Source: Patescibacteria group bacterium (GTDB lineage Bacteria; Patescibacteriota; Minisyncoccia; Phycocordibacterales; PALSA-1337). From it: 64,000 bases of DNA. A program made the translations under genes and the position numbers. The DNA is taken from assembly GCA_040387635.1 (NCBI GenBank), contig JAZKDJ010000001.1, positions 243,851 through 307,850 of the forward strand, given 5' to 3'. Below the pieces are notes generated by a model. The model saw only the letters and a list, made by a program, of their open reading frames with translations, had not been told where the DNA came from and did not search any database. Of the stretch, positions 1 through 64,000 are shown one piece after another (positions within the stretch are counted from its first letter, which is position 1; each line of letters starts with the position of its first letter).

Positions 1-343
1 CAATTTTGGCTCCAGATATTTCAACAGTAATATTTCGATAGCCCCCGAGATTGTTCGATGCTGAATCAATAACGGACATGCCCCAGCCTTTGTTCTGAGT
101 ATATTTCATGTACATTCTATAGAGCATTGCAGTGAAATCTTCCGCGTCATCACCTCCGGCGCCAGAGTATATCGTGAGAATAGCATCACCTCTGTCGAAT
201 TTTCCAACACCTTCCGCTTCTTCCTTGAGTCGCTGAATTTCTTTGATTGTTGCCTGTGCCTTCTCTTTGTTAGCCCAAAAATCACCCTCACTCATCTGGG
301 CTTCTAGTTCAGCTATTTTTTTGTGTAGATCGTCCTTGGTCAC
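1..343 (-). CDS. prfB: Class I peptide chain release factor, RF2-like, N-terminal part (gene runs off the left window edge)
   Basis: Absent from the ORF track because it is open at the window edge. Minus-strand translation from GTG at 341-343 gives TKDDLHKKIAELEAQMSEGDFWANKEKAQATIKEIQRLKEEAEGVGKFDRGDAILTIYSGAGGDDAEDFTAMLYRMYMKYTQNKGWGMSVID. The DFW..KAQ and GAGG..E..D..ML.RMY motifs are RF2-type. The SPF/PxT and GGQ motifs lie outside the window. Confidence 0.7.
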   Translation of the reverse strand, partial: MTKDDLHKKIAELEAQMSEGDFWANKEKAQATIKEIQRLKEEAEGVGKFDRGDAILTIYSGAGGDDAEDFTAMLYRMYMKYTQNKGWGMSVIDSASNNLGGYRNITVEISGAKI

Positions 344-373
344 AATACTTACATGTATATCACAAGAAACAGA

Positions 374-1054
374 CTACTGCACACTACCCTCAGAAGATGG
401 AGACGACGGTATCTGGAAGAGATTTGGTAAGAAATATTTATAGACTGCGAACGCTGCAGCCACAACAAGCAATGTCATGATGATTGTAAGAAATGTTCCC
501 ATCTTTGATCCTGAGCTCCTGATTGGTTCCTTAACGAAACCTCCCTTGAATGCTGGAATGGGTTCCAGATTTTCTTCGAGCTTTCGAAATTGCTTAACCC
601 CTCCCACTGGTTCCATTGGCGGATACATCTGTGAAGAATAGCTCTGCACTGGTTCGGCCTTTGTAAGCTGATCAGATGCCATAGCTGCTCGAATAGGATC
701 AACTCTCACTGCGTCGTTGGGCGTATCCTGAGGAAACATTTTTGATGCTGTTTGAGGAGTTGATTGTGAAGGAGCCCAAGCTGATTGCGGCGCTGGCTGC
801 GCGTTTGATTGAGCACTTGGCTGCACGCTTGGTTGTGAACTTACTGGCTGAGGTCGCTCCTCGAACACTTCCCTAACTGGCTGTATCGCTGGCTGTTGTG
901 GTGTAGGAGCTGCTTGAGAAGTTATGGAAACAAACGCAGTCTCAACATCAAATATTGCCCAGCCCGCTCCCGTGAGACTTTTTTTGATAGCCTCATCACT
1001 CTCACCTCGTGCTCTCATTATTTTGATGTACTCAACAAGCTCTGGATTTATCAT
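374..1054 (-). CDS. Hypothetical tail-anchored membrane protein (small N-terminal helical domain, Pro/Gln/Ser-rich linker, C-terminal TM helix)
   Basis: 226-aa ORF. The N-terminus is MINPELVEYIKIMRARGESDEAIKKSLTGAGW. The middle is QP/SQ-rich low complexity, and a hydrophobic FLTIIMTLLVVAAAFAVYKYF lies near the C-terminus. No family recognised. Confidence 0.55.
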   Translation of the reverse strand: MINPELVEYIKIMRARGESDEAIKKSLTGAGWAIFDVETAFVSITSQAAPTPQQPAIQPVREVFEERPQPVSSQPSVQPSAQSNAQPAPQSAWAPSQSTPQTASKMFPQDTPNDAVRVDPIRAAMASDQLTKAEPVQSYSSQMYPPMEPVGGVKQFRKLEENLEPIPAFKGGFVKEPIRSSGSKMGTFLTIIMTLLVVAAAFAVYKYFLPNLFQIPSSPSSEGSVQ

Positions 1055-1126
1055 AGAGGATTTATCTTGCGCTTATTATACCAGAAATAGAGCGCCATGG
1101 AACGAACAAAGATTATGACTGTAGAG

Positions 1127-1199
1127 AGCCAATGGCCGGGATTGAACCGGCGACCTACGCTTTACGAAAGCGCCGCTCTACCAACTGAGCTACATTGGC
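1127..1199 (-). tRNA. tRNA-Thr (anticodon CGT)
   Basis: The reverse complement GCCAATGTAGCTCAGTTGGTAGAGCGGCGCTTTCGTAAAGCGTAGGTCGCCGGTTCAATCCCGGCCATTGGCT folds as a cloverleaf. Anticodon stem is GCGCT/AGCGT with loop TTCGTAA. No encoded CCA. Confidence 0.9.
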
Positions 1200-1220
1200 G
1201 TTCACCTAAAGTACCATACT

Positions 1221-2948
1221 TTAGGCTTTTTCTTCAACGTCGGCGATCTTCTTTGCGATCTTTTTCTCACTTTCGCGAACGTACTTTTTAAGTGATGCAA
1301 TAATCTGATCCTCTTCCTTGGTAAGCTCGCGCTTAGTCTTCACTTTCTCAAGAGTTTTAACCTGTTTCTCAATATCATTACAAATTTCTTCGAACTGTTC
1401 ATGGATGAGTCGGTCAGCTGCCTGTATATCTCTTCGAATCTTCTTTCTATACTTACGCATATGTGTAACGAGATGAACCATGAGTGTCGACAAACCAACC
1501 ACAATGAGGAGGCAGACGATTACGATAGTCGCGTAATCTGCCAAATACGTACCAAATCTAGAAAGCGGGCGGCCATTCACAACAAATGAATATTCGTCAG
1601 TGAACAAGCTCTGACCCCCTCGTATGTCTGTTGCTTTAGCCTTGAATGCATAAGCACCTGACGAGAGATCCTTCGTTACAACAACAATAAACTCACCTAC
1701 AGCATTACTCTTTGCTGACTGTGTAATTACCCTTCCCTTCGAATCAGTAATCTCGAAAGCGACGGTTGCGTTAGGGTATGTCGTACCAGTTATCTTAAGC
1801 GGTTCAGATCCTTCTAGGGTTGTTGTGTAGTCTGTAATAACAGGAGACTCTATAGGCTGAATCTCAAATTCACCGAATGAAGCAGTTTCATTACCTGCTC
1901 GGTCTACGGCTTTCACTAATATAGTCTTCTTGCCAGGTGAGAGCGGCGAGAGAGTTACGGTTCCGTTATCAACATCGTCATAATCAATTACAACCGGTTC
2001 ATCGTTGTTAATTTTTACTATATAACGATCAATTCCAGACAATTCATCCTTAGCATTAATTCCAATTCTTGGTCTAGCATTTTCAGTCTGTTTTCCATCG
2101 AGGTACTGTAGCGTAAACGGAAGCGGCGGCACTGTATCTGTCTGGAACTTATAATGACTTATACCTCCCCATCCATAAGCATTCCTCAACTGAACGTGGA
2201 AATAGTAGGAGCCGTCTTTAACTTGATCAAGTTTCTTGGAGCTTACAGCTGGCTCATAGAGAACGCCCGGAGTTGAGTTGGAACGCGCATCAAACTGCAA
2301 ACGCGCAGCAGTAACATCAGAAGAAACATTCCACGCGAACTCGGGTGACAATGTGTTATACCAACGCGTCGAATCAGGATGCGATGCAGATGTAATCTTA
2401 GGAGCGACTGGAACAAGTGCTGATGTCGAAGCTGGAGTAGTAATCTCTTCTCCTGGAACAGCAGTAGTATCTGAAACAAGTATGGTCGAATACCCAAGTA
2501 CCTTAAGCACATTTGTTCCCTTGCCGTCATTTGCGAGCACCGAACCTTCTGACACTGACACGCGCGCTGAACCGGGCTTTTTTGCTCTGAATGTCAGCGT
2601 AGCGATATTTCCAAACGATCCTTTGTAGCCAGGATTAAATATCACTCCTTCAAGCTCTGCCTTTCCAGTTTGGTTAGAATAGGTTGGCTCACGAACCCAA
2701 AGATTGAGAATGGAAGAATTTTTTGAAATCGAAACAAGCTCTAATGTATCTGTAGTATACGAAATCGTAGCCGAGACAGCGTTAATATAATCCTCGGTGT
2801 AATCTACCCCCAAAGATACTTGGAACGTAGTATTTGCAACAGGAGTTGCTGCTGCAGGATTGAGAATAAGAGCAGCGGCATCGGCCCTTTGCGGAGCAAG
2901 CCATATAAGAATGAGAACAAAAAAGATCGAGAAAAGACGTACCTTCAT
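1221..2948 (-). CDS. Cohesin-like domain surface protein with Ig-like domains, C-terminal TM helix and cytoplasmic coiled-coil tail
   Basis: 575 aa with signal peptide MKVRLFSIFFVLILIWLAPQRADA. The N-terminal module LILNPAAATPVANTTFQVSLGVD..INAVSATISYTTDTLELVSISK..GNIATLTFRAKKPGSARVSV fits the cohesin pattern. A late TM helix (IVIVCLLIVVGLSTLMVHLV) is followed by a Lys/Glu-rich helical tail. Confidence 0.6.
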   Translation of the reverse strand: MKVRLFSIFFVLILIWLAPQRADAAALILNPAAATPVANTTFQVSLGVDYTEDYINAVSATISYTTDTLELVSISKNSSILNLWVREPTYSNQTGKAELEGVIFNPGYKGSFGNIATLTFRAKKPGSARVSVSEGSVLANDGKGTNVLKVLGYSTILVSDTTAVPGEEITTPASTSALVPVAPKITSASHPDSTRWYNTLSPEFAWNVSSDVTAARLQFDARSNSTPGVLYEPAVSSKKLDQVKDGSYYFHVQLRNAYGWGGISHYKFQTDTVPPLPFTLQYLDGKQTENARPRIGINAKDELSGIDRYIVKINNDEPVVIDYDDVDNGTVTLSPLSPGKKTILVKAVDRAGNETASFGEFEIQPIESPVITDYTTTLEGSEPLKITGTTYPNATVAFEITDSKGRVITQSAKSNAVGEFIVVVTKDLSSGAYAFKAKATDIRGGQSLFTDEYSFVVNGRPLSRFGTYLADYATIVIVCLLIVVGLSTLMVHLVTHMRKYRKKIRRDIQAADRLIHEQFEEICNDIEKQVKTLEKVKTKRELTKEEDQIIASLKKYVRESEKKIAKKIADVEEKA

Positions 2949-3008
2949 ACGACAAAGTATACCTCATCCACCACGATCGATAGATGGAATATGTGGATAG
3001 CCTAAGAT

Positions 3009-3902
3009 TTATGAAATATTTCGAAGCACCTTCTTCACTATGAAGCCACAAAGGATAAGTAGAGCGAGGAGAACTACGATAGCGACCACCTGATCTTTGC
3101 CAGTAATTGCAGACGGAGAAGTAACCTCAGTTATTTTTTCATTTCCAGAATAATCTATAGCTTTGATGTTAAATTTTTTAGATACAAAATAATTGTCAGT
3201 TGCGTAAGGACTCTCAGCAACAATCCATGAGCCGTCTTCAATTTTGACCTGATATTCCTTCACACCGCTCTCCTTGTCGCTCGCGAGAAATACCAGAGCT
3301 GGTGAATCAACAAAAACGCCGCCCTTGGGTTCAAATGCTGCAATCTGGAATTCAGGAGCAACACTATCATTAAGCTCGTACGGTTGATTAAGAGTATAAG
3401 ACGACACACTTACGAGGACAGGATAGATCTCAACAGACACCTCGCTTCCATGACCGTCAGAACGAAGTAGACGGACATTCTCAAGCTTGATCTCACCGAT
3501 ACCCTTCTCTGTTCCTCTAAAGATTAATTTGAAAACTGCACCTGGATACAATGAAGGATATGAAAGCGGATCCACCAAACCCTTGAAGCCTCCAGGAATA
3601 ATGCCCGAGAAAGCTATTCGTCCGTTGTTATCTTCTGCCTTCTGAACCCAGAGAGGCACAATGGAATTACCATCATGAACCGCAACGAGCTGTAGAGCAC
3701 CTTCGGGATAAACAACCTCTCCCTCGATTGCGTTGATTGTCTCACCTTTGGTATCCAAGAGTAAATCAATCGCGAATTCCTGCTGTTTGGAAATTTCTTT
3801 TCTAGAAATATCGAAACGAAGCTCGGCAGCGTTAAGTACAAAAGGCGTCATTATTAAGACTCCAAGTAATAGACTAAGAATTGTATATGTAAACTTTTTC
3901 AT
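3009..3902 (-). CDS. Cohesin-like domain protein, C-terminally membrane anchored
   Basis: 297 aa with a signal peptide. AELRFDISRKEISKQQEFAIDLLLDTKGETINAIEGEVVYPEGALQLVAVHDGNSIVPLWV..GAVFKLIFRGTEKGIGEIKLENV parallels the cohesin-like module of the 1221..2948 protein. C-terminal TM helix is VVAIVVLLALLILCGFIV. Confidence 0.6.
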   Translation of the reverse strand: MKKFTYTILSLLLGVLIMTPFVLNAAELRFDISRKEISKQQEFAIDLLLDTKGETINAIEGEVVYPEGALQLVAVHDGNSIVPLWVQKAEDNNGRIAFSGIIPGGFKGLVDPLSYPSLYPGAVFKLIFRGTEKGIGEIKLENVRLLRSDGHGSEVSVEIYPVLVSVSSYTLNQPYELNDSVAPEFQIAAFEPKGGVFVDSPALVFLASDKESGVKEYQVKIEDGSWIVAESPYATDNYFVSKKFNIKAIDYSGNEKITEVTSPSAITGKDQVVAIVVLLALLILCGFIVKKVLRNIS

Positions 3903-3904
3903 AA

Positions 3905-5005
3905 TTATCCGGTCCAGTTATAAGCGAGAATGCTAAAGTCCACAAGGTTTACCTTGCCATCAGTATTTAGGTCGACATTGACTGCGACATTCGCCTTGAG
4001 ATACCAGAATGCCATGATGCTGTAATCAATGAGGTTAATGCGGTTGTCACAGTTAAGATCACCTTGCCGAGCCTTTGGACATGAAACAGCCTTGATGTCA
4101 GACATGACGTTCTTGGCACCCACTTTGAAATCGTACACATCGCTATCTGCACTGATCTCACTATCGAAGACAGCTCTTGATACAGCTTCGTGATCACCAA
4201 ACTCCAAAATAGTAGAATCAATGTTTTGCAAATAGATACCACTGGCGTCAGTTTTTGTTTTAAACAAATGAGGAGTTTCGGAATTAACTGTAATCGTAAC
4301 CTCCTTGTTAGGTACACTCTGTCCAAAAATCTTGATCACGTCTCCTCTTTTTACTTCAAGTTTGTCCGCCACGATAGTTGGTGCCAAGAAAACGCCGCTC
4401 ACTTTCGCGATCACGCCATTTGTAAGCATGACAGGAAACGAGAATGGCTGTGACTTAATTCCATAAATATCTTCCGTCAAAAGACTGAAGGCGTACGTTC
4501 CTCTAGAAAGATTGCTCAATGAAATTTCAAAGTTAGCATCCGGTCCCGCGATTACAGACGCAACAGCAGTAGTATCTCTGAGGAGAGTTACTTTTGTTCC
4601 TGGATATGCTCTTCCAGAGAGTACAACGCCTGCTGACCCACTAGTTGACCCGCCTCCTCCGCCCCCACCCCCACCTCCTCCTCCACTTGATGGTGGAGGA
4701 GGAACAGGCGCAGTTCCTGAACAATCAGTAACGATATAGGCAGTACAATCCGTGTGGCATGTAAGCACTCCGATATCGTATCCGAGAGATCTGCATGAAG
4801 CACCTGCTAAGTCGGCTCCGTCGCACTGTTCTCCTGAATCAGCAATATCATCTCCACATATTCCCGCGACAGTGGCCGTGACCGTAACGGCTGCCGTAAC
4901 GTCTTTTAGATAAAAAATACCCGCAGCCATGCAAAGGCCTACGAGCATAATTATATATGGCGCAAGAGCGGTATGCTTTTTAAAAATAAGGGCAATACTA
5001 TTCAT
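3905..5005 (-). CDS. Dockerin-bearing secreted/anchored protein with Cys-rich repeat, Pro/Gly linker and Ig-like domains
   Basis: 366 aa with an N-terminal TM/signal. It has a Cys-rich CGDDIADSGEQCDGADLAGASCRSLGYDIGVLTCHTDCTAYIVTDC and a PPPPSSG(12) linker. The C-terminus GDLNCDNRINLIDYSIMAFWYL...VDLNTDGKVNLVDFSILAYNW matches duplicated dockerin type I Ca-binding repeats. Confidence 0.65.
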   Translation of the reverse strand: MNSIALIFKKHTALAPYIIMLVGLCMAAGIFYLKDVTAAVTVTATVAGICGDDIADSGEQCDGADLAGASCRSLGYDIGVLTCHTDCTAYIVTDCSGTAPVPPPPSSGGGGGGGGGGGGSTSGSAGVVLSGRAYPGTKVTLLRDTTAVASVIAGPDANFEISLSNLSRGTYAFSLLTEDIYGIKSQPFSFPVMLTNGVIAKVSGVFLAPTIVADKLEVKRGDVIKIFGQSVPNKEVTITVNSETPHLFKTKTDASGIYLQNIDSTILEFGDHEAVSRAVFDSEISADSDVYDFKVGAKNVMSDIKAVSCPKARQGDLNCDNRINLIDYSIMAFWYLKANVAVNVDLNTDGKVNLVDFSILAYNWTG

Positions 5006-5044
5006 TCGCGATATAAATGTTGAAACTCTTCCGACACCTCCTCT

Positions 5045-5974
5045 TTAGATATTTCCTCCCTTCCGAGCCTGAGCAATAACCCAGTTATTGTATTTCTTGA
5101 GGAAAATAGGACCTCCAACAACGACGATGAGAACAACGAGAATTAGTGTTACGAGCAATTTCCATGGAAGAACCCAGATCCAGAAGCTGATTGGTTGAGC
5201 GGCTGCAGATTCAGAAAATGATACATCACTTGAAATCTTATAAGGTCCAAACATGAAGCCATCATCCTCGAATGTAATTCCATCTATTGATCGTGAGCTT
5301 GAAGGTAGTATTTGGTAATTTTTTCCGTTGAGAGGAACATTGCTTCTTATGTTTCCAAAAAGAGATGTTAGTCTTACGTCTCCCTGAGGTTTGACGTAAA
5401 TGTTCATATTGTTATCCACCCTAAGAGAGACAAGAAGTGGTAAAGGATTGTTCCAGAATAGCTTCTTGCCTCCAGCAGTTGTAAATGCAGAAGCGGTAGC
5501 TGCACCTGTTACTTCTCCTGATACATTGAGGTATACAAGAATTCCGGCTCGAGTGATGATCGCAACCTGTGATCCCTCACCAGAAGGAGGTGTCGTGCTC
5601 CACCAGACTACAGCGAAATGACCTCCCGGAGGAGCGTCTTTAGGAACTGTGATGGTAAATGGAATTTTCTTATCTTCTCCTGACTTGAGAGTAACTGATG
5701 GAACTGTCTTCACCCAGAGTGCGATGGCGCTCTGTTCCTTGCTGAATAGCTTTGTAGCGTTCGGCTCGGTAAACTTTTCGTACGACGGATAAAATGTCTT
5801 AGTCCCTTCTTCTTCGTTCTTAACGTAGAATTCTCCGGTAATGACTGTGCCGGGATCAACGTTATATTCAAGTTTTACCGGACCTACAGTAACTGCTGAA
5901 GCGAAGTTAGGTAAGATTACAGCGCAAATTATGATGAGTGACGCTAGTATCTTACAGACATTTTTATAATTCAT
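5045..5974 (-). CDS. DUF916/DUF3324-like two-Ig-domain cell-surface protein with C-terminal TM anchor
   Basis: 309 aa with a signal peptide. VTVGPVKLEYNVDPGTVITGEFYVKNEEEG...PFTITVPKDAPPGGHFAVVWW..AGILVYLNV is followed by a second beta domain (YQILPSSSRS) and a TM helix plus basic tail (LVTLILVVLIVVVGGPIFLKKYNN). The architecture resembles the anchored protein of Firmicute WxL loci, judged from memory of the family pattern. Confidence 0.5.
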   Translation of the reverse strand: MNYKNVCKILASLIIICAVILPNFASAVTVGPVKLEYNVDPGTVITGEFYVKNEEEGTKTFYPSYEKFTEPNATKLFSKEQSAIALWVKTVPSVTLKSGEDKKIPFTITVPKDAPPGGHFAVVWWSTTPPSGEGSQVAIITRAGILVYLNVSGEVTGAATASAFTTAGGKKLFWNNPLPLLVSLRVDNNMNIYVKPQGDVRLTSLFGNIRSNVPLNGKNYQILPSSSRSIDGITFEDDGFMFGPYKISSDVSFSESAAAQPISFWIWVLPWKLLVTLILVVLIVVVGGPIFLKKYNNWVIAQARKGGNI

Positions 5975-5997
5975 AATAATTTTACACTACACCCGAT

Positions 5998-6627
5998 TTA
6001 GTTACCTGTACAGCTATAGCTGATGGTATCGGTATAGGATCCAGCTCGAGTAAGGGCGCTGATTGCAGCTTTATGTGTAACTCCAACTTCCTTTGAGGCT
6101 ACAGGACCTGATGATGAAGCGAGGGCTGTGTTTGTGACCGTGAGTCCTCCAACCTGGTTGTTAAGTACTCGATATTTGCTGTTGAGAGTAAGAACTGCTC
6201 CTGTTCCAGCTGAACTCGTAGCTGCCTGGATACCGTAACCTTCTGTTCCTGCCGCGAGAGTTGCGTCAGCTGAAGCAATGAGCTGAGCTGTTGTTGTACC
6301 AGCTGCTTTATAGAGACCTGGGCTTACTGTATCTCCAGCACCCTGAACGTTGAGTGTACATCCTCCAGAGCTGTTACATGAGAGTGATGATGTAGCGCTT
6401 GGTGAAGCAGTGCTTATTGCTCCTGCTGTAAGTGTTCCGAATGTAATTGAGCTTTGTGTGTTAGAACATGTAACTGACTCGTTGATTGTAGCTGAGACAG
6501 TAACGGCAGCTGCTCCTTTAGCTGTATTTGGCTCCGTTGTGATTCCAAGAAGCATGACGAGGCATGCGGCTATGGTTAGTGATAGGACTGCCGATAATTT
6601 TCCTTCCAGAAACTTGTTGTGTTGCAT
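5998..6627 (-). CDS. Small secreted beta-rich subunit-like protein (Cys-containing, Ser/Thr/Ala/Gly-rich), paralogous to the C-terminus of the giant protein
   Basis: 209 aa with a signal/TM. It reads VTVSATINESVTCSNTQSSITFGTLTAG..SLSCNSSGGCTLNV..AGTEGYGIQAATSSAGTG..HKAAISALTRAGSYTDTISYSCTGN. It aligns along its length with the last 160 aa of the 6719..12019 product. The pattern recalls SCPU/WxL-type subunits but has no W-x-L motif. Confidence 0.6.
   Translation of the reverse strand: MQHNKFLEGKLSAVLSLTIAACLVMLLGITTEPNTAKGAAAVTVSATINESVTCSNTQSSITFGTLTAGAISTASPSATSSLSCNSSGGCTLNVQGAGDTVSPGLYKAAGTTTAQLIASADATLAAGTEGYGIQAATSSAGTGAVLTLNSKYRVLNNQVGGLTVTNTALASSSGPVASKEVGVTHKAAISALTRAGSYTDTISYSCTGN
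6209..6252. repeat. 44-nt exact repeat, copy A (within the small-subunit gene)
   Basis: gctgaactcgtagctgcctggataccgtaaccttctgttcctgc is identical to 6930..6973, while the flanking paralogous sequence is strongly diverged. It encodes AGTEGYGIQAATSSA on the minus strand. Confidence 0.9.
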
Positions 6628-6718
6628 GGGTTTAATAAGATTTTAATGTAACTTGCTGTCTATTTGGAACTAATTATACAGCATCAGCTCCTAAATATCG
6701 GGTTTTATGTGGATAACC

Positions 6719-9700
6719 CTAGTTCGACAAGCAACTATACGTAATAGTGTCGACGTAATTTCCTACCGGAGTCGTAGCAGCGATAGCAGCTTTGTGAGTT
6801 ATCACAACTTCCCTACTTGAAAATGATGATGTGCTACTTGCAATAACCGAGTTTGCAATAGCGAGTCCTCCTACGTCGTTACCTGTTTTCAAAAAGGTTG
6901 GACTAATAGCTAATGTACTACCAGTTCCTGCTGAACTCGTAGCTGCCTGGATACCGTAACCTTCTGTTCCTGCGGACAATGTCGCTGTTAGTGATGGAAT
7001 AAGGTATGCAGGAGATGTAGTAGCGAGACCTGGGCTTACACCATCACCTGCACTTGAAGCTGAGAGTGAGCATCCAGAGCCTGAACCACAACTAAATGTT
7101 GTCGTAGCATTGGGCGATGCTGTCTCCACCTGAGCGAGAGACAAGGCGCTGAATGTTGTCGACGTAATATTACTTGAGCATGTAACGGTTCCTCCGAAGT
7201 TCCAGTTGGAGTTACCTGTACCATCAAGGTTGGAAGTATCCGAAGCTTCGATCTGATCTCCTCCACTCGCATCTGAATCTTTTGGATTCGTATTAAATAC
7301 CGACTGGACTGCACTAACAAATAATTTCCAAGGAGAGCTGGATACTGAAGACCTGAGCTGTACTCGAGTGCCTGCAGCCTGTCCATTCAGCCACATATTA
7401 GTAAATGTATAGCCCTCACCTGCTGCAAATCTTAGTTTGGTAGACGGAGTTGTTGCTGTGAAATATGTCGAGGAAGCAGCTGAAGCAAAAATTACGGAAG
7501 GTGTCGTATCAGGATCACTCCCCGAGTTGTTGGTAATTTGCAATCCACTGAATGAAGAAGTGGCAACCATGTTTCCACTCAAAGTCTGCTGAGACGTTCC
7601 GTTAAATGTCGTCGTTCCTCCATTATGAGAAAAGATTCCGTTGTTAGTATAATTCCCTGAAACAGTTAGCGACGAAGGCGCGATCACCTTTGAGTTTGAA
7701 TCAATAACAATGTTGGTTGTTGATGCGTTGTTGTTGAACTGTTTCATCCTCGTTGAATTAGAGGTATACAAATCAGTAACTTCATCACTTGTTAAAGCTC
7801 TATTATAGATACGTACATCATCAAGTGATCCTAGGAACGCCGAACCTCCCCAAACAGCAGCTCCTATCTTTGCTGTTGTTGCAGAGTACACCATTGATGC
7901 AGCACTTCCCGAATAACTTCCTGCTCCAGTTTCCAATACTCCGTCCACGTAGACAACCATATCCGAAAAACCATTAACAACTCCAACAACATGCGTCCAA
8001 GCTCCAGAAGTGATCATTGAGGTTGAAACTTTACTTCTTCTATTTGCTGCACCAAGTCCACCGTTATTACCATATTCAAGAATAACGCTCCTATCAGCTC
8101 CAATTCTCAACTCAGCACCCGCATAGACTGCAGGTGTTCCATCTGTAGACACCACGCTGCGCGTAACTGTAAAATCACTCTGGTTAATCCAAACTGAGAA
8201 TGTAATTGGGAACGGTATTTCCAAGCTAGCGTTGTTTCCTAAATCGACATAATCATCTGTCCCATCGAACTGCAACCCTCCATCAAACTGACCGGTAGTC
8301 CATGTTGGACCGTTTGTCAGTGTTCCAGCATTCCCTGTTCCACTGGAATCAGCCGCATCCGTTCCTACCCCTTCATCAAATTTCCAATGACCGACGAATG
8401 TAGCAGGGTTGACAGGTGTCGTCGATCCAATAAAGCTCACTGTGGAGAAAGCCGAACTACCAGTTAGAGTTCCTGAAATAGTTTGTGTACTGGAGGCATT
8501 CGCAAAATAAATAGTACCCGAATTATTATTGAAAGTTCCATTATTCAAATATGATCCCAAAACAGTAAGAAGTGGTGGTGCAGTGACCGTACCGTTCGTT
8601 ATAACAAAGCCGGTAGTTGAAGCATTGTTTGAAAATGTCCAAGCTCCGCCAACGCCATTGAATGTCGTTGTACCCAGTGCGGCATTACCTGTAAGAGCTC
8701 CGGCAATAGTTTTACCAGTAGTAGTCGCATTAAATATTATTTCCCCGCTCGTTGTTGCAACGAATGTCGAGCCTGCGTCCGCAAGCCAAGATCCAGCAAG
8801 CGTAATTGCACCTCCTGCAATGATGGATGCACCATCATCGATATGTATACTACCGTCGGTAGTTGACGATGCGTTTCCGTGAATGGTCACCGGACCTCCT
8901 GGAGCAAACACTTTTCCAGCGTAGACAAAAAGCTCTTGGTCCTTAAACACATTCAGCACTCCGCTATTCGCGGTAAATGGAATATCGCTATCGTTATCTG
9001 CATCGTACTTAGCAAAATCAGTTATGGTAGTAGACGTACCCGAAGTTCCTTCGTGTTTTACGGTCACTCTGTTTCGATAAAGATCGATGTTCGGAAGGTT
9101 CGCAGTTGTAGAAGCTTTCGTCACAGTAACAGCTCTCGTTGTACTGTCTCCGTCCACCCACACAGTCACAGCTTTTCCTAACTTAGCAACTTCACCATCC
9201 ATGAGAATGGTCCAAAATCCACTTCCTGACAAAGTTGTTGTGGAGTACGTATCGAACCCGTCCACTCTAGCCTTAATTACTTTTCCTCCAGTTGTAATCT
9301 GAGTCGAACCTTCGTCTGAATAGAGAGTTCCTGAAAGAGAATAAACTCCAGTCTCGGACCATACAATCTTCATTTGAACGCGATGATCCACATCTCCTGT
9401 CGATTCCTGATACAAAGCAATTCCTTCGCCCGGGTTCAGGGCAAGCTCGTAACCGGTTCCAAACACGTTTTCGTTTCCTCCAATCGCCTGTCCAGCCACA
9501 GCTGGAGTGATTTCGCTAAACAATCGACTCGTGGTTGCGCTACTCATAGTGACAGTCACACCCGTCCTGCGTAATTCTACGGATGAGCTTGCAGTATCAG
9601 TATGCTTCTTTGGGATGTCCGCTGTAGAAATAAGCGTTCCACCTGAAGCAGCTGTGATCCTACGCAAACTCATAGGAACATATGCGGCCGCTGCCGCAGC

Positions 9701-12019
9701 ATCAGTTCGCATCAATATCCTCTTGACCACTACCTGCTTTCCAGAATCCAAAGGGTTAAACAATGACGCATATACATGACCGAAACCTGCTGATCCAGCC
9801 AACGTTCCAAGCGTTGCCATGAAATCTTTTTGAGATGTTGGAGTGGATACTTGCTCCTTCCAATCAAACAGAACTTTCACTCTAAAGTCCGTATCTCCTG
9901 CTCCGTCCTGATATAAAGTAATTCCCTGACCTTCCTGGAGAACAAGCCTCTCACCCACAAATTCATGATCTACGTGACCAGACAACTGAGGAGCGGCAGT
10001 AGTCGGAGCCGCTCCCGGACTTGTAATCGATATTAGTGATGAACTTGTTGTACCCGTAAGTGTAACCGTAGGACCAGCAATACGAACCTGCGCAACACTT
10101 ACTGCCGACGATGTACTCTTTCGCATTAGATCGCTTGCTGTAATTGCAGTACCCGCCGAAGCAGCACTGATTCGAAGTACCCTAATTGGTACGTATGTCG
10201 CAGCTGCTACAGCATCAACTTTTATACCAATCTTGTTCAACAAAATTGTCTTTCCGGATCCTGATGGATTAAAAAAACTAACGTACTGATATGGGTTAGT
10301 CGCTGAACCAGCAACAGAACCAGTACTCCAAAGATATTCTCCTTGTGCTGTAGGCGCTCCAACCTGCTCCTTCCATTCTATGAGCAACTTCACTCGCATG
10401 TCGATGTCGCCTGCTGCAGACTGGAACAAAGCAATTCCTTCACCAGGAGCCAACACTAGATATTCGTCTCCACTAGTCAAAGGCAGATCATACTGAGCAA
10501 TCTGCTGTCCGACTGCACCTGGAGTCGTAAGTGTGAGTAGTGTTGCATTACCACTTCCTGATTTGACGACGGTTGGGTTTCCATAACGGATTTCTGCAAT
10601 AGTCGTAGCAGACGTGGAAGCCTTCTTGGGTACATTGGCGGCAGTAATTTGAGTTCCTCCAGTAGCGGAGCCTATTCTCTGGATCGAGAGCGGAACATAG
10701 ACAGCCGTTGTAGTCGCCTCAACCCTAGGAATGATTCTTTTGACGAGAATGTGTTTACCTGAAGCAGCTGGATTAAAAAAGGAAACGTAGTTATATCCGT
10801 TCGTAATGTTTCCTGCCACTGGTCCCACATTTAAAATATATTCTCCTTGTGCGGTTGGTGTAGCAGTCTGTTCAGCCCATTCCACAGACAGTCTCACCAC
10901 CTGATCGATGTCACCAGTAGCACTTGAAACAAGAGCAAGTCCTTCGCCTGGACTCAATACTATATATTCGCTTGTAGTTGCAAAAAGAAGTTCAAAGTGG
11001 CTGACAGGTTCTGACGCAGCTGCAGGAGGTGTTACTTCCATTATCTTTGATTCCGTCACTGTACCCGCAAGTGTAGCTGTCACACCTGTGTGACGAATAT
11101 CCATAATAGAAGTTGCTGAGTCGTTATGCTTCTCCGGAATGTTTGCGGCTAGGATCTGCGTACCTGCTGATGCGGCAGTAATTCGGCGGATATAAATGCT
11201 GTTGGTATAAATAGCAGCCGTGTCAGCATCGACATCGATACTAAGCCGCTTCACAAGCACAGATTTTCCAGAGCTAGCAGGATTGAAAAACGTAGCGTAC
11301 TTATAGTCAGTAACTGCCGCCACTTCTACCCTTGGAAATGACAGTATATATTCATTGAGTGCTGTAGGAGTACTCGTTGTTTCTTCCCAACCAAGGTTGA
11401 GAGTAATTCTTTGGTCTGCATCTCCAACAGCTTCCTGGTATAGAGCAATACCCTCTCCTGCCTTGAGGACGATAGGCTCGGTAGAATCAAAAAGCATTTC
11501 TTCTTCAGAGGTATTTGAACCTGCCACTCCCGGCGCTGTAATTGCATTCATTCGGGAATCTGCAGTTCCAGCAAATGCGACAGTAACGTTGGTGTGACGA
11601 ATAGTTGCCATCGGAGAAGCCGAAAGATTATTTTTCTTAACAATTTCTGGAATATCTATACCAGTACCCACTGTTGCCGATGTAATTCTTCGGATCGTAA
11701 GGTTCTGATATGTGGCAGCGGCCACAGCGTTCGCCAGAATCTTCATTCTATTAATAGAGATTGTACGAGTACTGGTAGCAGGATTGAAAATCGTAGCGTA
11801 CACATAGTTAGCAGCAGTGCTTCCCGTGACAGGACCAATGGATATCATGTATTGGTTTGCTGCAGGATTGGTTGCGGCCTCAACAGTTCGAGCAAGAGGC
11901 AGCTGGAAAATTTCCGCAGCTCCTAGACTGAATAGAACATAGAAGCAAAGCACCACGCATGTCATGAGCTTTTTACCGAATGTTTTTGCAATGCGATGTA
12001 TGTGTCGTATCGTCCTCAT
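6719..12019 (-). CDS. Giant (1766 aa) surface protein: signal/TM, 5 tandem ~170-aa modules, beta-helix-like Gly/Thr/Asn-rich segments flanking a LamG (Laminin_G_3-like) domain, C-terminal subunit-like domain
   Basis: Uninterrupted 5.3 kb ORF. LamG motifs are HWKFDEGVGTDAADSSGTGNAGTL..GGLQFDGTDDYVDL..WTHVVGVV..VYVDG..LDDVRIYNRALTSDEV (nt ~7760-8398). The C-terminal 160 aa (nt 6722-7201) are homologous to the 5998..6627 protein. Confidence 0.85.
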   Translation of the reverse strand: MRTIRHIHRIAKTFGKKLMTCVVLCFYVLFSLGAAEIFQLPLARTVEAATNPAANQYMISIGPVTGSTAANYVYATIFNPATSTRTISINRMKILANAVAAATYQNLTIRRITSATVGTGIDIPEIVKKNNLSASPMATIRHTNVTVAFAGTADSRMNAITAPGVAGSNTSEEEMLFDSTEPIVLKAGEGIALYQEAVGDADQRITLNLGWEETTSTPTALNEYILSFPRVEVAAVTDYKYATFFNPASSGKSVLVKRLSIDVDADTAAIYTNSIYIRRITAASAGTQILAANIPEKHNDSATSIMDIRHTGVTATLAGTVTESKIMEVTPPAAASEPVSHFELLFATTSEYIVLSPGEGLALVSSATGDIDQVVRLSVEWAEQTATPTAQGEYILNVGPVAGNITNGYNYVSFFNPAASGKHILVKRIIPRVEATTTAVYVPLSIQRIGSATGGTQITAANVPKKASTSATTIAEIRYGNPTVVKSGSGNATLLTLTTPGAVGQQIAQYDLPLTSGDEYLVLAPGEGIALFQSAAGDIDMRVKLLIEWKEQVGAPTAQGEYLWSTGSVAGSATNPYQYVSFFNPSGSGKTILLNKIGIKVDAVAAATYVPIRVLRISAASAGTAITASDLMRKSTSSAVSVAQVRIAGPTVTLTGTTSSSLISITSPGAAPTTAAPQLSGHVDHEFVGERLVLQEGQGITLYQDGAGDTDFRVKVLFDWKEQVSTPTSQKDFMATLGTLAGSAGFGHVYASLFNPLDSGKQVVVKRILMRTDAAAAAAYVPMSLRRITAASGGTLISTADIPKKHTDTASSSVELRRTGVTVTMSSATTSRLFSEITPAVAGQAIGGNENVFGTGYELALNPGEGIALYQESTGDVDHRVQMKIVWSETGVYSLSGTLYSDEGSTQITTGGKVIKARVDGFDTYSTTTLSGSGFWTILMDGEVAKLGKAVTVWVDGDSTTRAVTVTKASTTANLPNIDLYRNRVTVKHEGTSGTSTTITDFAKYDADNDSDIPFTANSGVLNVFKDQELFVYAGKVFAPGGPVTIHGNASSTTDGSIHIDDGASIIAGGAITLAGSWLADAGSTFVATTSGEIIFNATTTGKTIAGALTGNAALGTTTFNGVGGAWTFSNNASTTGFVITNGTVTAPPLLTVLGSYLNNGTFNNNSGTIYFANASSTQTISGTLTGSSAFSTVSFIGSTTPVNPATFVGHWKFDEGVGTDAADSSGTGNAGTLTNGPTWTTGQFDGGLQFDGTDDYVDLGNNASLEIPFPITFSVWINQSDFTVTRSVVSTDGTPAVYAGAELRIGADRSVILEYGNNGGLGAANRRSKVSTSMITSGAWTHVVGVVNGFSDMVVYVDGVLETGAGSYSGSAASMVYSATTAKIGAAVWGGSAFLGSLDDVRIYNRALTSDEVTDLYTSNSTRMKQFNNNASTTNIVIDSNSKVIAPSSLTVSGNYTNNGIFSHNGGTTTFNGTSQQTLSGNMVATSSFSGLQITNNSGSDPDTTPSVIFASAASSTYFTATTPSTKLRFAAGEGYTFTNMWLNGQAAGTRVQLRSSVSSSPWKLFVSAVQSVFNTNPKDSDASGGDQIEASDTSNLDGTGNSNWNFGGTVTCSSNITSTTFSALSLAQVETASPNATTTFSCGSGSGCSLSASSAGDGVSPGLATTSPAYLIPSLTATLSAGTEGYGIQAATSSAGTGSTLAISPTFLKTGNDVGGLAIANSVIASSTSSFSSREVVITHKAAIAATTPVGNYVDTITYSCLSN
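6930..6973. repeat. 44-nt exact repeat, copy B (within the C-terminal domain of the giant gene)
   Basis: Identical to 6209..6252. A second short identical block, gagacctgggcttac, occurs at 6313..6327 and 7025..7039. Confidence 0.9.
9347..11857 (-). repeat. Five tandem, diverged ~170-aa (~510 nt) protein modules inside the giant ORF
   Basis: Approximate repeat boundaries are aa 55-220, 221-390, 391-559, 560-730 and 731-891. The shared pattern is Y.Y(AV)(ST)(FL)FNP..SGK..(LV)VKR(IL)....DA..AA.Y(VT)......RI..A(ST).GT.I.A..(IV)P(KE)K......S.......G.TV...G...........PG......GE.(LI)(VA)L.PGEG(IL)AL(YF)Q...GD.D.RV.....W.E(QT)...PTAQ. Confidence 0.85.
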
Positions 12020-12022
12020 GTA

Positions 12023-13990
12023 CTATTCGCTCAAATTAAGAAGGGATTTCTCCGCCTCGTCGAGGTTGGTATCAAAGTCTGTAGACTTCCTGTAATTATT
12101 AACGGCATTGATGTCATTCTCAGAAAACACCTCACCTCTACCCTTTGCATCTATGAAATAAAATTCATGGCTGCCAATAATTATTTTCCAAGGCAAATTG
12201 GCAAAGGTTACTTCGCCACGCTGACCCAACGCTGGATCGAAAGCAGGAATTTTCTTTTGATACCATACCTCCTTATCAAGATCGTAAGCGTTCACGATAG
12301 TTTTGCCGTTGCTAAGCCAAATTATATGTTTCGCGTAGAGTCCAAGAGGAAAATTATCAGGCGGACTCAGTACATCAACATTCGCAGTTACGTCTCCTGA
12401 AGGACCTACAAGCCAGAGCATGAACTGTTCTGGAAGATCGATAGGCGATGGCTCACCTTCTGTAGTAAGCGAAGTTACGCCGTACTGAGTCTCATCAGTC
12501 GTTGTTGCCTCTGTTTCTGATTCTACTTCTGCATCTGCTTCAGGCACGGTAACAACAATTTGCTCTGTAGTAGTACTTTCGTCTACAGGAGTTGGTATCG
12601 ATGACGTAAGCATAACAACAGTTCCATTAGAGTAGCCCTTAATATCCCAAACTCGCTCCTGGCCAAGCTGAAGCGGCTTTGTAGGCACTATGAATGCTTC
12701 TCTTTCTACAATCTCAGTGACTTTGAGACTTTCAAATTCAATTTCAACTGACATCGCATCCAAATAGATAGACTGTGCAGCATCGCTGAACGGCATGCTC
12801 TCAATAGCGATCTGGAGCTTGCTTATATCTGAGATACTTTCGAGAACGCCCTCTGGAATCTCAAAGCTTTCTCGATAAAAGTTAAGGCTGGTTATTTTCT
12901 CTAACTCCGTCCAGGTTACTCCATCGAGAGTATATTTGATGACGAACAAAGCTGGTGATTCTACTGGAACTGGCGTAGCCTCTTCTGTTTCTGTAGATGT
13001 CGCAGATTCTGTAACAGACTCAGGAACAATTGCCTCTGCCGCAGTTGCCTCAAGAGGAACTTCAGTTTCCTCAGCCTCCTGTGCTGATGTTGTAGAGACC
13101 TCTATGTTTTCCTGAGCAAACACTTCCCTACCTAGGGTGAAATGCTCGAAGAATGAATTCAAAAATGAAGACTCGCCAGAACTTTCTTCCTGGCTTGAAC
13201 TTTCTGGTTCTGACTGCTCTTCTTCTTCCTCTTCCTCCTCCTGTTCCTCTTGCTGAGGCTCTTCTTCTTGTTCTTTTTCCTCTACCTTAGGTTCTTCTTT
13301 TTCTTCAACACTCTCCTCTTTCGCTTCTTCAGACTCTGTCGGTTTCTCTTCAACCTTTTCTTCTTCGGGTTTTACTACTGGCTCTTCTTTCGTTTCTTCT
13401 TTCTCTTCTACAGGTGGTGCAACTATTTCTTCTGGCTTTTCTTCAGAATTAATAATCGAAGGAAGAGCTGAGGCTCCGTTAGTATTATTTGGCGTACTCG
13501 AAGCTGCTTCTGACGGAGTCGTTGACGCTGCGCTCTCCGCTTCCTTCTCAGCCTTGTCTTCGTCATACACTTCGTTAGTTACTGTTTCAGGAATGATTGG
13601 CTGATCGTCCTTGAGAGTTTTTGAAATCCAAGAAAATTTCAAAGAAATCTTAGTCGATGTTGCATACTCTGGAATCTCACCTTCAAATTTTCCACAAAAA
13701 ATAGTAGACAGGCGATCCTTCAGGACTGCTGAGTTGGTATCTGTATATGCGTCGAAGCTGCCATCGATGACATCAGGCCTTCCTTCTGCGTTCTGAACGT
13801 TTTCCCAGCCTCCTAAACATGTCGAAGGATAGAATACACTGAGTCCTGCACGGGCAGATGATGGCGGAAAGACGTTATATACAAGCAGGAATAGAACGAT
13901 GGCTCCGCATACGAGCAGGAGGGCTAGCTTCTTACGACTTTTTAAGCTCATCTTGAGAGAATTCACTTGTGTATTATATCGCATCAACAT
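12023..13990 (-). CDS. Hypothetical N-terminally anchored protein with an extremely acidic Glu-rich low-complexity region
   Basis: 655 aa with TM helix LALLLVCGAIVLFLLVY. The Glu/Lys/Pro-rich stretch includes EEQEEEEEEEEQSEPESS. The stop codon lies 3 nt before the giant gene's ATG at 12019, so translational coupling is likely. Confidence 0.6.
   Translation of the reverse strand: MLMRYNTQVNSLKMSLKSRKKLALLLVCGAIVLFLLVYNVFPPSSARAGLSVFYPSTCLGGWENVQNAEGRPDVIDGSFDAYTDTNSAVLKDRLSTIFCGKFEGEIPEYATSTKISLKFSWISKTLKDDQPIIPETVTNEVYDEDKAEKEAESAASTTPSEAASSTPNNTNGASALPSIINSEEKPEEIVAPPVEEKEETKEEPVVKPEEEKVEEKPTESEEAKEESVEEKEEPKVEEKEQEEEPQQEEQEEEEEEEEQSEPESSSQEESSGESSFLNSFFEHFTLGREVFAQENIEVSTTSAQEAEETEVPLEATAAEAIVPESVTESATSTETEEATPVPVESPALFVIKYTLDGVTWTELEKITSLNFYRESFEIPEGVLESISDISKLQIAIESMPFSDAAQSIYLDAMSVEIEFESLKVTEIVEREAFIVPTKPLQLGQERVWDIKGYSNGTVVMLTSSIPTPVDESTTTEQIVVTVPEADAEVESETEATTTDETQYGVTSLTTEGEPSPIDLPEQFMLWLVGPSGDVTANVDVLSPPDNFPLGLYAKHIIWLSNGKTIVNAYDLDKEVWYQKKIPAFDPALGQRGEVTFANLPWKIIIGSHEFYFIDAKGRGEVFSENDINAVNNYRKSTDFDTNLDEAEKSLLNLSE
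13170..13450 (-). repeat. Low-complexity GAA/GAG-rich (poly-Glu coding) tract
   Basis: The plus strand is dominated by ttcttc/ctcttc runs. It encodes EEKPEE..VEEKEETKEEP..EEQEEEEEEEEQ. Confidence 0.7.
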
Positions 13991-14058
13991 AAAGCACCCT
14001 ATGCCTCTTATTCACAGATGAAGGAGGTATAGGGTGCTTTATCGAAAACAATCTAAAT

Positions 14059-14826
14059 TTAGTTCTTTTTATCCATATTCTGGATCTGGTTCTTCGCAAA
14101 TCCCTCAAAGGCTCGAAGAATTTCAAGCGGGATAGCAAACACAACTGTGTTTGATTGATCCGAAGAGATATCATTCATCGCCTGGAGAGTTCGAAGATGA
14201 AGCGCTCCTGGAACCATAGCGAGATTCTTCGCAGCATCCGCCATGTTCTGAGAAGCCGCAAGCTCTCCTTCTGAAGTGATGATAACAGCTCGCTTCTCTC
14301 GCTCTGCCTCAGCCTGCTTAGCGATAGTTCGTTCCATATCAGGTGGAAGACTCACATCCTTGAGCTCTACGTTAGCCACATGAAGACCCCACTGGTCAGT
14401 CTCCTTCTCAACAATCTCACGGATTCTGTCCGCAATCTTGTCTCTGTTTGCAAGAAGCTCATCAAGCGTGACTTCACCTACGATATTTCGCATTGTAGTC
14501 TGCGCATACTGAGAAACTGCGTATCGAAAGTTCTCTACTTCGATAATAGCCTTCTCAGCTGATGCAACCTTGTAATAAATAACCGCGTTCACTCGCACTG
14601 ACACGTTATCTCGTGTAATAGCATTCTGATCAGGAACGTCTACAGCCTTTGTTCGCATGTCTACCTTCTGGTAGCTCTGAAACACAGGAATCACAAGTCT
14701 CCATCCCGGCTCCATGATTCTAGTAAAACGTCCCATCGTAAACTTAACCCCTCGCTCGTATTGGTTAATTTGCTTGAGCGAAACGACAAGTAAAACGAAA
14801 ATTATTACTCCAATGATTATTTCCAT
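14059..14826 (-). CDS. SPFH/band-7 (stomatin-like) membrane protein
   Basis: 255 aa with an N-terminal TM helix. It then reads QYERGVKFTMGRF..PGWRLVIPVFQSYQKVDMRTKAVDVPDQNAITRDNVSVRVNAVIYYKV...AQTTMRNIVGEVTLDELL..R..I...EAEREKRAVIITSEGE, the classic stomatin/PHB pattern. Confidence 0.9.
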   Translation of the reverse strand: MEIIIGVIIFVLLVVSLKQINQYERGVKFTMGRFTRIMEPGWRLVIPVFQSYQKVDMRTKAVDVPDQNAITRDNVSVRVNAVIYYKVASAEKAIIEVENFRYAVSQYAQTTMRNIVGEVTLDELLANRDKIADRIREIVEKETDQWGLHVANVELKDVSLPPDMERTIAKQAEAEREKRAVIITSEGELAASQNMADAAKNLAMVPGALHLRTLQAMNDISSDQSNTVVFAIPLEILRAFEGFAKNQIQNMDKKN

Positions 14827-14883
14827 ACTTCAATTAAACCACCTATGCATCCTAGTGACAAGCAAAGATAACGAGTATATTTG

Positions 14884-14956
14884 AGCCGTTGATGAGGATT
14901 GAACTCATGACCTCCCCATTACCAATGGAGTGCTCTACCAACTGAGCTACAACGGC
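14884..14956 (-). tRNA. tRNA-Thr (anticodon GGT)
   Basis: The reverse complement GCCGTTGTAGCTCAGTTGGTAGAGCACTCCATTGGTAATGGGGAGGTCATGAGTTCAATCCTCATCAACGGCT forms a cloverleaf with anticodon loop TTGGTAA. Confidence 0.9.
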
Positions 14957-15040
14957 ACTATGTTTAAAAACAACAGTTAAAACATAATACACTAGTTCCC
15001 TAGTTTTTCAATTAATTTTACTGAGGCTCTGAAACCTAGC

Positions 15041-16288
15041 TTATGAAGCAATCACACCGTGAAATGGTAGCGGCAAACGCCTGAAAATATTAGCCTGTTG
15101 GTTTGGAAATTTCTTGAAGCTTGAACCCAGTGACACGGCCCCATCGCCATATTTAGATGTCAGCTTATCAACGGCTTTGAAGACATTTCTCAGAGCGCCC
15201 GTCCTGTCAGCATTGCCGAAGAAATCCTGTTGGACCACAACAACGCTCCGCATTTCACTTAACGTAACTCCTGATGCTCTATAGAGCATGTCAGAGTCGT
15301 GGACCTGAGAGAACGCCTTACGTATCTGAGGCATGATGTCATGCGGCACGTTGGTGTACGCAGGAAGAAACACTTCCGCTGAGTGTATTCGCATAAAGCG
15401 GTCCTTGATAAAAAAGTGTACTCTCCTACTCTCCAGATTATGTGAACGAGCACGCTCACATACAGCTTCGAGATGTTTAGACAGCTCTCGAAGCAACGGC
15501 TCAACCGAAGATGTAAAAGGCCTGAATGATCGAGTATCCGAAATAGACTTAAGCGGCTCAACGCATTCGTCCGGCACTCTGTTGTAGCCACCAACACTAA
15601 AGACTTTCTCACCCCGAAGCTCTCGCCATATCTCTCTCATAGGCAACGAGAAATTTTCTTTGATCCACCATTCTGGCTTACTTATGAAATTGCCAACTGT
15701 ATTAATTCCCTGAGCATGAAGGAAAGCTGTTCCACTTCTTCCAATTCCCCACACCTTACCTATAGGTACCTCATTAATTACTGAAGACATATTCTCCGCA
15801 TTGATCACAGTAACTCCCAAAGGCTTCTTGTGCTTGGAAGCGAGCTTCGCAAGCACCTTGGTTGGTCCTGCACCAAAAGAAACTCCAATGCCGAGCTGAG
15901 ACGTAACGTCATCCTGCATGCGCTTGAGAAGATTCGCCACCTCCTCAAATGTTCTCATACCAAGATCAGCAAAACATTCATCTATGCTGTAGCGCTGAAT
16001 TGATCCTACGTATTTTTCAATAATGGAAAACATACTCTCAGAATAAAGTTCGTATGACCTAAAGTCTGATCCGACGATGATAGCCTGTGGGCACATTTTC
16101 TTCACCATGAATATAGGCATGCCACGCTGGACTCCCAAAGCTTTTGCTTCATATGAAAACGCCGTAGCAATACTTTTGTCTCTTCCTACTACGACAGACT
16201 TGCCCTTGAGGGAGCTGTTCTTGGCGATCTCCACTGAAGCGAAGAATGCGTCGCCGTCGAGATGTAGTATGTAGTTTGTTTTTTCCAT
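15041..16288 (-). CDS. dinB: Y-family translesion DNA polymerase (Pol IV/DinB-like N-terminal motif; operonic with a UmuD-like gene)
   Basis: 415 aa. ILHLDGDAFFASVEIAKNSSLKGKSVVVG...YSIDECFADL carries the Y-family catalytic motifs. It lies 33 nt downstream of the S24 peptidase gene. Confidence 0.8.
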   Translation of the reverse strand: MEKTNYILHLDGDAFFASVEIAKNSSLKGKSVVVGRDKSIATAFSYEAKALGVQRGMPIFMVKKMCPQAIIVGSDFRSYELYSESMFSIIEKYVGSIQRYSIDECFADLGMRTFEEVANLLKRMQDDVTSQLGIGVSFGAGPTKVLAKLASKHKKPLGVTVINAENMSSVINEVPIGKVWGIGRSGTAFLHAQGINTVGNFISKPEWWIKENFSLPMREIWRELRGEKVFSVGGYNRVPDECVEPLKSISDTRSFRPFTSSVEPLLRELSKHLEAVCERARSHNLESRRVHFFIKDRFMRIHSAEVFLPAYTNVPHDIMPQIRKAFSQVHDSDMLYRASGVTLSEMRSVVVVQQDFFGNADRTGALRNVFKAVDKLTSKYGDGAVSLGSSFKKFPNQQANIFRRLPLPFHGVIAS

Positions 16289-16321
16289 AATGAATTTAAA
16301 ATAAAAGATTATTAAAACGTC

Positions 16322-16666
16322 CTAATACTTCCGAATGACTGACCTCACCACTCCTTCAACATTCAAATGGTCCTTGGGGTACATGGGCGAATAATGAGAG
16401 TTGGCAGCTTCGAGAAACGGTCGGCCATGCTGCTCTCTGTAATACTTGAGCGTGTGCTCTCCATCAATATCTGCAACCACTATCTCTCCCGGACGTGCAG
16501 CATCTGTACGCTCTACGATCACCATATCCCCATCGATGATGCCTGCGTCTTTCATGGAGTTGCCTTTGACCCTCATGAGATACGAAGCTTCTTTGCGCGG
16601 GATAAGATAGTCATCGAGAGTGATGGTATCTGAATTTTTATCGCTGAGATGATTGAATGCGCTCAT
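16322..16666 (-). CDS. S24 peptidase, UmuD-like (no DNA-binding domain, no recognisable N-terminal cleavage segment)
   Basis: 114 aa. LDDYLIPRKEASYLMRVKGNSMKDAGIIDGDMVIVERTDAARPGEIVVADIDGEHTLKYY carries the Ser (GNSM) / Lys dyad context of LexA/UmuD. Confidence 0.8.
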   Translation of the reverse strand: MSAFNHLSDKNSDTITLDDYLIPRKEASYLMRVKGNSMKDAGIIDGDMVIVERTDAARPGEIVVADIDGEHTLKYYREQHGRPFLEAANSHYSPMYPKDHLNVEGVVRSVIRKY

Positions 16667-16672
16667 GACTCA

Positions 16673-16702
16673 AGTATAGGTGAACAATCGTTCACCTGTC
16701 AA
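16673..16702 (-). promoter_or_regulatory. Predicted sigma-70-type promoter with an SOS (Cheo-type) operator filling the spacer; probably gives a leaderless mRNA
   Basis: The minus strand reads TTGACA-ggtgaacgattgttcacc-TATACT-tgagtc-ATG. The palindrome GGTGAAC-N4-GTTCACC spans 16679..16696 and contains GAAC-N4-GTTC. The -10 ends 6 nt before the ATG at 16666. Confidence 0.65.
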
Positions 16703-16759
16703 TTAAATGTGGGGAAAATCTGTAGATATCCTCGCCCACCCTTCAGGTATACTGTAGCC

Positions 16760-17212
16760 ATGAACATTAAAGCCATCGATCATCAAATCTTAAACTTCCT
16801 TCAGAGAATAAGCGTCCCGCTTGCGCGATTTTCCCTATTCGTTATTTTCTTTTGGTTTGGACTTTTAAAAGTTATTGGCGAGAGCCCTGCAGGTGAGATG
16901 GTGGAATCTCTTTTTACTCAAACTATTTCTTTCATGAGCTTCCCTACATTCATGCTGCTGTTTGCATGGTTCGAAGTTCTCATCGGAATTCTTTTCCTTA
17001 TTCCAAAAGCAACTCGACTCGTTTTTCTCCTTCTCATCATTCACATGATTACGACTCTCGGTCCACTTATCATGCTTCCAGAAATGACATGGGCAGGCTT
17101 CCTCATTCCTACAATGGAAGGACAATACATTATTAAAAACCTTGTTATCATCGCCACAGCTATTGCAGTAGCAGCGCATGTGAGACCGATGGATGGAGAT
17201 ATAAGAAAATAG
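16760..17212 (+). CDS. Small polytopic membrane protein (DoxX/DUF417-like)
   Basis: Taken from the internal ATG at 16760: MNIKAIDHQILNFLQRISVPLARFSLFVIFFWFGLLKV.. with 4 hydrophobic helices. The 5' part of the track ORF (16649..) overlaps the umuD-like gene and its promoter. A hairpin terminator follows. Confidence 0.55.
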   Translation: MNIKAIDHQILNFLQRISVPLARFSLFVIFFWFGLLKVIGESPAGEMVESLFTQTISFMSFPTFMLLFAWFEVLIGILFLIPKATRLVFLLLIIHMITTLGPLIMLPEMTWAGFLIPTMEGQYIIKNLVIIATAIAVAAHVRPMDGDIRK

Positions 17213-17227
17213 TCAGGATGATAAAAA

Positions 17228-17253
17228 CCCGTTGCACACAGCAACGGGTTTTT
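17228..17253. terminator. Bidirectional rho-independent terminator
   Basis: cccgttgc-acaca-gcaacggg is flanked by an A-run upstream and a T-run downstream. It sits between convergent genes ending at 17212 (+) and 17271 (-). Confidence 0.75.
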
Positions 17254-17270
17254 CGAATCGCAAGGATCTA

Positions 17271-17627
17271 TCACTCCTCGCTTTCAGCAAGAACCGAGTT
17301 GGCATGTTCTGCCTGATGGCTCATTTGTTCCAGTTCCAGCCTCTGGTCTTCAGCTCTCTGAGCGGCAGCAGCTTCAGCTTCGTGCCTTTCCGAAAAGGGA
17401 GAGACAGCCCAGCCTAGGAAGCTTACCAAGTAATAAAAGTTCTTGAAAATGAACGCGCCTTGCACATCGGTAAAATGAACTGTCCACTCAGAGAGTGACG
17501 ATATTGCATCTGGTCTTTCCGGAGGTTCAGTCCGGTCAATGACAGCGCTTACCACCTTCGTGTAGCGCAAGAAAAATACTCTTTGTCCTGCTAGTTTCTC
17601 CAGATCATTAAGGGATCTTATTCGCAT
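17271..17627 (-). CDS. Hypothetical protein
   Basis: 118-aa ORF with no recognisable motif and an acidic/Ala-rich C-terminal helix (HEAEAAAAQRAEDQRLELEQ). It is bounded by a terminator downstream. Confidence 0.45.
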   Translation of the reverse strand: MRIRSLNDLEKLAGQRVFFLRYTKVVSAVIDRTEPPERPDAISSLSEWTVHFTDVQGAFIFKNFYYLVSFLGWAVSPFSERHEAEAAAAQRAEDQRLELEQMSHQAEHANSVLAESEE

Positions 17628-17692
17628 AAGGAATTCCTTTTGCTAATTTCTGCCTTTACGATACTCTTCTCATCTATCCCAGTCAATATAAT

Positions 17693-17726
17693 TAAAAAAA
17701 CGAAAAAGGGGCCGAAGCCCCTTTTT
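17693..17726 (-). terminator. Rho-independent terminator
   Basis: The minus strand reads aaaaaggggcttcggcccctttttcgttttttt, a GC stem with a cttcgg-type loop and a T-tract, about 40 nt after the stop at 17765. Confidence 0.85.
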
Positions 17727-17764
17727 CTATAAGACCCTAAGAGATCCTTTTCCAAGAATCAACC

Positions 17765-18022
17765 TTAGGCCCTTCGCACCAAGCGCACCACTCCCAGGAG
17801 CACGATGGCACCAATGAGAGCCACTATAAAACTATAAATATTGAAGCCTGATGTTCCTGACTGGCCGAATGCGTTCATAATCCAGCCTCCAAGTACAGCA
17901 CCCACAATACCTACGATAATATTGAGTGTAGTTCCCTGTTGTGCATCTGTTCCCATAATAAGTGATGCTACCCATCCTACAATTGCACCGAACACGAGCC
18001 AAATAATGAGATTTAATAACAT
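17765..18022 (-). CDS. GlsB/YeaQ/YmgE family (transglycosylase-associated) small membrane protein
   Basis: 85 aa. MLLNLIIWLVFGAIVGWVASLIMGTDAQQGTTLNIIVGIVGAVLGGWIMNAFG matches the family signature. Confidence 0.85.
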   Translation of the reverse strand: MLLNLIIWLVFGAIVGWVASLIMGTDAQQGTTLNIIVGIVGAVLGGWIMNAFGQSGTSGFNIYSFIVALIGAIVLLGVVRLVRRA

Positions 18023-18072
18023 GATATTTTTGTTATGCTAGTAATTTGCGTGACCTGCGATCAAGCTACAAC

Positions 18073-18288
18073 TTACTGTCCCTGACCGCCACCTGTACCT
18101 CCAGTTCCACCTCCTCCATCGCCTCCTCCGTTACCTCCACCAAGATCAACGTTGATGCTTGGGCCGTTTGTACCTCCGTTACCGGCAGGAGCTCCTCCAC
18201 GTGATGTCATGAACCATACGAGAAAGCCCACAATGATCACAAGAAGGATAACAAGGATGGCGTTGGTCGTTGAACTTCCTTTGTCCAT
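18073..18288 (-). CDS. Small TM protein with Gly-rich C-terminal tail (hypothetical)
   Basis: 71 aa with TM helix AILVILLVIIVGFLVWF, followed by GGGNGGGDGGGGTGGTGGGQGQ. Confidence 0.45.
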   Translation of the reverse strand: MDKGSSTTNAILVILLVIIVGFLVWFMTSRGGAPAGNGGTNGPSINVDLGGGNGGGDGGGGTGGTGGGQGQ

Positions 18289-18311
18289 AAATTTGTTAAT
18301 AACGTTATTAA

Positions 18312-19010
18312 CTAATAATGTGTTGCCTGACTTTGCCTTCGGAATCGGTTAACCGCTTCATGAGCTTGACGCGTCGGCTCAGGAAGGCGGTAACCGCGAA
18401 GGCAAAGCCTAACGACCTCGATCGCCTGCTCCAGACTCACGAGATGTCCCGGAGAGACGATGAGTGGGTTCGATCTCTTCTTGGAATGCATGGCGACACC
18501 TATGACCTCGCCCGTTGAGGGATCCTTGATCTCCTGAAACGAGCCTGTTTCCGAAAGACCGCTCTCCACGGAATCATAGACTCCGTAGAGCACGCTCTTG
18601 GCACAGCCAATAGTCGGCGTCTCCGTAAGCACTCCAAAATGTGATGCAATTCCCAGTCGCCGGGGATGAGCTATCCCCTGGCCGTCAACGATAATGAGAT
18701 CCGGTTTTCTTTTTAAATTTTTATAGCATGTAAGGAGTGAAGGAATTTCTCTGAACGAAAGAAGTCCAGGTATATATGGAAAATTAGTCTGCTCTTTAGT
18801 AAACGATTCTTCGAGCAGCTCAAGCTCTGGATATGAAAATACTACAATGCCCGCGTAAGCATCGCTCTCATAGAGATTCATGGAAACATCGGCGCCAGCT
18901 ACAGTCTTGATTTCTTTCTCAAGTGGAACAACCTTCACCTTGTGGCGAATTTCCTGCTGCAACCGGACTGCTTCCAGTGGAGTTAAATTTTGAGTAAAAT
19001 TCTGTTTCAT
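18312..19010 (-). CDS. nfi: Endonuclease V
   Basis: 232 aa. VAGADVS...YIPGLLSFREIPSLL...PDLIIVDGQGIAHPRRLGIASHFGVLTETPTIGCAKS are canonical Nfi motifs. Confidence 0.9.
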   Translation of the reverse strand: MKQNFTQNLTPLEAVRLQQEIRHKVKVVPLEKEIKTVAGADVSMNLYESDAYAGIVVFSYPELELLEESFTKEQTNFPYIPGLLSFREIPSLLTCYKNLKRKPDLIIVDGQGIAHPRRLGIASHFGVLTETPTIGCAKSVLYGVYDSVESGLSETGSFQEIKDPSTGEVIGVAMHSKKRSNPLIVSPGHLVSLEQAIEVVRLCLRGYRLPEPTRQAHEAVNRFRRQSQATHY

Positions 19011-19016
19011 GATATT

Positions 19017-20375
19017 TTATTTCGTCTTGCCCTTACTCTTTGTTCTACGTACTGAATTCTTCAGTGCTCCATGTATAAGTTCCTCCGTATAATCACGTCC
19101 CTTATACAGAATGCTCCTGAGCGTGTGCGTGCGGCGAGGATTATACAATTCTTCGTATTCATTTTTTCGGCCCAAGATCATATCGGCAAACATCATTCCA
19201 GCGAGCGTTCCATATGTCATACCGTTTCCTGAGAAGCCTGTAGCGCTGTAATGGTTCGGATGCTTCTTGTCATATCGTCCAATCAAAGCCAAGCCATCAG
19301 AAGGCTCGATAATTGGACCGTTCCAGCGGCGCACTATTGTATATGGAATGTCCCCTAAGATTTTCTTAGTATATTCCTCAAGTGCAGAATAATTTTTGTC
19401 CTCATCAATCGGAATTTCCTGGCGATGATCCTCTCCTCCAATAATGAGACGATCGAGGGAAGGATCAACCTTGCCAGAGCTTGTCACTCCAAGACCTTTG
19501 TCCACTCTGAAATAGTGGTAGGGATTTTCACCATCCTCATACAAAGCCTCTGGAAATGTTTCTGTAGGAATCGAAAGTTCAAAAACATATGTTATGTATG
19601 TTCCCTTTTTGAGTTTAGTCAGGCCAGGTTCAACCATTGGCTTGTATGTTGCAACGACAACATTATTAGCAATGATGCTTGGTCCTGTGGCATCCTTACC
19701 ATTGGTTCCTGGTTTGGCTGTATGTACTGTTATTGTTTTCTCTCCCTCAATCCGCACAACCTCAGTCTGATCATAAAACCTTACTCCCTTTTCATGGGCT
19801 TTTGCTTTTAAGCACGAAAGGTATTGGACGGGATGGAACTTTGCCTGGAAAGGAGTTTCGATGCCGCCGAAGTTAGGAAAAGGAAGCTTAACTCCTTCGA
19901 TTTCTTTCAAAGGAAATCCTCCCTTACACGCTTCCTCTGCATCCTCCTTCAAATCAGAAGCCTGCTTCTCATCGGTTCCAAATGAATACATCGGTACTCT
20001 TTTGAATTCACATGTAAAATTGCACTCCCGCATATTTTTCTCAATAAGATCAATAGCGCGGCGCTTGGATTCAAAAACCTGAATCGCCTTCTCGCGGCCA
20101 AACATATTAATAAGGTCCACGAATTGAGTATCCACAACATATGTAATGAATGCGGTCGTATATGCTGACACAGTCTCATTGAGATCGCCCTTATCAACAA
20201 CCACCACGTTCCTACCTTCCTTTGCCAGGAGATAAGCAGTTGTGATGCCGGTAATGCCGGCGCCCACGATGACGACATCAGCCATGATGTTCTCATTGAG
20301 CGGAGGGTAGACCTTAAGGTCATCCATCTGCCATGTGGTTTGCGACTTTTTCATATGCTCAGTATGTCTTGTCAC
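19017..20375 (-). CDS. FAD-dependent oxidoreductase (DAO/glycine oxidase-like family)
   Basis: 452 aa with the Rossmann dinucleotide motif ADVVIVGAGITGITTAYLLAKEGRNVVVVDKG near the N-terminus. The start codon is uncertain (alternative ATGs at 20354 and 20327). Confidence 0.75.
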   Translation of the reverse strand: MTRHTEHMKKSQTTWQMDDLKVYPPLNENIMADVVIVGAGITGITTAYLLAKEGRNVVVVDKGDLNETVSAYTTAFITYVVDTQFVDLINMFGREKAIQVFESKRRAIDLIEKNMRECNFTCEFKRVPMYSFGTDEKQASDLKEDAEEACKGGFPLKEIEGVKLPFPNFGGIETPFQAKFHPVQYLSCLKAKAHEKGVRFYDQTEVVRIEGEKTITVHTAKPGTNGKDATGPSIIANNVVVATYKPMVEPGLTKLKKGTYITYVFELSIPTETFPEALYEDGENPYHYFRVDKGLGVTSSGKVDPSLDRLIIGGEDHRQEIPIDEDKNYSALEEYTKKILGDIPYTIVRRWNGPIIEPSDGLALIGRYDKKHPNHYSATGFSGNGMTYGTLAGMMFADMILGRKNEYEELYNPRRTHTLRSILYKGRDYTEELIHGALKNSVRRTKSKGKTK

Positions 20376-20411
20376 AATTAAGTCCTGATGAACATAAATA
20401 TCCCGTCATGC

Positions 20412-20440
20412 TTGCTAGTGAACAACTGTTCACTTATAAT
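20412..20440 (+). promoter_or_regulatory. Predicted promoter with an SOS (Cheo-type) operator filling the 17-nt spacer
   Basis: TTGCTA-gtgaacaactgttcact-TATAAT. The palindrome GTGAAC-N4-GTTCAC spans 20418..20433, about 52 nt upstream of the ATG at 20492. Confidence 0.65.
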
Positions 20441-20491
20441 ATAGAAACAAATTCTCTCCTATTCGCTAGTTTTTCTGCACCTCCAAACTTT

Positions 20492-21961
20492 ATGAATCAC
20501 CTCAAAGAATCAATATTTGCCATCGTCGATATAGAAACCACCGGATCAAGCCCTATCAGAGAGCGGGTAATCGAGATCGGTATTCTTCGCGTTGAGAATG
20601 GCAAGGTTACAAAAAAATATCAGAAGCTGATTGATCCTCAGAAATATTTGCCGCCATCAATCCAAGACATCACAGGAATCCGTCCTAATGATCTAGTAGG
20701 TGCTCCCCTGTTTGAAGACATCGCCCAAGAAGTGCATGAGCTTCTTAATGGTGCCATCTTTGTGGCGCACAATGTTCGTTTCGATTATGGCTTTATAAAA
20801 AACGAGCTCAAGCGTTCTGGAATAATCTGGAATGCAAAATGTTTGTGTACAGTAAGGCTTTCAAGAAAGCTCTTCAAGAAGTACAAACACCACGACCTAT
20901 CGAGCATTATCGACCGTTATGGATTTACGTGCGAAAACCGTCACAGAGCATATGATGACGCGGCAGTACTCTGGGATTTCATGAACATGATCGTCGCCGA
21001 AGGACATGGCGAGAAAATGAACAAAGCTATCGACGAACTTCTACAAACAAGAACCCTTCCGCAATTTCTCGATGAGAAAAGCGTCTCCAATCTTCCTTCT
21101 GAACCAGGAGTGTATATTTTCTATGGCCCTGACGACGAAGTGCTCTATGTAGGCAAAAGCAGGAACCTCAAGTATCGAGTAATGTCACATTTTGCCAATG
21201 ACCATCGTGAAGGAAAAGAAATGAACATATGCCAGCAAACTAAGCGTGTCGAAGTAAGAGAAACTTCTGGCGAACTTGGAGCTCTTCTCCTTGAGTCAGA
21301 ATTAGTTAAAAAGTATTCCCCTCTCTACAACAGAATGCTAAGGAGGAGCTCTGAGCTCGTGCTCGCCAAGCGACGTAGGACGGACTCGTACCATGAAATT
21401 TTCCTTGAACGCTCAAGTGAAATAGTCCCGCAAGAATACAAGGACACTCTCGGGGTTTTCAAAAATATGATCCAGGCGAAAGAATTTCTCAAGGGTTCCT
21501 GCGATGAATGGCAGCTCTGCCCCAAGCTCATGGGAATTGAGAAATCAAAAGGTGCCTGTTTCTATTCACAGCTCGGCAAATGCAAAGGTGCATGCAAAAA
21601 CAAAGACAATGCTGATGAATACAACCTGCGCCTTGCCGAAGCATTCGCAAGCAGGCGCCTCAAGGCATGGCCCTTCGATGGCGCAATCATCATCGATGAG
21701 AAGCGTGACGATATGGAGAAACATTCCTTTGTGCTCGACAATTGGTGCCTAATAGCAAATATCAAAACCGAAGAAGATGGCGTCGAGTTTGTATCCCACT
21801 CCCCTAAGTTCGATTATGATAGTTATAAGATCTTCGCCAGATATCTCTCCGATCCCGCGCACAAGCGAAATATCAAACCAATAACAAAACGAGAGCTGGC
21901 GTCCATCCTTCACAACGAAAGCGTTGCCGAAAGTGAGGAGTACCTGACTACAATAATTTAA
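20492..21961 (+). CDS. DnaQ-like 3'-5' exonuclease fused to a GIY-YIG (UvrC-homologue/Cho-like) nuclease
   Basis: From ATG 20492: FAIVDIETTGSS...FVAHNVRFDYGFI...HRAYDDAAVLW are DEDDh Exo I-III motifs. PGVYIFYGPDDEVLYVGKSRNLKYRVMSHF...ELGALLLESELVKKYSPLYN is a GIY-YIG domain. The track ORF start at 20333 would include the promoter. Confidence 0.8.
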   Translation: MNHLKESIFAIVDIETTGSSPIRERVIEIGILRVENGKVTKKYQKLIDPQKYLPPSIQDITGIRPNDLVGAPLFEDIAQEVHELLNGAIFVAHNVRFDYGFIKNELKRSGIIWNAKCLCTVRLSRKLFKKYKHHDLSSIIDRYGFTCENRHRAYDDAAVLWDFMNMIVAEGHGEKMNKAIDELLQTRTLPQFLDEKSVSNLPSEPGVYIFYGPDDEVLYVGKSRNLKYRVMSHFANDHREGKEMNICQQTKRVEVRETSGELGALLLESELVKKYSPLYNRMLRRSSELVLAKRRRTDSYHEIFLERSSEIVPQEYKDTLGVFKNMIQAKEFLKGSCDEWQLCPKLMGIEKSKGACFYSQLGKCKGACKNKDNADEYNLRLAEAFASRRLKAWPFDGAIIIDEKRDDMEKHSFVLDNWCLIANIKTEEDGVEFVSHSPKFDYDSYKIFARYLSDPAHKRNIKPITKRELASILHNESVAESEEYLTTII

Positions 21962-22917
21962 ATGGTATAGAGATTCTCATTCACCACCTGCTCTTCTCCA
22001 AAACGTTCCTTTCGTGCAAATCGATACAATATATATTGAGCAGCAATGTTTCCAAGGTCTGTCGCCTGTCGTGCCACTTCTTGTCCGTACATTCTGATTA
22101 CTCCACCAACAGCTCTGCCGGCAGCACCACCTAATTGAGCAAAGCCCATACCGATGATTCCAACTGCCATATTAGCAACCCCTCTTACTGAATCCGTTCC
22201 AAGATTTACCAGAAGAGATTTTTTGAATGTTTCTGACTTGCTGATCTGGTTGAGTTCATCTACTTCATCCATGATTGAATGATATGTATATTCAGATCCG
22301 TATTTATCAAGAAAAACAAACCATGTGTATCGAAGTTTTGTTTTGAGATAGTAGCCGTAGAAGAAAAGGCTCACAATAATAACTATAACGACTACAGGTA
22401 TAGCCATAACAAAATATGACTGCATATCGCCAGTTGGTGATGATGTAAAGAAGGCTACTACTCCACCAGCAATAACGAGAAGGGTTAGACCTATAGGTAG
22501 CACATAGTATCGAAGAGCAATCTGAAGTCTAAACTTAAATGCTGACCAAAAAAGTTTCTTAGCAAGCATCCAACTCTGCTTGAGGTCGAGATTTTTCTTG
22601 TCGAAATATGAGTCGATCCAAATCTGCTTCTCGATCTCAAAAATAAATCTAACAATGCCGCTGTAGATTATCGCCAAGACAACATATGCAATGAGACCTC
22701 CTATCGCCCACACCATTTGTTCGCTGGTAAACGCCTTGAAATTAACAGCACCCTCGAATAGATAAGAGGCTGCAATAAGAAGAATGAAAGGCCATGAGAT
22801 AAGGAGTGATCGCTTGAGAATGGACTTCTTTCTCTCTTTGAGCTGCCGACCGATCTCTTCGAGCATTTCTTTGTACGTTGGAGGAAGAGTGACTGCAGCA
22901 GGCTGATTTGGATTCAT
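21958..22917 (-). CDS. Hypothetical polytopic membrane protein
   Basis: 319 aa with at least 5 hydrophobic helices. No family recognised. Confidence 0.55.
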   Translation of the reverse strand: MNPNQPAAVTLPPTYKEMLEEIGRQLKERKKSILKRSLLISWPFILLIAASYLFEGAVNFKAFTSEQMVWAIGGLIAYVVLAIIYSGIVRFIFEIEKQIWIDSYFDKKNLDLKQSWMLAKKLFWSAFKFRLQIALRYYVLPIGLTLLVIAGGVVAFFTSSPTGDMQSYFVMAIPVVVIVIIVSLFFYGYYLKTKLRYTWFVFLDKYGSEYTYHSIMDEVDELNQISKSETFKKSLLVNLGTDSVRGVANMAVGIIGMGFAQLGGAAGRAVGGVIRMYGQEVARQATDLGNIAAQYILYRFARKERFGEEQVVNENLYTI

Positions 22918-22981
22918 CTAAGTTGATTATTGATGTTTAATGGAATTCATTAGCAAGTATAGCAGATTCCCTGTCTCCCAA

Positions 22982-23016
22982 AACAAAAACACCCGGATTT
23001 GAACCGGGTGTTTTTG
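22982..23016 (-). terminator. Rho-independent terminator downstream of tRNA-Asp
   Basis: cacccgg-atttgaa-ccgggtg is flanked by A- and T-runs on both sides. Confidence 0.7.
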
Positions 23017-23022
23017 TTATTG

Positions 23023-23096
23023 CGCGGCCGATGGGACTCGAACCCACGACCTCTCCCGTGACAGGGGAGCGTTCTAGCCAGCTGAACTACGGCCGC
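23023..23096 (-). tRNA. tRNA-Asp (anticodon GTC)
   Basis: The reverse complement is GCGGCCGTAGTTCAGCTGGCTAGAACGCTCCCCTGTCACGGGAGAGGTCGTGGGTTCGAGTCCCATCGGCCGCG. Anticodon stem is CTCCC/GGGAG with loop CTGTCAC. Confidence 0.9.
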
Positions 23097-23174
23097 ACGT
23101 AAGGAGAAATGTAGCAGATTTTAGGCATTCGAGCAATAGCCAGATGAACAACATGGGCGGAAAAGGAAAAAGTA

Positions 23175-23210
23175 CGAAAAAAGGCGCCGTATGTCACAGT
23201 ACGGCGCCTT
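23175..23210 (-). terminator. Rho-independent terminator
   Basis: An 11-bp stem aaggcgccgta/tacggcgcctt with an 8-nt loop and a T-tract on the minus strand, 15 nt after the stop at 23226. Confidence 0.85.
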
Positions 23211-23225
23211 TCCGAAAACAACAGA

Positions 23226-23750
23226 TCAAAGACCGGTCAGGTATTTGAGGGGTACTCCCAAGATGTCCGTGAAATTCCGGAACCCCCAACCCATACTCAC
23301 TCCTGCGGTGTATTCTTCGCGCGCAATGCCCGAAGGTTGTATTGGATATGTGGCCTCGATATGAAGCCCTGCTCCAAAGTCTTTTGCCCTTGTTCTGAAG
23401 AACCAAACGTCGCAAACGTCTATTCCGCTCTCACTTCCCGTTTGCACGAGACGAGAGTCGTACGCAACGCGTCCAAACAAGTCGTACCCAGTAGGTTCGA
23501 CTTTTTCCATCGCTTCATCAAGTGCACGACGGCGAGCTGAAGATCTCTCGACAAACGCATCGATTCCGAGCGCGTCGCGACTGGCAGCAAGTTCCTTGGC
23601 TTCGCTCTGCGAAGGTGGAGACGAAGTGGCAATTGCCGGAAGAACAGTGTGCGCCGTGGGACTCGTAGTTCCTCGTACCAACGCATATTCCTGCGCGGCT
23701 ACGATGATGGCGGTTGAAAGAAACGCAAGCAGCAGCATGGTTCTCTTCAT
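23226..23750 (-). CDS. Hypothetical secreted protein in a GC-richer islet
   Basis: Taken from internal ATG 23750: MKRTMLLLAFLSTAIIVAAQEYA (signal peptide). The region shows stacked overlapping ORFs in several frames, typical of locally higher GC. Confidence 0.5.
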   Translation of the reverse strand: MKRTMLLLAFLSTAIIVAAQEYALVRGTTSPTAHTVLPAIATSSPPSQSEAKELAASRDALGIDAFVERSSARRRALDEAMEKVEPTGYDLFGRVAYDSRLVQTGSESGIDVCDVWFFRTRAKDFGAGLHIEATYPIQPSGIAREEYTAGVSMGWGFRNFTDILGVPLKYLTGL

Positions 23751-23857
23751 AACAAATGACAGGTTCTGGATTAATGCTAGCATGCCCTCCTCCACGCAGC
23801 CACAGCATAATACACAGGTAAAAAATACCTGAAGATTTGACACGTATCCTAAAAATG

Positions 23858-23931
23858 TGTCGGCGGAAGGGATCGAACCTTCGACCTTGGGCTTATGAGT
23901 CCCACGCTCTAGCCAACTGAGCTACGCCGAC
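23858..23931 (-). tRNA. tRNA with anticodon CAT, elongator-type (Met, or Ile2 if lysidine-modified)
   Basis: The reverse complement is GTCGGCGTAGCTCAGTTGGCTAGAGCGTGGGACTCATAAGCCCAAGGTCGAAGGTTCGATCCCTTCCGCCGACA. G1:C72 is paired and C11:G24 is present (elongator features). The anticodon loop is CTCATAA. Confidence 0.85.
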
Positions 23932-23964
23932 ATGCTTAATACGAGGATTACTATAATACGCTTA

Positions 23965-24008
23965 CCAAAAGAAAACAACCCTGCCTTTTGAAGACTGGGT
24001 TGTTTTCT
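23965..24008 (-). terminator. Rho-independent terminator downstream of the initiator-like tRNA
   Basis: The stem gaaaacaaccc / gggttgttttc is followed by a T-tract on the minus strand. Confidence 0.65.
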
Positions 24009-24048
24009 TTAACTCCTCCACTGTAAGCCTTTTACAGTATATTGCATG

Positions 24049-24120
24049 TTGCGGAGGCCGGAGTTGAACCGGCAGTTTTCAGGTTATGAGCCTGACGGGT
24101 TACCGTTACCCTACCCCGCT
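24049..24120 (-). tRNA. tRNA-Met (anticodon CAT), probable initiator
   Basis: The reverse complement is AGCGGGGTAGGGTAACGGTAACCCGTCAGGCTCATAACCTGAAAACTGCCGGTTCAACTCCGGCCTCCGCAA. It has an A1/A72 mismatch at the top of the acceptor stem and a purine11:pyrimidine24 pair. Only two, not three, G:C pairs lie next to the anticodon loop. Confidence 0.75.
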
Positions 24121-24185
24121 ATGTGCATAATATTAACACATTTTAGGGTGAATGCAAGGCTTTTTCCCACTTCTTTTGTGTCCTT

Positions 24186-24782
24186 CTATATATAGTAAAA
24201 CTCGTGGAAAACGTCCTTATAGAGCATGATAATTCGCCGAGCTTCCCTTTTATCAATAACGAAGTCAGATCCATCATGGGCTATGCGATTTCTCACCAAA
24301 TGAGCCTCCCATGCGTTGTCGATTGTAGCAAAAGCACCCTGTTCTCGCGCCCGTTTGAGCTTCTCCCCCACTCCATCCCCCAAAAAGCCTACAGAGGTCA
24401 ACATCACGTCGAGCATGCTGTCAGCGTCGATAATAGCCTGTTTCCAATCGTTGGGATTCTCTGAGTCAATGTGAACCAATACGTTTCTCCAGCGATTTGT
24501 AAGCTCAGGATCACCCTGTGGAGTCTCTTCGGTGTACGCAGGAACAACCTTGGCATCATAAAGTTCTTTCTCAAGCTGTCGAATCTTCTTGAGACGTTCA
24601 ACTGCCGTGATAATTCCTATCATGAAAATAATAGAGAGAGGAATGGAAATAGTAATGAATACAGCAATCGTCTTTGCGATCCAAGGATATGTTTCAGTGT
24701 AATTACTAAAAAGAAAAGTAATCAGCCTCGCCAAATAGCCGATAAGGTCCACTGACGGTACAAGTAGTGTTGGCTCCTCCAT
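24186..24782 (-). CDS. Hypothetical membrane-anchored protein
   Basis: 198 aa with two N-terminal hydrophobic helices and a soluble helical C-terminal domain (NAWEAHLVRNRIAHDGSDFVIDKREARRIIMLYKDVF). Confidence 0.55.
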   Translation of the reverse strand: MEEPTLLVPSVDLIGYLARLITFLFSNYTETYPWIAKTIAVFITISIPLSIIFMIGIITAVERLKKIRQLEKELYDAKVVPAYTEETPQGDPELTNRWRNVLVHIDSENPNDWKQAIIDADSMLDVMLTSVGFLGDGVGEKLKRAREQGAFATIDNAWEAHLVRNRIAHDGSDFVIDKREARRIIMLYKDVFHEFYYI

Positions 24783-24801
24783 ATTTTCACCTAATTATAC
24801 A

Positions 24802-26226
24802 TTACTCTCCGAGAAAAGAAGCAGCAATTGTAAACAGGTGTTCATCTGCTCCATGTGCACCCACGAGTTGAACTCCCAACGGAAGCTGCTTTCCATCAAC
24901 TGCAGCAAGGCCTGAAGGCATAGAAAGGGCCGGCATTCCTGTAAGGTTCGGAGTTACCGTAAACACATCGGCAAGATACATCTCCATAGGATTAGAAGAC
25001 TTCTCCCCTATTTTCCATGCAGGAGCTGGAGTGGTCGGAGTGAGAATAACATCAACCTCTTCGAAAGCTTTAGCGTAATCACCTCTGATAAGTTCGCGAA
25101 GAGCGTTTGCTTTGTTGTAGTAAGCGTCATAGTAGCCTGAAGAAAGCACATAAGCTCCGAGAAGGATTCTTCGGCGCGCTTCTTTACCGAATCCCGCAGT
25201 ACGAGACTGAACATAATCATCGATAAGAGTTTTACCTTCTTTGTAGAGTCCATAGCGTACACCATCAAAACGTCCAAGGTTAGACGATATTTCAGCGAAG
25301 TTGATTATATAGTACGCAGGCAAAGCGTAACGAGCATGTGGCACTGATATGTCTTTGATTTCATATCCGAGTGCTTTGAATTTCTCAACTGATTCATCAA
25401 AATTCTTTTTGACCTGAGTATCGATGCCGTCTGAGATAAGCTCACGAGGAATGCCGATCACACCCTTAGTTCCCTTCAGAGGCTTTACTGGATATGTAGT
25501 TGTAGAAATCGTAGTGCCATCATTAATATCTTGTCCACGAACGATTTCAAAAAGTGCTTTGACATCGCCGACGGTTTTACCCATAGGACCAATTTGATCA
25601 AACGACGAAACCGCTGCCATCAATCCATATCGAGAGACACTACCGTAGGTAGGCTTGAGACCAACGATTCCACAGAAGCTTGCAGGCTGACGCACAGAGC
25701 CTCCAGTATCAGAACCAAGCGATACCAATGTTCCACCCATAGCTACTGCCGCAGCTGAACCTCCTGAAGTTCCTCCTGGCACTCTTGATGTATCGTGAGG
25801 ATTTTTTGTCGCTCCATAGATCGATTTCTCTGTTGAACCTCCCATGGCGAACTCGTCCATGTTTGTCCTACCAATGAGTACTGCTCCAGCCTCCTTGAGG
25901 CGCTTGATCGCTGTAGCGTCATATGTAGAGTGATAGTCTTTGAGCATTGCTGAAGCAGAGCTCGCAATGTTGTCCTTCACCAAAATGTTGTCTTTGACGG
26001 CCACAGGAATTCCAGTGAGCTTAGTTGCCTTCCCTGCTGCGATGATTGCATCAGCTGCATCGGCCTGTTTAAGCACGTCGCTATACACTTCAACAAAAGC
26101 GTTAATGTCAGAATTCTTTGCAGAGATAACGTCCAAGTAAGCCTGCGCAAGATCACGAGCAGAATACTTCTTCGCCAAAAGATCCTTGTGCGCCTGTTCG
26201 ATTGTAAGATTTGATATGTCGATCAT
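24802..26226 (-). CDS. gatA: Asp-tRNA(Asn)/Glu-tRNA(Gln) amidotransferase subunit A
   Basis: 474 aa with the amidase signature GGSSGGSAAAVA-like (GGTSGGSAAAVAMG) and LTGIPVAVKDNI. It lies immediately downstream of gatC. Confidence 0.95.
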   Translation of the reverse strand: MIDISNLTIEQAHKDLLAKKYSARDLAQAYLDVISAKNSDINAFVEVYSDVLKQADAADAIIAAGKATKLTGIPVAVKDNILVKDNIASSASAMLKDYHSTYDATAIKRLKEAGAVLIGRTNMDEFAMGGSTEKSIYGATKNPHDTSRVPGGTSGGSAAAVAMGGTLVSLGSDTGGSVRQPASFCGIVGLKPTYGSVSRYGLMAAVSSFDQIGPMGKTVGDVKALFEIVRGQDINDGTTISTTTYPVKPLKGTKGVIGIPRELISDGIDTQVKKNFDESVEKFKALGYEIKDISVPHARYALPAYYIINFAEISSNLGRFDGVRYGLYKEGKTLIDDYVQSRTAGFGKEARRRILLGAYVLSSGYYDAYYNKANALRELIRGDYAKAFEEVDVILTPTTPAPAWKIGEKSSNPMEMYLADVFTVTPNLTGMPALSMPSGLAAVDGKQLPLGVQLVGAHGADEHLFTIAASFLGE

Positions 26227-26232
26227 AAAAAA

Positions 26233-26526
26233 TTACTCGGCGATTATTTTCTTCACAGTAAGATAATCACCTTCTCTGTGTGGAGCTTCGTCCAAAAGCG
26301 TCTGAGTCTGTTCTCCTGGTGTGTTTGAAACCTCATCGGCTCTCATTACGTTCTTTAGCGCGCCCGTACGAGATTCGGCCTGAGCTGGAGAAATTTTACC
26401 TGAAATATCCGCAATGTAAGACAAAATTACCTTAGCCTCTTCAGCAAACTGCACTTTCTCCTCCTCCGTAAGCTCGATTCTTGAGAGAGCCGCTAGAGAT
26501 TCAATATCTGCTTTAGTTATATCCAT
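26233..26526 (-). CDS. gatC: Asp-tRNA(Asn)/Glu-tRNA(Gln) amidotransferase subunit C
   Basis: 97 aa. DIESLAALSRIELTEEEKVQFAEEAKVILSYI... is typical of GatC, and the gene is adjacent to gatA. Confidence 0.9.
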   Translation of the reverse strand: MDITKADIESLAALSRIELTEEEKVQFAEEAKVILSYIADISGKISPAQAESRTGALKNVMRADEVSNTPGEQTQTLLDEAPHREGDYLTVKKIIAE

Positions 26527-26573
26527 AAAAATCGTTATGAATCGATTCTAGCATAGAGCCTGGGATTACGGAA

Positions 26574-28709
<2,136 letters not shown>

Positions 28710-29234
28710 CTATTGATATGTAAACTGAAGTGCTCTTTCTACTCGCTTGAGGTTAATCTGATCGCAGAACTCCTGCTTGTTGGGCTCAGTACCTGATCCA
28801 AGTCTTCCTCCCACGTTATATCCCAAAGACGTCACTGATGTCTGTACGTACCCTCCAACTGCCTCCTTAGTAACCTTAACCAGTGCACACCGTCTCTCAA
28901 CTCCTGTTAAGCTCCTTGAGACTATAGGAAATTCAGTCACCCACTTCTCATCACTTCCACCTTCCCGACTTGCTGTGATCGCATGATTAGTTCCGTCACA
29001 TGTAACTGTAAGTGGTGGATAAGCGCCTGATGATGTCGAGAAAGCATTCTGTCCTTCCCAGTAGAGTGCACATTCCAATCCGTTGTCTGCCATATAGATG
29101 GCGGCTTGCGATTCCTTTGCTCCAGATGATAGCAAGACCTCTTTGCGAGCAATTGAAAGAATAGAAACTCCAACCGAGAGAATGATCGAGGTTATGAGGA
29201 TCGCAAACAAAAGTGTGTAGCCGCGGTTATACAT
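28710..29234 (-). CDS. PilX-like minor pilin/pilus assembly protein
   Basis: 174 aa. The N-terminus MYNRGYTLLFAILITSIILSVGVSILSIA is a pilin-like hydrophobic helix without Glu5. It is the last gene of the minor-pilin run. Confidence 0.55.
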   Translation of the reverse strand: MYNRGYTLLFAILITSIILSVGVSILSIARKEVLLSSGAKESQAAIYMADNGLECALYWEGQNAFSTSSGAYPPLTVTCDGTNHAITASREGGSDEKWVTEFPIVSRSLTGVERRCALVKVTKEAVGGYVQTSVTSLGYNVGGRLGSGTEPNKQEFCDQINLKRVERALQFTYQ

Positions 29235-29239
29235 ATTGA

Positions 29240-29788
29240 TTATCTATACACATTATAAAGATTGCTCTTGATCGACGTGGTGTTGGTTATCTTGCCGCTC
29301 TTCCATACAACAGTCACCTGAACTCGAGCTTCGTCCTGAATGCCAGTTGCCGTCTCTTTCATCACCACAGTGTAAAAACGCTTATAGAGTGTAGGGTTAC
29401 CAGTATTAACATGGGTGAAGCGTTGCTCACTATCGAAATACAACTGTCCGCATGTTGTCGAGCTTGAGCATTCAGTCTGAGCTCCAGTAATAGTATCTAC
29501 AGTACAGCGCTTGTTCGTAGTTTCACTGCATTCGACTCCATTTTCATTAAAATCCGCTGTCCAATACAATGCACCCTCATCAATATCTCCTTCGATAAGA
29601 GATCCGTCGCGGATATTCTTTATATACTCCATGGCATCTTGCGCAAGATAGTTTGCAGTAATCTGCTCACGAGCCGTGACTGCAGCAATGAGTCCCCTAT
29701 TGGCAATGGTCAAAGGACCCACGATTGCGATCATGAGTATCGCTACGGCGATAAGTGTTTCTATAATTGTGAAGCCTTTTGTAGTCAT
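29240..29788 (-). CDS. Type IV minor pilin (prepilin-type N-terminal cleavage/methylation domain)
   Basis: MTTKG|FTIIETLIAVAILMIAIVGPL. Confidence 0.8.
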   Translation of the reverse strand: MTTKGFTIIETLIAVAILMIAIVGPLTIANRGLIAAVTAREQITANYLAQDAMEYIKNIRDGSLIEGDIDEGALYWTADFNENGVECSETTNKRCTVDTITGAQTECSSSTTCGQLYFDSEQRFTHVNTGNPTLYKRFYTVVMKETATGIQDEARVQVTVVWKSGKITNTTSIKSNLYNVYR

Positions 29789-29799
29789 GATGTTATGAA

Positions 29800-30354
29800 C
29801 TATTCCATTGCTCTCTGCGAAACTGTGGTCTGCAAGTTAAAGTAACTCTTATCACGTTCTCTCATGCCGGCATACCCACTAAGCGTAATCCTAACCATAG
29901 GCTGTGCCGTAAGCGATCCTTCATTGATAATGTTGAATTCCATCTTAGTCACATTGAGTTCCCTTGAAACAATGGATGCGTAATCACTGAGATCCGCAGA
30001 GCCTGAACAGCCTTCAGATTTCTCAATAGTGTTCTCTGTTGTATTAAGCCTGTATCGAATTGAAAATGGTTCAGTATCCTGATCGCAGCCACGATCAATG
30101 TCGTTAAGCGGCTGAAATTCTATAGTCTCAATATTGCCACTCACGTTAGTATATTCAAAAGATGTTCTAAGTTCGCGTGACATAGTCTCTAAAGCGAAGT
30201 TCAAGTTGTTAACCGCAGTCTTAAGCGCTTGTGCCTTCTTGTTAGCATCAACCACTTTAAGGAAAGCTCCCACTGCCACCAAAGCCACCACAGCGAAGAT
30301 ACCGAGAGAGACGATGATTTCAACGAGCGTAAATCCTTGGTTAAATTTCTTCAT
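29800..30354 (-). CDS. Type IV minor pilin (prepilin-type N-terminal domain)
   Basis: From ATG 30354: MKKFNQG|FTLVEIIVSLGIFAVVALVAV. It starts 1 nt after the upstream gene's stop. Confidence 0.8.
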   Translation of the reverse strand: MKKFNQGFTLVEIIVSLGIFAVVALVAVGAFLKVVDANKKAQALKTAVNNLNFALETMSRELRTSFEYTNVSGNIETIEFQPLNDIDRGCDQDTEPFSIRYRLNTTENTIEKSEGCSGSADLSDYASIVSRELNVTKMEFNIINEGSLTAQPMVRITLSGYAGMRERDKSYFNLQTTVSQRAME

Positions 30355-30355
30355 A

Positions 30356-30964
30356 CTATTGTTCAATTGAGATCTGTCCGTTGTCTCGAACAATTATCTT
30401 TCGTGTCGATCCGTCAGTCGCAGCAACTACGATCTTGGCATATCTTTTTCGCGGTCCTCCTGGAGTGGTGGTTATGATGGCTGTCGGATCTGGACGCTTG
30501 AAGGCAACACTCAAAGCACTCACAGGACTACTGTCGCATGTTGAGTCGGAGTTACTAGCACAAAGAGACTTGATAGACATGTTCTTCTTGAGCTTGTATT
30601 TGTTGAGAACCTCATCCGCAGGACTAGATTGGTAGAAAAAATCTCCTGAAGCATCGACGAACAATTTGAATTCGTCATTTGCGCCTGTATTGAAATATGT
30701 TCCGTAGGCACTGTCGAAGTTACCTCCAATTCCCTGTCGCACATACAATCCATAAGCCTGCGCCTGGCGGATAGTAATAGCAATATCGTAAGCAACGTTA
30801 GTGACAAGAATTGAGCCATTGAACGTGCCGTATTTAGAAACAAGAAACGCTGTCATGAAAACGAAAATGGAAATAGAGATCATGAGTTCCACGAGCGTAA
30901 AGCCCCGTTTACCAGAAGCTCGCTTCTTTTGTTGTATGAATGGTGCAAATAACATGGTGTACAT
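30356..30964 (-). CDS. Type IV minor pilin (prepilin-type N-terminal domain)
   Basis: ...KKRASGKRG|FTLVELMISISIFVFMTAFLV. The start codon is uncertain (M1 or M4). Confidence 0.75.
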   Translation of the reverse strand: MYTMLFAPFIQQKKRASGKRGFTLVELMISISIFVFMTAFLVSKYGTFNGSILVTNVAYDIAITIRQAQAYGLYVRQGIGGNFDSAYGTYFNTGANDEFKLFVDASGDFFYQSSPADEVLNKYKLKKNMSIKSLCASNSDSTCDSSPVSALSVAFKRPDPTAIITTTPGGPRKRYAKIVVAATDGSTRKIIVRDNGQISIEQ

Positions 30965-30972
30965 CCTCTATT

Positions 30973-31776
30973 CTAACGCAAACTGACCATACTATCGATA
31001 AAGAAATTCACATGGTAGATGTCGGCCCCGATCCATAGCGCTAGGTATATACCTATTATGAGAAAAGGGGCGAAAGGAATTTCTGATTTCATGCCAACAT
31101 GTTTCCTGTCTTTGATGATCTTATAGACACCAACAATGGCACCAATCCAAAATGCCAGAATTATCGCTGAAAGTCCCTGAGCTAATCCAAGCGCCCATCC
31201 AATTCCCCATGCGAGCTTTGCATCACCAAATCCCATCGCTCTTCCCTTCGAAAAAAGCCATATCAAAGCAAATGGCGCAAAGAGAATCGGTCCAGCCAAC
31301 ACGTCTCTAATAAGAGGCATGTGGATACCTGTTTCTCCACCCAAGAACAATGAGATGCCAGCAATAATAATGAAGGCATACACAAAAGGATCGGGAATGA
31401 TTTTGTGATGCGCATCATACACAAGGATGGCGATAAGAAGGCATCCCATGATGAGATGAGCGACCAAGAGAAGCGCTCCTCCAAAATCCTGAGGCATTAT
31501 AGTAAACGTCAAAAGAACGAAGATTAGACCCGTCAATGTTTCCACAAGTGGATACTGCCAAGAAATCTTTGCTTTGCATTTCACACACCTTCCTGCCTGT
31601 AACAAAAAGCTGATCACAGGTACAAGCTCATACCAAGCAAGAGTCTTGCCGCAGGAGAAACATTTCGATCTTCCCCCAATTCCCATGCCGGTGTTATATC
31701 GCAAAGCAACGACATTAAGAAAACTCCCGACGATTAATCCAAAGATGAAAATAAAAATGCCGAGCAGGAAGATCAT
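30973..31776 (-). CDS. pilD: Prepilin peptidase / N-methyltransferase (A24 family)
   Basis: From ATG 31776: MIFLLGIFIFIFGLIVGSFLNVVALRY..GRSKCFSCGKTLAWYELVPVISFLLQAGRCVKCKAKISWQYPLVE, with GFGDAKL downstream. Confidence 0.9.
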   Translation of the reverse strand: MIFLLGIFIFIFGLIVGSFLNVVALRYNTGMGIGGRSKCFSCGKTLAWYELVPVISFLLQAGRCVKCKAKISWQYPLVETLTGLIFVLLTFTIMPQDFGGALLLVAHLIMGCLLIAILVYDAHHKIIPDPFVYAFIIIAGISLFLGGETGIHMPLIRDVLAGPILFAPFALIWLFSKGRAMGFGDAKLAWGIGWALGLAQGLSAIILAFWIGAIVGVYKIIKDRKHVGMKSEIPFAPFLIIGIYLALWIGADIYHVNFFIDSMVSLR

Positions 31777-31781
31777 AAAGA

Positions 31782-32315
31782 CTAAGGCTTCATGTCGTAA
31801 ACTGTAGGAAGCGTTCCATCGATACAGTTGGAAGCTCCACATGCCGCTTCAGTTCCTGTAACTTGGGTATACCAACCGCTTACGCTATTACTTGAGAAAT
31901 CAGTGTCGTCATTGAGAGCTGTACTTGTCGGTACTTCCAATGTGGCGCTTATGTGATAGTCGACAATTTTTCCACTGCTGTCTTTCATGTATGCATACTT
32001 ATAAGGAGTGTTGTCCGTGTCGGTAGGTACTCTGCTCATGAACAGACCTAGGTTGACGATCTGCTGCTCTGACGTACCAGGATTGAGCGTACATGACGGA
32101 GTGCTCAAGCTGCTCATCTTTGTAGGATAGTTGTCGCACTTCTCAAAATACTGTGCAGCTGCAAGCTGAAGTGATGCGATATCAGAAACACGCTTTGTGT
32201 CTCTCGCCTTCGCTCTCGAAGATCCAAAGTTAGACATCACCACACCTGAAAGAATAGCGATAATAGTCACAACCACCATGAGCTCAATAAGAGTAAATCC
32301 TTTTGTTTTATCCAT
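31782..32315 (-). CDS. Type IV pilin (third pilin paralogue)
   Basis: From ATG 32315: MDKTKG|FTLIELMVVVTIIAILSGVVMSNFGSSRAKARD. It starts 10 nt after the stop of the GT2 gene and ends 5 nt before the pilD ATG. Confidence 0.85.
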   Translation of the reverse strand: MDKTKGFTLIELMVVVTIIAILSGVVMSNFGSSRAKARDTKRVSDIASLQLAAAQYFEKCDNYPTKMSSLSTPSCTLNPGTSEQQIVNLGLFMSRVPTDTDNTPYKYAYMKDSSGKIVDYHISATLEVPTSTALNDDTDFSSNSVSGWYTQVTGTEAACGASNCIDGTLPTVYDMKP

Positions 32316-32325
32316 AATATTTAAA

Positions 32326-33297
32326 TCATACCACATATTTTTTGCGCACCTGTGCAAGCTTTCCATACACATATTTAGCACCTCCGAATATGTAGCCAAA
32401 TATTAATGCAATCCTTAGATTCCCTGCTGAAAAGGCAAACATTTTAAGGCGAGATGCAGGCCGAAGCTTGTTTCTCAAAATCGCCATAAGAATTTTCCTA
32501 GTTTCCGGATCAGCTTTTCGTACTTTGTTCATGACCTGCCCTCCCCACAGAATAGCTGTTAACAGAGAAGCTTCTGCTGCCCACTTATCATAGAGACCTA
32601 GAACAGCTTCGAAAAGCCACACAGCGCGACGAGTAACATTCGATGAGTGATAACGGATATAGAGGAGCGGCACATTGATTTGTACAAATTCTCCAGTCTT
32701 AGCCAGGCGCAGCATGAAGTCCCAATCCTCAGCTGCAGGAAGTTGTTCATCGAATCGTCCAACTAATTCAATAGCACTCCGTCTAACAGCAATCTGACCC
32801 GGATTTCGAAGCCACAGGTTCGTCAGCAACAGTTGTTTAAAAACATTTCCCTCTCTTATGCGATGGTCGAAATACGACACGATATCGCCGCGAGGTTTTC
32901 CAACATCATCTATATACTTAAAATTACAATAACTTAGGATTGCCTCAGGCTTCTCTTCTAATCGTTCAAGATGCATACGAACCTTCTCTACGTCCCACAC
33001 ATCATCAGTATCAAGAAACATAACAATATCAGCCTGCGAGCGGTTAAAGCCCTCGTTGCGAGCATGACTTATGCCTGTATTCTTTGGAAATTTTACAAAA
33101 TCAATTTGTGCTGGAGAAGAAGCTTTGTACCTCGAAACTAATTGTTCGGTTCCATCTTCAGACCCATCATCAATAATTATTATTTTCGTAACAGGATGGG
33201 TCTGACTAAAAACTGAATCCAGCGCATATCCAAGATAATGCGCAGTATTATAGGTAGGAATGATGACATCAACGGTCAGATTATTTTTGCTTGGCAT
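32326..33297 (-). CDS. Glycosyltransferase family 2
   Basis: From ATG 33297: MPSKNNLTVDVIIPTYNTAHYLGYALDSVFSQTHPVTKIIIIDDGSEDGT..., followed by the DTDD (DxD) motif. Confidence 0.85.
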   Translation of the reverse strand: MPSKNNLTVDVIIPTYNTAHYLGYALDSVFSQTHPVTKIIIIDDGSEDGTEQLVSRYKASSPAQIDFVKFPKNTGISHARNEGFNRSQADIVMFLDTDDVWDVEKVRMHLERLEEKPEAILSYCNFKYIDDVGKPRGDIVSYFDHRIREGNVFKQLLLTNLWLRNPGQIAVRRSAIELVGRFDEQLPAAEDWDFMLRLAKTGEFVQINVPLLYIRYHSSNVTRRAVWLFEAVLGLYDKWAAEASLLTAILWGGQVMNKVRKADPETRKILMAILRNKLRPASRLKMFAFSAGNLRIALIFGYIFGGAKYVYGKLAQVRKKYVV

Positions 33298-34288
33298 GAG
33301 CTTTAAGTACTTTATACTTAATTGTGTATTTGAGTTTCTCGTAGCGAAGACGCATAGGTAGTGGCACCACTCTTTCAATTATATTTTTCTTCCGTGCTCG
33401 TATCGCAAGCCTAATGCTTTTGATTCTCTTTTTCCAACCCACTGGTTTACCAAACGAATTTTTCCAAGCGCTATCATCGGCATATCTTCGAAAAACCTTA
33501 TACGCTAGAGCTGTAGCAGGATCATCTGTCCACGGTTTCTTACTTCCCAAAAAATGATAAATAACAGGATTGGCCAATGTTTCCTCACGCTCGCGTTGAT
33601 CCTGAAAAGGAGTTTTGTGAACACTGACTCCTTCTGCACAATTAAACTTTGGATGTAAACGTGTAATAAGGCCTTGAGAAACTTCATTCAAAGCATCTTG
33701 GTCCATAAGAAATGGTTTTTCACGCTCAATATATTCTAGTGCTTTCTTCAAGAAACCTTCCCTTCTCCAACGTGGAAGATTAATAAGCAACACTCCCGCA
33801 TTTGAATACCAAAGAGGCCGTACCTTATCAAAAAATTCCTGTCCTCCAAGATGATCTCGCACAGCCGCAAAGTAATTGTTTCCGATATCAACGTTCCACA
33901 ACTGCGCAATATCACTCATAAGTACAACGTCGCAATCAAGATATATAACCTTATCAAGCGTTGGGAAAATATGTTCGACGGCGAACCTGTAGTAAGTAGC
34001 TTCCGTCATGTACAGATTCGTAATGAGCGAAGAATATATGTCCTTACTGATTTCAATGAGGTAGACCTCTGCTCCAAACTTTGTTTCCAGTCCCTCATAC
34101 TTTGATATGTCTTCCTGCGAAATTCCTCCATCAGCTATAAATATTTTAAGTTTCTTCGGATCCTTAGCTGTCATGCAAAGAGAAGTAAGCATGACACCCG
34201 TCACAGCAGCATAATTGGCATCAGTAGCGCAATATATGTAAATCCCCCCTTCTTTACTAGGAAGGTTATATGATTGAATCTTTTTCAT
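33281..34288 (-). CDS. Glycosyltransferase family 8
   Basis: IYIYCATDANYAAVTGVMLTSL...VIYLDCDVVLMSDIAQLW...NAGVLLINLPRWR matches the GT8 pattern. Confidence 0.8.
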   Translation of the reverse strand: MKKIQSYNLPSKEGGIYIYCATDANYAAVTGVMLTSLCMTAKDPKKLKIFIADGGISQEDISKYEGLETKFGAEVYLIEISKDIYSSLITNLYMTEATYYRFAVEHIFPTLDKVIYLDCDVVLMSDIAQLWNVDIGNNYFAAVRDHLGGQEFFDKVRPLWYSNAGVLLINLPRWRREGFLKKALEYIEREKPFLMDQDALNEVSQGLITRLHPKFNCAEGVSVHKTPFQDQREREETLANPVIYHFLGSKKPWTDDPATALAYKVFRRYADDSAWKNSFGKPVGWKKRIKSIRLAIRARKKNIIERVVPLPMRLRYEKLKYTIKYKVLKAHAKQK

Positions 34289-35265
34289 TTCATTAACTTC
34301 CGAACCTTAGCTTTTGCGTTCTCGTATCTAATTCTAACAAAATACGGCACGAATTTCTCTATATAGTATTTGCGGTACATCCGAAATGTCCTCTCAGTGA
34401 AAGGCTTACCCTGCCACACCTCCCATCTATCAAACCATTTCCTGAAGGACCAAGGGATGTATGCTTCATATCGATATTGCCAATCAACAGGATCAGACGA
34501 TGCTCCTTCCCACACTGTACCCCTTAGATAAAAACGGAACGCACGTCGATATCGATGAGTTGATACCACGTGCCAAGGCTTCTTTGATCCTGCAAAATGA
34601 ACAATGTGAGGTCTCCACAAAAACTTTTTCCTCTCACGTAAGTCATGAACGATATAGTTATATGTGAGCGGCAACTCCAAAAAACTTTTTGAGAACAATA
34701 TATTAAACACAGGCTGGTCATTCCTTTCCTTGATCGTTTCTTTATTCTGAAGAGCAACATTGAAAAACGCCTCAGCAAGACCAATCTTCCGCAAATATGA
34801 AAGATTCAAAAGCATCACACCCGAATTAAATACTTCAAGTCCGTCTTTTGGTAAATATGGATCTACGACAGCCCCAAGAGGATTGCTCGAAATGTCATAT
34901 CTATAGAGCTGTTTTATATTTCTTAGGAAAATAACATCTGGATCGATATATAAAGCAGTGTGAAATGTACCTGGAAGAATATCAGGAATAAAAGCTTTAA
35001 AATAAGCTGTTCTACTTACATGCCCTCGCGTCGGGATATGCGGCATCGCATTCAGCCATTCGTTCATATCAACAACAACATATTCGAGCGAGTGCTTAGT
35101 AAGAATAGTTACAAGGTGTGTCAGATTTTCTTGCGTGACACTATCCAATAATAAATATATAGCAGGGCGCTCTCCTGCTTTAGAATTCCTAGCAAAAGAT
35201 TTGAGCATCGCCGCCGCTGCAATTACATAGGAATTATCAAAAAGAGTTACCAATGCATGCTTCAT
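34285..35265 (-). CDS. Glycosyltransferase family 8 (second copy)
   Basis: ALVTLFDNSYVIAAAAMLKSF...ALYIDPDVIFLRNIKQLY...FNSGVMLLNLSYLR. It has 4-nt overlaps with both neighbours. Confidence 0.8.
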   Translation of the reverse strand: MKHALVTLFDNSYVIAAAAMLKSFARNSKAGERPAIYLLLDSVTQENLTHLVTILTKHSLEYVVVDMNEWLNAMPHIPTRGHVSRTAYFKAFIPDILPGTFHTALYIDPDVIFLRNIKQLYRYDISSNPLGAVVDPYLPKDGLEVFNSGVMLLNLSYLRKIGLAEAFFNVALQNKETIKERNDQPVFNILFSKSFLELPLTYNYIVHDLRERKKFLWRPHIVHFAGSKKPWHVVSTHRYRRAFRFYLRGTVWEGASSDPVDWQYRYEAYIPWSFRKWFDRWEVWQGKPFTERTFRMYRKYYIEKFVPYFVRIRYENAKAKVRKLMK

Positions 35266-36047
35266 ATCATGGAATGACTATTCGTCAGATCCTTATACAC
35301 GCTAAGAACCTTTTCAGTATTGCCGTCAGCAATTAGTTTTCCCTTATTCAATAAAATAACACGACTAACTATCTTCTTGATGGTTTCAATACTGTGGCTA
35401 ACACAAATGACGGTAACTCCCTTCTTCTGAATGAGATCTTGAATTGTCTGGAAACCTTTTTTCTGGAATTCAATGTCCCCCAATGAGAGCACCTCATCCA
35501 AAATTAGGATCTCAGGTTCCAAATGAATGGCCACCGAAAACGCCAGACGCACGAACATACCGCTGGAATACTTTTTGACCGGCACATCAATAAACTCTCC
35601 AATTCCAGAATACTCAATAATAAGTGGCAGCTTCTCTTTAATTGCACTACCTCCCATCCCCAAAAGAGTGGCATTAAGGAAAATATTCTCACGACCAGAA
35701 AGTTCCGGATGAAAACCTGTACCCACTTCCAACAGAGAAGTGACCTTACTTCGAAGCAGCACTCTTCCCTTTGTTGGTAGCGTTATATTGGAAATAATCT
35801 TTAGGAGCGTTGATTTGCCCGAACCGTTGCGACCAATAATTCCGAGAGCTTCTCCTTTTTTTACACTGAACGAAACATCCTGCAGTGCCCAAAAATCATG
35901 ACTATGGAGGCGCTCTTTGTTACTGAACACACTCATAACCCTCTCTGTTCGACGCGCTAATGCGTCACGTAAGGTTGTGTTTTGCACTCCTTCTGTTCGG
36001 ATTGCGTATTTCTTGCTAACAGATTGAACTTCAAGAATAGGTTCCAT
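35262..36047 (-). CDS. ABC transporter ATP-binding protein, polysaccharide/teichoic-acid export type (Wzt/TagH-like)
   Basis: Walker A GRNGSGKSTLLK, signature YSSGMFVRLAF and Walker B ILILDE. The N-terminal FWALQDVSF context is typical of Wzt/TagH. Confidence 0.85.
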   Translation of the reverse strand: MEPILEVQSVSKKYAIRTEGVQNTTLRDALARRTERVMSVFSNKERLHSHDFWALQDVSFSVKKGEALGIIGRNGSGKSTLLKIISNITLPTKGRVLLRSKVTSLLEVGTGFHPELSGRENIFLNATLLGMGGSAIKEKLPLIIEYSGIGEFIDVPVKKYSSGMFVRLAFSVAIHLEPEILILDEVLSLGDIEFQKKGFQTIQDLIQKKGVTVICVSHSIETIKKIVSRVILLNKGKLIADGNTEKVLSVYKDLTNSHSMI

Positions 36048-36049
36048 GG

Positions 36050-36862
36050 CTAGATCACATCAATAATAGTAGTATCCATTTTTGCAAAGATTATATATCC
36101 GACAATGAAATATACAATTCCTGGAAGAAACGCAGCGAGGATCATCCCTCCCGTCAGTAGGTCTGCCGAAAAAAAGCCATGACGTACCACTTCGAGAATC
36201 GGTACCATAGGATTCAACCACGACCACCATCCCCCGCTCATATTTGATGTGTAATAAAACACAGGTGTAGCAAAGAGAAGTATCTGGATTATAAATGGCA
36301 GAATAAACTGCACATCCCTAAACCTCGCGTTAAGCATGCTCGTAATGAATCCCAATCCCATCACAGCAATATATGCAGATATAATCATGAGAACATACAC
36401 TCCTACGCCCAAGAGAGTTATAGGAATGTCATAAAAAAAGAACATTCCAAATACAAGAATGGTTCCTATGGCAAAATCTACAAGCTGCACAAACACTCCC
36501 GAAATCGGAATTATGATTCTAGGAAAATATATCTTTGTTATGATTCCTGCATTGACCACCAAAGAGTTGCTGATTTTACCCAAGGAATTAGAAAAGAAAA
36601 ACCAAAAGACAAAGCCAATTGCGATAAAAAGCGGGTAAGGAACCCCTTCAACTAAACCTTTATTCTTTAAAGCCAGTGACACGAGAAGCACTGCTACTGC
36701 GGGCTGAAAGAAAGCCCATCCGATTCCAACCAAGCTTTGCTTGTATCTAACCTTGAAATCACGCAACGAAAGAAAATAAATGAGCTGTCGATGCTGCCAT
36801 ACTTCTTTGACTGCAGACCAAGAGAGACGGCTTTGAGAATTAATTTCTTTCACAACTACCAT
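36050..36862 (-). CDS. ABC-2 type transporter permease (Wzm/TagG-like)
   Basis: From ATG 36862: ...VWQHRQLIYFLSLRDFKVRYKQSLVGIGWAFFQPAVAVLL.. with 6 TM helices. The longer track ORF (to 37156) would run antisense through the divergent GT2 gene. Confidence 0.85.
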   Translation of the reverse strand: MVVVKEINSQSRLSWSAVKEVWQHRQLIYFLSLRDFKVRYKQSLVGIGWAFFQPAVAVLLVSLALKNKGLVEGVPYPLFIAIGFVFWFFFSNSLGKISNSLVVNAGIITKIYFPRIIIPISGVFVQLVDFAIGTILVFGMFFFYDIPITLLGVGVYVLMIISAYIAVMGLGFITSMLNARFRDVQFILPFIIQILLFATPVFYYTSNMSGGWWSWLNPMVPILEVVRHGFFSADLLTGGMILAAFLPGIVYFIVGYIIFAKMDTTIIDVI

Positions 36863-36904
36863 AAATGTAAGTATACGTATAGAATGAAATAGAACAATAT
36901 ACCC

Positions 36905-37639
36905 ATGATTTCCATCATTATAGTCACACACAACAGGCCTCAAAAGCTTCAGCGATGTCTCGACTCTATCGCGAAAAACATGCATTATCCTCACGAAATC
37001 AGTGTGATCAATAACTCTATTAATAACATCGGCCCCACCGCAGCTCGAAATAAGGGTGCGAGAGAAACTGCTGGAGAATGGCTTCTGTTCCTTGATGACG
37101 ATGCATGGATCGACCGCCTTCCTGCAGAAGAAATAATTCGCTATACAAAAGAGCACCCTGAGGTTGGTCTCATATCTCCTCGCCTGCTCAATCCTGATGG
37201 GACACTGCAGCCATCGATTCGATCCTTCCCTACTTCCTCAGCTTTAGCATGGAGAGGAACTTTCTTACACAAGCTATTCCCTAATGCTCCTTGGTACAAA
37301 AAATACATGGCGACCGACAAGCGAACAGACAAGACTGTGACCACAAAAATCGACTGGGCAATCAGTGCTTGCATCCTCGTATCGAGAAAAGCTTGGAACG
37401 ACGTAGGAGGGTTTGATGAAAAATATTTCTTCATGCACGAAGACACAGACTTTTGTTTTCGTCTGAAGCAGAAAGGATACGAGCGCATATACTGGCACGA
37501 TGCGACTGTTTATCATGACTATGCACGCACAAGCTCAAAACTATTCAACAGAAATTTTATTCACCACATCCGAGGAGCTCTCCGTGTTCTTGGCACAATG
37601 AAGCGCGAGATGCCCGAAGCGACGCGATCGTCGAAGTAA
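36905..37639 (+). CDS. Glycosyltransferase family 2 (only plus-strand gene inside the island)
   Basis: MISIIIVTHNRPQKLQRCLDSI...GPTAARNKGARETAGEWLLFLDDDAWI. Confidence 0.8.
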   Translation: MISIIIVTHNRPQKLQRCLDSIAKNMHYPHEISVINNSINNIGPTAARNKGARETAGEWLLFLDDDAWIDRLPAEEIIRYTKEHPEVGLISPRLLNPDGTLQPSIRSFPTSSALAWRGTFLHKLFPNAPWYKKYMATDKRTDKTVTTKIDWAISACILVSRKAWNDVGGFDEKYFFMHEDTDFCFRLKQKGYERIYWHDATVYHDYARTSSKLFNRNFIHHIRGALRVLGTMKREMPEATRSSK

Positions 37640-39317
37640 TCTCGTCCTTGAACTGATGCGTTGCGAACCAGCCTGTATTCGAAAAACTTTCATACCTTGG
37701 TAAAAATTCATCAATAACACTCAAAGCTCCAGCGTAATTACCAAGAGCCGTTTGTATCCTTACAAGCATGAGGAGTTGATCATGGCTGGCCGTAGGTGCG
37801 CAGTCTATAGAAGACCTGAGGGCCTGCGCAGACTCCTCGATCCTATCTAATATATTAAGCACAATGAATTCGTCATAATATGCTCTGGCATAGCACTCTC
37901 TTTTTGAATGAGCTCTCTTGATCGCGCCAAGCGCATCTTCTCCAATTCTAGGAATATTAGCCGCTGGTGCCTTGAGCATAATCTGAGTAAGTGCTTCTGC
38001 AGCAACAACATCCTGCGTTGCGCTAAATGGTAAAAACATCGCAGACACATCTACTAGTCGTAACGCTTCAACCGGATGAGTAGAAATCTTCTTCTGTGCC
38101 TGTTTTAAATAATAAGAAGATCCAGCATGAGCTAACGTAGCGAGCAGCAATATTCCTATACCAATAATCGCAAAACGTTTATTAAACACAGTTCCCTTTT
38201 CCAAAGACGCAGGCAATGCCATAAATCCAGCCAGACTACCAACAACAATCGATAAAACAATTACAATGAGCGCATACTCGAAATCAGCATCAACTAAAGA
38301 ATGAAACAGAACAGCAATCACAGAGAAAGCTGCTATTCCATAAAGACCATTGTCTATATACCTCTTAAGCACACTGACTGCCAAGCCGCCTATACCAAGT
38401 AATATCAAAAGACCCAGAATCATTCCTATCACGCCAGTCTCAACCAAAAGGTTAATGAGTGAATTATGCGAGTGTGCAGAATAGAATTCAAAGCTTCTTT
38501 TGGACTGCTTGAGTGCATCATCATACATCCCTGGTCCAACGCCCGTTATCAAATTCGAGCGAGCGAGTGTAATACCATCACGCATGTAATTCAAGCGTGC
38601 AGTAATTCCATTTTCAATTACAGTTTCTGTTGCGTATGGAGACAAGCTCGGTGTTGATTCAGATGTATAGGTTGGCGATGAAAGTATTGCTCCCCAGTAC
38701 AAACCAAATGACAAAATAACTCCGACAATAAAAACAGACACTGCGGTCACGCGAACTTTATGTCGGTCTAACAATAATTTCACTCCCCCATTTCTGCTAT
38801 GAATAATTACAAAGACTAACGCAGCAGCCGCCGTAGCCAGCCACATCCCTCGGGAGAACGTTAGAATGAATTGCGAGACGAGAATAGCCGCAGCTGTGCC
38901 ATACATCCACATCTTTAACTTATTTTCTTCCGCTGATTTTATCACATACCTCCATGCAGCAAGCATTGGAAAAATAAGAAAAGCAGCATACACGTTATGC
39001 GTATCAAAAAAACCTCTCATCCTAGGATACGACAGCATCTCAGGTTGAGAGTAAAATGTATAGATAGAAAAGAATGCCGCAATAACAGCAAGAACAATCA
39101 ACGCATGCACAAACACCTCCATCCATTGAGAACGGCTTCTCTGCAGGCAAAAGCCCAGCCAAGCTGCCACCACACACCAACACCAGATTCCTACCACCAC
39201 AAAAGAATTGTAGGGACTAATAGAGAAAAAACTCGACACCAAGAGCCACACCGTAAAAGGAATTGCCAAGATGCTAATAAGGAAACTCCATGAAACTTTT
39301 TGCTTCAACATACTCAC
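37557..39317 (-). CDS. Wzy_C / O-antigen-ligase-like polytopic membrane protein with C-terminal soluble helical (TPR-like) domain; candidate O-oligosaccharyltransferase
   Basis: 586 aa with at least 10 TM helices. The Wzy_C hallmarks are ILTFSRGMWLATAAA and YSAHSHNSLINLLVETGVIGM. About 180 aa of helical domain follow the last TM helix. Confidence 0.7.
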   Translation of the reverse strand: MSMLKQKVSWSFLISILAIPFTVWLLVSSFFSISPYNSFVVVGIWCWCVVAAWLGFCLQRSRSQWMEVFVHALIVLAVIAAFFSIYTFYSQPEMLSYPRMRGFFDTHNVYAAFLIFPMLAAWRYVIKSAEENKLKMWMYGTAAAILVSQFILTFSRGMWLATAAAALVFVIIHSRNGGVKLLLDRHKVRVTAVSVFIVGVILSFGLYWGAILSSPTYTSESTPSLSPYATETVIENGITARLNYMRDGITLARSNLITGVGPGMYDDALKQSKRSFEFYSAHSHNSLINLLVETGVIGMILGLLILLGIGGLAVSVLKRYIDNGLYGIAAFSVIAVLFHSLVDADFEYALIVIVLSIVVGSLAGFMALPASLEKGTVFNKRFAIIGIGILLLATLAHAGSSYYLKQAQKKISTHPVEALRLVDVSAMFLPFSATQDVVAAEALTQIMLKAPAANIPRIGEDALGAIKRAHSKRECYARAYYDEFIVLNILDRIEESAQALRSSIDCAPTASHDQLLMLVRIQTALGNYAGALSVIDEFLPRYESFSNTGWFATHQFKDEITSTIASLRASRASLCQEHGELLGCGE

Positions 39318-39335
39318 ATTATTTCATTATTGTTG

Positions 39336-39947
39336 TTAATAAGCACCTTTTGCTCGAAGTACAGCCACAACCGTCTTACACAAAATCTTGATGTCTAACC
39401 ATAGACTCATGTGCTCAACGTAATACAAATCAAGAGAGAGATTCTCACGGAGAGGAATATCTTTGCGACCAGACACCTGCCACAACCCAGTGAGACCTGG
39501 CAACACATCGAGCCTACGCCTCTCGTGTGCAGAATATGTCGCAACAAGGAATGGCATTTCAGGACGAGGTCCCACGAGTGACATGTCGCCCTTGAGCACA
39601 TTCCAAAATTGAGGTAATTCATCCAAGCTAGTAGCCCTTAGAAACATTCCGAGGCCAGTAATCCTGTCATCACCCGAATGCTTCGGAGAAACATCATACA
39701 GAGATGCATCATGTCTCATGGTTCGAATCTTATACATGGTAAACGGAACCCCACGAAGCCCTATCCTCTCCTGAGCAATAACGATCCTGCTTTTTCTTTT
39801 TTGCTGCCCAACACCCTTCTCTCCAAATGAATACACAATTACCACCAAACAAATGATGCAGAATAATGGAAGAAAAAAAATAATTAAAAAAACTGACAGC
39901 ACGATGTCCATGAGCCTTTTGATTTTTAAATAGGCCTTAGTTGGCAT
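39336..39947 (-). CDS. Small monotopic phosphoglycosyl transferase (bacterial sugar transferase family, PglC/WbaP C-terminal type)
   Basis: KRLMDIVLSVFLIIFFLPLF...RIGLRGVPFTMYKIRTM...DDRITGLGMFLRATSLDELPQFWNVLKGDMSLVGPRP. Confidence 0.9.
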   Translation of the reverse strand: MPTKAYLKIKRLMDIVLSVFLIIFFLPLFCIICLVVIVYSFGEKGVGQQKRKSRIVIAQERIGLRGVPFTMYKIRTMRHDASLYDVSPKHSGDDRITGLGMFLRATSLDELPQFWNVLKGDMSLVGPRPEMPFLVATYSAHERRRLDVLPGLTGLWQVSGRKDIPLRENLSLDLYYVEHMSLWLDIKILCKTVVAVLRAKGAY

Positions 39948-39965
39948 AAAAGAATTAACGAGCGA

Positions 39966-40991
39966 TTATTTCTCAATACTAAAGAAATCGTTTTGTGGAC
40001 CACCCAAGACTGACACAAAACTCATTTTGAGAGCGGACAGGCTGATATCTACCATACCAATACCGTAAGACAAATTTTTGTTCTTTCCAGAGAAAGCAGT
40101 AAAGAACGGAGCGTCGGCATCTTTCGTATTTATATCGTGAGGAGTCTTTCCACCAGTACCAATAATCGCAAGTATTGGTCCTATACCCTTTTTGTAACGA
40201 GAACCATCAGGCTTCACAATGCACGATGCATTCTTGGGATCAAGACATGTTAACTGATAGGTCCTCTCATATGTATGCGCGTGTCCTTGGACGATAAGAT
40301 CAACATCCTCGCGAAGCAACGTCTCAAACAACTCTTTTCGAATAGAACAGTCTTTAGACGAAATCGAAATGCAATTCTTGTGCATAACGGCAACTACCCA
40401 AGGTATTTTTGATTGCTTTGCCTCTCTGACTGTATTCACAAATAATGCGTACCTCTCTGATTCAACTTCATCATACATATAAACATCTTCCTCATCTCCG
40501 AATGTAAGATCAGGAGAAATAAGCACCACTCTCACAAGCGGACTTTCCTGAGGATAATCAAAATAGTATTCTTTTCCATAGTCACCGACAGAGTTCAACC
40601 TATCAGGAAGACATTCGCGAAAATATCCGATATATCCGTCTTCGCCATCGCTTTCATGATTGCCTGAAATAAGCTGGAATGGAATCTTTCCAATGATAGA
40701 TTTTACGTATGTACACCATTCTCTTTCATTAGCGGTCTGAGTATACGAAAAGTCACCAACCGCGATATGAAAATCAGGGTTGGCGGCCTTAACTTGTTTC
40801 AGAACTGCCCTAGTATTGTTATTAGCTCCATAGTCTCCCGCTGCAGTAAAGCGGACCGAGCCCGATTCCTTAGGCATAACTTCCGTAGGAGTGTCATGCA
40901 ATTTTTCATGTCCAACGAGTCCAAACATCGCTACTCCACATACCGCAAGAAATATAATGAGAGCTTGAAGTTCCTTGCGCTTATGCTTCAT
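39966..40991 (-). CDS. Membrane-anchored/secreted metallophosphoesterase (calcineurin-like, purple-acid-phosphatase-like)
   Basis: N-terminal TM helix, then FTAAGDYG...HIAVGDFSY...SGNHE...VAVMHK...QGHAHTYER metal-ligand motifs. The ATG lies 8 nt after the stop of pilin 2. Confidence 0.8.
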   Translation of the reverse strand: MKHKRKELQALIIFLAVCGVAMFGLVGHEKLHDTPTEVMPKESGSVRFTAAGDYGANNNTRAVLKQVKAANPDFHIAVGDFSYTQTANEREWCTYVKSIIGKIPFQLISGNHESDGEDGYIGYFRECLPDRLNSVGDYGKEYYFDYPQESPLVRVVLISPDLTFGDEEDVYMYDEVESERYALFVNTVREAKQSKIPWVVAVMHKNCISISSKDCSIRKELFETLLREDVDLIVQGHAHTYERTYQLTCLDPKNASCIVKPDGSRYKKGIGPILAIIGTGGKTPHDINTKDADAPFFTAFSGKNKNLSYGIGMVDISLSALKMSFVSVLGGPQNDFFSIEK

Positions 40992-40999
40992 ATGAATGA

Positions 41000-41443
41000 T
41001 TAATCACAGAGACCATCCGAAGGTGTCTCATCCGTCGTAGTTTTAAGTTTACCCGACGCATCTACACACCAATTACCTCCCCCACCTGGAAGCGTCACAT
41101 AGAGAGACCATTCCGTATCATTAGTTCCTGAAGGCTGATTGCTTCCACAACCAATTGATGTTGCACCGTCCGAAGCAATTTTGCTCAAGATGGCCTGAGA
41201 TCCTCCATCCAAAAATCCTCCTGTAGAACAATTCACAATGTTACCGTAGCTTCCGTACACATTGTAGTAGAGACCCATTTGTGTTCGCATCTGATACATA
41301 GATCCTTTAATTGCAGATACCCTTCCCTTAGTTCGCGCAGTACCTAGTGAAGCGAGAACCACTGATGACAACAAACCTATGATTGAAATTACTACGAGAA
41401 GCTCAATTAATGTAAAACCTTTTGATGCGGATGATGTATTCAT
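41000..41443 (-). CDS. Type IV pilin (second paralogue)
   Basis: From ATG 41443: MNTSSASKG|FTLIELLVVISIIGLLSSVVLASLGTARTKGR. The C-terminus is WCVDASGKLKTTTDETPSDGLCD. Confidence 0.85.
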   Translation of the reverse strand: MNTSSASKGFTLIELLVVISIIGLLSSVVLASLGTARTKGRVSAIKGSMYQMRTQMGLYYNVYGSYGNIVNCSTGGFLDGGSQAILSKIASDGATSIGCGSNQPSGTNDTEWSLYVTLPGGGGNWCVDASGKLKTTTDETPSDGLCD

Positions 41444-41500
41444 ATATTGTAAATGCGATGACTTGTCTATTATTCTACTACACATCCTGCAAAACAAAAG

Positions 41501-41534
41501 TCACAGTCTAACAAAAAACCACCCGAACTTCGGG
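41501..41534 (-). terminator. Rho-independent terminator/attenuator directly after the first pilin gene
   Basis: The ccacccg-aactt-cgggtgg stem is flanked by A6 and T6 runs, about 25 nt after the stop at 41556. Confidence 0.8.
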
Positions 41535-41555
41535 TGGTTTTTTATAACCTAACTA

Positions 41556-42020
41556 TTAGTCACACTTCGCTTCACCTGGGTTTGCTGCTGTAATACGTGT
41601 TCCCATGGTTGTTGTTGTAGCGTTTCCTGCACTATCAATACAGAATCGAGTTCCATCTCGAAGTACAGCCTCAACTGCCCACACAGAAGATGATGCAACA
41701 CACTTCAAAGCCTGGCCTGAAGCGCTCTGCGCCGCTGTGATTGCCTGGTTGATGTTCGGATCAGCAAAGATGCTTCCGGCTGTGTTTCCACATGCTATAA
41801 CGTTCGTAGCTCCGCCTGTGCTGTACACTAGACCGTTTGAGTCATACCAAAGCTCTGCCTGAGATCGAATACCGTTAAGGTTTGACTTGACCGCAGCGTC
41901 ATTTCCCTTATTTCGAGCAGTGTTAAGCGATGCCAATACAACTGATGACAAGATACCAATGATTGCGATCACAACAAGGAGCTCAATCAATGTAAAACCT
42001 CTGTTTGAAGAATATTTCAT
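41556..42020 (-). CDS. pilA: Type IV pilin, probable major pilin
   Basis: MKYSSNRG|FTLIELLVVIAIIGILSSVVLASLNTARNKGNDAAVKSNLNGIRSQAELWY. It has its own 140-nt upstream region and a terminator right after it. The C-terminus is FCIDSAGNATTTTMGTRITAANPGEAKCD. Confidence 0.8.
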   Translation of the reverse strand: MKYSSNRGFTLIELLVVIAIIGILSSVVLASLNTARNKGNDAAVKSNLNGIRSQAELWYDSNGLVYSTGGATNVIACGNTAGSIFADPNINQAITAAQSASGQALKCVASSSVWAVEAVLRDGTRFCIDSAGNATTTTMGTRITAANPGEAKCD

Positions 42021-42160
42021 ACTAATTACTAATTTATAATGGTTAACTTTAAATTAATTTAACCTCTTAGCGATAATTATACCCAATAACGCCCTGCCCA
42101 CGGTAATAATATGTGGATAACTACAAAAATACGGCTCAACTGCGTCGAAGAGAAAAAATA

Positions 42161-43369
42161 TTATTGAGCTGACGAAATATTGTAGATAGGAACGAGAACC
42201 GAAGCAAGGAGAAACGCGACACCAAGACCAAGGAGAACAATCATGAGCGGCTCAATAAGATCAACAAGAGCATCCACAGCTGTGGCAACTTCCCTACTAT
42301 AGAACTTCGCAAGGGTTTTAAGGATGGCGCCCAACTCTCCTGATTCTTCACCCACCTTGATCATCTGAATCATGATGCCCGGAATTTCCTTGCTGCTTGA
42401 GAGAGCCTCGGACACCGCCTTACCTGCCTTCACCGCCTCTGTGGCACCTGTAATTATCTCCTTAAAAATAACGTTGTTAATGACGTTTGACGTAAGCTCA
42501 AGCGCCCTGATCATAGGAATACCGGAAACAAGCATGGTGTTCATGTTATCTGCAAGTCGAGAAAGATACAGCTTTCTGAAGAGGTTACCGAGGTAAGGAA
42601 CTGAGAGGCGGAATGCATCAAAGGCCTTTTTACCACTAGGGGTTTTCACATACCTAACCAAAAGGTAGCCTGCAATTGCGACTGCAATAGCTACAAAGAT
42701 ACCGTAACTAACGAGACCATTACTTATCCCAAGCACAATCTTCGTATATATAGGAATGTCTTGTCCGGACTCAACGAGGATGGCACTAATCTTTGGAATA
42801 ACCACCACGAACATGAGGATCATCACGACAACGAATGTAAAGACAACGAACGACGGGTAGATGAGCGCACCGCGTGCTTTTGTTGTAAGTTCATATGTTC
42901 GATCTAAGTAATCTGCGAGATACACGAATGTCTCGTCGAGCTTACCAGATTCTTCGCCGGCCTTTACCATGGAAACATAGAAGTCAGAGAAAACCTGAGG
43001 GTGCTTAGTCATCGCACCAGAGATAGAGCTTCCCGCCTGGAGGTCGTCAGCAATAATAGCAAGCTTCGTACCCAATGCTTTGTTATCAGCCTCTGTAGAA
43101 AGAAGCCTGAAAATTCTAAGTGCCGAAACCTGTGCCTCGAAAAGCGTTGCAAGCTGTCTTGAGAGGATCACCACATCCTTGGTTGAGATCCTGTCGAAGA
43201 ACGAGACGTTAATATTAAGAAGGCCTTTCTTTGCGTCAGCATCCTTGATCGATGTTATGACAAGTCCCCTTCTCTGAAGAGAGGCGATCGCGACATCAGC
43301 GTTGATCGCTTCAATCGATCCTGTCTTTGGCGCTCCTGTTTGATCTACGGCTGAGTAATTAAAAAGCAT
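42161..43369 (-). CDS. pilC: Type IV pilus platform protein (GspF/PilC family)
   Basis: 402 aa with two T2SSF repeats (LSRQLATLFEAQVSALRIFRLL ; LSRLADNMNTMLVSGIPMIRAL) and 3 TM segments. Confidence 0.9.
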   Translation of the reverse strand: MLFNYSAVDQTGAPKTGSIEAINADVAIASLQRRGLVITSIKDADAKKGLLNINVSFFDRISTKDVVILSRQLATLFEAQVSALRIFRLLSTEADNKALGTKLAIIADDLQAGSSISGAMTKHPQVFSDFYVSMVKAGEESGKLDETFVYLADYLDRTYELTTKARGALIYPSFVVFTFVVVMILMFVVVIPKISAILVESGQDIPIYTKIVLGISNGLVSYGIFVAIAVAIAGYLLVRYVKTPSGKKAFDAFRLSVPYLGNLFRKLYLSRLADNMNTMLVSGIPMIRALELTSNVINNVIFKEIITGATEAVKAGKAVSEALSSSKEIPGIMIQMIKVGEESGELGAILKTLAKFYSREVATAVDALVDLIEPLMIVLLGLGVAFLLASVLVPIYNISSAQ

Positions 43370-43374
43370 GTTGG

Positions 43375-44436
43375 TTAGATAAGTCTTTCAAGGACCTTAG
43401 GATTGAGCGAATGCTGGAAGGCGTTTTCTACTGTAATCTCCCCTGTCCTCACTAGTTCGGCGAGCGATCGGTTCATATCGATCATACCCTCTCCTGAACT
43501 TGTTTCGATAACTGTATTAACTTCGTGAATTCTCTTCTCACGTATAAGGTTAGCAACAGCATTGTTAGCAATAAGAAGTTCATACGCCGGAACCAATCCT
43601 CCTGAAATTCTTGGGATAAGTCTCTGAGAGAAAATACCCGTGAGGCTTCCCGCGAGCTGCATTCGAATCTGATCCTGTTGTCCTGGTGGAAATGAGTCAA
43701 TAATACGATTGATCGTCTGCGCAGCGTTGTTGGTGTGGAGTGTTGAGAAAATAAGATGTCCTGTTTCGGCCGCTGTAACAGCTGTTGCCATTGTGTTTGT
43801 ATCTCTCATTTCACCAATAAGAGCTACGTTCACATCCTGTCGGAGCATGCTGATAAGTGCTGAATGAAAATCAATAGCATCAAAACGAACCTCTCTTTGG
43901 TCAATAATTGATTTCTTAGACTCATACACGTACTCAACAGGGTCTTCAATAGTGATGATGTGCTCTGACCTAGATTGATTGATCATCTCGAGCATGGTCG
44001 CAAGCGTTGTGGTTTTACCTTGTCCGATTGGACCCACTACAAGAAAGAATCCCTGTCGCTTACGAGTGAACGATTCAAGAATCTGAGGGAGAGCTAGCTC
44101 CTGAAGAGTCTTAATGTGTCGAGGAATAAGTCGAAGCGCAACAGATAGCTTACCCTGACGAAAGAAGACGTTACCTCGGAATCGAGCAATATTCTCAACG
44201 TTATAAGAAAAGTCTACATCTCTGTTCTTTTCGAGTAGCCCAAGATTTTCCTCATTAAGAAGGTTCTTCAGAATTCCCTTCATGTCATCATGAGACATGA
44301 CTGGACGCTTGATAAGTGGAAGGAGCTGTCCTGAAACTCTAATCAAAGGATATCTACCCTCGGCTATATGAAGGTCGGAAGCTCCCTCTTTAAGCACCAA
44401 GTCTACAAGTTCTCGAAGTTCTTTTGGATGGTCCAT
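43375..44436 (-). CDS. pilT: Type IV pilus retraction ATPase
   Basis: 353 aa. GASDLHI, Walker A GPIGQGKTTT, the Asp box, Walker B, AIGEMRD-like LIGEMRD and the His box TGHLIFSTLHTN are present. The size and C-terminus are PilT-like. Confidence 0.9.
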   Translation of the reverse strand: MDHPKELRELVDLVLKEGASDLHIAEGRYPLIRVSGQLLPLIKRPVMSHDDMKGILKNLLNEENLGLLEKNRDVDFSYNVENIARFRGNVFFRQGKLSVALRLIPRHIKTLQELALPQILESFTRKRQGFFLVVGPIGQGKTTTLATMLEMINQSRSEHIITIEDPVEYVYESKKSIIDQREVRFDAIDFHSALISMLRQDVNVALIGEMRDTNTMATAVTAAETGHLIFSTLHTNNAAQTINRIIDSFPPGQQDQIRMQLAGSLTGIFSQRLIPRISGGLVPAYELLIANNAVANLIREKRIHEVNTVIETSSGEGMIDMNRSLAELVRTGEITVENAFQHSLNPKVLERLI

Positions 44437-44439
44437 ATA

Positions 44440-44859
44440 TTATGAGTTCTTTTTAGGGCTCTTATGCTCGGTCACTTTGTTATAAATACTTTGAACTTCA
44501 GCAAGCACTTCCGAAGGAATGGTCATTGCCTTAACGATGTATCCATCAACCTCCAATTTTTTTGCTCTTTCGATATCATCAGCAAGTCCTTGGTTGGTAA
44601 GCATGATGATTACCGTAGAAGGAACTAGCTTTTCTTTTCGGATCTGGGCCAAGAGATCGAGACCGTCCATACCAGGCATGATCACGTCGAGAAGCAGAAT
44701 GTCTGGAGTCATACCATCACGTAGTTTTTTCAAAGCATCATCAGCGTCGAATGAATGCTGTACGTCGAAACCGTTCTTCGAGAATTTAAGCGAATACATG
44801 TCAATGAGGAACTTGTCATCATCAACGAGGAAGAGCGTGGGTTTTTTAGTTTCAGCCAT
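44440..44859 (-). CDS. Stand-alone response-regulator receiver domain (CheY/PilH-like)
   Basis: 139 aa. LFLVDDDKFL...DILLLDVIMPGMDGLDLL...IIMLTNQG...K covers the acidic pocket, phospho-acceptor Asp, and conserved Thr and Lys. Confidence 0.85.
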   Translation of the reverse strand: MAETKKPTLFLVDDDKFLIDMYSLKFSKNGFDVQHSFDADDALKKLRDGMTPDILLLDVIMPGMDGLDLLAQIRKEKLVPSTVIIMLTNQGLADDIERAKKLEVDGYIVKAMTIPSEVLAEVQSIYNKVTEHKSPKKNS

Positions 44860-44871
44860 AAAAATATTATA

Positions 44872-46614
44872 CTAGAGCTTATTTACTTCCTCAAAGGGGA
44901 TAAGCTTTTGGAAGGACTTGATAATCGCGTCTTCTTTCATCGAGAGCATTCCCTTTTCCCGGAGAAGCTTGGATATATCGAGTTCTGTAGGAGTCTTAAG
45001 GATGGCCGCTTCGATCTCCTTATCCATTTTGAACACTTCGAACACTGCCTGTCGTCCACGCACACCCTTTGGACATTGCGGGTTAGGATCAATCTCAAAT
45101 ACCGTATCTGTAAAAGGAATAGCCTTTTTGTACTTATCAGGCAAATCTGAGAACTGTCTGTCGATCATGGCTTTGATAACACCATCAACTTTCACCTCTT
45201 TACCTGAGCCTGGGCAAAGCAATCCTACGAGACGCTGCGCAACAGTGAGAATGAGTGTAGGAGCAATAAGATAAGGATCAACACCCATATCAATAAGTCG
45301 TGGGATAACACCAGCAGAGCTGTTGGTGTGGAGCGTCGAGAACACGAGGTGACCGGTAAGCGCAGCTTGAACAGCAAGCTGAGCAGTTTCCTTATCTCGG
45401 ATCTCACCCACCATGATCACGTCTGGGTCCTGTCGCAATGTCGAACGAAGACCGTTCGCAAAGGTATAGTCAATCTCGGGACGAACCTGAGACTGAGACA
45501 CTCCGTCAATGTTATACTCCACCGGATCTTCGAGCGAGAGTACGTTGTAGCTCTCCCTATCAATCTCGTTAAGCATTGAGTAGAGGGTTGTGCTCTTACC
45601 GGAACCTGTAGGTCCAGTAATAAGAATAAGTCCGTATGGTCGTTTGATAGCGTCCTTGATAAGCGAGAGATTTTCTTTGGACATTCCAATATCATCAAGC
45701 TTCTTCACTCCCTTCTCCTGATCAAGAATACGCATCACCACCTTCTCTCCGAAATACGCAGGAAAAGTAGAGACTCGGAAGTCGATTCTTCTTCCATCAA
45801 TGTGTGCACTAAATCGTCCGTCCTGTGGCTTTCTTTTTTCGTCGAGTTTCATGTTCGAAAGAACCTTGATACGAGCTACTACCGCTGAATGAACCTGTAT
45901 AGGCAACACAAGACTAGTATTGAGAATTCCATCAACGCGGAAACGAACGCGAACAGTATCACGAAGAGGTTCTATATGTACGTCGGAAGCATCTCCTTCA
46001 GTAGCGTATCGAACAATTGTCGCAACGATCTTTTTGACCGGAGCATCTTCGATAATGAGAGCTTCGTTCTGGCTGCCATCCTTATTTGTTGTCGCCTTCC
46101 CTTGTGCACCAAGGTTCTGCTTAACTGTGTTGTCGATATCATCAGTGAGTTCCGTCTCGAGCTCAGTCAAAGCTTTAGTCACCTCTCCTGTCAGTCCTTT
46201 GTACATCTCTATAACTTTTTCAAAGTCTTTAGAGCTTATGAGAAAAATCTTATACGGAACATTCTTCTTCGCCGCAATGAAGTTGAGAGCGTCGCGAACA
46301 TCAATGTTATCAGGATCAACAATTCCCACCTCGAGTGCTCCTTCCTTGAAGCCTATAGGTACGAACTTATAATGGATCGCTGATTCTTCAGGAATATATT
46401 CCAATACTTCGAAAGGTACTCTGCTCTCCCCAATCACTCGAACAGGCAATCCCATGTATTCACCCTTCGCTGCCAAGATATCTACGACAGAAACACCCTT
46501 GGAGATAAGTCCTTGTTCTACCGTGGCGTCTCCCTGTGATGCACTGTCTTTTATTTCTCGGGCTACGTCGCTGGTGATTTTATTCTTTTTTACAAGAATA
46601 TCGAGTACACTCAT
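44872..46614 (-). CDS. pilB: Type IV pilus assembly ATPase (GspE/PilB family)
   Basis: 580 aa with an N-terminal T2SSE_N/MshEN-like domain. Walker A GPTGSGKSTT, VGEIRD, TGHLVFSTLHTN and a Cys-containing motif (LCPGSGKEV...CPKG) are present. Confidence 0.9.
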   Translation of the reverse strand: MSVLDILVKKNKITSDVAREIKDSASQGDATVEQGLISKGVSVVDILAAKGEYMGLPVRVIGESRVPFEVLEYIPEESAIHYKFVPIGFKEGALEVGIVDPDNIDVRDALNFIAAKKNVPYKIFLISSKDFEKVIEMYKGLTGEVTKALTELETELTDDIDNTVKQNLGAQGKATTNKDGSQNEALIIEDAPVKKIVATIVRYATEGDASDVHIEPLRDTVRVRFRVDGILNTSLVLPIQVHSAVVARIKVLSNMKLDEKRKPQDGRFSAHIDGRRIDFRVSTFPAYFGEKVVMRILDQEKGVKKLDDIGMSKENLSLIKDAIKRPYGLILITGPTGSGKSTTLYSMLNEIDRESYNVLSLEDPVEYNIDGVSQSQVRPEIDYTFANGLRSTLRQDPDVIMVGEIRDKETAQLAVQAALTGHLVFSTLHTNSSAGVIPRLIDMGVDPYLIAPTLILTVAQRLVGLLCPGSGKEVKVDGVIKAMIDRQFSDLPDKYKKAIPFTDTVFEIDPNPQCPKGVRGRQAVFEVFKMDKEIEAAILKTPTELDISKLLREKGMLSMKEDAIIKSFQKLIPFEEVNKL

Positions 46615-46620
46615 ATAATG

Positions 46621-47013
46621 TTACCGCGCTGGAGCGGTCGAACCTCTGTTGATCGAATTAGTCCTACCTTGAGTAGCTGCACTTGCGGCCTGAGCTGCCG
46701 CTGCTCGATCAAACGGTGCGAAAGGATTTTCCCTTCCAATATTCTGTGGAGGAATAGGTACCGTGTAGTCGACCAATGATTTGTAAGCGTCAGTTTCGAA
46801 AAACGCTTTGTCTATATTCAAAAGTTTGATTTGTCCGAGAAGTATAAGTACGTCGTCACCAACCTCACTTCCCGCAGCATTAACTGTCTCTATTTCAAGA
46901 GCTGAATTCGCATCAATAGGAGTGTCCGCGCCTTTCATGACGAAATACAGGACGACTCCAATAAGGACGACTCCGATTACTATAAATAAAGTTTTGTTTG
47001 ATCCAGTATTCAT
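46621..47013 (-). CDS. Hypothetical bitopic protein of the pilus alignment module
   Basis: 130 aa with an N-terminal TM helix (LFIVIGVVLIGVVLYFV). It sits between the pilO-like gene and pilB. No family recognised. Confidence 0.5.
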   Translation of the reverse strand: MNTGSNKTLFIVIGVVLIGVVLYFVMKGADTPIDANSALEIETVNAAGSEVGDDVLILLGQIKLLNIDKAFFETDAYKSLVDYTVPIPPQNIGRENPFAPFDRAAAAQAASAATQGRTNSINRGSTAPAR

Positions 47014-47014
47014 A

Positions 47015-47569
47015 TTATCTCTTTAGCCAATACGTCTTAAGCTCGATATTAAAGTCATATTGCGAACCCGTATCCGTAGAGTTGAAACTGATTCGTGACA
47101 CCTCGAGGATTCGAAGGCTCTTCTCAATATCCCTCAATATATCGATCATGTTGTCGTAAGAGGTTGTCATAGAGAACGTTAGTGCAACAGGAGTAGGCTT
47201 AGCGTCTGAACCTGCATTCTTATCCTTGGAGTTATCCTTTGTTTCAGCTGTAGAAGTTCTAATGTTTTTGACACTTACCCCATACTTAGCCACGATACCT
47301 GTCACATCGATAATAAGTCGAACGTTATCGATGTTGTCAGGAACCATCTTGTCGAGTCTGTCTTCAATATCAACTTTCGGGATTTCATTGAGTTTACCTA
47401 GCACTTCGTCTCGAGCATCAATAAGCTCATCAAATTTTGCGTTAGCATCGATGAACTTCTGATTCTCAGCAAGTACGTCATTCACTGCCTTATATCGCGT
47501 GTTAGTAAACGTGGCCGTGAGGCCCACTGCAATCAATATGAGAAGTATCGCTAAAATGTTTTTGTTCAT
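47015..47569 (-). CDS. PilO-like pilus assembly protein
   Basis: 184 aa with an N-terminal TM helix, a coiled-coil (AENQKFIDANAKFDELIDARDEVLGKLNEIP) and a ferredoxin-like C-terminal half. It sits in the pilM-N-O order. Confidence 0.55.
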   Translation of the reverse strand: MNKNILAILLILIAVGLTATFTNTRYKAVNDVLAENQKFIDANAKFDELIDARDEVLGKLNEIPKVDIEDRLDKMVPDNIDNVRLIIDVTGIVAKYGVSVKNIRTSTAETKDNSKDKNAGSDAKPTPVALTFSMTTSYDNMIDILRDIEKSLRILEVSRISFNSTDTGSQYDFNIELKTYWLKR

Positions 47570-47571
47570 AA

Positions 47572-48258
47572 TTAATTGCTTGTTGACGTTGCGTTATTAG
47601 CAGGTGCCTCCTCTTCGGCAGCATCAAGGGCAGCTTCCTCCTCCGGAACCTCCTCACCTTCTACTGGCGCCCTTAAGCTCTTGGTATAAAGAATGCTGCT
47701 ATTACTAATTGTTCCTGTAAAAGCAAACGAAACTTTGCCAGTGCCATCCAATACCAATTCAGACAGAATAGGGTTCTTAAGAATCTTGTCTCTTCCCAAC
47801 ACATCAGCCTGGTAAGCAATTGCTGTAAAGCTTGCACCCTCACCCTTCATCGTTATCTTTGGTTCATCTTTCTCGGTCGCAGGCGCTGTAAAGTCGAATG
47901 ACTTAAATCGAACATTCTGAATTGTAAGCCGTCCGATTATGCCGAAAATGTCTGAAACAGCCATGTGAGAATTGAGAAGTCTCTTGGCTGTTTCAATTTT
48001 GAGAGTTTTTCTCTTTAGGAATTCAATCAATTCAGGATTAAATTGCTGCTTTCGAGCTTCGAGATCATTTTTTAGAGTTACCTGCTGGGCATGGAGCATC
48101 TTTTCCCAGAAAATCATACCTCCTGCTCCTGCAAGAGAAAGAATGAAAGCCAGAACGGCTATCACCATGAGAACACTTACCGATCCCCTGACCTTAACGG
48201 TCTGCTGAGCGAGTATCGGCTTCTTTGGTATGAACGATGTTTGAAACTTTGTCTCCAT
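47572..48258 (-). CDS. PilN-like pilus assembly protein
   Basis: 228 aa with a short cytoplasmic N-terminus, a TM helix (VLMVIAVLAFILSLAGAGGMIFW), a coiled-coil, and an acidic C-terminal tail. Confidence 0.55.
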   Translation of the reverse strand: METKFQTSFIPKKPILAQQTVKVRGSVSVLMVIAVLAFILSLAGAGGMIFWEKMLHAQQVTLKNDLEARKQQFNPELIEFLKRKTLKIETAKRLLNSHMAVSDIFGIIGRLTIQNVRFKSFDFTAPATEKDEPKITMKGEGASFTAIAYQADVLGRDKILKNPILSELVLDGTGKVSFAFTGTISNSSILYTKSLRAPVEGEEVPEEEAALDAAEEEAPANNATSTSN

Positions 48259-48347
48259 GTAGATAAGGAACGAACATGTATAGTATATCTCAAATTACCT
48301 CCCCAATCATGCAAATGGGTGTGTATATCTTACTGTGACACTCTTAT

Positions 48348-49463
48348 TTAGTTGAGTTCGCTTAATTTTCGAAGCGCAACACCGATAGCAACAGCGAATT
48401 CTGGTCCTGCCTCTGTAAGCTGCTGTTCCAAGAAAGCAGGTGTTTCAATCTTTGAGAACGGATTAGCGTATAGCACTTCTGTCTGGAAACTCGCTTTCGC
48501 CAACTCATCAAATCCCTTAAGAAGCACCCCTCCTCCAGCAAGAACTATAGTGCTTATATTTTTGTTGTATTTCTTTTGGTAGTTGAGAAGCACTCTATTT
48601 GCTTCGTAGAACACGTAATCAAGCGTCAATGTGCTGATTTCTGCAAGATCCTTATGTTCTGGGCCACCCTTTAGGCCATACACTCTCTTGAGATTTTCAG
48701 CATCTGGGATGGCAATACTCATGGATTTTGAGACAGCGAGAGTAATATCCTGAGATCCTCTATTGATCACATGGGAAGCACGAAGTAAACCACGTTCTAT
48801 TATATAGAGCTTGGTGGAGCTGGCGCCCATATCCATGATCATGTGAGCGTGAATACCTGGTTCGATACAAGCTCTGATAGTACTGAATATCTCGATCTCA
48901 TAAAAAGATGGACTAATGCCGCTCGCGGTCATCATACCTTGGTATTTGGACAGCGCTTCATTATGAATAGCAGCAACGAGGACATCGGTGGTAGCTTTCT
49001 GAGGCGCACCCTTATTTATCTCTTCGTCAGATTCCAAAACATCTTCTTTTGGAATAATTGACCAGTCGAGCAAAACCTCCCCCATCGGTACAGGAATATA
49101 TTTTCTTGCCTCAAGTGAGATCACATCCGCGAGCTGATAGTCTTCAACCTTAGGAATAGTAATGAACGCTATAAGACTTGCGCCGAGAGGAATAGCCGAA
49201 CCACTCGCAGTAGTTGTGGTATTTGATTCCCTCAAAATATCCTTGAGAGCCTCAGAAAGTTTCTCAGATGTAAGACTGGTCGATCTTCCTATATCCGTTC
49301 CTCCGTAAGGTCCGAGAGCTAGCTCACCATACGTTTCCAAGACAGCCTTACCCTTCTTGCGCTTGAGCTGAATTATCTTTATAGAAGAAGAACCAACGTC
49401 AATGCCAAGTACGCTTGTCTCCTTATTGCCAAATACAGATCCAAGTGAATTAAGAAAACCCAT
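48348..49463 (-). CDS. pilM: Type IV pilus assembly protein PilM (actin-like ATPase fold)
   Basis: From ATG 49463: ...VLGIDVGSSSIKIIQLKRKKGKAVLETYGELAL..., MDMGASSTKLYII and VLAGGGVLLKGF. Confidence 0.85.
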   Translation of the reverse strand: MGFLNSLGSVFGNKETSVLGIDVGSSSIKIIQLKRKKGKAVLETYGELALGPYGGTDIGRSTSLTSEKLSEALKDILRESNTTTTASGSAIPLGASLIAFITIPKVEDYQLADVISLEARKYIPVPMGEVLLDWSIIPKEDVLESDEEINKGAPQKATTDVLVAAIHNEALSKYQGMMTASGISPSFYEIEIFSTIRACIEPGIHAHMIMDMGASSTKLYIIERGLLRASHVINRGSQDITLAVSKSMSIAIPDAENLKRVYGLKGGPEHKDLAEISTLTLDYVFYEANRVLLNYQKKYNKNISTIVLAGGGVLLKGFDELAKASFQTEVLYANPFSKIETPAFLEQQLTEAGPEFAVAIGVALRKLSELN

Positions 49464-49533
49464 AAGATTGATTGTAGTATACCACAACCAAAAAATCGTT
49501 TATACAAATTTTATGTATATTTTATAAGCTCTA

Positions 49534-50181
49534 TTGGACAATAGAGGTATGACAATATCGATACGAACATTCCGCGATTCGTTTCACAACGCAGTATTTG
49601 GTAAAACCAAAACAAACTACCCAACGCGTGAGGAGATAGAGTCTTTGTTCAAAATTAGCCTTATTTATAAGGATATTTACTGCATGCTACCCTTCCAGCA
49701 CCGATCAATCAAACCCATCATCATGGATATGAAATCAAAGAATTTACCTGAGGCCGTCATGATATGTGCAGAGATACTCCACAAAGCGTTGTGTGAACTG
49801 CAAAAATCCACAGATGGAAATATTCCTATGTTCATAATTCCCCTACCCTCGTCTCCAATTCGAAAAATGCAAAAAGGATTTAATCAATGCGAGAGTTTGG
49901 CGAAAGCTCTAGAAACCAACTTCAAGTACATAACCGTAAGGAATCTTCTTCGAAAAAACTTATGGAGCGGCTTCCGAGAACAAAAAGCATCATCTCGTTC
50001 TGAGCGTCTCAATCTCACATCAGATCAATTCCAAATTAGAAACACGACAAAGCATGACCTCAAAGCAATGTACATAATCATCGATGATGTCGTAACCACA
50101 GGATCAACACTCAGAGCAGCAATCAATGCCATGCAAAAAGCCGGCTTCATGAATGTCGCCGGCTTAGCAATTGCACATTAG
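49534..50181 (+). CDS. comF: ComF family phosphoribosyltransferase-domain protein
   Basis: The C-terminal PRT motif is MYIIIDDVVTTGSTLRAAINAMQKAG. It is divergent from pilM. The usual N-terminal Zn-finger cysteines are not evident. Confidence 0.7.
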   Translation: MDNRGMTISIRTFRDSFHNAVFGKTKTNYPTREEIESLFKISLIYKDIYCMLPFQHRSIKPIIMDMKSKNLPEAVMICAEILHKALCELQKSTDGNIPMFIIPLPSSPIRKMQKGFNQCESLAKALETNFKYITVRNLLRKNLWSGFREQKASSRSERLNLTSDQFQIRNTTKHDLKAMYIIIDDVVTTGSTLRAAINAMQKAGFMNVAGLAIAH

Positions 50182-50189
50182 TATAGACT

Positions 50190-53100
50190 TTAATTTCCTG
50201 CCGCCTTAACAAGCAAGTGTGGACTCGGAGTAGAACTTCCTGGAACGAGGATGCGTTGTACTCCATTTCTCACAGATACCATCAGGTTACTCAAATCCGG
50301 TTCTACGAATTTATTGTTGACGAAGATTCCATTTTGAACTGAGCCGAGAGCTGTCGAAGATTTTGTATTCCAGAACGAAGCAGTGTCAGACCTTCCGAGC
50401 ACCTTCGCGGACTGTAATCCTGCTCCGAACGTACTTCCCTCCACCTCAATCCTATTAGCGCTAAGTAGTGCTGTAGCGTTTCCTGGAGTAAACCTCGAAC
50501 TCACAATCAATAGATGGTTTGTACTATTAAGAGTTGGCATAGTTTCGTTTCCTCCGTTATTGATGAAATCAGAGTTGATGAAGAACGGCCAGTTAGTTGC
50601 CTCCATTCGCGCTACAGCAACACGGTTATCCTTAAGTAAACAATCAATACATCCTACTGAGTTGTTAGCTCGGCATGCAGGAAAATCAAATCCAATTCTG
50701 TTGCCGACGAGCTGGCTGTTGTAGAAGAATGTTTTATCGATGTATGTAATTCCAGGATTTTCCCCTCCAGCACAACCTACTCGTGGAACCTGCTTGAACG
50801 CAACGTCTGCTCCGACAATATTTATATTATCGAACACGTTGTTATCGATCGCATAGCTATCATCGAAATGAATACCCGCGACCGCCATATTTCTCATAGT
50901 AATGTGAGAAATTATTGAGTCCGTAAGCTGTGCGTGAGATCCTGCAGTCGCTCCGCTTATTCTGATACCGTTTCTTCCTCCTTGAAGCATGAGGTCAGCA
51001 ACCACCAACCGTATTCCATCGAACCAAGGTCCAGTCTTATGCTCGTCAGACACAATCATGTCTATAGATGGATTCTTTGCGATGATAACAGTCTTACCGT
51101 CACCTGCTCCAATGAGTCCCTGGTCAGAATTAATCTTAAGCGACGACGAGATGTAATAAATACCAGCAGGCAGCAAAGCCATCTTCTGAGTATTAATTAG
51201 ATTCTGAATGTACTGCGTATCGTCCCTCTTTGAACTTAAATCAGTATTCCAGTAACCTCCAAGTGGATCAGGAATTGCTCCATATGAAGGCCGTGGCCAT
51301 GCAGTACCAACAGGCGACGTGAATAATTTTTCGTACATAGTCTTAAGTCCAGAAGAAATAATGTTCTCCTGATTAACACCATTGAACATAGGAGTTTTTT
51401 CGATATTGTCCTGGAAGGCTGTAAATTTTGTAGACGAAGAATCTATTCTGAGACTTGTCTGATCATGGTTAACCAAGAACGCATTGTCGTTTGTAGCACC
51501 TACTATGATGTGTGGTAGCGATGTATTAGAGTTGATGTGACTGCTCCAAAGAACGAAATTGTTTGAGTTAACATCATACATTCCAGAACGTCCTCCTCCA
51601 CCACTCACTCCGTATGCTGTAAATCTTCCAGTATCAAATACCCTGAAGAGCGGTCGCTTAGTAGTTGAGTCATAATCCCATGCCTCAACATCTCCCGTGA
51701 CAAACGTAAGATCTCCTAGACCTTCTGCGGTCACAGCTTCTGCTGGAGGCGTAATGAAGTTAAATGCCACGAAGACGTTTCCCTTCGATAGTCGATTAGA
51801 ATTTCCTCTAAACAATATTTGAGGAGCAATAGACTGTGATCTGAATTTTATAAACCGGTTATCTCGCAAATACCCTACTTGCCTATTATCGATATCAGTC
51901 TTAACGAAGTTAAAGTCAAAGAAAAGATTATTCTCGAGCTTTCCATTGTCTACATAGATGTCAGTATATTTGAATCTTTTGAACACATTATCTCGAGTCA
52001 CAGCATCGCCTCGTGGGAATGTCAGTGTCCCCGCCCAAACCGAATGAACAGTAGCACCAACAGTTCCAGGATCAACAATTATCTTTGGAATTTTTGTATC
52101 AGGCAAACCATAGAGCTGATAACCGCTTCGTATCGTCACTGAACTTCCAGAAGATCTGTAGTCTGCATTTTCAAGTCGAACAGCTTTGTATTTATCCAAA
52201 GCTCCCTGCAGCGTAAGGTTCTGATCCTCAACTTTTCTTTGAGCAGAATTTAACTTGAAAAGATAAATATTCTGAGGGTAATAATCACCCTGTGGCACTG
52301 TACTTATAACAGGCTCAGGTGGAGTAACAATAGGAGCAGGTGTAGGTGTCGGAGTTGGGGCTGGAGCAGGAGTAGGACTTATGACAGGTGTCCTGGTTGC
52401 TGCCACCGTTGTTCGAGACAAGAGAGTACTCGTCGGATATATCTGAGGGATCAAAGTGATGATTGAAGGAGTAGGCAAAATAGATGATACAGGCTTTGGA
52501 TTGACTGTAATAGTTACAGTTCCAGACAGAGAACTTATCTTGCCGTCGCTTACCCTATATGTAAACCTATCAGTGCCGCTAAATCCTTCCTTGGGAGTAT
52601 ATACGTACTTTTGCAAATTATTAGAAACCCTAGACTCCAAATTAAGCACACCATATCTTACTGCGTCTACTATATAGTACGTGAGCGTATCGCTAGTATC
52701 AGCATCTTTCGCAGTTAATTCAATCATCACTGCCCCATTTTCATTAACTACCGCACTTACATTCGAAACAGTAGGCTTATTGTTAAGCGGTGCCGTAATA
52801 ACAGGTGCAACCACCACTGAGGTCGTTGTGTCTACCGAGGTCGATGTCAGTGCCGCAAGAGAACTTATCTCAGTAGCAGAAAGAACCCTTGAGTAAACCC
52901 TCACATCGTCGAGCGTTGCCTTAGCAAATCTCAGCGCGCCATCTAATGTATAACCTCCAATATGTGTGTTGCCTGTAGGAGCAAAAGGTGCGTCACCAGG
53001 AAAACTACCTACAGATTTTCCATCTATATAAAATATAGCTGTTCCTGATCCATCAACCGTCATGGCAACGTGATGCCATCCCGAGCCAATGTCTTTGCCT

Positions 53101-53636
53101 GTAGGAATCCATCGTCTGTATTCGATAAGACCTACAAGCTTACTTCCAGGCTGAGCATATTCATTGTCCCCCACCCCAAGGGCCAAACCGTTTTGGCCTC
53201 CAATCTTAATGAACGCACCATGCTCCACACTTGAAGGAACATTAACCCAGAGAGCGATTGTCGAGTTCGTTCCCTCACTTAAAACATTAGGAGCTGTCAC
53301 CTTGTCGTCTGTACCGTCGAAATAAAGTCCGCCTTTTATTTTTCCAGTCTTCCATGTAGGTGTTAGACCTTCGCTTCCTGACAAAGTTCCATGAGCACCG
53401 CGAGTCGAAGAATCTCTAGCTATAGAACCAGTCCCCTCATCCATTGTCCAATGTCCCACAAGACCATCACTCAATCCTCCAGCAATCACAGCCTGAAGTG
53501 AATCGTTAGGAACTTCAATCACAGGAGATAAAGCCAAGATTCCCGTCTTATTGAGCTGATAGAACATCAGCGTCAACGCCGCGAGAGTCATCACAGTCAC
53601 ACCAGCCAATGCTCCAAAATATTTTGTTTTGTTCAT
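50190..53636 (-). CDS. Large (1148 aa) secreted protein: LamG domain, cadherin/Ig-like domain, Pro/Thr linker, right-handed beta-helix (pectate-lyase-fold-like) C-terminal region
   Basis: The LamG region is LVGHWTMDEGTGS..GGLYFDGTDDKVTA..WHHVAMTV..FYIDG..LDDVRVYSRVLSATEI. The cadherin-like region is KDADTSDTLTYYIV...YTPKEGFSGTDRFTYRVSDG. The linker is PTPAPAPTPTPTPAP. The C-terminal half is Asn/Gly-rich with repeated short beta-strand periodicity. Confidence 0.7.
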   Translation of the reverse strand: MNKTKYFGALAGVTVMTLAALTLMFYQLNKTGILALSPVIEVPNDSLQAVIAGGLSDGLVGHWTMDEGTGSIARDSSTRGAHGTLSGSEGLTPTWKTGKIKGGLYFDGTDDKVTAPNVLSEGTNSTIALWVNVPSSVEHGAFIKIGGQNGLALGVGDNEYAQPGSKLVGLIEYRRWIPTGKDIGSGWHHVAMTVDGSGTAIFYIDGKSVGSFPGDAPFAPTGNTHIGGYTLDGALRFAKATLDDVRVYSRVLSATEISSLAALTSTSVDTTTSVVVAPVITAPLNNKPTVSNVSAVVNENGAVMIELTAKDADTSDTLTYYIVDAVRYGVLNLESRVSNNLQKYVYTPKEGFSGTDRFTYRVSDGKISSLSGTVTITVNPKPVSSILPTPSIITLIPQIYPTSTLLSRTTVAATRTPVISPTPAPAPTPTPTPAPIVTPPEPVISTVPQGDYYPQNIYLFKLNSAQRKVEDQNLTLQGALDKYKAVRLENADYRSSGSSVTIRSGYQLYGLPDTKIPKIIVDPGTVGATVHSVWAGTLTFPRGDAVTRDNVFKRFKYTDIYVDNGKLENNLFFDFNFVKTDIDNRQVGYLRDNRFIKFRSQSIAPQILFRGNSNRLSKGNVFVAFNFITPPAEAVTAEGLGDLTFVTGDVEAWDYDSTTKRPLFRVFDTGRFTAYGVSGGGGRSGMYDVNSNNFVLWSSHINSNTSLPHIIVGATNDNAFLVNHDQTSLRIDSSSTKFTAFQDNIEKTPMFNGVNQENIISSGLKTMYEKLFTSPVGTAWPRPSYGAIPDPLGGYWNTDLSSKRDDTQYIQNLINTQKMALLPAGIYYISSSLKINSDQGLIGAGDGKTVIIAKNPSIDMIVSDEHKTGPWFDGIRLVVADLMLQGGRNGIRISGATAGSHAQLTDSIISHITMRNMAVAGIHFDDSYAIDNNVFDNINIVGADVAFKQVPRVGCAGGENPGITYIDKTFFYNSQLVGNRIGFDFPACRANNSVGCIDCLLKDNRVAVARMEATNWPFFINSDFINNGGNETMPTLNSTNHLLIVSSRFTPGNATALLSANRIEVEGSTFGAGLQSAKVLGRSDTASFWNTKSSTALGSVQNGIFVNNKFVEPDLSNLMVSVRNGVQRILVPGSSTPSPHLLVKAAGN

Positions 53637-53681
53637 ACAGACAATAAACCCATTAATTACTTGGGTTTATTGTAACACTGT

Positions 53682-54149
53682 TTAGTTGAATACCGCTGGT
53701 TTATAACTAAACTCTTTCACGACAGATCCGTCTGTATTAAAATTAATTTCTGCTTCGATTTTTTCTCCACTCAAGATAAGTGGAATCCACTTCGCATCAG
53801 CTGCCCACATTTCCCCGAACGGAAGGTCTGAAATTGGATACCACTGAGGCCGCATCTCTTCTGTTTCAATAGGTTCATTCTTCCAAATATGCGTTTGATA
53901 AACAGAACACTCGGAAACAGGATTTCCATCAAAGTAAAAGCGAACCACTGCAGCTTGCTGAAGATCTTTAAAATCTGCAACGAGACCAGACTCCTCTTCA
54001 AGTTCCCGCACAGCAGCCATAATCGGAATTTCATTTTCCTGTACTTTACCTCCGTAACCATTCCACTTACCCGAACCAAAACCACGCTTCTTCATCGCTA
54101 GTAGAACTTGACCATCCCTAACGCAGAAACAAAGGGTTGATTTCTTCAT
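53682..54149 (-). CDS. NUDIX hydrolase, MTH1/NUDT1-like 8-oxo-dGTP diphosphatase
   Basis: 155 aa. It is collinear with human MTH1 as I recall it: LLAMKKRGFGSGKWNGYGGKVQENE..AAVRELEEESGL ... EEMRPQWYPISDLPFGEMWAADAKWIPLIL. Confidence 0.8.
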   Translation of the reverse strand: MKKSTLCFCVRDGQVLLAMKKRGFGSGKWNGYGGKVQENEIPIMAAVRELEEESGLVADFKDLQQAAVVRFYFDGNPVSECSVYQTHIWKNEPIETEEMRPQWYPISDLPFGEMWAADAKWIPLILSGEKIEAEINFNTDGSVVKEFSYKPAVFN

Positions 54150-54177
54150 AACCTTAAGTATACCAAGGTTTTTAGTG

Positions 54178-54264
54178 CGGAGACGGAGGGATTCGAACCC
54201 TCGAGGCCCGTTAAGGCCTGCCTCTTTAGCAAAGAGGTATGTTAGACCACTCCACCACGTCTCC
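54178..54264 (-). tRNA. tRNA-Ser (anticodon GCT)
   Basis: The reverse complement is GGAGACGTGGTGGAGTGGTCTAACATACCTCTTTGCTAAAGAGGCAGGCCTTAACGGGCCTCGAGGGTTCGAATCCCTCCGTCTCCG. It has a long variable arm and anticodon loop TTGCTAA. Confidence 0.9.
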
Positions 54265-54357
54265 GTGCGACTATTCTTGCATAAAATGCCGTAGTTATCA
54301 ATTAAACCAGAGAATTAAGGCCTTGAAACTTGACCAAAGTGGTTTTTAAGGTTAATC

Positions 54358-54615
54358 TTGTCCGCAGACCGAAAAACCACCACGACGCACATCATGACAG
54401 CAAAACTCTGTCAGTCTAAGGAAGAAAATTGCCCAGAAGAAAGATTTATTAAGTATCTGCGGCAAAACGGAGGCAGGGTTACCTACGACCTCGCAGCCTT
54501 GGCCAACACCTTCAATGAAGGCCGCCTCTTCGTGATTACGACCATCGGTGCCTTACACGGACTTGGTCGCATTCATCTTGCTGGTGATGATATTCACCTC
54601 AATCCTGAAAACTGA
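54358..54615 (+). CDS. Hypothetical small protein
   Basis: 85-aa ORF (possibly starting at M13) followed by a hairpin terminator. No motif recognised. Confidence 0.4.
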   Translation: MSADRKTTTTHIMTAKLCQSKEENCPEERFIKYLRQNGGRVTYDLAALANTFNEGRLFVITTIGALHGLGRIHLAGDDIHLNPEN

Positions 54616-54649
54616 CGATAATTTCGTTATGCAACCTACGCTCAAAAAG

Positions 54650-54688
54650 AACCGACATGTCCCATCAGAAGGCTGTGTCGGTTTTTTC
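54650..54688 (+). terminator. Probable rho-independent terminator
   Basis: The aaccgaca ... tgtcggtt stem is followed by T6. The loop is large (18 nt). Confidence 0.55.
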
Positions 54689-54721
54689 CTTTTAGGCAAT
54701 TGATCTGCTAAAGTGTTTCTA

Positions 54722-55606
54722 ATGAAGAACCCCACCTCCCTCCAGGTAAAGAATTTCCAGAAAGCCATTTGGGCTTACTACAAAAAGCATCGTCGTTCTT
54801 TTCCTTGGCGAGAAAACATCACCGAATACAATGTTGCCATCTCTGAAATCATGCTCCAACAGACACAGGCTCCTAGAGTAGTAAGTAAATATCTTTCATT
54901 TATCAAAAAGTTTCCTTCTTGGAAATCCCTCGCACAAGCTCCTCTGCATGATGTACTCGCAGAATGGAAAGGTCTTGGCTACAATCGCCGCGCTCTCAAC
55001 CTTCAGAAATTAGCAAAAATCGTAACAAACGATCTCAAAGGAAAACTTCCACAAACCCCAACGGCTTTAATTGAGTTACCAAGCATTGGTCCCAACACGG
55101 CTGGATCTATCATGGCATTCGCTTGGAATATCCCCCACCCTTTTATTGAAACAAATATTCGAAGTGTTTACATTCATTTTTTCTTTAACAAATCCAAAGC
55201 AAAAATTCATGACAAAGAAATTCTTAAGATCGTCGAAATAACTCTCGACCGCAAGAATGCACGCGAGTGGTATTACGCCCTTATGGATTACGGGGTAATG
55301 CTCAAGGCCCAGATGAAACTCGAGAGCAAGCTCGATCCATCACGCAAAAGCAAACATTACACAAAACAAAAATCTTTTAAGAATTCAAATCGTGAAGTGA
55401 GATCGCTCATTTTATCTACGTTATTAAAAGGCCCTGCGACTCAGCAAAAAATTATTGATGCGGTCATCCTCGCAAAAAGTATCTACCGAACCGAAGAAAA
55501 TATCATAAAGAATTTGCTCACCTTAGAAAAAGAAGGATTCATCCAACGAAAAAAGCAGGATCAAATGAATGACCCTGCTTTTGAGATTTCTTCGAGCGAA
55601 GCTTAG
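54722..55606 (+). CDS. mutY: MutY-family HhH-GPD DNA glycosylase lacking the Fe-S cluster cysteines and the NUDIX-like C-terminal domain
   Basis: FQKAIWAYYKKHRRSFPWRENITEYNVAISEIMLQQTQAPRVV..AEWKGLGYNRRALNLQKLAKIV..LPSIGPNTAGSIMAFAW matches the MutY pattern. The whole protein has zero Cys. The C-terminal ~90 aa look like a winged-helix domain. Confidence 0.65.
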   Translation: MKNPTSLQVKNFQKAIWAYYKKHRRSFPWRENITEYNVAISEIMLQQTQAPRVVSKYLSFIKKFPSWKSLAQAPLHDVLAEWKGLGYNRRALNLQKLAKIVTNDLKGKLPQTPTALIELPSIGPNTAGSIMAFAWNIPHPFIETNIRSVYIHFFFNKSKAKIHDKEILKIVEITLDRKNAREWYYALMDYGVMLKAQMKLESKLDPSRKSKHYTKQKSFKNSNREVRSLILSTLLKGPATQQKIIDAVILAKSIYRTEENIIKNLLTLEKEGFIQRKKQDQMNDPAFEISSSEA

Positions 55607-56118
55607 TGTACTCCTGAAGCAAACTCGCGAACTTCTAACGACGAGTTCAACACGTCAGTTTGTTCGGAAACCAGTGTATCGAGAAAGATCGTTGCCACCA
55701 CAGTAGCCATCATCACCTGCTCAGCAGATTCGAAATCCTTTTCAGTGCAAAGATCGCACTCATCAGGATCGGCAATGAACGTCTGTACCAAAAAAAGTGC
55801 AATCGAACGAAGGTCAATGAATTGGCAATCGCTGCCATCGGGAATTGTCCAATTCGTCACATCGATGAAGCCCACAATGTTCAGGACAGCAAACCTCAGC
55901 CGTTCACTACCCATCTTTTGTCGCGTCTCCCGACACCATTCAAGAAACTCTGAGAAAGCTATCTCAGCACTCTCAAAATTAAACCGAATGGCGATACTAT
56001 TCACCTCATCAAGGAACTTACTTTCCGGATGTGGCCTGATCATAATCTCCCGATAGTCACTGCCATCGATACAGCGATGCACCGCCACCAAAAAAAGATT
56101 GTCGCGATTGGCAAGCAT
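55603..56118 (-). CDS. Hypothetical cytoplasmic protein
   Basis: 171-aa ORF with no motif recognised. It is convergent with the MutY-like gene (4-nt overlap). Confidence 0.45.
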   Translation of the reverse strand: MLANRDNLFLVAVHRCIDGSDYREIMIRPHPESKFLDEVNSIAIRFNFESAEIAFSEFLEWCRETRQKMGSERLRFAVLNIVGFIDVTNWTIPDGSDCQFIDLRSIALFLVQTFIADPDECDLCTEKDFESAEQVMMATVVATIFLDTLVSEQTDVLNSSLEVREFASGVH

Positions 56119-56205
56119 GGTGTTAAGGGTTCTCTACTAAAACACTACGTCACCAAACACCCTCTGTCAATGCATTTTTGGCGCTCTATTATATACAATT
56201 ACCAT

Positions 56206-58452
56206 ATGCCCGAACTCGCAAAAACTTCTCCAACCACATCCACTCCCTCTCTCACACTCCGCACTCCTGTAACTAAGCTAAGCCGCATTAACGCAGGTCA
56301 GGAGAAAGCCCTGCAAAAACTCGGCATCAAAACTGTTGAAGATCTTCTCTATCATTTCCCTGCTCGATACGGTGACACGTCCGAAACATTTAATATCCAA
56401 TCTCTTCAGCGTGGACAACAAGCAGTTGTCTTTGGAAGAATCACTGATCTCAAAACTGGCAAAGGTTTCAAGACTCGAGTCTCTATGGCTACAGGAACCG
56501 TTGAAGACGAATCTGGGTCAATTCAATGTGTCTGGTTTAACCAACCATATCTCGCCAAGATGACGGCAGAAGGAGCGATGGTCCGAATCGAAGGAAAAGT
56601 TTCCCAAAAGAAACCAAAGAAAGACGCAGCGGGTGCGGAGATCCCAGGCAAGCTGTATTTCTCAAATCCAAAAATCGAAATCGTAAACAAGCTCCCTGTA
56701 GGCGTTGGCGAATCACTTTTTGGTGACGAGAGTGGTGACCATACACTGTATCCAATCTATCCCGAATCAAGAGGTGTCACATCCAACTGGATGTACCATG
56801 CTATCCAAAGAGTTTTCAAAAGCGGACTCCTTGAATCCCTCGTCGATCCTATTCCAACCGACATTCTCACTAAATACAATCTCCCCTCACTCAAGACCGC
56901 CATTATTTGGATTCATACTCCACTCAAACAGTCAGACGCCCAGGCAGCCCGTAAGCGCTTTGCATTCGAAGAAGTTTTCTTCATTCAGCTCGGAAAATTC
57001 AAACTTCGAAAAGAATACGAAAAGGAAAAAGCCTTTCGCATCGAGACTCAGGCACAAACCGCGCAAGAGTTTACCAAAAGATTTCCGTTCGAACCTACTG
57101 ATGCCCAAAAGAATGCCATTAGCGCAATCCTCGATGACTTCAAAAAAGGCTACCCTATGTCGCGCCTTCTCGAAGGAGACGTAGGTTCAGGCAAAACCGC
57201 AGTGGCTGCAGCAACTGTATATGCAGTCACAACGACGCGCCCAGCAGGCAAAACAGCAGGCTTCCTCCAAACCGCCTACATGTGCCCTACCGAAATTCTT
57301 GCCACGCAACATTTCGAATCTTTCATTCAATACTTCGCATACCTTGGTATCAACATCGCACTTATCACTGGAAGCGGTTGCAGAAAGTTTCCTTCAAAGG
57401 TAAATCCAAAAGGCTGGACTGATATCTCTCGTACACAGCTTCTTAAGTGGGTAGCCAACGGCGAGATTCCTATCCTCATCGGTACGCACGCTCTCATTCA
57501 AAAAGCAGTAAAATTCAAAGACCTCGCATATGTCATCATCGACGAGCAGCACCGCTTCGGAACATCGCAGCGTTCCAAGCTCGTACGCAAAGACAGCGCC
57601 ACAGCCAAAATTCCCCACCTACTCTCCATGACCGCGACTCCGATTCCTCGTACCCTCGCGCTTACTGTCTATGGCGACCTCGACCTAACGCTTCTCGACC
57701 AAATGCCTCACGGAAGAAAACCAATCATCACCGAGATCGTTCTTCCCAACAAGCGAGATGAGATCTACGAACATATCCGTACTGAGATAAAAAATGGCAG
57801 ACAGGCATACATTATTTGTCCGCGCATCAACGAACCTGATCCCGACAAGGAAGCTGCGGTTATTGCAAAGTCAGTCAAAGAAGAAGCTAAACGACTGAAG
57901 CGAGATGTCTTCCCTGAATTTTCTATAGGCATTCTTCATAGCAAAATGAAGCCTACTGAGAAGGACAAGGCCATGCTCGAATTCAAACAAGGCAAAACTC
58001 ACATCTTGTGCGCAACATCAGTTGTCGAAGTTGGAGTAAACGTTCCTAACGCCACCATGATCATAATCGAAGGTGGAGAGCGATTTGGATTGGCTCAGCT
58101 TCATCAGCTGCGAGGCCGAGTGATCAGAAGTAATCACCAAGCTTTCTGTTACGTATTTACAGAGAGCAGTGGCGACAAAACCATGGATCGCCTCAATGCT
58201 CTCAAGACTGCCAAGAATGGTTTCGAGCTCGCTGAGTTCGATCTCAAATTCCGAGGTGCAGGTGAACTCTATAATGGTAAACAATGGGGCGTTTCAGACA
58301 TCGCCATGGAAGCCCTCCAAAATCTCAAGATGGTTGAAGCTGCTCGTACCGAAGCAATTTCCATTATAGAAAACCACAAAGATTTGAGTGAACTTCCCCT
58401 TCTCCAGGAGGCACTGGAAAAAAGAAAAAACGACGAGATACATTTTGAATAA
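56206..58452 (+). CDS. recG: ATP-dependent DNA helicase RecG
   Basis: From ATG 56206: a wedge/OB N-terminus (LLYHFPARY), then helicase motifs LEGDVGSGKT, DEQHRFG, MTATPIPRT, SVVEVGVNVPNAT and QLRGRVIR. The track start at 56029 overlaps the upstream minus-strand gene. Confidence 0.95.
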   Translation: MPELAKTSPTTSTPSLTLRTPVTKLSRINAGQEKALQKLGIKTVEDLLYHFPARYGDTSETFNIQSLQRGQQAVVFGRITDLKTGKGFKTRVSMATGTVEDESGSIQCVWFNQPYLAKMTAEGAMVRIEGKVSQKKPKKDAAGAEIPGKLYFSNPKIEIVNKLPVGVGESLFGDESGDHTLYPIYPESRGVTSNWMYHAIQRVFKSGLLESLVDPIPTDILTKYNLPSLKTAIIWIHTPLKQSDAQAARKRFAFEEVFFIQLGKFKLRKEYEKEKAFRIETQAQTAQEFTKRFPFEPTDAQKNAISAILDDFKKGYPMSRLLEGDVGSGKTAVAAATVYAVTTTRPAGKTAGFLQTAYMCPTEILATQHFESFIQYFAYLGINIALITGSGCRKFPSKVNPKGWTDISRTQLLKWVANGEIPILIGTHALIQKAVKFKDLAYVIIDEQHRFGTSQRSKLVRKDSATAKIPHLLSMTATPIPRTLALTVYGDLDLTLLDQMPHGRKPIITEIVLPNKRDEIYEHIRTEIKNGRQAYIICPRINEPDPDKEAAVIAKSVKEEAKRLKRDVFPEFSIGILHSKMKPTEKDKAMLEFKQGKTHILCATSVVEVGVNVPNATMIIIEGGERFGLAQLHQLRGRVIRSNHQAFCYVFTESSGDKTMDRLNALKTAKNGFELAEFDLKFRGAGELYNGKQWGVSDIAMEALQNLKMVEAARTEAISIIENHKDLSELPLLQEALEKRKNDEIHFE

Positions 58453-58454
58453 AC

Positions 58455-58488
58455 AAAAAACCGCTCGATGCTCGAGCGGTTTTTTGTT
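58455..58488. terminator. Bidirectional rho-independent terminator
   Basis: aaaaaaccgctcg-atgct-cgagcggtttttt lies between convergent recG and the 862-aa gene. Confidence 0.85.
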
Positions 58489-58494
58489 TTAACT

Positions 58495-60999
58495 TTATCG
58501 ATTCGTCTTCAGAAGAAATATGTCTGGAGTCGAAGATGTGCTATACGTCGTAAGTTTGAAATTATTTCCAAAGTCAGTGTATACAGCATCTGGAGCAGTA
58601 GCAGTTGGCCTTGAGCCGAACCTACCCACCCAGTACACTCCGTCATTGGCAGCTAAAGTATCAAATACCTCTTCTGATCCATGACCTATGATGCGAGACC
58701 ACACATGACCTCCTGCTGGCGTGAACTTAGCCATACCAGCATTGAATCCGCTTCGCAATACACTTATTGTTCCTCCCCCGAAATCGACTGCTGCTCCTGC
58801 TCGTATTGCTACATAGATATTTGAGAGCTCATCCACCGACACTCCGTTTCCGATATCGGTATTAAAGCTACCAAAAGATTTTGACCAGATATGTCCACCC
58901 GTAGTGCTTGCATACTTAGCAACAAAAACATCTTCTTCACCTACAGGAGTGAGCTGCTGACCTCCCATGTTGCCGCTCAAACGATAATTTCCTACCATAA
59001 CGAGATCATTTGATCGGTCCGCTGCAATTCCACCCGGAGTATCATAACCCGTCGCCCCCGCGCGGTGTGACCATATATGACTTCCTGTTGAAGTAAACTT
59101 TCCATAGAATACATCATAGCTTCCAGCTGATGTTAGCAAACCTTTTAGAGAATCCTCTGGAGCAAGATCAATGTTTACAGAAAATCTTCCTGCAACATAA
59201 ACATTGTTATTTGAATCAATTGCAACTCCAGTGGCTGAATCATCTGTACCACTATTTCCGAATGCTTTTGCCCACGAAGTTAATCCTGTCGATGCCTGAA
59301 GTTTAGCTACGTATGCTTCCTTTCCACCACGATTTGGTAATTGAGGTGCGCCTATCGTCGTAATGTCGAGAAGCGAACCAACAATTACAGGATTACCCGC
59401 TGTATCCAATGTCATTGCAGTAACTGTTTCATCACCTGCGAAATCAGCTGCACTCTCTGAACCAAACGCTCTATGCCAAACATATGCACCATTTGAACGG
59501 TATTTCACTACGAAGGCATCATACCCACCACGCGATACAACCGGAGTCGCTCCAAAGGTTGACGTTGCATAGAAATGACCCGCAACATAAACATCTCCAA
59601 TACTATCTACTGCCATTGCCTGTACACTGCCGGCACTCTCAAATGCTTTTGTCCAAATTACCTGCTGATTATCGGGAGATAGTTTTGCTATGTATGCCCT
59701 ACTGTCTACACTACCTCCTACATAAGCATTTCCAGAAGCGTCGCGTGCAACTGCAAACCCGTAATCACTCGTCAAACCTCCTAATTGTTTTACTGACAAT
59801 GTAGATCCAGGAACTGCAGCTACGTTAGAAACATTCACAGTGACTGAAGACTGAGCTGAGTTTCCTGCTGCATCACGTGCTGTAGCAACCAATGTATGGC
59901 TACCGTTCGCAACTGCTCGAGTATCCCACTGAAGTGAATATGGAGTAATATCGTCATCTGATCCTAGAGATGCACCAGTACCTGTCGTAAAGCGAACGCT
60001 CTGAACTCCAACACTATCCGTAGCATCAGCACCCACAAACACAACACCAGATACAGTACTACCATTCGCTGGTGACAAAAGCGTAACTACAGGTGGAGTA
60101 GTATCCCCCTTTGAAGTTACAGACATTGGATTAGTGCTGATCTTTAGAGATTCATTGCCAGCCGCGTCGAAAGCAGAAATTTTGTATTCATAGAGTTTTC
60201 CGCCAGCAAGATTACTATCTATATATTGCGGAGTTTGAATAGTGGCAATCTTTGAGGACACTCCGTCAGTTATCCTGTACACGTAATAACCTGTAACTCC
60301 GACATTATCGACTGCTGAAAACCACTGCAGGGAAATTGAGCTTGCCGTTATACCAATCTTAAATGGGCCTGTTATAGGAAATGTTGGTGCTATCGTATCA
60401 ACAGTGTCTTTGGGTTCAGCAATAACAGGTACTTTAACAACAGGAGTTGTGGTTGCAATAGGAGTAACTACAGGCGTCGTAGTCGCTGTTGTTGATGGAG
60501 TTGTAGTTGCTGTTGTGTCAGCCAATGTTCTTCTAGCGGCTGATGCTTTCTCAGATTCATTCCCTGCTGCATCAAACGCAGATATTTTGAAGAAATAAAT
60601 AGTATACGGAGTAAGATTTGTAACTCGGTATGAAGTTGTTCCAGTTACAGTAGCAATCAATTCAAAAACCGGCGTAGGATAAACTGCTTTATAAATCTTA
60701 TAGCCAGCCACTCCGACGTTGTCTCTAGACTGCCACCATGTCAGTGTCAGTCCTGTTGATGTAACCCCAGAGATGCTCGGAAGCTGAGGATATGTAGGCG
60801 GCTCAATATCGGTTGATGGAGCAACTTGTGCAGCACCAGATGTCGCCGAGCCATTTAATCGATTGAAAAAATTCTCAAGATGAGAAAAAATCTTTTGCAT
60901 TCCTGAACGTTCCGTCTGCGCTTGAGTTACTACAGGAGAACTTGCGATGATAAAAACAGAGACAAATAAGACTACTAAAAGATGTTTAATGTATTTCAT
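58495..60999 (-). CDS. Large secreted protein: two FN3 domains, Thr-rich linker, bacterial Ig-like domain, C-terminal SBBP-type beta-propeller repeats
   Basis: From ATG 60999: signal peptide MKYIKHLLVVLFVSVFIIASSPVVTQA. FN3 regions are LTLTWWQSRDNVGVAGYKIYK..ISAFDAAGNES, seen twice. The Ig-like region is TLLSPANGSTVSG..ATDSVGVQSVRF..GSHTLVATARDAAGNS. Repeated motifs such as DxxGNxYVxG, YDAFVVKY and EDVFVAKY are typical of SBBP repeats. Confidence 0.7.
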   Translation of the reverse strand: MKYIKHLLVVLFVSVFIIASSPVVTQAQTERSGMQKIFSHLENFFNRLNGSATSGAAQVAPSTDIEPPTYPQLPSISGVTSTGLTLTWWQSRDNVGVAGYKIYKAVYPTPVFELIATVTGTTSYRVTNLTPYTIYFFKISAFDAAGNESEKASAARRTLADTTATTTPSTTATTTPVVTPIATTTPVVKVPVIAEPKDTVDTIAPTFPITGPFKIGITASSISLQWFSAVDNVGVTGYYVYRITDGVSSKIATIQTPQYIDSNLAGGKLYEYKISAFDAAGNESLKISTNPMSVTSKGDTTPPVVTLLSPANGSTVSGVVFVGADATDSVGVQSVRFTTGTGASLGSDDDITPYSLQWDTRAVANGSHTLVATARDAAGNSAQSSVTVNVSNVAAVPGSTLSVKQLGGLTSDYGFAVARDASGNAYVGGSVDSRAYIAKLSPDNQQVIWTKAFESAGSVQAMAVDSIGDVYVAGHFYATSTFGATPVVSRGGYDAFVVKYRSNGAYVWHRAFGSESAADFAGDETVTAMTLDTAGNPVIVGSLLDITTIGAPQLPNRGGKEAYVAKLQASTGLTSWAKAFGNSGTDDSATGVAIDSNNNVYVAGRFSVNIDLAPEDSLKGLLTSAGSYDVFYGKFTSTGSHIWSHRAGATGYDTPGGIAADRSNDLVMVGNYRLSGNMGGQQLTPVGEEDVFVAKYASTTGGHIWSKSFGSFNTDIGNGVSVDELSNIYVAIRAGAAVDFGGGTISVLRSGFNAGMAKFTPAGGHVWSRIIGHGSEEVFDTLAANDGVYWVGRFGSRPTATAPDAVYTDFGNNFKLTTYSTSSTPDIFLLKTNR

Positions 61000-61092
61000 G
61001 ATTAAAATTAACTGCTTGTTCGGATACCTATATCTTACCTTTTCTGGCCGTTTTTGCTTGTCAGAGTGTGTATAAAGATTCAAAGACAGAAT

Positions 61093-61120
61093 AAAGCCTC
61101 GGTGACATCACCGAGGCTTT
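61093..61120 (-). terminator. Hairpin terminator after the glycoside hydrolase gene
   Basis: A 12-bp stem aaagcctcggtg / caccgaggcttt with loop acat. The T-rich tail on the minus strand is weak. Confidence 0.6.
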
Positions 61121-61135
61121 CGCAAGATACTCTTC

Positions 61136-62293
61136 TCAATCAGTTGTTGATTGTCCCGGATCGCCTCGATCAATGGCGACGTGAGCAAGATGCCAAAGAT
61201 TGTTTTCCCCAACAAACTCCACCACCTTCGCCGGCCCACCTTCAGACAGCAGTTTCCCCAGAAGCTTAGGCTTTCCGTCCAGGCGAATGTCGCCGAAATG
61301 ATGCTGCAGAACATCTTCCCAGCCCGTCGTTACTTTGCGAACAGACTCTTCGGATAGATGCATATCATAGAGCGTGAACCAATAAACCCTCTCGATATCA
61401 TGAGCTTCGACTGCTTGCAGCGCATCAACGAAAACAGCTGCCTGTATTTCCTCAAGAAGCTCGTCATCAAACTTAGGATGAGGTCCCGTGGCAGTATGGT
61501 TGGTAGTCGAGAAGCCATACTCAGTCATCCACACCCTGATGTCGCGATCGGTATACCGCGCCAAAAGCCGGTTCATGGTCGACACCCTCTCCTTCCATGG
61601 AGGTGGTGGAGCTTTCTCTTCCCACGTACCTCGAAGACCGTGCATTCCAAAAACATCTACATGCTCGAGAATACCCAGTGTACAAGCGCGCTCCAGCCAC
61701 TGCCCTATAGTGTTCGGCCCGCCCATCACCACTTTTTTCCCAGCTGCATGACATGCCTTCGCACCGGACGCGAACATATTCAGGAACTTAGTTCCATCTG
61801 GATCAAGACTCCCGTCCCAATCTGTTATCAAGTTCGGCTCATTCCATAATTCGAGATATTCGAAATGATTGCCGAATTCGAAGAGGACCTCTGACACGAA
61901 CTGCCCAAACATCTCAGGCTGTCTCGGAGGAGAATTGATGCGAGGCTCAATGCCAAGCTCAGGCGGAGTGTATGTGAGATTTGGAAGGATGGTGAAATGC
62001 TCCGCAAGAAACGGAAGATACCACCTGATCCACTCTTTTCCTCCGGGATAGAACCACTCGGTCCATGAGATTCCAGTCCTGATGTGATTGACTCCCCTTT
62101 TGATCAACTCCCTCGCCATGTTCTCAACAGCCATTTTCTGCTGCTGCAACTTTGGGTCGCTGATCAACTTCGTTTCAATTGCGAGAAGCTTTCCAAGATT
62201 TGCGTTACTAAGGAACTCAGGAAAACACTTGGTCCACACCAAGTATCCCATTGCAGGCTGCACAAGCGGTGTTGCCATATTTTTTCCTTTCAT
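61136..62293 (-). CDS. Cytoplasmic TIM-barrel glycoside hydrolase, clan GH-A-like (GH5/GH39-type motifs)
   Basis: 385 aa with no signal peptide. The acid/base context is YLELWNEPN and the nucleophile context is IRVWMTEYGFS. It lies in a locally GC-richer segment with stacked shadow ORFs. Confidence 0.6.
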   Translation of the reverse strand: MKGKNMATPLVQPAMGYLVWTKCFPEFLSNANLGKLLAIETKLISDPKLQQQKMAVENMARELIKRGVNHIRTGISWTEWFYPGGKEWIRWYLPFLAEHFTILPNLTYTPPELGIEPRINSPPRQPEMFGQFVSEVLFEFGNHFEYLELWNEPNLITDWDGSLDPDGTKFLNMFASGAKACHAAGKKVVMGGPNTIGQWLERACTLGILEHVDVFGMHGLRGTWEEKAPPPPWKERVSTMNRLLARYTDRDIRVWMTEYGFSTTNHTATGPHPKFDDELLEEIQAAVFVDALQAVEAHDIERVYWFTLYDMHLSEESVRKVTTGWEDVLQHHFGDIRLDGKPKLLGKLLSEGGPAKVVEFVGENNLWHLAHVAIDRGDPGQSTTD

Positions 62294-62348
62294 CTTAAAA
62301 GGATTATCCGCTGTGAAGATTAATTTAAAAGTAAGTCCTAATTATCTG

Positions 62349-62422
62349 TGCGCCTGCTTGGATTCGAACCAAGGACCCCAAAGGTATAAGCTTTGTGCTC
62401 TAACCAACTGAGCTACAGGCGC
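62349..62422 (-). tRNA. tRNA-Ile (anticodon TAT)
   Basis: The reverse complement is GCGCCTGTAGCTCAGTTGGTTAGAGCACAAAGCTTATACCTTTGGGGTCCTTGGTTCGAATCCAAGCAGGCGCA. Anticodon stem is CAAAG/CTTTG and loop is C-T-TAT-A-C, so positions 34-36 read TAT. Confidence 0.85.
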
Positions 62423-62525
62423 ATTTATATAGTGCGGTTTTCATCATAAACCAAAATCCCAAAACATGCCACGCTTGCAAAAAATCAGAAGTCGTCTAGA
62501 GTCTATAACAGAACGTGTTTAAAGT

Positions 62526-62984
62526 ATGAGCGCTTGGCGAAAACTTCTAAAAGAATCCCCAACAGATCTTGTTTTCATTGACCTTCCTAAGGATAGAGAT
62601 CCTACGGGGTGGCAAAACCTTCCTGCTGAACGGCCGGGCAATCCCCTGAAGATTCCACTCGGTGGACTAAGCAGCCACTTCAATGGAGCTTTTGAGGATT
62701 TTCTGCGGGAATACCATCCCAAAGGAATTGTCATGAGTTGGCTGGCGAATGGCGACCTTATCTGTCCGTCGAGATACAAACAGATCATCGCTCTCAACTT
62801 CTACAACATCGAGGTGTTTGTGCCTCAACCGTGCGACAACATTCCTGGGACTGGGACCGGCTGCTTCGTTACTCATTACTCCAACGACAATCCATCCGGA
62901 CACACCATCATCGGAGTGGTGGACACTTTCCCCTCCGCGACATCCTTCGAACCGAAGATGCGGAAGCTCATCTACGGGGGTTAA
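62526..62984 (+). CDS. Hypothetical protein (GC-richer islet)
   Basis: 152-aa ORF followed by a strong terminator. No motif recognised, and overlapping shadow ORFs sit on both strands. Confidence 0.45.
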   Translation: MSAWRKLLKESPTDLVFIDLPKDRDPTGWQNLPAERPGNPLKIPLGGLSSHFNGAFEDFLREYHPKGIVMSWLANGDLICPSRYKQIIALNFYNIEVFVPQPCDNIPGTGTGCFVTHYSNDNPSGHTIIGVVDTFPSATSFEPKMRKLIYGG

Positions 62985-63007
62985 TCCTCCATTGCGAAAA
63001 CGTGGCG

Positions 63008-63044
63008 GCCGGCTCAAATTCTTGAGCCGGCTGTTTTTCTTTTC
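63008..63044 (+). terminator. Rho-independent terminator
   Basis: gccggctcaa-attc-ttgagccggc is followed by tgtttttctttt. Confidence 0.85.
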
Positions 63045-63103
63045 ATAATAAGAGGATAACTTCCTCGCCCTAATATCATTTTACTGAAATAATATTAACC
63101 ATC

Positions 63104-64000
63104 ATGAAAAGAAACGAAACAATCCCTCTCATCATTCTTCTCATTGTCTCTATATGCACCTTCGTCCATGTCGTTAACTTGATGGGATACGATGAGGTTT
63201 TTAAATTTTCGGGAACTCGACCGTCAACGCCCTTCAAAACTCAAGCCGCCTTATCTAAAGAAGGTTCAGCATCTCTAGCTGAAGGATTTCTAGCGCCCCT
63301 CGAAAAAGAAAAAGCTTTCACGGTGATCGTCCTCCCAGATACTCAGAAGTACTCCGCGGAATTCCCTCACATCATGTGCAACCAAACAGAATGGATTGTC
63401 GCGAACAGAGAAAGACTCAATATACTTTTCGTCTCACACATGGGAGACATCGTTGATGACGTTGAGGAAGAGAAACAATGGAAAGCAGCTTCAGAGTGCA
63501 TGAGCAGGCTTGATGGCAAAGTTCCTTATGGAATTATTCCAGGCAATCACGACCAATCTTCCAAAGTTGATTTCGATATGTACAACCAATACTTCCCTCT
63601 TTCACGATTCAGTACACACCCTTCTTATGGAGGTAACTACAAGGAGAACCGAAATAACTACAGCATCGTAACGTTTGAAGGCAAAGATTTTCTTTTTCTC
63701 AATTTAGAAATTGAACCAACTGACGATGTCTTAGACTGGGCAGCCGAAGTAACCCGAAAGAACTCTAGCGCGTACATTATAATGACGACGCACAAATATC
63801 TCCCTGATTACGGAAGTGAGCGTGACAAAAAATTGGAATATAGGAAAACCGGCAACACAGGACAGAAGATCTGGGACAAGTTTATCGAAGAATCATGTAA
63901 CGTAAACATGACATGGTCCGGTCATTTCCATTCCAAAGGCGGCGAGAACAGAATCACGAGCGAAGACAAATGTGGCAACACCATCTACCAAATAACTCAA
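63104..64000 (+). CDS. Membrane-anchored metallophosphoesterase (calcineurin-like), 3'-truncated by the window edge
   Basis: Absent from the track because it is open-ended. My translation from ATG 63104 gives MKRNETIPLIILLIVSICTFVHVV...FTVIVLPDTQKYSAEFPH...FVSHMGDIVDD...GIIPGNHD...MTTHKYL...WSGHFH, which carries the metallophosphoesterase motifs. Confidence 0.75.
   Translation, partial: MKRNETIPLIILLIVSICTFVHVVNLMGYDEVFKFSGTRPSTPFKTQAALSKEGSASLAEGFLAPLEKEKAFTVIVLPDTQKYSAEFPHIMCNQTEWIVANRERLNILFVSHMGDIVDDVEEEKQWKAASECMSRLDGKVPYGIIPGNHDQSSKVDFDMYNQYFPLSRFSTHPSYGGNYKENRNNYSIVTFEGKDFLFLNLEIEPTDDVLDWAAEVTRKNSSAYIIMTTHKYLPDYGSERDKKLEYRKTGNTGQKIWDKFIEESCNVNMTWSGHFHSKGGENRITSEDKCGNTIYQITQ

Follow-up and report, generated by a model that had tools for sequence, protein, structure and literature searches.

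Within the analysed window, a stretch of 64,000 nt from an ultra-small Patescibacteria/CPR bacterium, three adjoining ORFs were verified, all on the minus strand, here termed gene A (nt 1221–2948), gene B (nt 3009–3902) and gene C (nt 3905–5005). Gene A codes for a long, putatively membrane-anchored cohesin protein of 575 aa (AF2 model, mean pLDDT 86.8), and a 100% identical protein is present in a Patescibacteria MAG. Downstream of a signal peptide, the cohesin module (aa 25–160; nt 2469–2876), showing nine strands in the model, is joined by a disordered linker (aa 162–176) to three beta-sandwich stalk domains (aa ~180–460; nt 1569–2411). The latter were delimited by profile and model and match Big_13 (39.4 bits), an OmpL47-type domain (sub-threshold) and, at the profile level, the PDB Ig domains of Bap and SiiE. 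A transmembrane helix (aa ~470–492; nt 1473–1541; hydropathy peak 2.81) is followed by an 83-aa Lys/Glu-rich helical tail (nt 1224–1472; K16, E12, R7), predicted to be cytoplasmic and having a weak ATP-synt_B-like match. In the model, residues 461–574 form one continuous long helix.

Gene B codes for a short, putatively membrane-anchored cohesin protein of 297 aa (AF2 model, pLDDT 92.7, pTM 0.79), consisting of a signal peptide, a cohesin module (aa 26–170; nt 3393–3827), an Ig/FnIII-like module with a sub-threshold OmpL47-type match (aa 184–261; nt 3120–3353) and a C-terminal transmembrane helix (nt 3033–3101; hydropathy 3.08; helix over residues 268–296 in the model). When the model was searched against the PDB with Foldseek, cohesin modules accounted for 46 of the best 50 matches, including 2w1n (E = 1e-10, both domains aligned, with the Ig/FnIII-like module of B lying on the FnIII part of this cohesin-FnIII pair), 2xdh (TM 0.78, the best TM, with an rmsd of 2.7) and 2vo8 (TM 0.77). 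As a single sequence, A scored 16.4 bits with Pfam Cohesin, under the cut-off of 24.1, and the B sequence of the window had no match with this HMM, which recognised 31/51 members of the A family at E ≤ 0.01 (best 6.2e-11) and 12/50 of the B family. The cohesin call thus rests on the family HMM matches, on the homology between the N-terminal domains of A and B (BLASTP E = 3e-11) and on the predicted fold of B, and on this basis A and B are predicted to be cohesin proteins. Residues conserved in A and B fall within predicted strands 3, 5, 6 and 8 and in loops, including a shared L-x-N/S-D-G-x-G motif; in canonical cohesins, as established from cohesin-dockerin structures, strands 3, 5, 6 and 8 make up the dockerin-binding sheet.

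Gene C codes for a secreted, dockerin-bearing putative adaptor protein of 366 aa, belonging to a family of more than 1366 clusters, with 557 confirmed stretches among species-representative genomes. Its signal peptide (aa 1–38; nt 4892–5005; hydrophobic core at aa 13–31) is followed at the mature N-terminus by a donor-strand-like segment (AVTVTATVAG, nt 4862–4891), and C homologues have AxA-type cleavage sites immediately ahead of this strand. Next comes a Cys-rich module, delimited by family alignment (aa 50–95; nt 4721–4858), with six Cys invariant in the alignment (positions 50, 61, 71, 83, 87 and 95). A flexible Pro/Ser/Gly linker (nt 4634–4720), whose P4-S2-G12 stretch was confirmed by exact count (PPPPSSG12) and whose Gly run is kept across the family, leads to two Ig-like domains (nt 4106–4633; Big_6, 26.7 bits; matched by 36/37 members of the C family). 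The C-terminal dockerin (nt 3908–4075) consists of two Ca-loop plus helix repeats, DLNCDNRINLIDYSIM and DLNTDGKVNLVDFSIL, and ends in an invariant WTG. It scored 23.1 bits with Dockerin_1 (PF00404; cut-off 22.9), a family matched by all 37 C-family members, and showed similarity to the PDB dockerins 1daq and 2mte (E = 0.0013). The Ca-ligand positions D316, N318, D320, D327, N347, D349 and D356 are invariant in the alignment and both dockerin helices near-invariant. The dockerin call for C rests on the Pfam matches.

A first-pass annotation of this DNA had described the trio as two cohesin proteins and a dockerin protein, with both cohesin proteins anchored by a transmembrane helix, one of them having a Lys/Glu-rich tail, and with the third composed of a Cys-rich part, the linker, Ig-like domains and a duplicated Ca-binding dockerin. 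All of this was borne out by the analysis, as was the lack of attached glycoside hydrolase modules, neither these nor CBMs being found in the three proteins. The Pfam search suggested for checking the modules gave a divided outcome for the window's own sequences, with Dockerin_1 passing its cut-off in C and Cohesin under threshold in A and unmatched in B.

Conservation was counted in 80 related Patescibacteria loci, anchored on C, across which the genes stand in one invariable sequence, from the tip adhesin through the pilin, the anchored chaperone-like protein and the dockerin protein to the short and then the long cohesin. Behind the dockerin gene, cohesin B is present in 76/77 loci and cohesin A in 66/67, and the C and B genes almost abut (median gap of 4 nt). 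The sole locus without a separate B codes for a B-A fusion of 866 aa, and B-A fusion proteins are also present in other genomes. Practically all related loci that were examined have C, B and A in this order, which goes far beyond what chance would give. Among 1.27 Mb of related DNA, the family-specific dockerin HMM matched C only and the cohesin HMMs A and B only; the window has one dockerin, as has each related locus. The near-universal synteny, the short gap, the fusions and the exclusivity of the HMMs strongly back the earlier proposal that adjacency marks a cognate pair. By contrast, the view of the trio as a self-contained unit had to be abandoned: the three genes make up the 3' half of a conserved operon with six or more genes, in which an adhesin, a pilin and a chaperone-like protein are encoded upstream.

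Gene D (nt 5045–5974, minus strand), located directly upstream of C in 64/71 loci, codes for a membrane-anchored, WxLIP-like putative pilin chaperone of 309 aa with a signal peptide and a C-terminal transmembrane helix. The chaperone-like assignment is putative and is suggested by weak WxLIP_PGBD matches in 16/38 family members; the best PDB match was 9i1y (E = 0.28). Gene E (nt 5998–6627, minus strand) codes for a small pilin of 209 aa with a signal peptide, an N-terminal strand (nt 6475–6510) and a pilin domain that scored 26.4 bits with NCBIfam CPR_Pam_pilin_C, under the cut-off of 55; an iterated HMM links this domain to pilins scoring 70–73 bits, and the upstream pilins of one related locus (L005) pass the same curated model with such scores. 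Gene F (nt 6719–12019, minus strand) codes for a tip adhesin of 1766 aa with five repeats of ~170 aa, a LamG domain (Laminin_G_3, E = 1.4e-22) and a C-terminal pilin domain (nt 6722–7186; 204 bits), which F has in common with E; a search for the donor-strand motif in F did not find it. These upstream genes are relatives of those for the Pam pili that were lately described in CPR bacteria, reported from Saccharimonadia and Microgenomatia and comprising the PamA/B pilins, the anchored chaperones PamC/D, the tip PamT and the terminator-anchor PamR (bioRxiv 10.64898/2026.03.03.709456). Neither cohesin nor dockerin is ever mentioned in that preprint (bioRxiv 10.64898/2026.03.03.709456), and no description of a cohesin-dockerin trio within a pilus operon was found in the searchable literature.

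A V.VSATV motif lies ahead of the pilin domain in the major pilins only, tip adhesins being without it. In the window, the pilin strand is AAVTVSATINES and the mature N-terminus of C is AAVTVTATVAGI; AVTVTATVAG of C resembles the pilin donor strand AVTVSATINE and is the closest match to the N-terminal strand of E within the 64 kb, with the top PSSM score (22.6). The best-scoring segment of C reached 19.6, versus 11.6–13.4 for A, B and D. Across the family, the PSSM null overlaps the C scores, whose median (7.6) corresponds to approximately the 95th percentile of other ORFs, many of the top matches among the latter having turned out to be unrecognised pilins. Three subtypes of the system were distinguished in which the C strand and the pilin strand differ in parallel, and pilin-C similarity within loci was 15.7 compared with 13.1 ± 0.6 after shuffling (0/20000 shuffles reaching 15.7), a comparison that includes the effect of common ancestry. 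Short Val/Thr/Ala-rich strands are common.

The N-terminal part of C is variable. The minimal variants L066 and L069, from which the Cys-rich module is missing, making it dispensable, consist of signal peptide, strand, Gly run, the two Ig-like domains and dockerin, and nothing else. In five loci, C has pilin-head-like domains in place of the strand and no D was detected there; such alternative N-terminal domains are associated with loci without D (Fisher p = 2e-5 to 6e-5), and the head domains of some C variants share homology with those at the N-terminus of tip-type pilins. In these loci, a domain is evidently displayed by the module itself, so that pilus anchoring cannot be the only use of C-B-A.

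From the observed domain identities, the conservation of the operon, and the strand motifs, which resemble each other and co-vary, we suggest, at even chances, that the trio serves to anchor a Pam-like pilus, where a cohesin-dockerin "plug and socket" probably holds a host-attachment pilus on the cell. All six proteins would be exported by Sec. The giant adhesin F, having a pilin domain and no donor strand, would occupy the distal tip, with copies of pilin E polymerising below it, each filling the incomplete pilin domain of the preceding subunit with its own N-terminal strand (V-x-V-x-A-x-I), possibly helped by the membrane-anchored, WxLIP/PamC-like D. C would cap the cell-proximal end of the fibre by strand donation, a step that we regard as an evenly balanced possibility; having the strand at its mature N-terminus and no pilin domain, it would be able to donate a strand and unable to accept one. 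Its Gly-rich tether and Ig-Ig stalk would present the Ca-binding dockerin, which likely binds the cohesins, plugging into the modules of A and/or B. These two proteins, A as a long four-domain stalk with a cytoplasmic coiled coil and B as a short one, would be held in the cytoplasmic membrane by their C-terminal helices. C, which the first-pass annotation took as the displayed ligand, possibly for attachment to a host, would then more likely be an adaptor between pilus and anchor, the probable host-binding part being F.

Alternatively, as in the model of the first-pass annotation, the trio might serve stand-alone surface display and C itself be the displayed adhesin or ligand, presenting its Cys-rich head while bound through the dockerin to the anchored A and B, merely co-transcribed with the pilus genes and with the strand being the first of the head. 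The cohesin and dockerin identities and the tight gene coupling speak for this reading, and the head-bearing C variants in loci without detectable D show that direct display of a domain is within the capacity of the C-B-A core. We nevertheless consider this reading unlikely: L066 and L069 lack any head, their strand running into the Gly run, so that it cannot belong to a folded head, the C strand follows the pilin donor motif from one subtype to the next, and D and the pilins adjoin the module in 64 of the 71 loci. It is more doubtful still that the cohesin-like and dockerin-like modules are not mutual binders, with A and B forming a wall-spanning scaffold or usher-like assembly platform and C using its EF-hand pair as a Ca-dependent element for structure or wall binding. 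This would fit the sub-threshold Pfam scores of the window's own cohesin sequences; also, to our knowledge, cohesin and dockerin modules outside cellulosomes often lack an assigned partner. However, the three module-bearing genes travel together almost without exception, fusions of B with A occur, there is hardly any variation in the two dockerin helices, and the conserved residues of A and B map to the strands of the canonical dockerin-binding sheet.

To a miniature cellulosome-like scaffold for polysaccharide degradation we give practically no credence, with the cohesin and dockerin modules themselves as the sole argument for it. Domain searches of genes A to G found neither glycoside hydrolases nor CBMs nor any other enzyme family, only one dockerin occurs in the window and per related locus, and the genes nearby code for pilins and an adhesin; judged by domain content, this scaffold is refuted.

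The proposed pilus anchor is nonetheless comparable to cellulosome anchoring scaffoldins, such as OlpA and OlpC of Clostridium thermocellum (PDB 3ul4, 4dh2; TM 0.72–0.74 with the B model), in which a cell-bound cohesin captures a dockerin and tethers a large extracellular assembly. Here, however, a C-terminal transmembrane helix takes the place of SLH repeats or sortase signals, there is one cohesin per anchor, the proposed cargo is a pilus/adhesin and not enzymes, and the locus, from a CPR bacterium, is without CAZymes. The closest structural matches to B, the cohesin-FnIII of C. perfringens GH84C (2w1n) and the Archaeoglobus fulgidus cohesin (2xdh), are likewise used outside cellulose degradation. 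Unlike A and B, the C. perfringens modules are found on secreted glycosidases or toxins, and none of these non-cellulosomal cohesins is known to be anchored in a membrane or to belong to a pilus operon.

[quoted passage not shown] The window system follows the same three-part logic, although the similarity of D to WxLIP is sub-threshold. We know of no cohesin or dockerin genes in WxL clusters. The PapH-type terminator of chaperone-usher pili is the last subunit, which donates its strand, is not extendable and fixes pilus length and base. PapH is a complete pilin fold held at the outer-membrane usher, whereas C has no pilin domain, and here, with no usher and no outer membrane, anchoring would be via the dockerin.

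[quoted passage not shown] The N-terminal strand of the Pam terminator is proposed to enter the last pilin, with its transmembrane helix anchoring the pilus (bioRxiv 10.64898/2026.03.03.709456). PamR and C would thus both terminate the pilus through an N-terminal strand. PamR is RbmA-like and itself membrane-anchored, whereas termination (C) and anchoring (A and B) are here on separate proteins, presumably joined by the cohesin-dockerin pair, which would thereby fill the role proposed for PamR in Saccharimonadia. Compared with the Pam pilins, E is short (209 aa) and single-domain, and scores below the curated cut-off.

ORF calling in the window placed three genes back-to-back on the minus strand between nt 1221 and 5005, namely A (nt 1221–2948, 575 aa), a long membrane-anchored cohesin protein, B (nt 3009–3902, 297 aa), a short membrane-anchored cohesin protein, and C (nt 3905–5005, 366 aa), a secreted dockerin protein. 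Public databases contain a protein 100% identical to A and one identical to B over its own length, from a "Patescibacteria group bacterium" MAG, so the window is CPR DNA. Upstream of C, on the same strand, the operon includes D (nt 5045–5974), a chaperone-like protein with a C-terminal TM in addition to its signal peptide, E (nt 5998–6627, 209 aa), a small pilin with a sub-threshold match to the NCBIfam model CPR_Pam_pilin_C, and F (nt 6719–12019, 1766 aa), a putative tip adhesin in which repeats and a LamG domain precede a C-terminal domain that shares homology with E. The architecture described in the first-pass annotation was recovered in its details: a signal peptide opens both A and B and a hydrophobic helix lies close to the C-terminus of each, the Lys/Glu-rich tail of A (83 residues) is modelled as one long helix, and C has six Cys within residues 50–95, the exact P4-S2-G12 run, Ig-like domains and, at its extreme C-terminus, two EF-hand-like repeats. 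As had also been noted, glycoside hydrolase modules are lacking, no carbohydrate-active enzyme family being found in A, B or C.

The proposed check of A and B with the Pfam Cohesin HMM (PF00963, gathering cut-off 24.1 bits) failed for the window proteins themselves and gave matches among their homologues. Window A scored 16.4 bits, under the cut-off, and window B gave no match; among homologues, PF00963 matched 31 of 51 for A at E ≤ 0.01 (best 6.2e-11) and, weakly, 12 of 50 for B at E ≤ 0.1. The N-terminal domains of A and B are homologous to each other (E = 3e-11). The AlphaFold2 model of B (pLDDT 92.7, pTM 0.79) agrees with the nine-stranded beta-sandwich (jelly-roll) fold of cohesins: of the 50 best PDB structures by Foldseek, 46 are cohesins (TM up to 0.78). 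Its best match, the cohesin-FnIII pair 2w1n from C. perfringens (E = 1e-10), spans both B domains, and the single cohesins 2xdh, 2vo8 and 5nrk superpose on the B model with TM up to 0.78. In the model of A (pLDDT 86.8), a nine-strand N-domain on a disordered linker is joined to three more beta domains, a TM helix and the helical tail; Foldseek with this full-length model returned mainly tandem Ig/FnIII arrays, with 2w1n at rank 25. Sequence searches of the PDB were less informative: single sequences of A and B found nothing useful, the A-family profile found Ig domains only, and the B-family profile reached cohesins no better than E = 0.07.

Type I dockerins consist of tandem repeats of about 22 residues, in each of which a helix follows an EF-hand-like Ca loop (D-x-N-x-D-x3-N-x2-D). 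C ends in two such repeats, DLNCDNRINLID... and DLNTDGKVNLVD...; across 37 family sequences, neither loop varies at its Ca-ligand positions. Here the HMM test was passed: PF00404 scored 23.1 bits on window C, marginally above its cut-off of 22.9, and matched all 37 aligned homologues (best 9.7e-9). Dockerin structures of CelS in the PDB match C at E = 0.0013. We regard A, B and C as confirmed, at the fold and family level, as cohesin, cohesin and dockerin, as first described.

Species-representative genomes were scanned with the C family, and an HMM for each family was then mapped on all loci. The C-bearing cassette proved very widespread and very uniform, with at least 557 confirmed stretches in species-representative genomes, 80 loci, and more than 1366 protein clusters in the C family; among the matches listed, the loci belong essentially all to Patescibacteria MAGs. 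B follows C in 76 of the 77 loci with room for it, and the sole locus without a separate B carries a B-A fusion of 866 aa. A comes next in order in 66 of 67 loci, D lies ahead of C in 64 of 71, and the median C-B gap is 4 nt. A parasite of methanogens grown in co-culture, Ca. Microsyncoccus archaeolyticus, also has the D-C-B-A order and is thus a cultivable carrier of the cassette. B-A single polypeptides of 866–886 aa (locus L058, nt 6871–9471, and records P0177, P0188, P0190, P0193 and P0195) contain a full B profile including the TM region, followed by a full A profile, and their topology is consistent if the A signal peptide serves as a second TM. Several loci have a small ORF for a GIY-YIG nuclease (Pfam E = 1e-15 to 1e-16) between C and B (L014:11170–11469, L023:10970–11320, L032:11088–11360). 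These ORFs look like mobile insertions of the homing-endonuclease type and account for the rare long C-B gaps; in L083 such an ORF is found upstream of C.

The genes ahead of the cassette point to a pilus. A 2026 preprint describes Pam pili as CPR-specific, donor-strand-exchange fibres with membrane-anchored chaperones and a TM-anchored terminator, PamR (bioRxiv 10.64898/2026.03.03.709456). With NCBIfam NF058581 / NF058579 as reference models and the curated CPR_Pam_pilin_C cut-off of 55 bits, window pilin E scored 26.4 bits, under the cut-off, and the two genes at the pilin positions of the related locus L005 scored 70.5 and 73.4 bits, above it; one iterated HMM spans the C-terminal domain of the L005 pilins and of window E and F. 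Pam systems have a membrane-anchored PapD/FimC-like chaperone (PamC/D); D is conserved in position and has its signal peptide and C-terminal TM, and the only similarity found for it is weak and WxLIP/Fn3-like. The Pam-named NCBIfam models did not match A, B, C or D, and RbmA, the likeness expected of PamR, is absent from the top 50 PDB matches of B. Chaperone-usher pili (Pap/Fim) have an outer-membrane usher; the proteins scanned in or beside the operon include no usher-like family. The arrangement at nt 5045–12019 also resembles the WxL/WxLIP clusters of Firmicutes, with one small protein made of the shared domain only, one large adhesin that has this domain at its end, and one protein with two Ig domains and a C-terminal TM. 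D, moreover, has weak WxLIP matches, and Pam-type pili and WxL systems may be distantly related.

Across loci, the pilin beside D carries a strand V-x-V-S-A-T-V right ahead of the pilin domain, as an internal linker in pilins of about 350 aa and as an N-terminal extension in those of about 210 and 175 aa. Large adhesins and Cys-rich "tip-type" proteins ending in a pilin domain do not have it, which is the pattern expected of a donor strand. A third class of putative pilins, of about 150–175 aa and with the N-terminal strand TATVTATVTVQ, was detected directly upstream of a short (about 200 aa) D variant (L014:8682–9203, L036:8832–9350, L049:3425–3952, L051:8787–9230, L065:4644–5171). These were missed by the pilin HMMs and found by an 8-mer donor-strand PSSM, whose null is noisy and several of whose top "non-pilin" matches are third-class pilins of about 175 aa. 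In F, residues ~46–890 form five tandem repeats of about 170 aa (36–45% mutual identity) ahead of the LamG domain; they matched no Pfam family and may represent a new host-binding repeat family.

C carries the pilin strand motif as well, at the start of the mature protein and immediately behind AxA-type cleavage sites. The window has the pair AAVTVSATINES in the pilin and AAVTVTATVAGI in C, the latter being the best non-self match in the 64 kb. The C N-terminus scores 19.6 for similarity to the pilin strand versus 11.6–13.4 for the N-termini of A, B and D. Matching pilin-C pairs were found in three operon subtypes: DQVxVSATVxxS with ITVEITATVPGC, SAVTVSASV with SVNVSASV, and TATVTATVTVQ with ATISATVKIT. 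Within a locus, pilin-C strand similarity exceeded that of all 20000 shuffles, a comparison from which shared ancestry is not removed. Minimal C variants (L066, L069) comprise a signal peptide, the strand, a Gly run, Ig-Ig and the dockerin only; without a head, their strand would be a free tethered peptide outside any folded head. Other C variants, whose N-terminus is exchanged for pilin-head homologues, are found where the locus has no detectable D (Fisher p = 2e-5 to 6e-5).

We propose that F, having a pilin domain with a groove and no strand of its own, would form the distal tip, and that E, assisted by D, would polymerise below it by strand donation. C, which has a strand and no groove, would cap the proximal end of the fibre, and its dockerin would enter the cohesins of A and/or B, both fixed in the membrane. 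C, A and B together would be a functional stand-in for PamR; the terminator-anchor of Pam pili is this single chain, whereas here the role apparently falls to the three proteins. The putative binding of the C dockerin to the A/B cohesins is the step we regard as probable. The putative donation of the C strand to a pilin stands at roughly an even chance, and the complete arrangement, a pilus capped by C and docked on A and B, is judged just as evenly balanced. Tentatively, and with a little less confidence than that, we extend it to much of the Patescibacteria (Paceibacteria/Parcubacteria-type), in which donor-strand-exchange host-attachment pili would be held by a cohesin-dockerin joint, the terminator giving its strand to the last pilin and its dockerin to two membrane cohesins. 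The near-invariant dockerin, with its two-fold symmetry, might even bind A and B simultaneously.

Alternatives to this pilus-anchoring model were also weighed. The stand-alone surface display originally proposed, with the head of C as the ligand, agrees with the existence of head-swapped C variants; headless variants and the co-variation of strands between C and the pilin speak against it. In a second alternative, A and B may be scaffold or platform proteins that do not bind C directly. For contact speak the inseparability of the A, B and C genes across loci and the fusion of B and A in some genomes, the dockerin and cohesin family HMMs, which match nothing else in 1.27 Mb, and the near-invariance of both dockerin helices across the family. 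A and B also have in common a motif L-x-(N/S)-D-G-x-G, and their conserved residues lie in predicted strands 3, 5, 6 and 8 and in the loops of these strands; in established cohesin-dockerin structures the binding sheet is made of strands 8, 3, 6 and 5. A mini-cellulosome was rejected on domain content: the operon proteins contain no GH, CE, PL or CBM families, and instead of dockerin-bearing enzymes on a multi-cohesin scaffoldin there are one dockerin and two single-cohesin proteins.

Living attached to host cells, CPR/Patescibacteria form a large part of bacterial diversity. To our knowledge, the attachment of Parcubacteria-type lineages is poorly known beyond type IV pili. If correct, the model would give cohesin-dockerin a new biological use, and a pilus a new way of being anchored without an outer membrane or a sortase; many "orphan" cohesins and dockerins from outside cellulosomes would gain partners and a function, and Pam pili, described only recently, would extend to further CPR classes, anchored differently. 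The model would also offer a small Ca-dependent protein pair from uncultured organisms, accessible to recombinant expression and testing. Non-cellulosomal cohesin-dockerin pairs and Pam pili are already known separately, and some homologues are publicly named "cohesin domain-containing protein" or "dockerin type I repeat-containing protein". In the searchable literature on cohesin/dockerin with Patescibacteria, CPR, Parcubacteria or donor strand the system is not described; neither the conserved D-C-B-A cassette, nor its position within Pam-type operons in lineages of the Parcubacteria type, nor the donor-strand-plus-dockerin architecture of C was found in the searchable literature. The Microsyncoccus paper and its supplements do not mention cohesin/dockerin modules, and the Pam preprint (bioRxiv 10.64898/2026.03.03.709456) never mentions either cohesin or dockerin.

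Further features were observed around the operon. A 655-aa secreted or anchored protein (nt 12023–13990), whose low-complexity Glu/Lys/Pro centre is extremely acidic and which matches no family, ends 3 nt before the start of F, so that co-transcription with the pilus operon is probable. The tRNA gene at nt 1126–1199, 22 nt past the stop of A, marks the 3' end of the operon; with a second tRNA-Thr gene at nt 14883–14956 (anticodons CGT and GGT, respectively) it brackets the stretch from A to an SPFH/Band-7 gene (nt 14059–14826). The same strand bears a cluster of type IV pilus genes at nt 28710–46614 (e.g., 44872–46614, 42161–43369 and 31782–32399), among them genes for a PilB-like ATPase (T2SSE, E = 2.6e-115), for a platform protein resembling PilC (T2SSF) and for one or more prepilins that have an N_methyl motif, thus placing two different pilus systems within 45 kb of the genome. 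Finally, ARAGORN predicted a tRNA-Ile with anticodon TAT at nt 62348–62422, an anticodon uncommon in bacteria, where AUA is usually decoded by a modified CAT tRNA.

Follow-up and report, generated by a model that had tools for sequence, protein, structure and literature searches.

Two perfect GTGAAC-N4-GTTCAC palindromes occupy the promoters of DNA-damage genes in a 64,000-nucleotide stretch of a Patescibacteria genome (hereafter, the window). We put the probability at roughly 0.8 that both are operators of a LexA that recognises rGTGAAC-N4-GTTCACy and controls the two adjoining units: an operon of a short S24-peptidase gene and a Y-family DNA polymerase gene (polY), and a gene for an exonuclease fused to a Cho-type nuclease. 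This predicted role, already put forward in the original prediction, is well supported by comparison with relatives, whose lexA genes carry the same motif upstream.

Two palindromes in promoter spacers

The first promoter lies on the minus strand, which reads TTGACA, G, GTGAAC-GATT-GTTCAC, C, TATACT, TGAGTC and the ATG at 16666. Its −35 hexamer TTGACA is at 16697–16702 and its −10 hexamer TATACT at 16673–16678, separated from the ATG by the 6 nt TGAGTC. Operator 1 (16680–16695) extends to a GGTGAAC..GTTCACC dyad at 16679–16696 and takes up the whole 18-nt spacer. Spanning 16702–16673, the arrangement bears out the claim that TTGACA-palindrome-TATACT stands 6 nt before the start of a UmuD-like/polymerase operon. 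The second promoter, on the plus strand, consists of TTGCTA (−35, 20412–20417), GTGAAC-AACT-GTTCAC (operator 2, 20418–20433), T and TATAAT (−10, 20435–20440), with the operator inside a 17-nt spacer. The ATG of the nuclease gene (20492) follows 51 nt past the −10 box, close to the ~52 nt first given, and the predicted 5′ UTR is ~45 nt. Both palindromes therefore sit exactly in −35/−10 spacers, as first described.

The bare GAAC-N4-GTTC core occurred exactly twice in the 64-kb window, at these two promoter sites, which confirmed the impression by eye that there was no other. A count of 2 for this core was attained in 30 of 100 shuffles, which is what could be said for the view that the palindromes arose by chance, or that they form a structural hairpin or terminator and regulate nothing. 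That explanation is effectively refuted. With its 12 specified bases, GTGAAC-N4-GTTCAC was observed 2 times against 0.0034 expected from base composition in 64 kb, and it was the sole repeated one among 25 perfect 6-N4-6 inverted repeats of the window. Both copies fall exactly within promoter spacers, and operator 1 is conserved in orthologues (see below). Both sites are also upstream of the predicted transcription starts, which would keep any hairpin out of the transcript. The two promoters themselves were the top two sigma-70 consensus matches in 14800–22100 (11/12 and 10/12).

When up to two mismatches were allowed, three further matches appeared in the window, each within an ORF, and the total was not above that in shuffles. 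A matrix built from the lexA-upstream sites of relatives gave 29.4 bits for operator 1 and 21.6 for operator 2, which lends support to their reading as LexA operators with predicted binding; the next best window site scored 9.9. We rejected the weaker sites as operators because every 2-mismatch match was inside an ORF and scored at most 9.9 bits. Control of the divergent DoxX-like gene (16760) and of the divergent FAD-oxidoreductase/endonuclease V operon was likewise rejected, since the operators are predicted to lie ~25–30 nt or more upstream of the presumed −35 elements of these units.

The same palindrome precedes lexA in relatives

We compared 80 lexA loci of related bacteria, each of up to ~10 kb. 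A perfect G(A/T)AC-N4-GT(A/T)C lay no more than 620 nt 5′ of the full-length lexA gene in 71 of the 80, mostly from Patescibacteria, and this lexA-upstream motif was 35 times denser than in the rest of the same loci. The sites yielded the consensus AAGTGAACGATCGTTCACCT; that is, the palindrome of the relatives is rGTGAAC-N4-GTTCACy within a TTGACA...TATACT promoter, in the same position as in the window. Relative to the ATG, GAAC starts at position −27 in the window; of 21 lexA genes that are directly preceded by the motif, 17 have it at −26 to −29. The protein of locus L001 exceeds the TIGR00498 lexA cut-off. Because the palindromes match the repressor site found before lexA across Patescibacteria, an ordinary SOS switch is the reading that we favour.

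Two loci (L081 and L082) hold orthologues of the short S24 gene of the window. There the 30-nt promoter plus operator 1 is unchanged except for the N4 spacer: the −35 hexamer is invariant and TTGACAGGTGAAC-N4-GTTCACCTATACT is identical save for N4, whereas the flanks have diverged. The gene for the nearest full-length relative, the LexA P0249 at locus L168, is preceded by TTGACA-GTGAACATCTGTTCAC-C-TAAAAT, 6 nt and the ATG, and is followed by polY. The possibility that GTGAAC is specific to a second LexA paralogue was dropped, since this polY-linked LexA carries GTGAAC too.

The same comparison bears on translation. A −10 box, 6 nt and an ATG recur in this arrangement at L081, L082, L168 and most of the directly preceded lexA genes. 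A published signature of leaderless transcripts is TANNNT ~12 nt 5′ of the start codon with no Shine-Dalgarno (SD) sequence (PMC3160421), and TATACT of the S24-polY promoter agrees with it in position. Just 3 of the window's 58 ORF starts had an SD-like motif before them. The conserved −10/ATG geometry thus supports the earlier suggestion that the first promoter yields a leaderless transcript, which we predict from the DNA sequence for the S24-polY operon.

Two further observations concern the lexA loci of this group. A DnaA-box-like element is fixed 5′ of most Patescibacteria lexA promoters, and a conserved small ORF is co-transcribed with lexA.

A truncated LexA paralogue and the polymerase of its operon

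The first gene of the operon (16322–16666, minus strand; MES2470868.1) encodes an S24 peptidase of 114 aa (Pfam Peptidase_S24). An in-frame TGA two codons 5′ of the ATG at 16666 means that this ORF cannot extend further. Alignment (A1) showed that the protein begins at the position of the LexA cleavage site, with Ser37 (GNSM) and Lys74 invariant; it has neither a DNA-binding domain nor an Ala-Gly cleavage site. Thus, of the winged helix, Ala-Gly site and S24 domain that make up a LexA repressor, only the last is present, and the N-terminal arm and Cys/Ala-Gly site of a UmuD pro-form are missing as well. The protein covered only positions 99–201 of the lexA model (score 91.7, below the cut-off of 110.95) and scored 93.8 against the NCBIfam UmuD model (cut-off 110). 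Its residues 11–111 align with residues 11–112 of UmuD′ in PDB entry 1i4v, and its closest full-length relative is the LexA P0249, with 69% identity.

The gene had been described as UmuD-like. This holds insofar as the protein, being without the DNA-binding domain and Ala-Gly site, is collinear with UmuD′, keeps the S24 Ser/Lys dyad and has a Y-family polymerase as its operon partner; by descent, however, it is a LexA C-terminal domain with no cleavage site. We concluded that the gene is a lexA paralogue that stands in the usual place of lexA in a lexA-polY operon and retains the LexA C-terminal domain only.

The polY gene (15041–16288, minus strand) begins 33 nt 3′ of the S24 gene, and the two are probably co-transcribed. 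Its 415-aa product carries the Pfam domains IMS, IMS_C and IMS_HHH. Against NCBIfam, Pol IV models scored 161–202 bits and UmuC 139.8 bits, all below cut-offs, and the UmuC match did not rise above DinB. The UmuD-like/Y-family polymerase operon first described does hold a Y-family polymerase, which Pol IV models fit better than UmuC. Homologues of this polymerase were found directly 3′ of lexA in ~33 of the 80 related loci, and also in L168.

The exonuclease-Cho gene as a probable second target

The gene behind the second promoter (20492–21961, plus strand) encodes a DEDD 3′–5′ exonuclease fused to a GIY-YIG/UvrC_M/Cho_C nuclease (Pfam RNase_T, GIY-YIG). From the start at 20492 the protein has 489 aa and is identical to MES2470875.1. 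It has the full RNase_T, GIY-YIG, UvrC_M, Cho_C architecture, and UvrC_M and Cho_C are present in its orthologues; its matches to the NCBIfam models for DEDD exonuclease PRK07883 and excinuclease Cho stayed below the equivalog cut-offs.

We found no box at five Patescibacteria orthologues of this nuclease (L163–L167, 57–60% identity) and no GAAC-N4-GTTC at eighty metagenome orthologues (36–47% identity). The nearest orthologue is P0014, with 67% identity. Orthologues on proteobacterial-looking contigs carry CTGT-N8-ACAG-like boxes, and at locus L105 the nuclease gene lies immediately 3′ of a lexA operon. Because the five Patescibacteria orthologues have no box, the nuclease gene is, on this comparison, a lineage-specific target of the predicted LexA control.

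Search for the repressor

Since the S24 protein is without a DNA-binding domain, the repressor must be another, full-length LexA. Among the window ORFs, phmmer with the S24 protein as query found no LexA or other S24 protein, and hmmsearch with a LexA N-terminal-domain profile found no separate ORF for that domain in the window. When 5.8 billion proteins were searched with a LexA profile, none of the best 120 matches came from this contig. The original prediction had placed the repressor outside the window. The lack of a LexA within the window agrees with this but is no proof of it, and a full-length LexA of this genome was found neither in the window nor among those 120 matches. We infer that the repressor is a second, full-length LexA encoded elsewhere on the contig of ~0.57–0.59 Mb. 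That a genome can have a second LexA is shown by contig L051, on which there are two lexA genes.

These results could also mean that the only lexA of the genome lost its DNA-binding domain, leaving no repressor, unbound relic palindromes and constitutive promoters. The truncated S24 gene does occupy the exact place of lexA in relatives, no other LexA was located in the window or among the best 120 profile matches, and L051 is the sole case of two lexA genes among the 80 loci of up to ~10 kb. Against this, the palindrome arms are perfect in three truncated orthologues (66–68% protein identity) while N4 and the flanks vary. Moreover, a second perfect site stands at a gene whose orthologues are without a box, which argues for a recent gain selected by a living binder. 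Given also that the search covered only ~11% of the genome, we regard such a loss of the repressor as unlikely.

A regulator other than LexA might instead bind the palindrome, for example a separate DNA-binding protein that forms a pair with the S24 domain. The idea is favoured by the absence of a cognate LexA from what was searched of this genome and by the precedent of Bacteroidetes, in which S24-linked regulators use other DNA-binding domains (PMC8565304). We nevertheless judge it more improbable still than a lost repressor: the motif accompanies a canonical full-length lexA in 71 of the 80 loci, and the window has no separate ORF for a LexA-type N-terminal domain. The palindrome also shares its core, GAAC-N4-GTTC, with the LexA box of Gram-positive bacteria.

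Discussion

Under control by a full-length LexA, the switch would work as established knowledge of LexA suggests. A LexA dimer in the −35/−10 spacer would block RNA polymerase, and DNA damage would lead to RecA-stimulated self-cleavage of LexA and so free both promoters. The first unit would be a leaderless operon of a "born cleaved" 114-aa LexA-derived S24 domain and a Y-family translesion polymerase. It would be the local form of the common Patescibacteria lexA-polY operon, with the ancestral autoregulated lexA promoter retained. The second unit would be a gene with a leader, encoding a DnaQ-like exonuclease fused to a Cho-type nuclease, and it presumably joined the regulon within this lineage.

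The sequence GAAC-N4-GTTC is the core of the Gram-positive LexA (DinR) box, or Cheo box, of Bacillus subtilis and Actinobacteria. The sites described here share its dyad core, spacing and promoter overlap and, by prediction, repression of DNA-damage genes. They differ in their flanks (T/G-TGAAC...GTTCA-C here versus CGAAC...GTTCG in Gram-positives) and in their host, a Patescibacteria metagenome-assembled genome (MAG) in which the operator is predicted from sequence. In E. coli, cho is an SOS gene. Our nuclease shows the order RNase_T, GIY-YIG, UvrC_M, Cho_C of the DEDD exonuclease-Cho fusions (PRK07883, PRK10545), but all its NCBIfam scores are under the equivalog cut-offs, and its predicted LexA control is not conserved in the nearest Patescibacteria orthologues examined (L163–L167). 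The Patescibacteria LexA network, and with it the same regulator in the same bacterial group, was reportedly analysed by comparative genomics by Sanchez-Osuna, Barbe and Erill in 2017 (Environ Microbiol 19:3465). Gram-positive LexA regulons have been reviewed (PMC7739468).

The operon lexA-imuB-C-polY of Geobacter sulfurreducens is autoregulated and damage-inducible (PMC6511836) and likewise has an S24/LexA gene directly 5′ of a Y-family polymerase gene. In contrast, the window has no ImuB-C gene, and the first gene of its operon encodes neither a DNA-binding domain nor a cleavage site, so that autoregulation by the S24 protein is not possible. The E. coli umuDC (Pol V) operon also places an S24 gene upstream of a Y-family polymerase gene and under a LexA box (predicted here), and the S24 protein shares with UmuD′ (115 aa) its fold, Ser/Lys dyad and collinearity. 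Unlike UmuD, it is encoded already short, with no pro-form or cleavage site, and it is nearest to LexA C-terminal domains (69% to P0249); its partner, unlike that of UmuD′, scores higher on Pol IV models than on UmuC.

The S24 protein could possibly be a genetically pre-cleaved LexA C-terminal domain, itself under LexA control and dedicated to the downstream Y-family polymerase, a reading that we advance tentatively. Extended to Patescibacteria lexA-polY operons in general, the C-terminal fragment from LexA self-cleavage may be the UmuD′-like subunit of the polymerase. As a variant, we propose that the S24 domain heterodimerises with full-length LexA and thereby sharpens induction.

Our findings describe a clean SOS switch in an uncultured lineage with small genomes, with two predicted targets, one type of operator, and a leaderless as well as a leadered promoter. 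Given textbook LexA logic and the existing LexA study of the group, the switch itself adds little, and it is outweighed by what emerged beside it: the truncated lexA paralogue, the DnaA-box-like element and the small ORF co-transcribed with lexA. A lexA paralogue cut down to the cleavage product, placed before a translesion polymerase, bears on the origin of UmuD-type factors from LexA. If the pre-cleaved reading is true, translesion synthesis would need derepression alone and no RecA-mediated processing.

Two palindromes in promoter spacers

The original prediction placed two perfect GTGAAC-N4-GTTCAC palindromes in -35/-10 spacers and found no others in the window. Both statements were confirmed on the two strands. 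In promoter 1 (minus strand), TTGACA (16702-16697) was followed by G, site 1 (GTGAAC-GATT-GTTCAC), C, TATACT (16678-16673), six bases and the ATG at 16666. In promoter 2 (plus strand), TTGCTA (20412-20417) directly adjoined site 2 (GTGAAC-AACT-GTTCAC, 20418-20433), followed by T and TATAAT (20435-20440); the nuclease ATG lay at 20492, 51 nt past this -10 box. Even the core GAAC-N4-GTTC was absent from the rest of the 64 kb. The full palindrome was observed twice versus 0.0034 expected (12 specified bases, base composition, 64 kb), and it alone among the window's 25 perfect 6-N4-6 inverted repeats had two copies. Matches with two mismatches were all intragenic and no more numerous than chance. 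Promoters 1 and 2 were also the best sigma-70 consensus matches within 14800-22100.

Promoter 1 preceded a gene for a 114-aa Peptidase_S24 protein (16322-16666, minus strand; identical to NCBI MES2470868.1) and, 33 nt downstream, a Y-family polymerase gene (15041-16288, minus strand; IMS, IMS_C, IMS_HHH). Promoter 2 preceded a gene whose product joins an RNase_T exonuclease to a GIY-YIG nuclease (20492-21961, plus strand; identical to NCBI MES2470875.1). Both NCBI entries are annotated "MAG: Patescibacteria group bacterium". The nearest NCBIfam models to the nuclease were DEDD-exonuclease PRK07883 and excinuclease Cho, with scores below curated cut-offs; UvrC_M and Cho_C were also present in its orthologues. 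Between the sites lay genes for a DoxX-like membrane protein, small proteins, endonuclease V and an FAD oxidoreductase, with no link to the palindromes, and the NAD-ligase, RecG and endonuclease V genes of the window had no box.

Elsewhere, a type IV pilus-like cluster (28710-49487, minus strand) encoded N_methyl pseudopilins, prepilin peptidase, T2SSE ATPases, T2SSF and PilM, and contained glycosyltransferase, ABC-2 and Wzy genes. The window also carried two tRNA-Met(CAU) genes (23857-23931, 24048-24120) and a tRNA-Ile with anticodon UAU (62348-62422, minus strand), which is uncommon in bacteria, where AUA is usually read by a lysidine-modified CAU tRNA.

The motif upstream of lexA in relatives

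GAAC-N4-GTTC is the core of the Gram-positive LexA box; it is established that LexA boxes may overlap promoters and that cho and umuDC are SOS-controlled. An S24-alignment scan of GTDB representative genomes yielded 80 loci, of which nearly all belonged to Patescibacteria MAGs. Each encoded a full-length protein (186-229 aa), and the one tested (L001) scored above the TIGR00498 lexA cut-off. Of the 80 loci, 71 had a perfect G(A/T)AC-N4-GT(A/T)C no more than 620 nt ahead of lexA, at 35 times its density elsewhere in the same loci, with the consensus AAGTGAACGATCGTTCACCT and without exception within a TTGACA...TATACT promoter. The loci fell into two groups: either this promoter stood immediately ahead of lexA and GAAC fell at positions -26 to -29 relative to the ATG, or a conserved small ORF intervened. 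By the standard argument from autoregulation, this placement marks the motif as the probable LexA operator. A matrix of the lexA sites gave the window sites 29.4 and 21.6 bits versus 9.9 for the next best position. These results support the proposal that the palindromes are LexA operators, and on sequence comparison we put the probability that both are functional at roughly 0.8.

Two further features accompanied these promoters. A DnaA-box-like TTATCCACA lay 23-25 nt ahead of GTGAAC in the same orientation, immediately upstream of the -35 (exact in 30 of 63 lexA promoters and within one mismatch of it in 43; 47 exact copies in total in 700 kb of loci). Examples were L012 (4465-4475), L025, L050 and L168 (4334-4342), and the element was degenerate in the window (16713-16735, minus strand). 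Its conservation suggests a second conserved input on Patescibacteria lexA transcription. The small ORF (62-75 aa), found in about 40 of L001-L080 (also, for example, L105 1989-2183; within the set, L025 4542-4742 and L051 4964-5164, minus strand), followed the pattern M..QY.K.IE.EI..LN..ID.KI..G..Y..EAR.HK.L with a hydrophobic C-terminus. It had no Pfam match and was not found in the window; its product is a candidate SOS-induced small protein.

A truncated lexA gene

The operon at site 1 had been described as UmuD-like/polymerase. The order of S24 gene and polymerase stood, with two revisions: the S24 gene is lexA-derived, and the polymerase is closer to Pol IV than to UmuC models (NCBIfam, all scores below curated cut-offs). 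In the 80-locus set, a Y-family polymerase gene came immediately after lexA about 33 times, which identifies the window operon as the common lexA-polY operon. Such operons are established (PMC6511836). When 1.84 billion representative proteins were searched exhaustively, the nearest relative of the 114-aa protein was P0249, a 230-aa LexA 69% identical over the S24 domain. P0249 is encoded at L168, in a lexA-polY operon whose promoter reads TTGACA-GTGAACATCTGTTCAC-C-TAAAAT-6 nt-ATG. P0002 and P0003, orthologous to the window protein (66-68% identical), were found on contigs L081 and L082, and the three truncated proteins nested among polY-linked LexAs in a rough neighbour-joining tree built from C-terminal domains.

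The window protein lacks the N-terminal winged-helix domain and starts where the Ala-Gly cleavage site falls in LexA (MSAF... against ...EAGF...); a longer ORF is excluded by an in-frame TGA two codons upstream of ATG 16666. It is collinear, residue for residue, with E. coli UmuD' (1i4v, 11-112) and LexA C-terminal domains. Although no cleavage site is present in the protein itself, the Ser/Lys dyad (Ser37, Lys74) is retained, perhaps for structural reasons or to cleave a different protein in trans. In the simplest history, the DNA-binding domain and linker would have been lost in frame from lexA, leaving the ancestral autoregulated leaderless promoter to drive a "born-cleaved" C-terminal domain. 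We know of no prior description of such a truncated LexA/UmuD'-like gene, which may possibly appear in Sanchez-Osuna et al. 2017, reportedly a paper on the Patescibacteria LexA network.

Predicted leaderless initiation

The predicted leaderless transcript from promoter 1 is supported by its geometry. Its TANNNT box (TATACT, then 6 nt) starts 12 nt ahead of the ATG, which is the signature published for leaderless genes in bacteria (PMC3160421). L081, L082 and L168 shared this spacing, as did most lexA genes directly preceded by the promoter. In the window, SD-like motifs preceded just 3 of 58 ORF starts, and TATACT or TATAAT stood 5-7 nt ahead of the ATG in several other genes (for example, 16748-16762, plus strand; 2949-2963, 44860-44874 and 54150-54165, minus strand); leaderless initiation thus seems common in the source genome. 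For the nuclease gene, the predicted 5' UTR is about 45 nt long and lacks an SD.

The proposed repressor

The truncated S24 protein, judged from its sequence, cannot bind DNA, and neither a LexA N-terminal domain nor a second S24 protein is encoded within the 64-kb window. The repressor might have been lost from the genome, making both sites relics. We consider this improbable. Three indirect observations favour a second LexA as the binder. The operator arms are clearly constrained in three diverged truncated lineages: across the window, L081 and L082, TTGACAGGTGAAC-N4-GTTCACCTATACT is unchanged save within N4, with the -10 box, 6 nt and ATG following in each, whereas the flanking intergenic sequence has diverged. 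A perfect site 2 has arisen at the nuclease gene, and five Patescibacteria orthologues (57-60% identity) have no LexA box there. Lastly, one related contig, L051, has two lexA genes.

The L051 genes lie at 551-1138 (plus strand) and 4387-5240 (minus strand). One is polY-linked, with a TAGAAC-N4-GTTCTA site, and one follows the small ORF, with GTGAAC-N4-GTTCAC; the two products are possibly paralogues that prefer different operators.

Links between the nuclease and the SOS network

The predicted LexA control of the nuclease gene is not shared by its nearest Patescibacteria orthologues. In several other orthologues, on L138, L151, L158 and L160 (GC-rich, probably proteobacterial contigs), boxes stood directly ahead of the start codon. 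Unlike GAAC-N4-GTTC in the window, these were of the E. coli type (CTGT-N8-ACAG-like). In L105 (1859-4473), a LexA-box promoter, small ORF, lexA and an exonuclease-Cho orthologue shared a single orientation, with the nuclease directly downstream of the small-ORF-lexA operon after a gap of about 240 nt. Together, these boxes and the L105 arrangement still tie the nuclease family to the SOS network, and the gene seems to have been recruited into SOS regulons having different LexA motifs.

Follow-up and report, generated by a model that had tools for sequence, protein, structure and literature searches.

The enzyme TilS is described as essential and is found in approximately 98% of annotated bacterial genomes (PMC12514573). 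For Mycoplasma mobile, the absence of tilS, an unmodified U34, the residue Arg865 of IleRS and the discrimination of AUG by the ribosome were shown experimentally (Taniguchi et al., 2013, PMC3575796). Bifidobacterium and Neorickettsia are tilS-less as well and combine a tRNA-Ile(TAT) with a eukaryote-type IleRS (PMC3575796). In Bacillus subtilis, the suppressor of a tilS deletion was a G34U change in tRNA-Ile1, so that a single change to the anticodon UAU can replace TilS (PMC3919564, PMC3575796). Earlier counts of tRNA-Ile(UAU) arrived at 9 to 19 species (PMC3575796, PMC4013482), and it was still termed rare in a 2026 preprint (10.64898/2026.02.03.703510). The complete Saccharibacteria genome of Southlakia epibionticum encodes tilS directly upstream of ftsH, along with three CAU tRNAs and no TAT tRNA (PMC10633639 supplement).

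Here, we analyzed a stretch of 64,000 nucleotides from the genome of an ultra-small bacterium of the Patescibacteria (CPR), in the following called the window, which encodes a tRNA with the anticodon UAU at 62349..62422. We consider it probable that this is a functional minor tRNA-Ile(UAU), inherited vertically as a core gene, and most likely the sole decoder of AUA in a cell that lacks both tilS and tRNA-Ile2(CAU). In this respect the organism would resemble M. mobile, another small-genome bacterium with a genomically encoded UAU anticodon and AUA decoding without lysidine, although for our organism this is judged from sequence alone. However, M. mobile represents an isolated loss within the Tenericutes, while the patescibacterial gene has been kept at a single locus throughout a large radiation. 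Furthermore, the anticodon loop in this genome is CUUAUAC, with a C38 that distinguishes it from M. mobile. The combination of a UAU tRNA with a type-2 IleRS, as in Bifidobacterium and Neorickettsia, might recur here, judging by the DUF5915 of one relative, Minisyncoccus archaeiphilus. A chromosomal tRNA-Ile(TAT) is likewise shared with Lactobacillus plantarum and L. casei; there it coexists with tilS, whereas no TilS was found in the regions examined here and the CAU count fits a replacement.

S. epibionticum belongs to the same phylum, faces the same task of decoding AUA and shows a link to ftsH too. In that genome tilS lies upstream of ftsH, while in the relatives of our organism tRNA-Ile(UAU) lies downstream of it, and C34 plus an enzyme is employed there, as opposed to U34, with two CAU tRNAs seen and one TAT tRNA, here. 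The idea that the TAT tRNA of the distant CPR locus L070 is the in-situ successor of the third CAU tRNA of Southlakia found no sufficient support, as an integrase lies between and the strand differs. The B. subtilis suppressor is a laboratory mutant of the major GAU tRNA, while the tRNA described here would be an old and dedicated minor one; its identity to E. coli tRNA-Ile1 is only approximately 69%. Archaea with reduced genomes that lack TiaS, such as Nanoarchaeum and Korarchaeum, possess a tRNA-Ile(UAU). This is the same anticodon solution in another domain, and our scan also listed Micrarchaeota and other archaeal metagenome-assembled genomes (MAGs). Phage-borne tRNA-Ile(UAU) shares the anticodon in a mobile context, while among the copies listed A38 or U38 predominates and identity does not exceed 81%.

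The tRNA-Ile(UAU) gene and its neighbors

The preliminary description of this DNA had placed a tRNA-Ile with a genomically encoded UAU anticodon at 62349-62422, folding into a clean 74-nt cloverleaf with the anticodon stem CAAAG/CTTTG and the loop CTTATAC. The location stands, while the strand needs to be stated: the gene lies on the minus strand, where it reads GCGCCUGUAGCUCAGUUGGUUAGAGCACAAAGCUUAUACCUUUGGGGUCCUUGGUUCGAAUCCAAGCAGGCGCA. ARAGORN called a tRNA-Ile with anticodon tat at 62348..62422 (minus strand), and Rfam RF00005 matched 62349..62422 (minus strand) over the full model with 73.2 bits (E = 4e-14; gathering score 29). Both agree with the anticodon and the fold proposed before; a different result from a covariance model or tRNA finder would have spoken against them, and neither program, run on the window, delivered one. 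Among the seven tRNAs of the window this one reaches the top RF00005 score, and its alignment contains no non-standard pair. The acceptor stem is GCGCCUG/CAGGCGC and the anticodon stem CAAAG/CUUUG. The 7-nt loop is C32-U33-U34-A35-U36-A37-C38, thus U-A-U occupies positions 34-36. A73 serves as the discriminator, and CCA is not encoded. Judged by these calls and by the conservation described below, 62349..62422 is a genuine, functional tRNA-Ile gene with an anticodon matching AUA directly. The features around it are as follows.

56206..58452, plus strand: recG (Pfam RecG_wedge, DEAD, Helicase_C, RecG_dom3_C), one anchor of the conserved neighborhood
58495..60999, minus strand: fn3 / Big_7 / SBBP surface protein (Pfam), specific to this lineage and inserted between recG and tRNA
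61120..61093, minus strand: terminator-like hairpin after V4526_01645 (promoter/terminator scan)
61136..62293, minus strand: hypothetical 385-aa protein (V4526_01645, MES2470915.1), a lineage-specific insertion and singleton cluster
62349..62422, minus strand: tRNA-Ile(UAU) gene, 74 nt (ARAGORN and Rfam RF00005)
62443..62472, minus strand: candidate promoter-like site, GTGGCA, 18 nt, TATGAT (consensus scan)
62526..62984, plus strand: hypothetical 152-aa protein, divergent from the tRNA, a gene in the source record and a lineage-specific insertion between tRNA and ftsH
63104..64000 and on to approximately 64156, plus strand: Metallophos phosphoesterase gene (gene table of locus L001), inserted between tRNA and ftsH
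approximately 64167..66182, minus strand, just beyond the window end: ftsH (coordinates mapped from the L001 gene table), with smpB and tmRNA next

Both the tRNA and V4526_01645 are encoded on the minus strand; V4526_01645 begins 55 nt downstream, and the two may share a transcript. On the other, upstream side, the promoter-like site stops 21 nt short of the 5' end of the tRNA, within the AT-rich spacer of 103 nt that separates the tRNA from the divergent ORF at 62526. Since such sites are not above the number in shuffled sequence (3 in the region versus 2.4), it is listed as a candidate. In the relatives, represented by 80 loci anchored on FtsH, neither the fn3 / Big_7 / SBBP protein nor the 385-aa and 152-aa proteins were found, and the latter two gave no Pfam match. 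In this genome, four lineage-specific genes appear to have been inserted around the tRNA; the neighbors would be the inserted elements and the tRNA would not.

Conservation and inheritance

Among 61 distinct orthologues of the tRNA, 99.4% of pair positions hold standard pairs, compensatory double changes were detected at 17 of the 21 pairs, and C32, U33, U34, A35, U36 and A37 are without variation. The conserved loop type combines C32 with a pyrimidine at position 38. The C34 of a lysidine-type minor Ile tRNA was not found; instead, T34 is present here and in 61/61 distinct orthologues. This pattern of substitutions demonstrates purifying selection on tRNA-Ile(UAU). It also bears on the possibility that the gene is a pseudogene, or that its real anticodon or fold is other than called. 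The minimum-energy structure from thermodynamic folding of the single sequence is indeed not a cloverleaf, yet this is common for tRNAs and uninformative. Given two independent tRNA finders that concur, the top covariance score in the window with all pairs standard, and the compensatory changes and invariant loop of the orthologues, we regard a pseudogene or mis-call as practically negligible.

Many Patescibacteria share the neighborhood recG–tRNA-Ile(UAU)–ftsH–smpB–tmRNA, and in the relatives the tRNA sits in the interval between the convergent recG and ftsH. Two sets of loci were compared. The first comprises 80 metagenome loci picked by FtsH similarity alone (65-81% identity). A tRNA-Ile(tat) was detected in 66/80 of them, and in 50/53 of those with at least 2 kb of sequence downstream of ftsH, while L170, L180 and L184 contain none within 4.5-7 kb of ftsH. 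In most of these loci recG adjoins the tRNA, and the upstream side of ftsH is usually occupied by smpB (this side is visible, with at least 1.5 kb, in 56/80). Presence of the tRNA with an invariant C32-A37 loop in 66/80 loci chosen by FtsH is, by this comparison of sequences, far beyond chance. The second set comprises 120 loci anchored on the TAT tRNA, as listed from species-representative genomes (at least 120 exist). Among these, ftsH was found in 33, recG adjoining the tRNA in 24 and smpB in 15; in 23 the tRNA has the same orientation as ftsH and follows it at a distance of less than 1 kb. A separate FtsH homologue search starting from locus L082, aimed at TilS-positive CPR bacteria as a contrast, delivered only Yanofskybacteria-type relatives, and the "Saccharibacteria" label of L082 is unreliable.

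The gene had initially been suspected to be an acquired decoding solution in a GC-richer islet bracketed by terminators. A recent horizontal acquisition, phage- or island-borne, could be envisioned for several reasons: among the matches listed, viral contigs supply many tRNA(TAT) genes, the immediate neighbors in this genome are lineage-specific genes without homologues in the relatives, and the TAT tRNA of L070 is directly adjacent to an integrase and a T4SS coupling protein. However, the same position between recG and ftsH is occupied in the relatives chosen independently of the tRNA, and tRNA identity follows FtsH identity (in L122, 78% for FtsH and 94.6% for the tRNA). The candidate phage origin was rejected: the viral-contig scan was rich in TAT tRNAs, yet the best viral match listed is only 81% identical, as opposed to 95% in a syntenic relative. 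Neither the gene table nor Pfam revealed an integrase or mobile-element gene in the interval. The supposed islet dissolves into the tRNA itself, with a GC content of 0.53 between adjacent spacers of 0.28-0.39 and flanking coding DNA of 0.42-0.59, while the window-wide profile is flat (0.41-0.47). The bracketing terminators do not hold either, as four terminator-like matches compare to 2.3 +/- 1.4 in shuffles, i.e., chance level. Recent acquisition is therefore very improbable in our view. Since nearly all close relatives have it at the same spot, tRNA-Ile(UAU) is, as far as synteny can tell, not recently acquired. It would rather be a vertically inherited core gene of Paceibacteria/Parcubacteria-type Patescibacteria, with an ancestral place between recG and ftsH.

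Decoding of AUA and the search for TilS

The usage of AUA, proposed earlier as a check, was determined for the window. With 282 of 19,412 codons, AUA is frequent (14.5 per 1000; 19.6% of Ile codons), and more than 10 per 1000 is considered the high usage class (PMC12514573). ATA positions in FtsH, RecG and SmpB align in the relatives, whose own ATA codons were translated as Ile for this comparison, to I in 51%, L in 25%, V in 15% and M in 3%. ATG positions of the same proteins align to M in 64%. Together, the counts and alignments demonstrate that AUA is heavily used and, at the level of aligned proteins, specifies isoleucine. One might object that the UAU tRNA inserts another amino acid at AUA, such as the Met of many mitochondria, or reads AUA and AUG alike. 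Wobble rules permit pairing of an unmodified U34 with G, and on E. coli ribosomes the tRNA-Ile(UAU) of M. mobile did not tell AUA and AUG apart (PMC3575796). Nevertheless, with I, L or V at 91% of the aligned ATA positions and M at ATG positions, such a recoding has only a very slim chance of being correct.

To read AUA by lysidine, a cell requires a tRNA-Ile2(CAU) besides its Met tRNAs. The CAU tRNAs of the window and the tRNA that follows are listed below.

24049..24120, minus strand: initiator-type tRNA(CAU) (ARAGORN; A1·A72 mismatch, G30-C40/G31-C39 pairs), a member of the AUG/AUA decoding set
23858..23931, minus strand: elongator tRNA(CAU) (ARAGORN, Rfam; non-standard A31·G39 pair)
23023..23096: tRNA-Asp(GUC), after the elongator tRNA(CAU)

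The window contains exactly these two CAU tRNAs, one of initiator and one of elongator type. The former has a non-standard 1:72 pair in the Rfam alignment and 72-79% identity to initiator-type tRNAs of other CPR loci. The latter shares 71-78% identity with elongator CAU tRNAs from L005, L015 and L070, while its identity to the UAU tRNA of the window is only 65%. By resemblance, which is not the verdict of a trained classifier, it is probably tRNA-Met and not Ile2. The preliminary description had noted a non-initiator CAT tRNA at 23858..23931, either elongator Met or Ile2; its elongator type was confirmed and Met is favored, while the second CAT tRNA at 24049..24120 had been missed. The order Met-Met-Asp equals that in the section of the annotation table available for Ca. 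Yanofskybacteria PMX_810_sub (PMC10936435 supplement). In four other CPR loci, one UAU tRNA is clustered with exactly two CAU tRNAs, an initiator and an elongator; the tRNA scan found no CAU tRNA in the 80 FtsH-anchored loci.

From its own genome, a multi-contig MAG, the sequence searched for TilS comprised approximately 72 kb (window and L001) out of the 586,594 bp of its contig. No SGGxDS PP-loop motif was detected in the window and L001, the 120 TAT-anchored loci or the 80 FtsH-anchored loci. A TilS profile built from PDB 1NI5, 3A2K and 1WY5 gave a best E = 2.3 against these 1.78 Mb (window, L001 and 200 related loci). Among the 48 window ORFs compared against Pfam (the larger of 58 called) were no TilS, IleRS or MnmA/E/G, and class-I synthetase motifs revealed no ileS in the window or related loci but only ValRS- and TrpRS/TyrRS-like ORFs. 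As partial evidence, the portions of the annotation tables available for M. archaeiphilus and Ca. Yanofskybacteria PMX_810_sub list no true TilS entry. In our literature search, no paper linked Patescibacteria or CPR with tilS or lysidine; a study on jumbo phages naming both lysidine and Saccharibacteria proved to be a false lead. An IleRS that bears DUF5915 is presumably a type-2, eukaryote-like enzyme. For M. archaeiphilus, the one cultured member of the class, the accessible part of the supplement lists an IleRS with Pfam DUF5915 in its C-terminal part (PMC12281837 supplement).

We infer that TilS and tRNA-Ile2(CAU) are absent genome-wide. The proposed decoding would then work as follows: U34-A35-U36 would pair directly with the AUA codon, and AUA would therefore need no TilS-made lysidine tRNA-Ile2(CAU). 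AUA would most likely be decoded by tRNA-Ile(UAU) alone, AUU and AUC would be read by tRNA-Ile(GAU), and the two CAU tRNAs of the window would serve as initiator and elongator Met, with tilS and tRNA-Ile2(CAU) missing from the genome. An IleRS that tolerates U34, which would be expected to carry Arg or Lys where E. coli has W905 or to be of type 2, would charge the tRNA; this charging, the modification state of U34 and the avoidance of AUG misreading are aspects which we infer as well.

Alternatively, tilS and tRNA-Ile2(CAU) might reside elsewhere in the genome, and the UAU tRNA would just supplement AUA decoding. Both systems coexist in L. plantarum and L. casei (PMC3575796), the Saccharibacteria genome of Southlakia illustrates that TilS does occur in CPR bacteria, and the inspected sequence amounts to approximately 12% of the source contig alone. 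However, the tRNA has kept its locus and an unchanging anticodon loop throughout a deep radiation, which makes dispensability hard to accept. In addition, no tilS-like ORF was detected in the retrieved sequence of the 113 loci that contain ftsH (0/113), whereas Southlakia has its tilS immediately upstream of this gene. The tRNA sets point in the same direction: the TilS-positive CPR genome has three CAU and no TAT tRNAs, clusters of two CAU and one UAU occur in TAT-positive CPR loci, and in the window a single initiator CAU is joined by a single elongator CAU. We thus consider a redundant decoder unlikely, albeit more plausible than recoding or recent acquisition, and prefer tRNA-Ile(UAU) as the sole AUA decoder.

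Spread and significance in the Patescibacteria

The preliminary description had assigned tRNA-Ile(UAU) to a small minority of bacteria such as M. mobile. This understates its spread, since at least 120 tRNA-Ile(TAT) genes occur in species-representative genomes, at least 67 of them from CPR lineages. The "rare" solution for AUA thus looks routine in Patescibacteria. One might go further and suggest that a class-level radiation (Paceibacteria/Minisyncoccia-type Parcubacteria), perhaps much of the phylum, abandoned TilS and lysidine, having kept a U34 tRNA with a conserved C32/pyrimidine-38 loop by ftsH since the origin of the group, maybe together with a type-2 IleRS. We give this scenario about even chances.

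Taken by itself, the gene is correctly called and encodes an ordinary core tRNA of its lineage, and direct decoding by UAU was already known elsewhere. If the wider scenario is true, however, what appeared as a "rare exception" in M. mobile would turn out to be the norm in a considerable part of bacterial diversity. With a lineage-wide loss of TilS, no other bacterial group decoding AUA by U34 would come close to the Patescibacteria in size. Completeness markers based on TilS and antibacterial ideas targeting TilS would then not be applicable to Patescibacteria, and the phylum would offer many natural variants for studying how a U34 tRNA avoids AUG.

The tRNA-Ile(UAU) gene and its companions

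The reading of the following minus-strand gene as a tRNA-Ile with a genomically encoded UAU anticodon, made in the preliminary description, was confirmed, as was that of 23858..23931 as a non-initiator CAT tRNA.

62349..62422, minus strand: tRNA-Ile(UAU), minus-strand reading GCGCCUGUAGCUCAGUUGGUUAGAGCACAAAGCUUAUACCUUUGGGGUCCUUGGUUCGAAUCCAAGCAGGCGCA
ending 21 nt upstream of tRNA-Ile(UAU): candidate promoter (GTGGCA, 18 nt, TATGAT)
24049..24120, minus strand: initiator-type tRNA(CAU) with an A1·A72 mismatch
23858..23931, minus strand: elongator-type tRNA(CAU), followed by tRNA-Asp

ARAGORN called anticodon tat and isotype Ile, while the Rfam tRNA model matched end to end with 73.2 bits (E = 4e-14; threshold 29). 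With zero non-standard pairs it is the top Rfam scorer among the seven window tRNAs, the remaining six being Thr(CGU), Thr(GGU), Asp(GUC), Ser(GCU) and two CAU tRNAs. Its anticodon stem CAAAG/CUUUG and loop C-U-U-A-U-A-C are exactly those described before, the discriminator is A73 and CCA is not encoded.

Among 61 distinct orthologous sequences, standard pairs occupy 99.4% of the pair positions, compensatory double changes are seen at 17 of the 21 pairs, and C32, U33, U34, A35, U36 and A37 are invariant, the signature of strong purifying selection on fold and anticodon. Of 66 copies (window tRNA and its orthologues from the FtsH-anchored metagenome loci L122-L201), 62 have C at position 38, opposite C32, and 4 have U. 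In contrast to this pyrimidine-38 with C32, the TAT tRNAs of Planctomycetes, Firmicutes and most viral contigs carry A38. Speculatively, the C32/pyrimidine-38 combination might tune the binding of the all-A/U anticodon. Since the next gene begins 55 nt downstream and is then followed by a hairpin, co-transcription of the tRNA with this gene is possible.

AUA usage and its decoder

A protein of the window matches exactly in assembly GCA_040384225.1 (contig JAWVHC010000019.1, 586,594 bp; locus tags V4526_), recorded as Patescibacteria. The gene content of the window fits Patescibacteria (type IV pilus cluster, GatCA, LigA, RecG, DinB, endonuclease V, glycosyltransferases, large surface proteins); tRNA-modification enzymes, IleRS and TilS are all absent from it. 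A small DNA-repair neighbourhood was observed elsewhere in the window:

15041..16288: DinB-type polymerase
16322..16666: LexA-like S24 peptidase
18312..19010: endonuclease V
19017..20375, minus strand: DAO-family FAD oxidoreductase
20333..21961, plus strand: DnaQ-like exonuclease fused to a GIY-YIG nuclease domain, adjoining the DAO-family gene

Approximate gene calling gave 58 genes, which span 91% of the window; of their 19,412 codons, 282 are ATA (14.5 per 1000; 19.6% of Ile codons), and usage above 10 per 1000 is classed as high (PMC12514573). When ATA and ATG positions in FtsH, RecG and SmpB of the source genome were compared with the residues in relatives, ATA positions corresponded to I (51%), L (25%), V (15%) and M (3%), and ATG positions to M (64%). 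Thus AUA is a frequent codon, reads Ile and requires a decoder.

In almost all bacteria this decoder is tRNA-Ile2(CAU), modified to lysidine by TilS. Here, the UAU tRNA probably replaces both, a reading favoured by several observations taken together. The PP-loop motif SGGxDS was found neither in the window nor in L001 (the source-genome locus reaching beyond the window end) nor in 200 related loci (1.78 Mb in total), and a TilS profile from three solved structures (PDB 1NI5, 3A2K, 1WY5) gave nothing better than E = 2.3 in the same sequences. Southlakia epibionticum, the only annotated TilS-positive CPR (Patescibacteria) genome examined, is the mirror image: there tilS is the immediate upstream neighbour of ftsH, and the genome encodes a total of exactly three "tRNA-Met" (CAU), none more than ~6 kb from tilS, one tRNA-Ile and no TAT tRNA (PMC10633639 supplement), whereas no tilS-like ORF occurred in the sequence examined from the 113 ftsH-containing loci. 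Where visible in the examined loci, the gene upstream of ftsH is usually smpB. Furthermore, the window holds one initiator and one elongator CAU tRNA, which fits a two-CAU set, and four other CPR loci each cluster a single UAU tRNA with a single CAU initiator and a single CAU elongator. We take the DUF5915 domain to be a mark of type-2, eukaryote-like IleRS. An IleRS of this type was noted in tilS-less Bifidobacterium and Neorickettsia (Taniguchi et al., PMC3575796), and the available part of the Minisyncoccus archaeiphilus annotation, a cultured class member, includes an IleRS with a DUF5915 C-terminal domain and, among 603 of ~1,306 rows, neither K04075 nor PF01171 (PMC12281837). The IleRS of this relative would be compatible with UAU charging. 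In the accessible portion of the Yanofskybacteria PMX_810_sub annotation, the sole "lysidine synthase" label belongs to an N-acetyl sugar amidotransferase without K04075 (PMC10936435). With ~72 kb of the source genome covered by the TilS search, the alternative, a Lactobacillus-like coexistence of the UAU tRNA with tilS and tRNA-Ile2(CAU), is the less likely reading.

Position 1 opposite A72 of the initiator tRNA(CAU) is C in E. coli, A in the window and U in related CPR, and the Met-Met-Asp tRNA order is common to the window and Ca. Yanofskybacteria PMX_810_sub. In the elongator tRNA-Met, the 31:39 pair beside the anticodon loop is non-Watson-Crick in the window (A·G) and in three CPR loci (A·A in L015, 5928-6001, and L070, 3603-3678; A·C in L005, 330-404), leaving effectively a 4-bp anticodon stem.

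Setting and origin of the locus

The preliminary description had placed the gene in a GC-richer islet bracketed by terminators and considered an acquired decoding solution; neither the islet nor its origin withstood closer analysis. The GC profile of the window is flat (0.41-0.47); the local rise, to 0.53, does not extend beyond the tRNA, which has AT-rich spacers on both sides (0.28-0.39) and then coding DNA at 0.42-0.59. Four terminator-like hairpins compare with 2.3 ± 1.4 in shuffles, and the terminator scan gave none straight after the tRNA on its own strand. Composition, chance-level terminators and synteny, traced via the tRNA as well as via FtsH, contradict an acquired tRNA islet.

The tRNA-anchored scan (one genome per GTDB species; query: Ile-type D-arm plus TAT anticodon) gave at least 120 loci, and all 120 listed were called tRNA-Ile(tat). 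Among those listed, ftsH occurs in 33, recG in 24 and smpB in 15, and 23 have the tRNA on the ftsH strand, <1 kb downstream of that gene. The tRNA-independent scan of metagenomes, anchored on the source-genome FtsH alone, yielded 80 loci (FtsH identity 65-81%); 66 carry tRNA-Ile(tat), and among the 53 whose sequence extends 2 kb or more past ftsH on the downstream side the figure is 50. Identity of the tRNA tracks that of FtsH (78% for FtsH and 94.6% for the tRNA in L122), and the closest viral TAT tRNA is only 81% identical (best of 118 matches listed). The ancestral order is recG → ← [tRNA-Ile(UAU)] ← ftsH, then smpB and tmRNA, an order retained in the source genome, with four intervening genes:

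58495..60999: fn3/SBBP surface protein, between recG and tRNA
61136..62293: hypothetical 385-aa ORF, between recG and tRNA
62526..62984: hypothetical 152-aa ORF, between tRNA and ftsH
63104..64000: Metallophos phosphoesterase, between tRNA and ftsH

These have zero homologues in the corresponding loci of the 80 relatives, where the recG-tRNA-ftsH interval is normally compact; the neighbour genes are the insertions here, the tRNA is not.

Three metagenome loci (L170, L180, L184) keep smpB-ftsH, with neither tRNA-Ile(tat) within 4.5-7 kb downstream nor a TilS-like ORF; the tRNA may have moved elsewhere in these lineages. In a distant CPR MAG (L070, 5710..7978), the TAT tRNA has as direct neighbours a tyrosine recombinase/integrase gene and a gene resembling that of a T4SS coupling protein, and may there be an integration site or element cargo. 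The tmRNA and smpB adjoining ftsH (L001 4512..4916 and 5027..5509, ~window 66785..67782) were also recorded; the tag ANTVVSKAKSIVSPFFGASDFSFAYARA is very similar to the one in a Taylorbacteria MAG (L028).

Distribution and proposed decoding

UAU tRNA-Ile without TilS has been described in nine species of three clades (M. mobile, M. haemofelis, M. suis, Bifidobacterium, Neorickettsia; PMC3575796), and tRNADB-CE lists a TAT gene in 19 species (PMC4013482). The window gene would be a further member of this known kind. The UAU solution is still termed rare (10.64898/2026.02.03.703510), tilS is reported in ~98% of genomes (PMC12514573), and the literature searched states no frequency of tRNA-Ile(UAU) in Patescibacteria. 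Among the 120 species-level matches listed, CPR labels are borne by at least 67; others are Planctomycetota, Chloroflexota, Ignavibacteria, actinomycetes, Firmicutes and DPANN-type archaea. Many TPA MAG labels ("uncultured Candidatus Saccharibacteria" and also "uncultured Gammaproteobacteria") are at odds with what the MAGs contain (L082, L036, L077, L087, L100, L004, L029 and others): the FtsH of L082, labelled "Saccharibacteria", best matches Yanofskybacteria and Taylorbacteria, and several other mislabelled MAGs have FtsH 69-82% identical to the present Parcubacteria-type genome. Planctomycetota TAT tRNAs are often embedded in dense tRNA arrays; in three of these genomes (L031, L043, L046) and in one of Lachnospiraceae (L069), the array packs 17-35 tRNA genes into 8 kb, some showing odd 4-base "anticodons", a context very unlike the single-copy core locus of CPR.

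The genome combines a dedicated, conserved minor UAU tRNA with heavy AUA use for Ile. From known AUA decoding, U34 would pair with A3 of AUA, A37 should bear t6A like the A37 of other ANN-codon readers, and IleRS would charge the tRNA. Misreading of AUG would have to be limited through the state of U34, through competition from tRNA-Met, or at the ribosome, the solution of M. mobile (PMC3575796). At this single locus tRNA-Ile(UAU) is ordinary for the lineage; what merits more interest is the pattern across the lineage.
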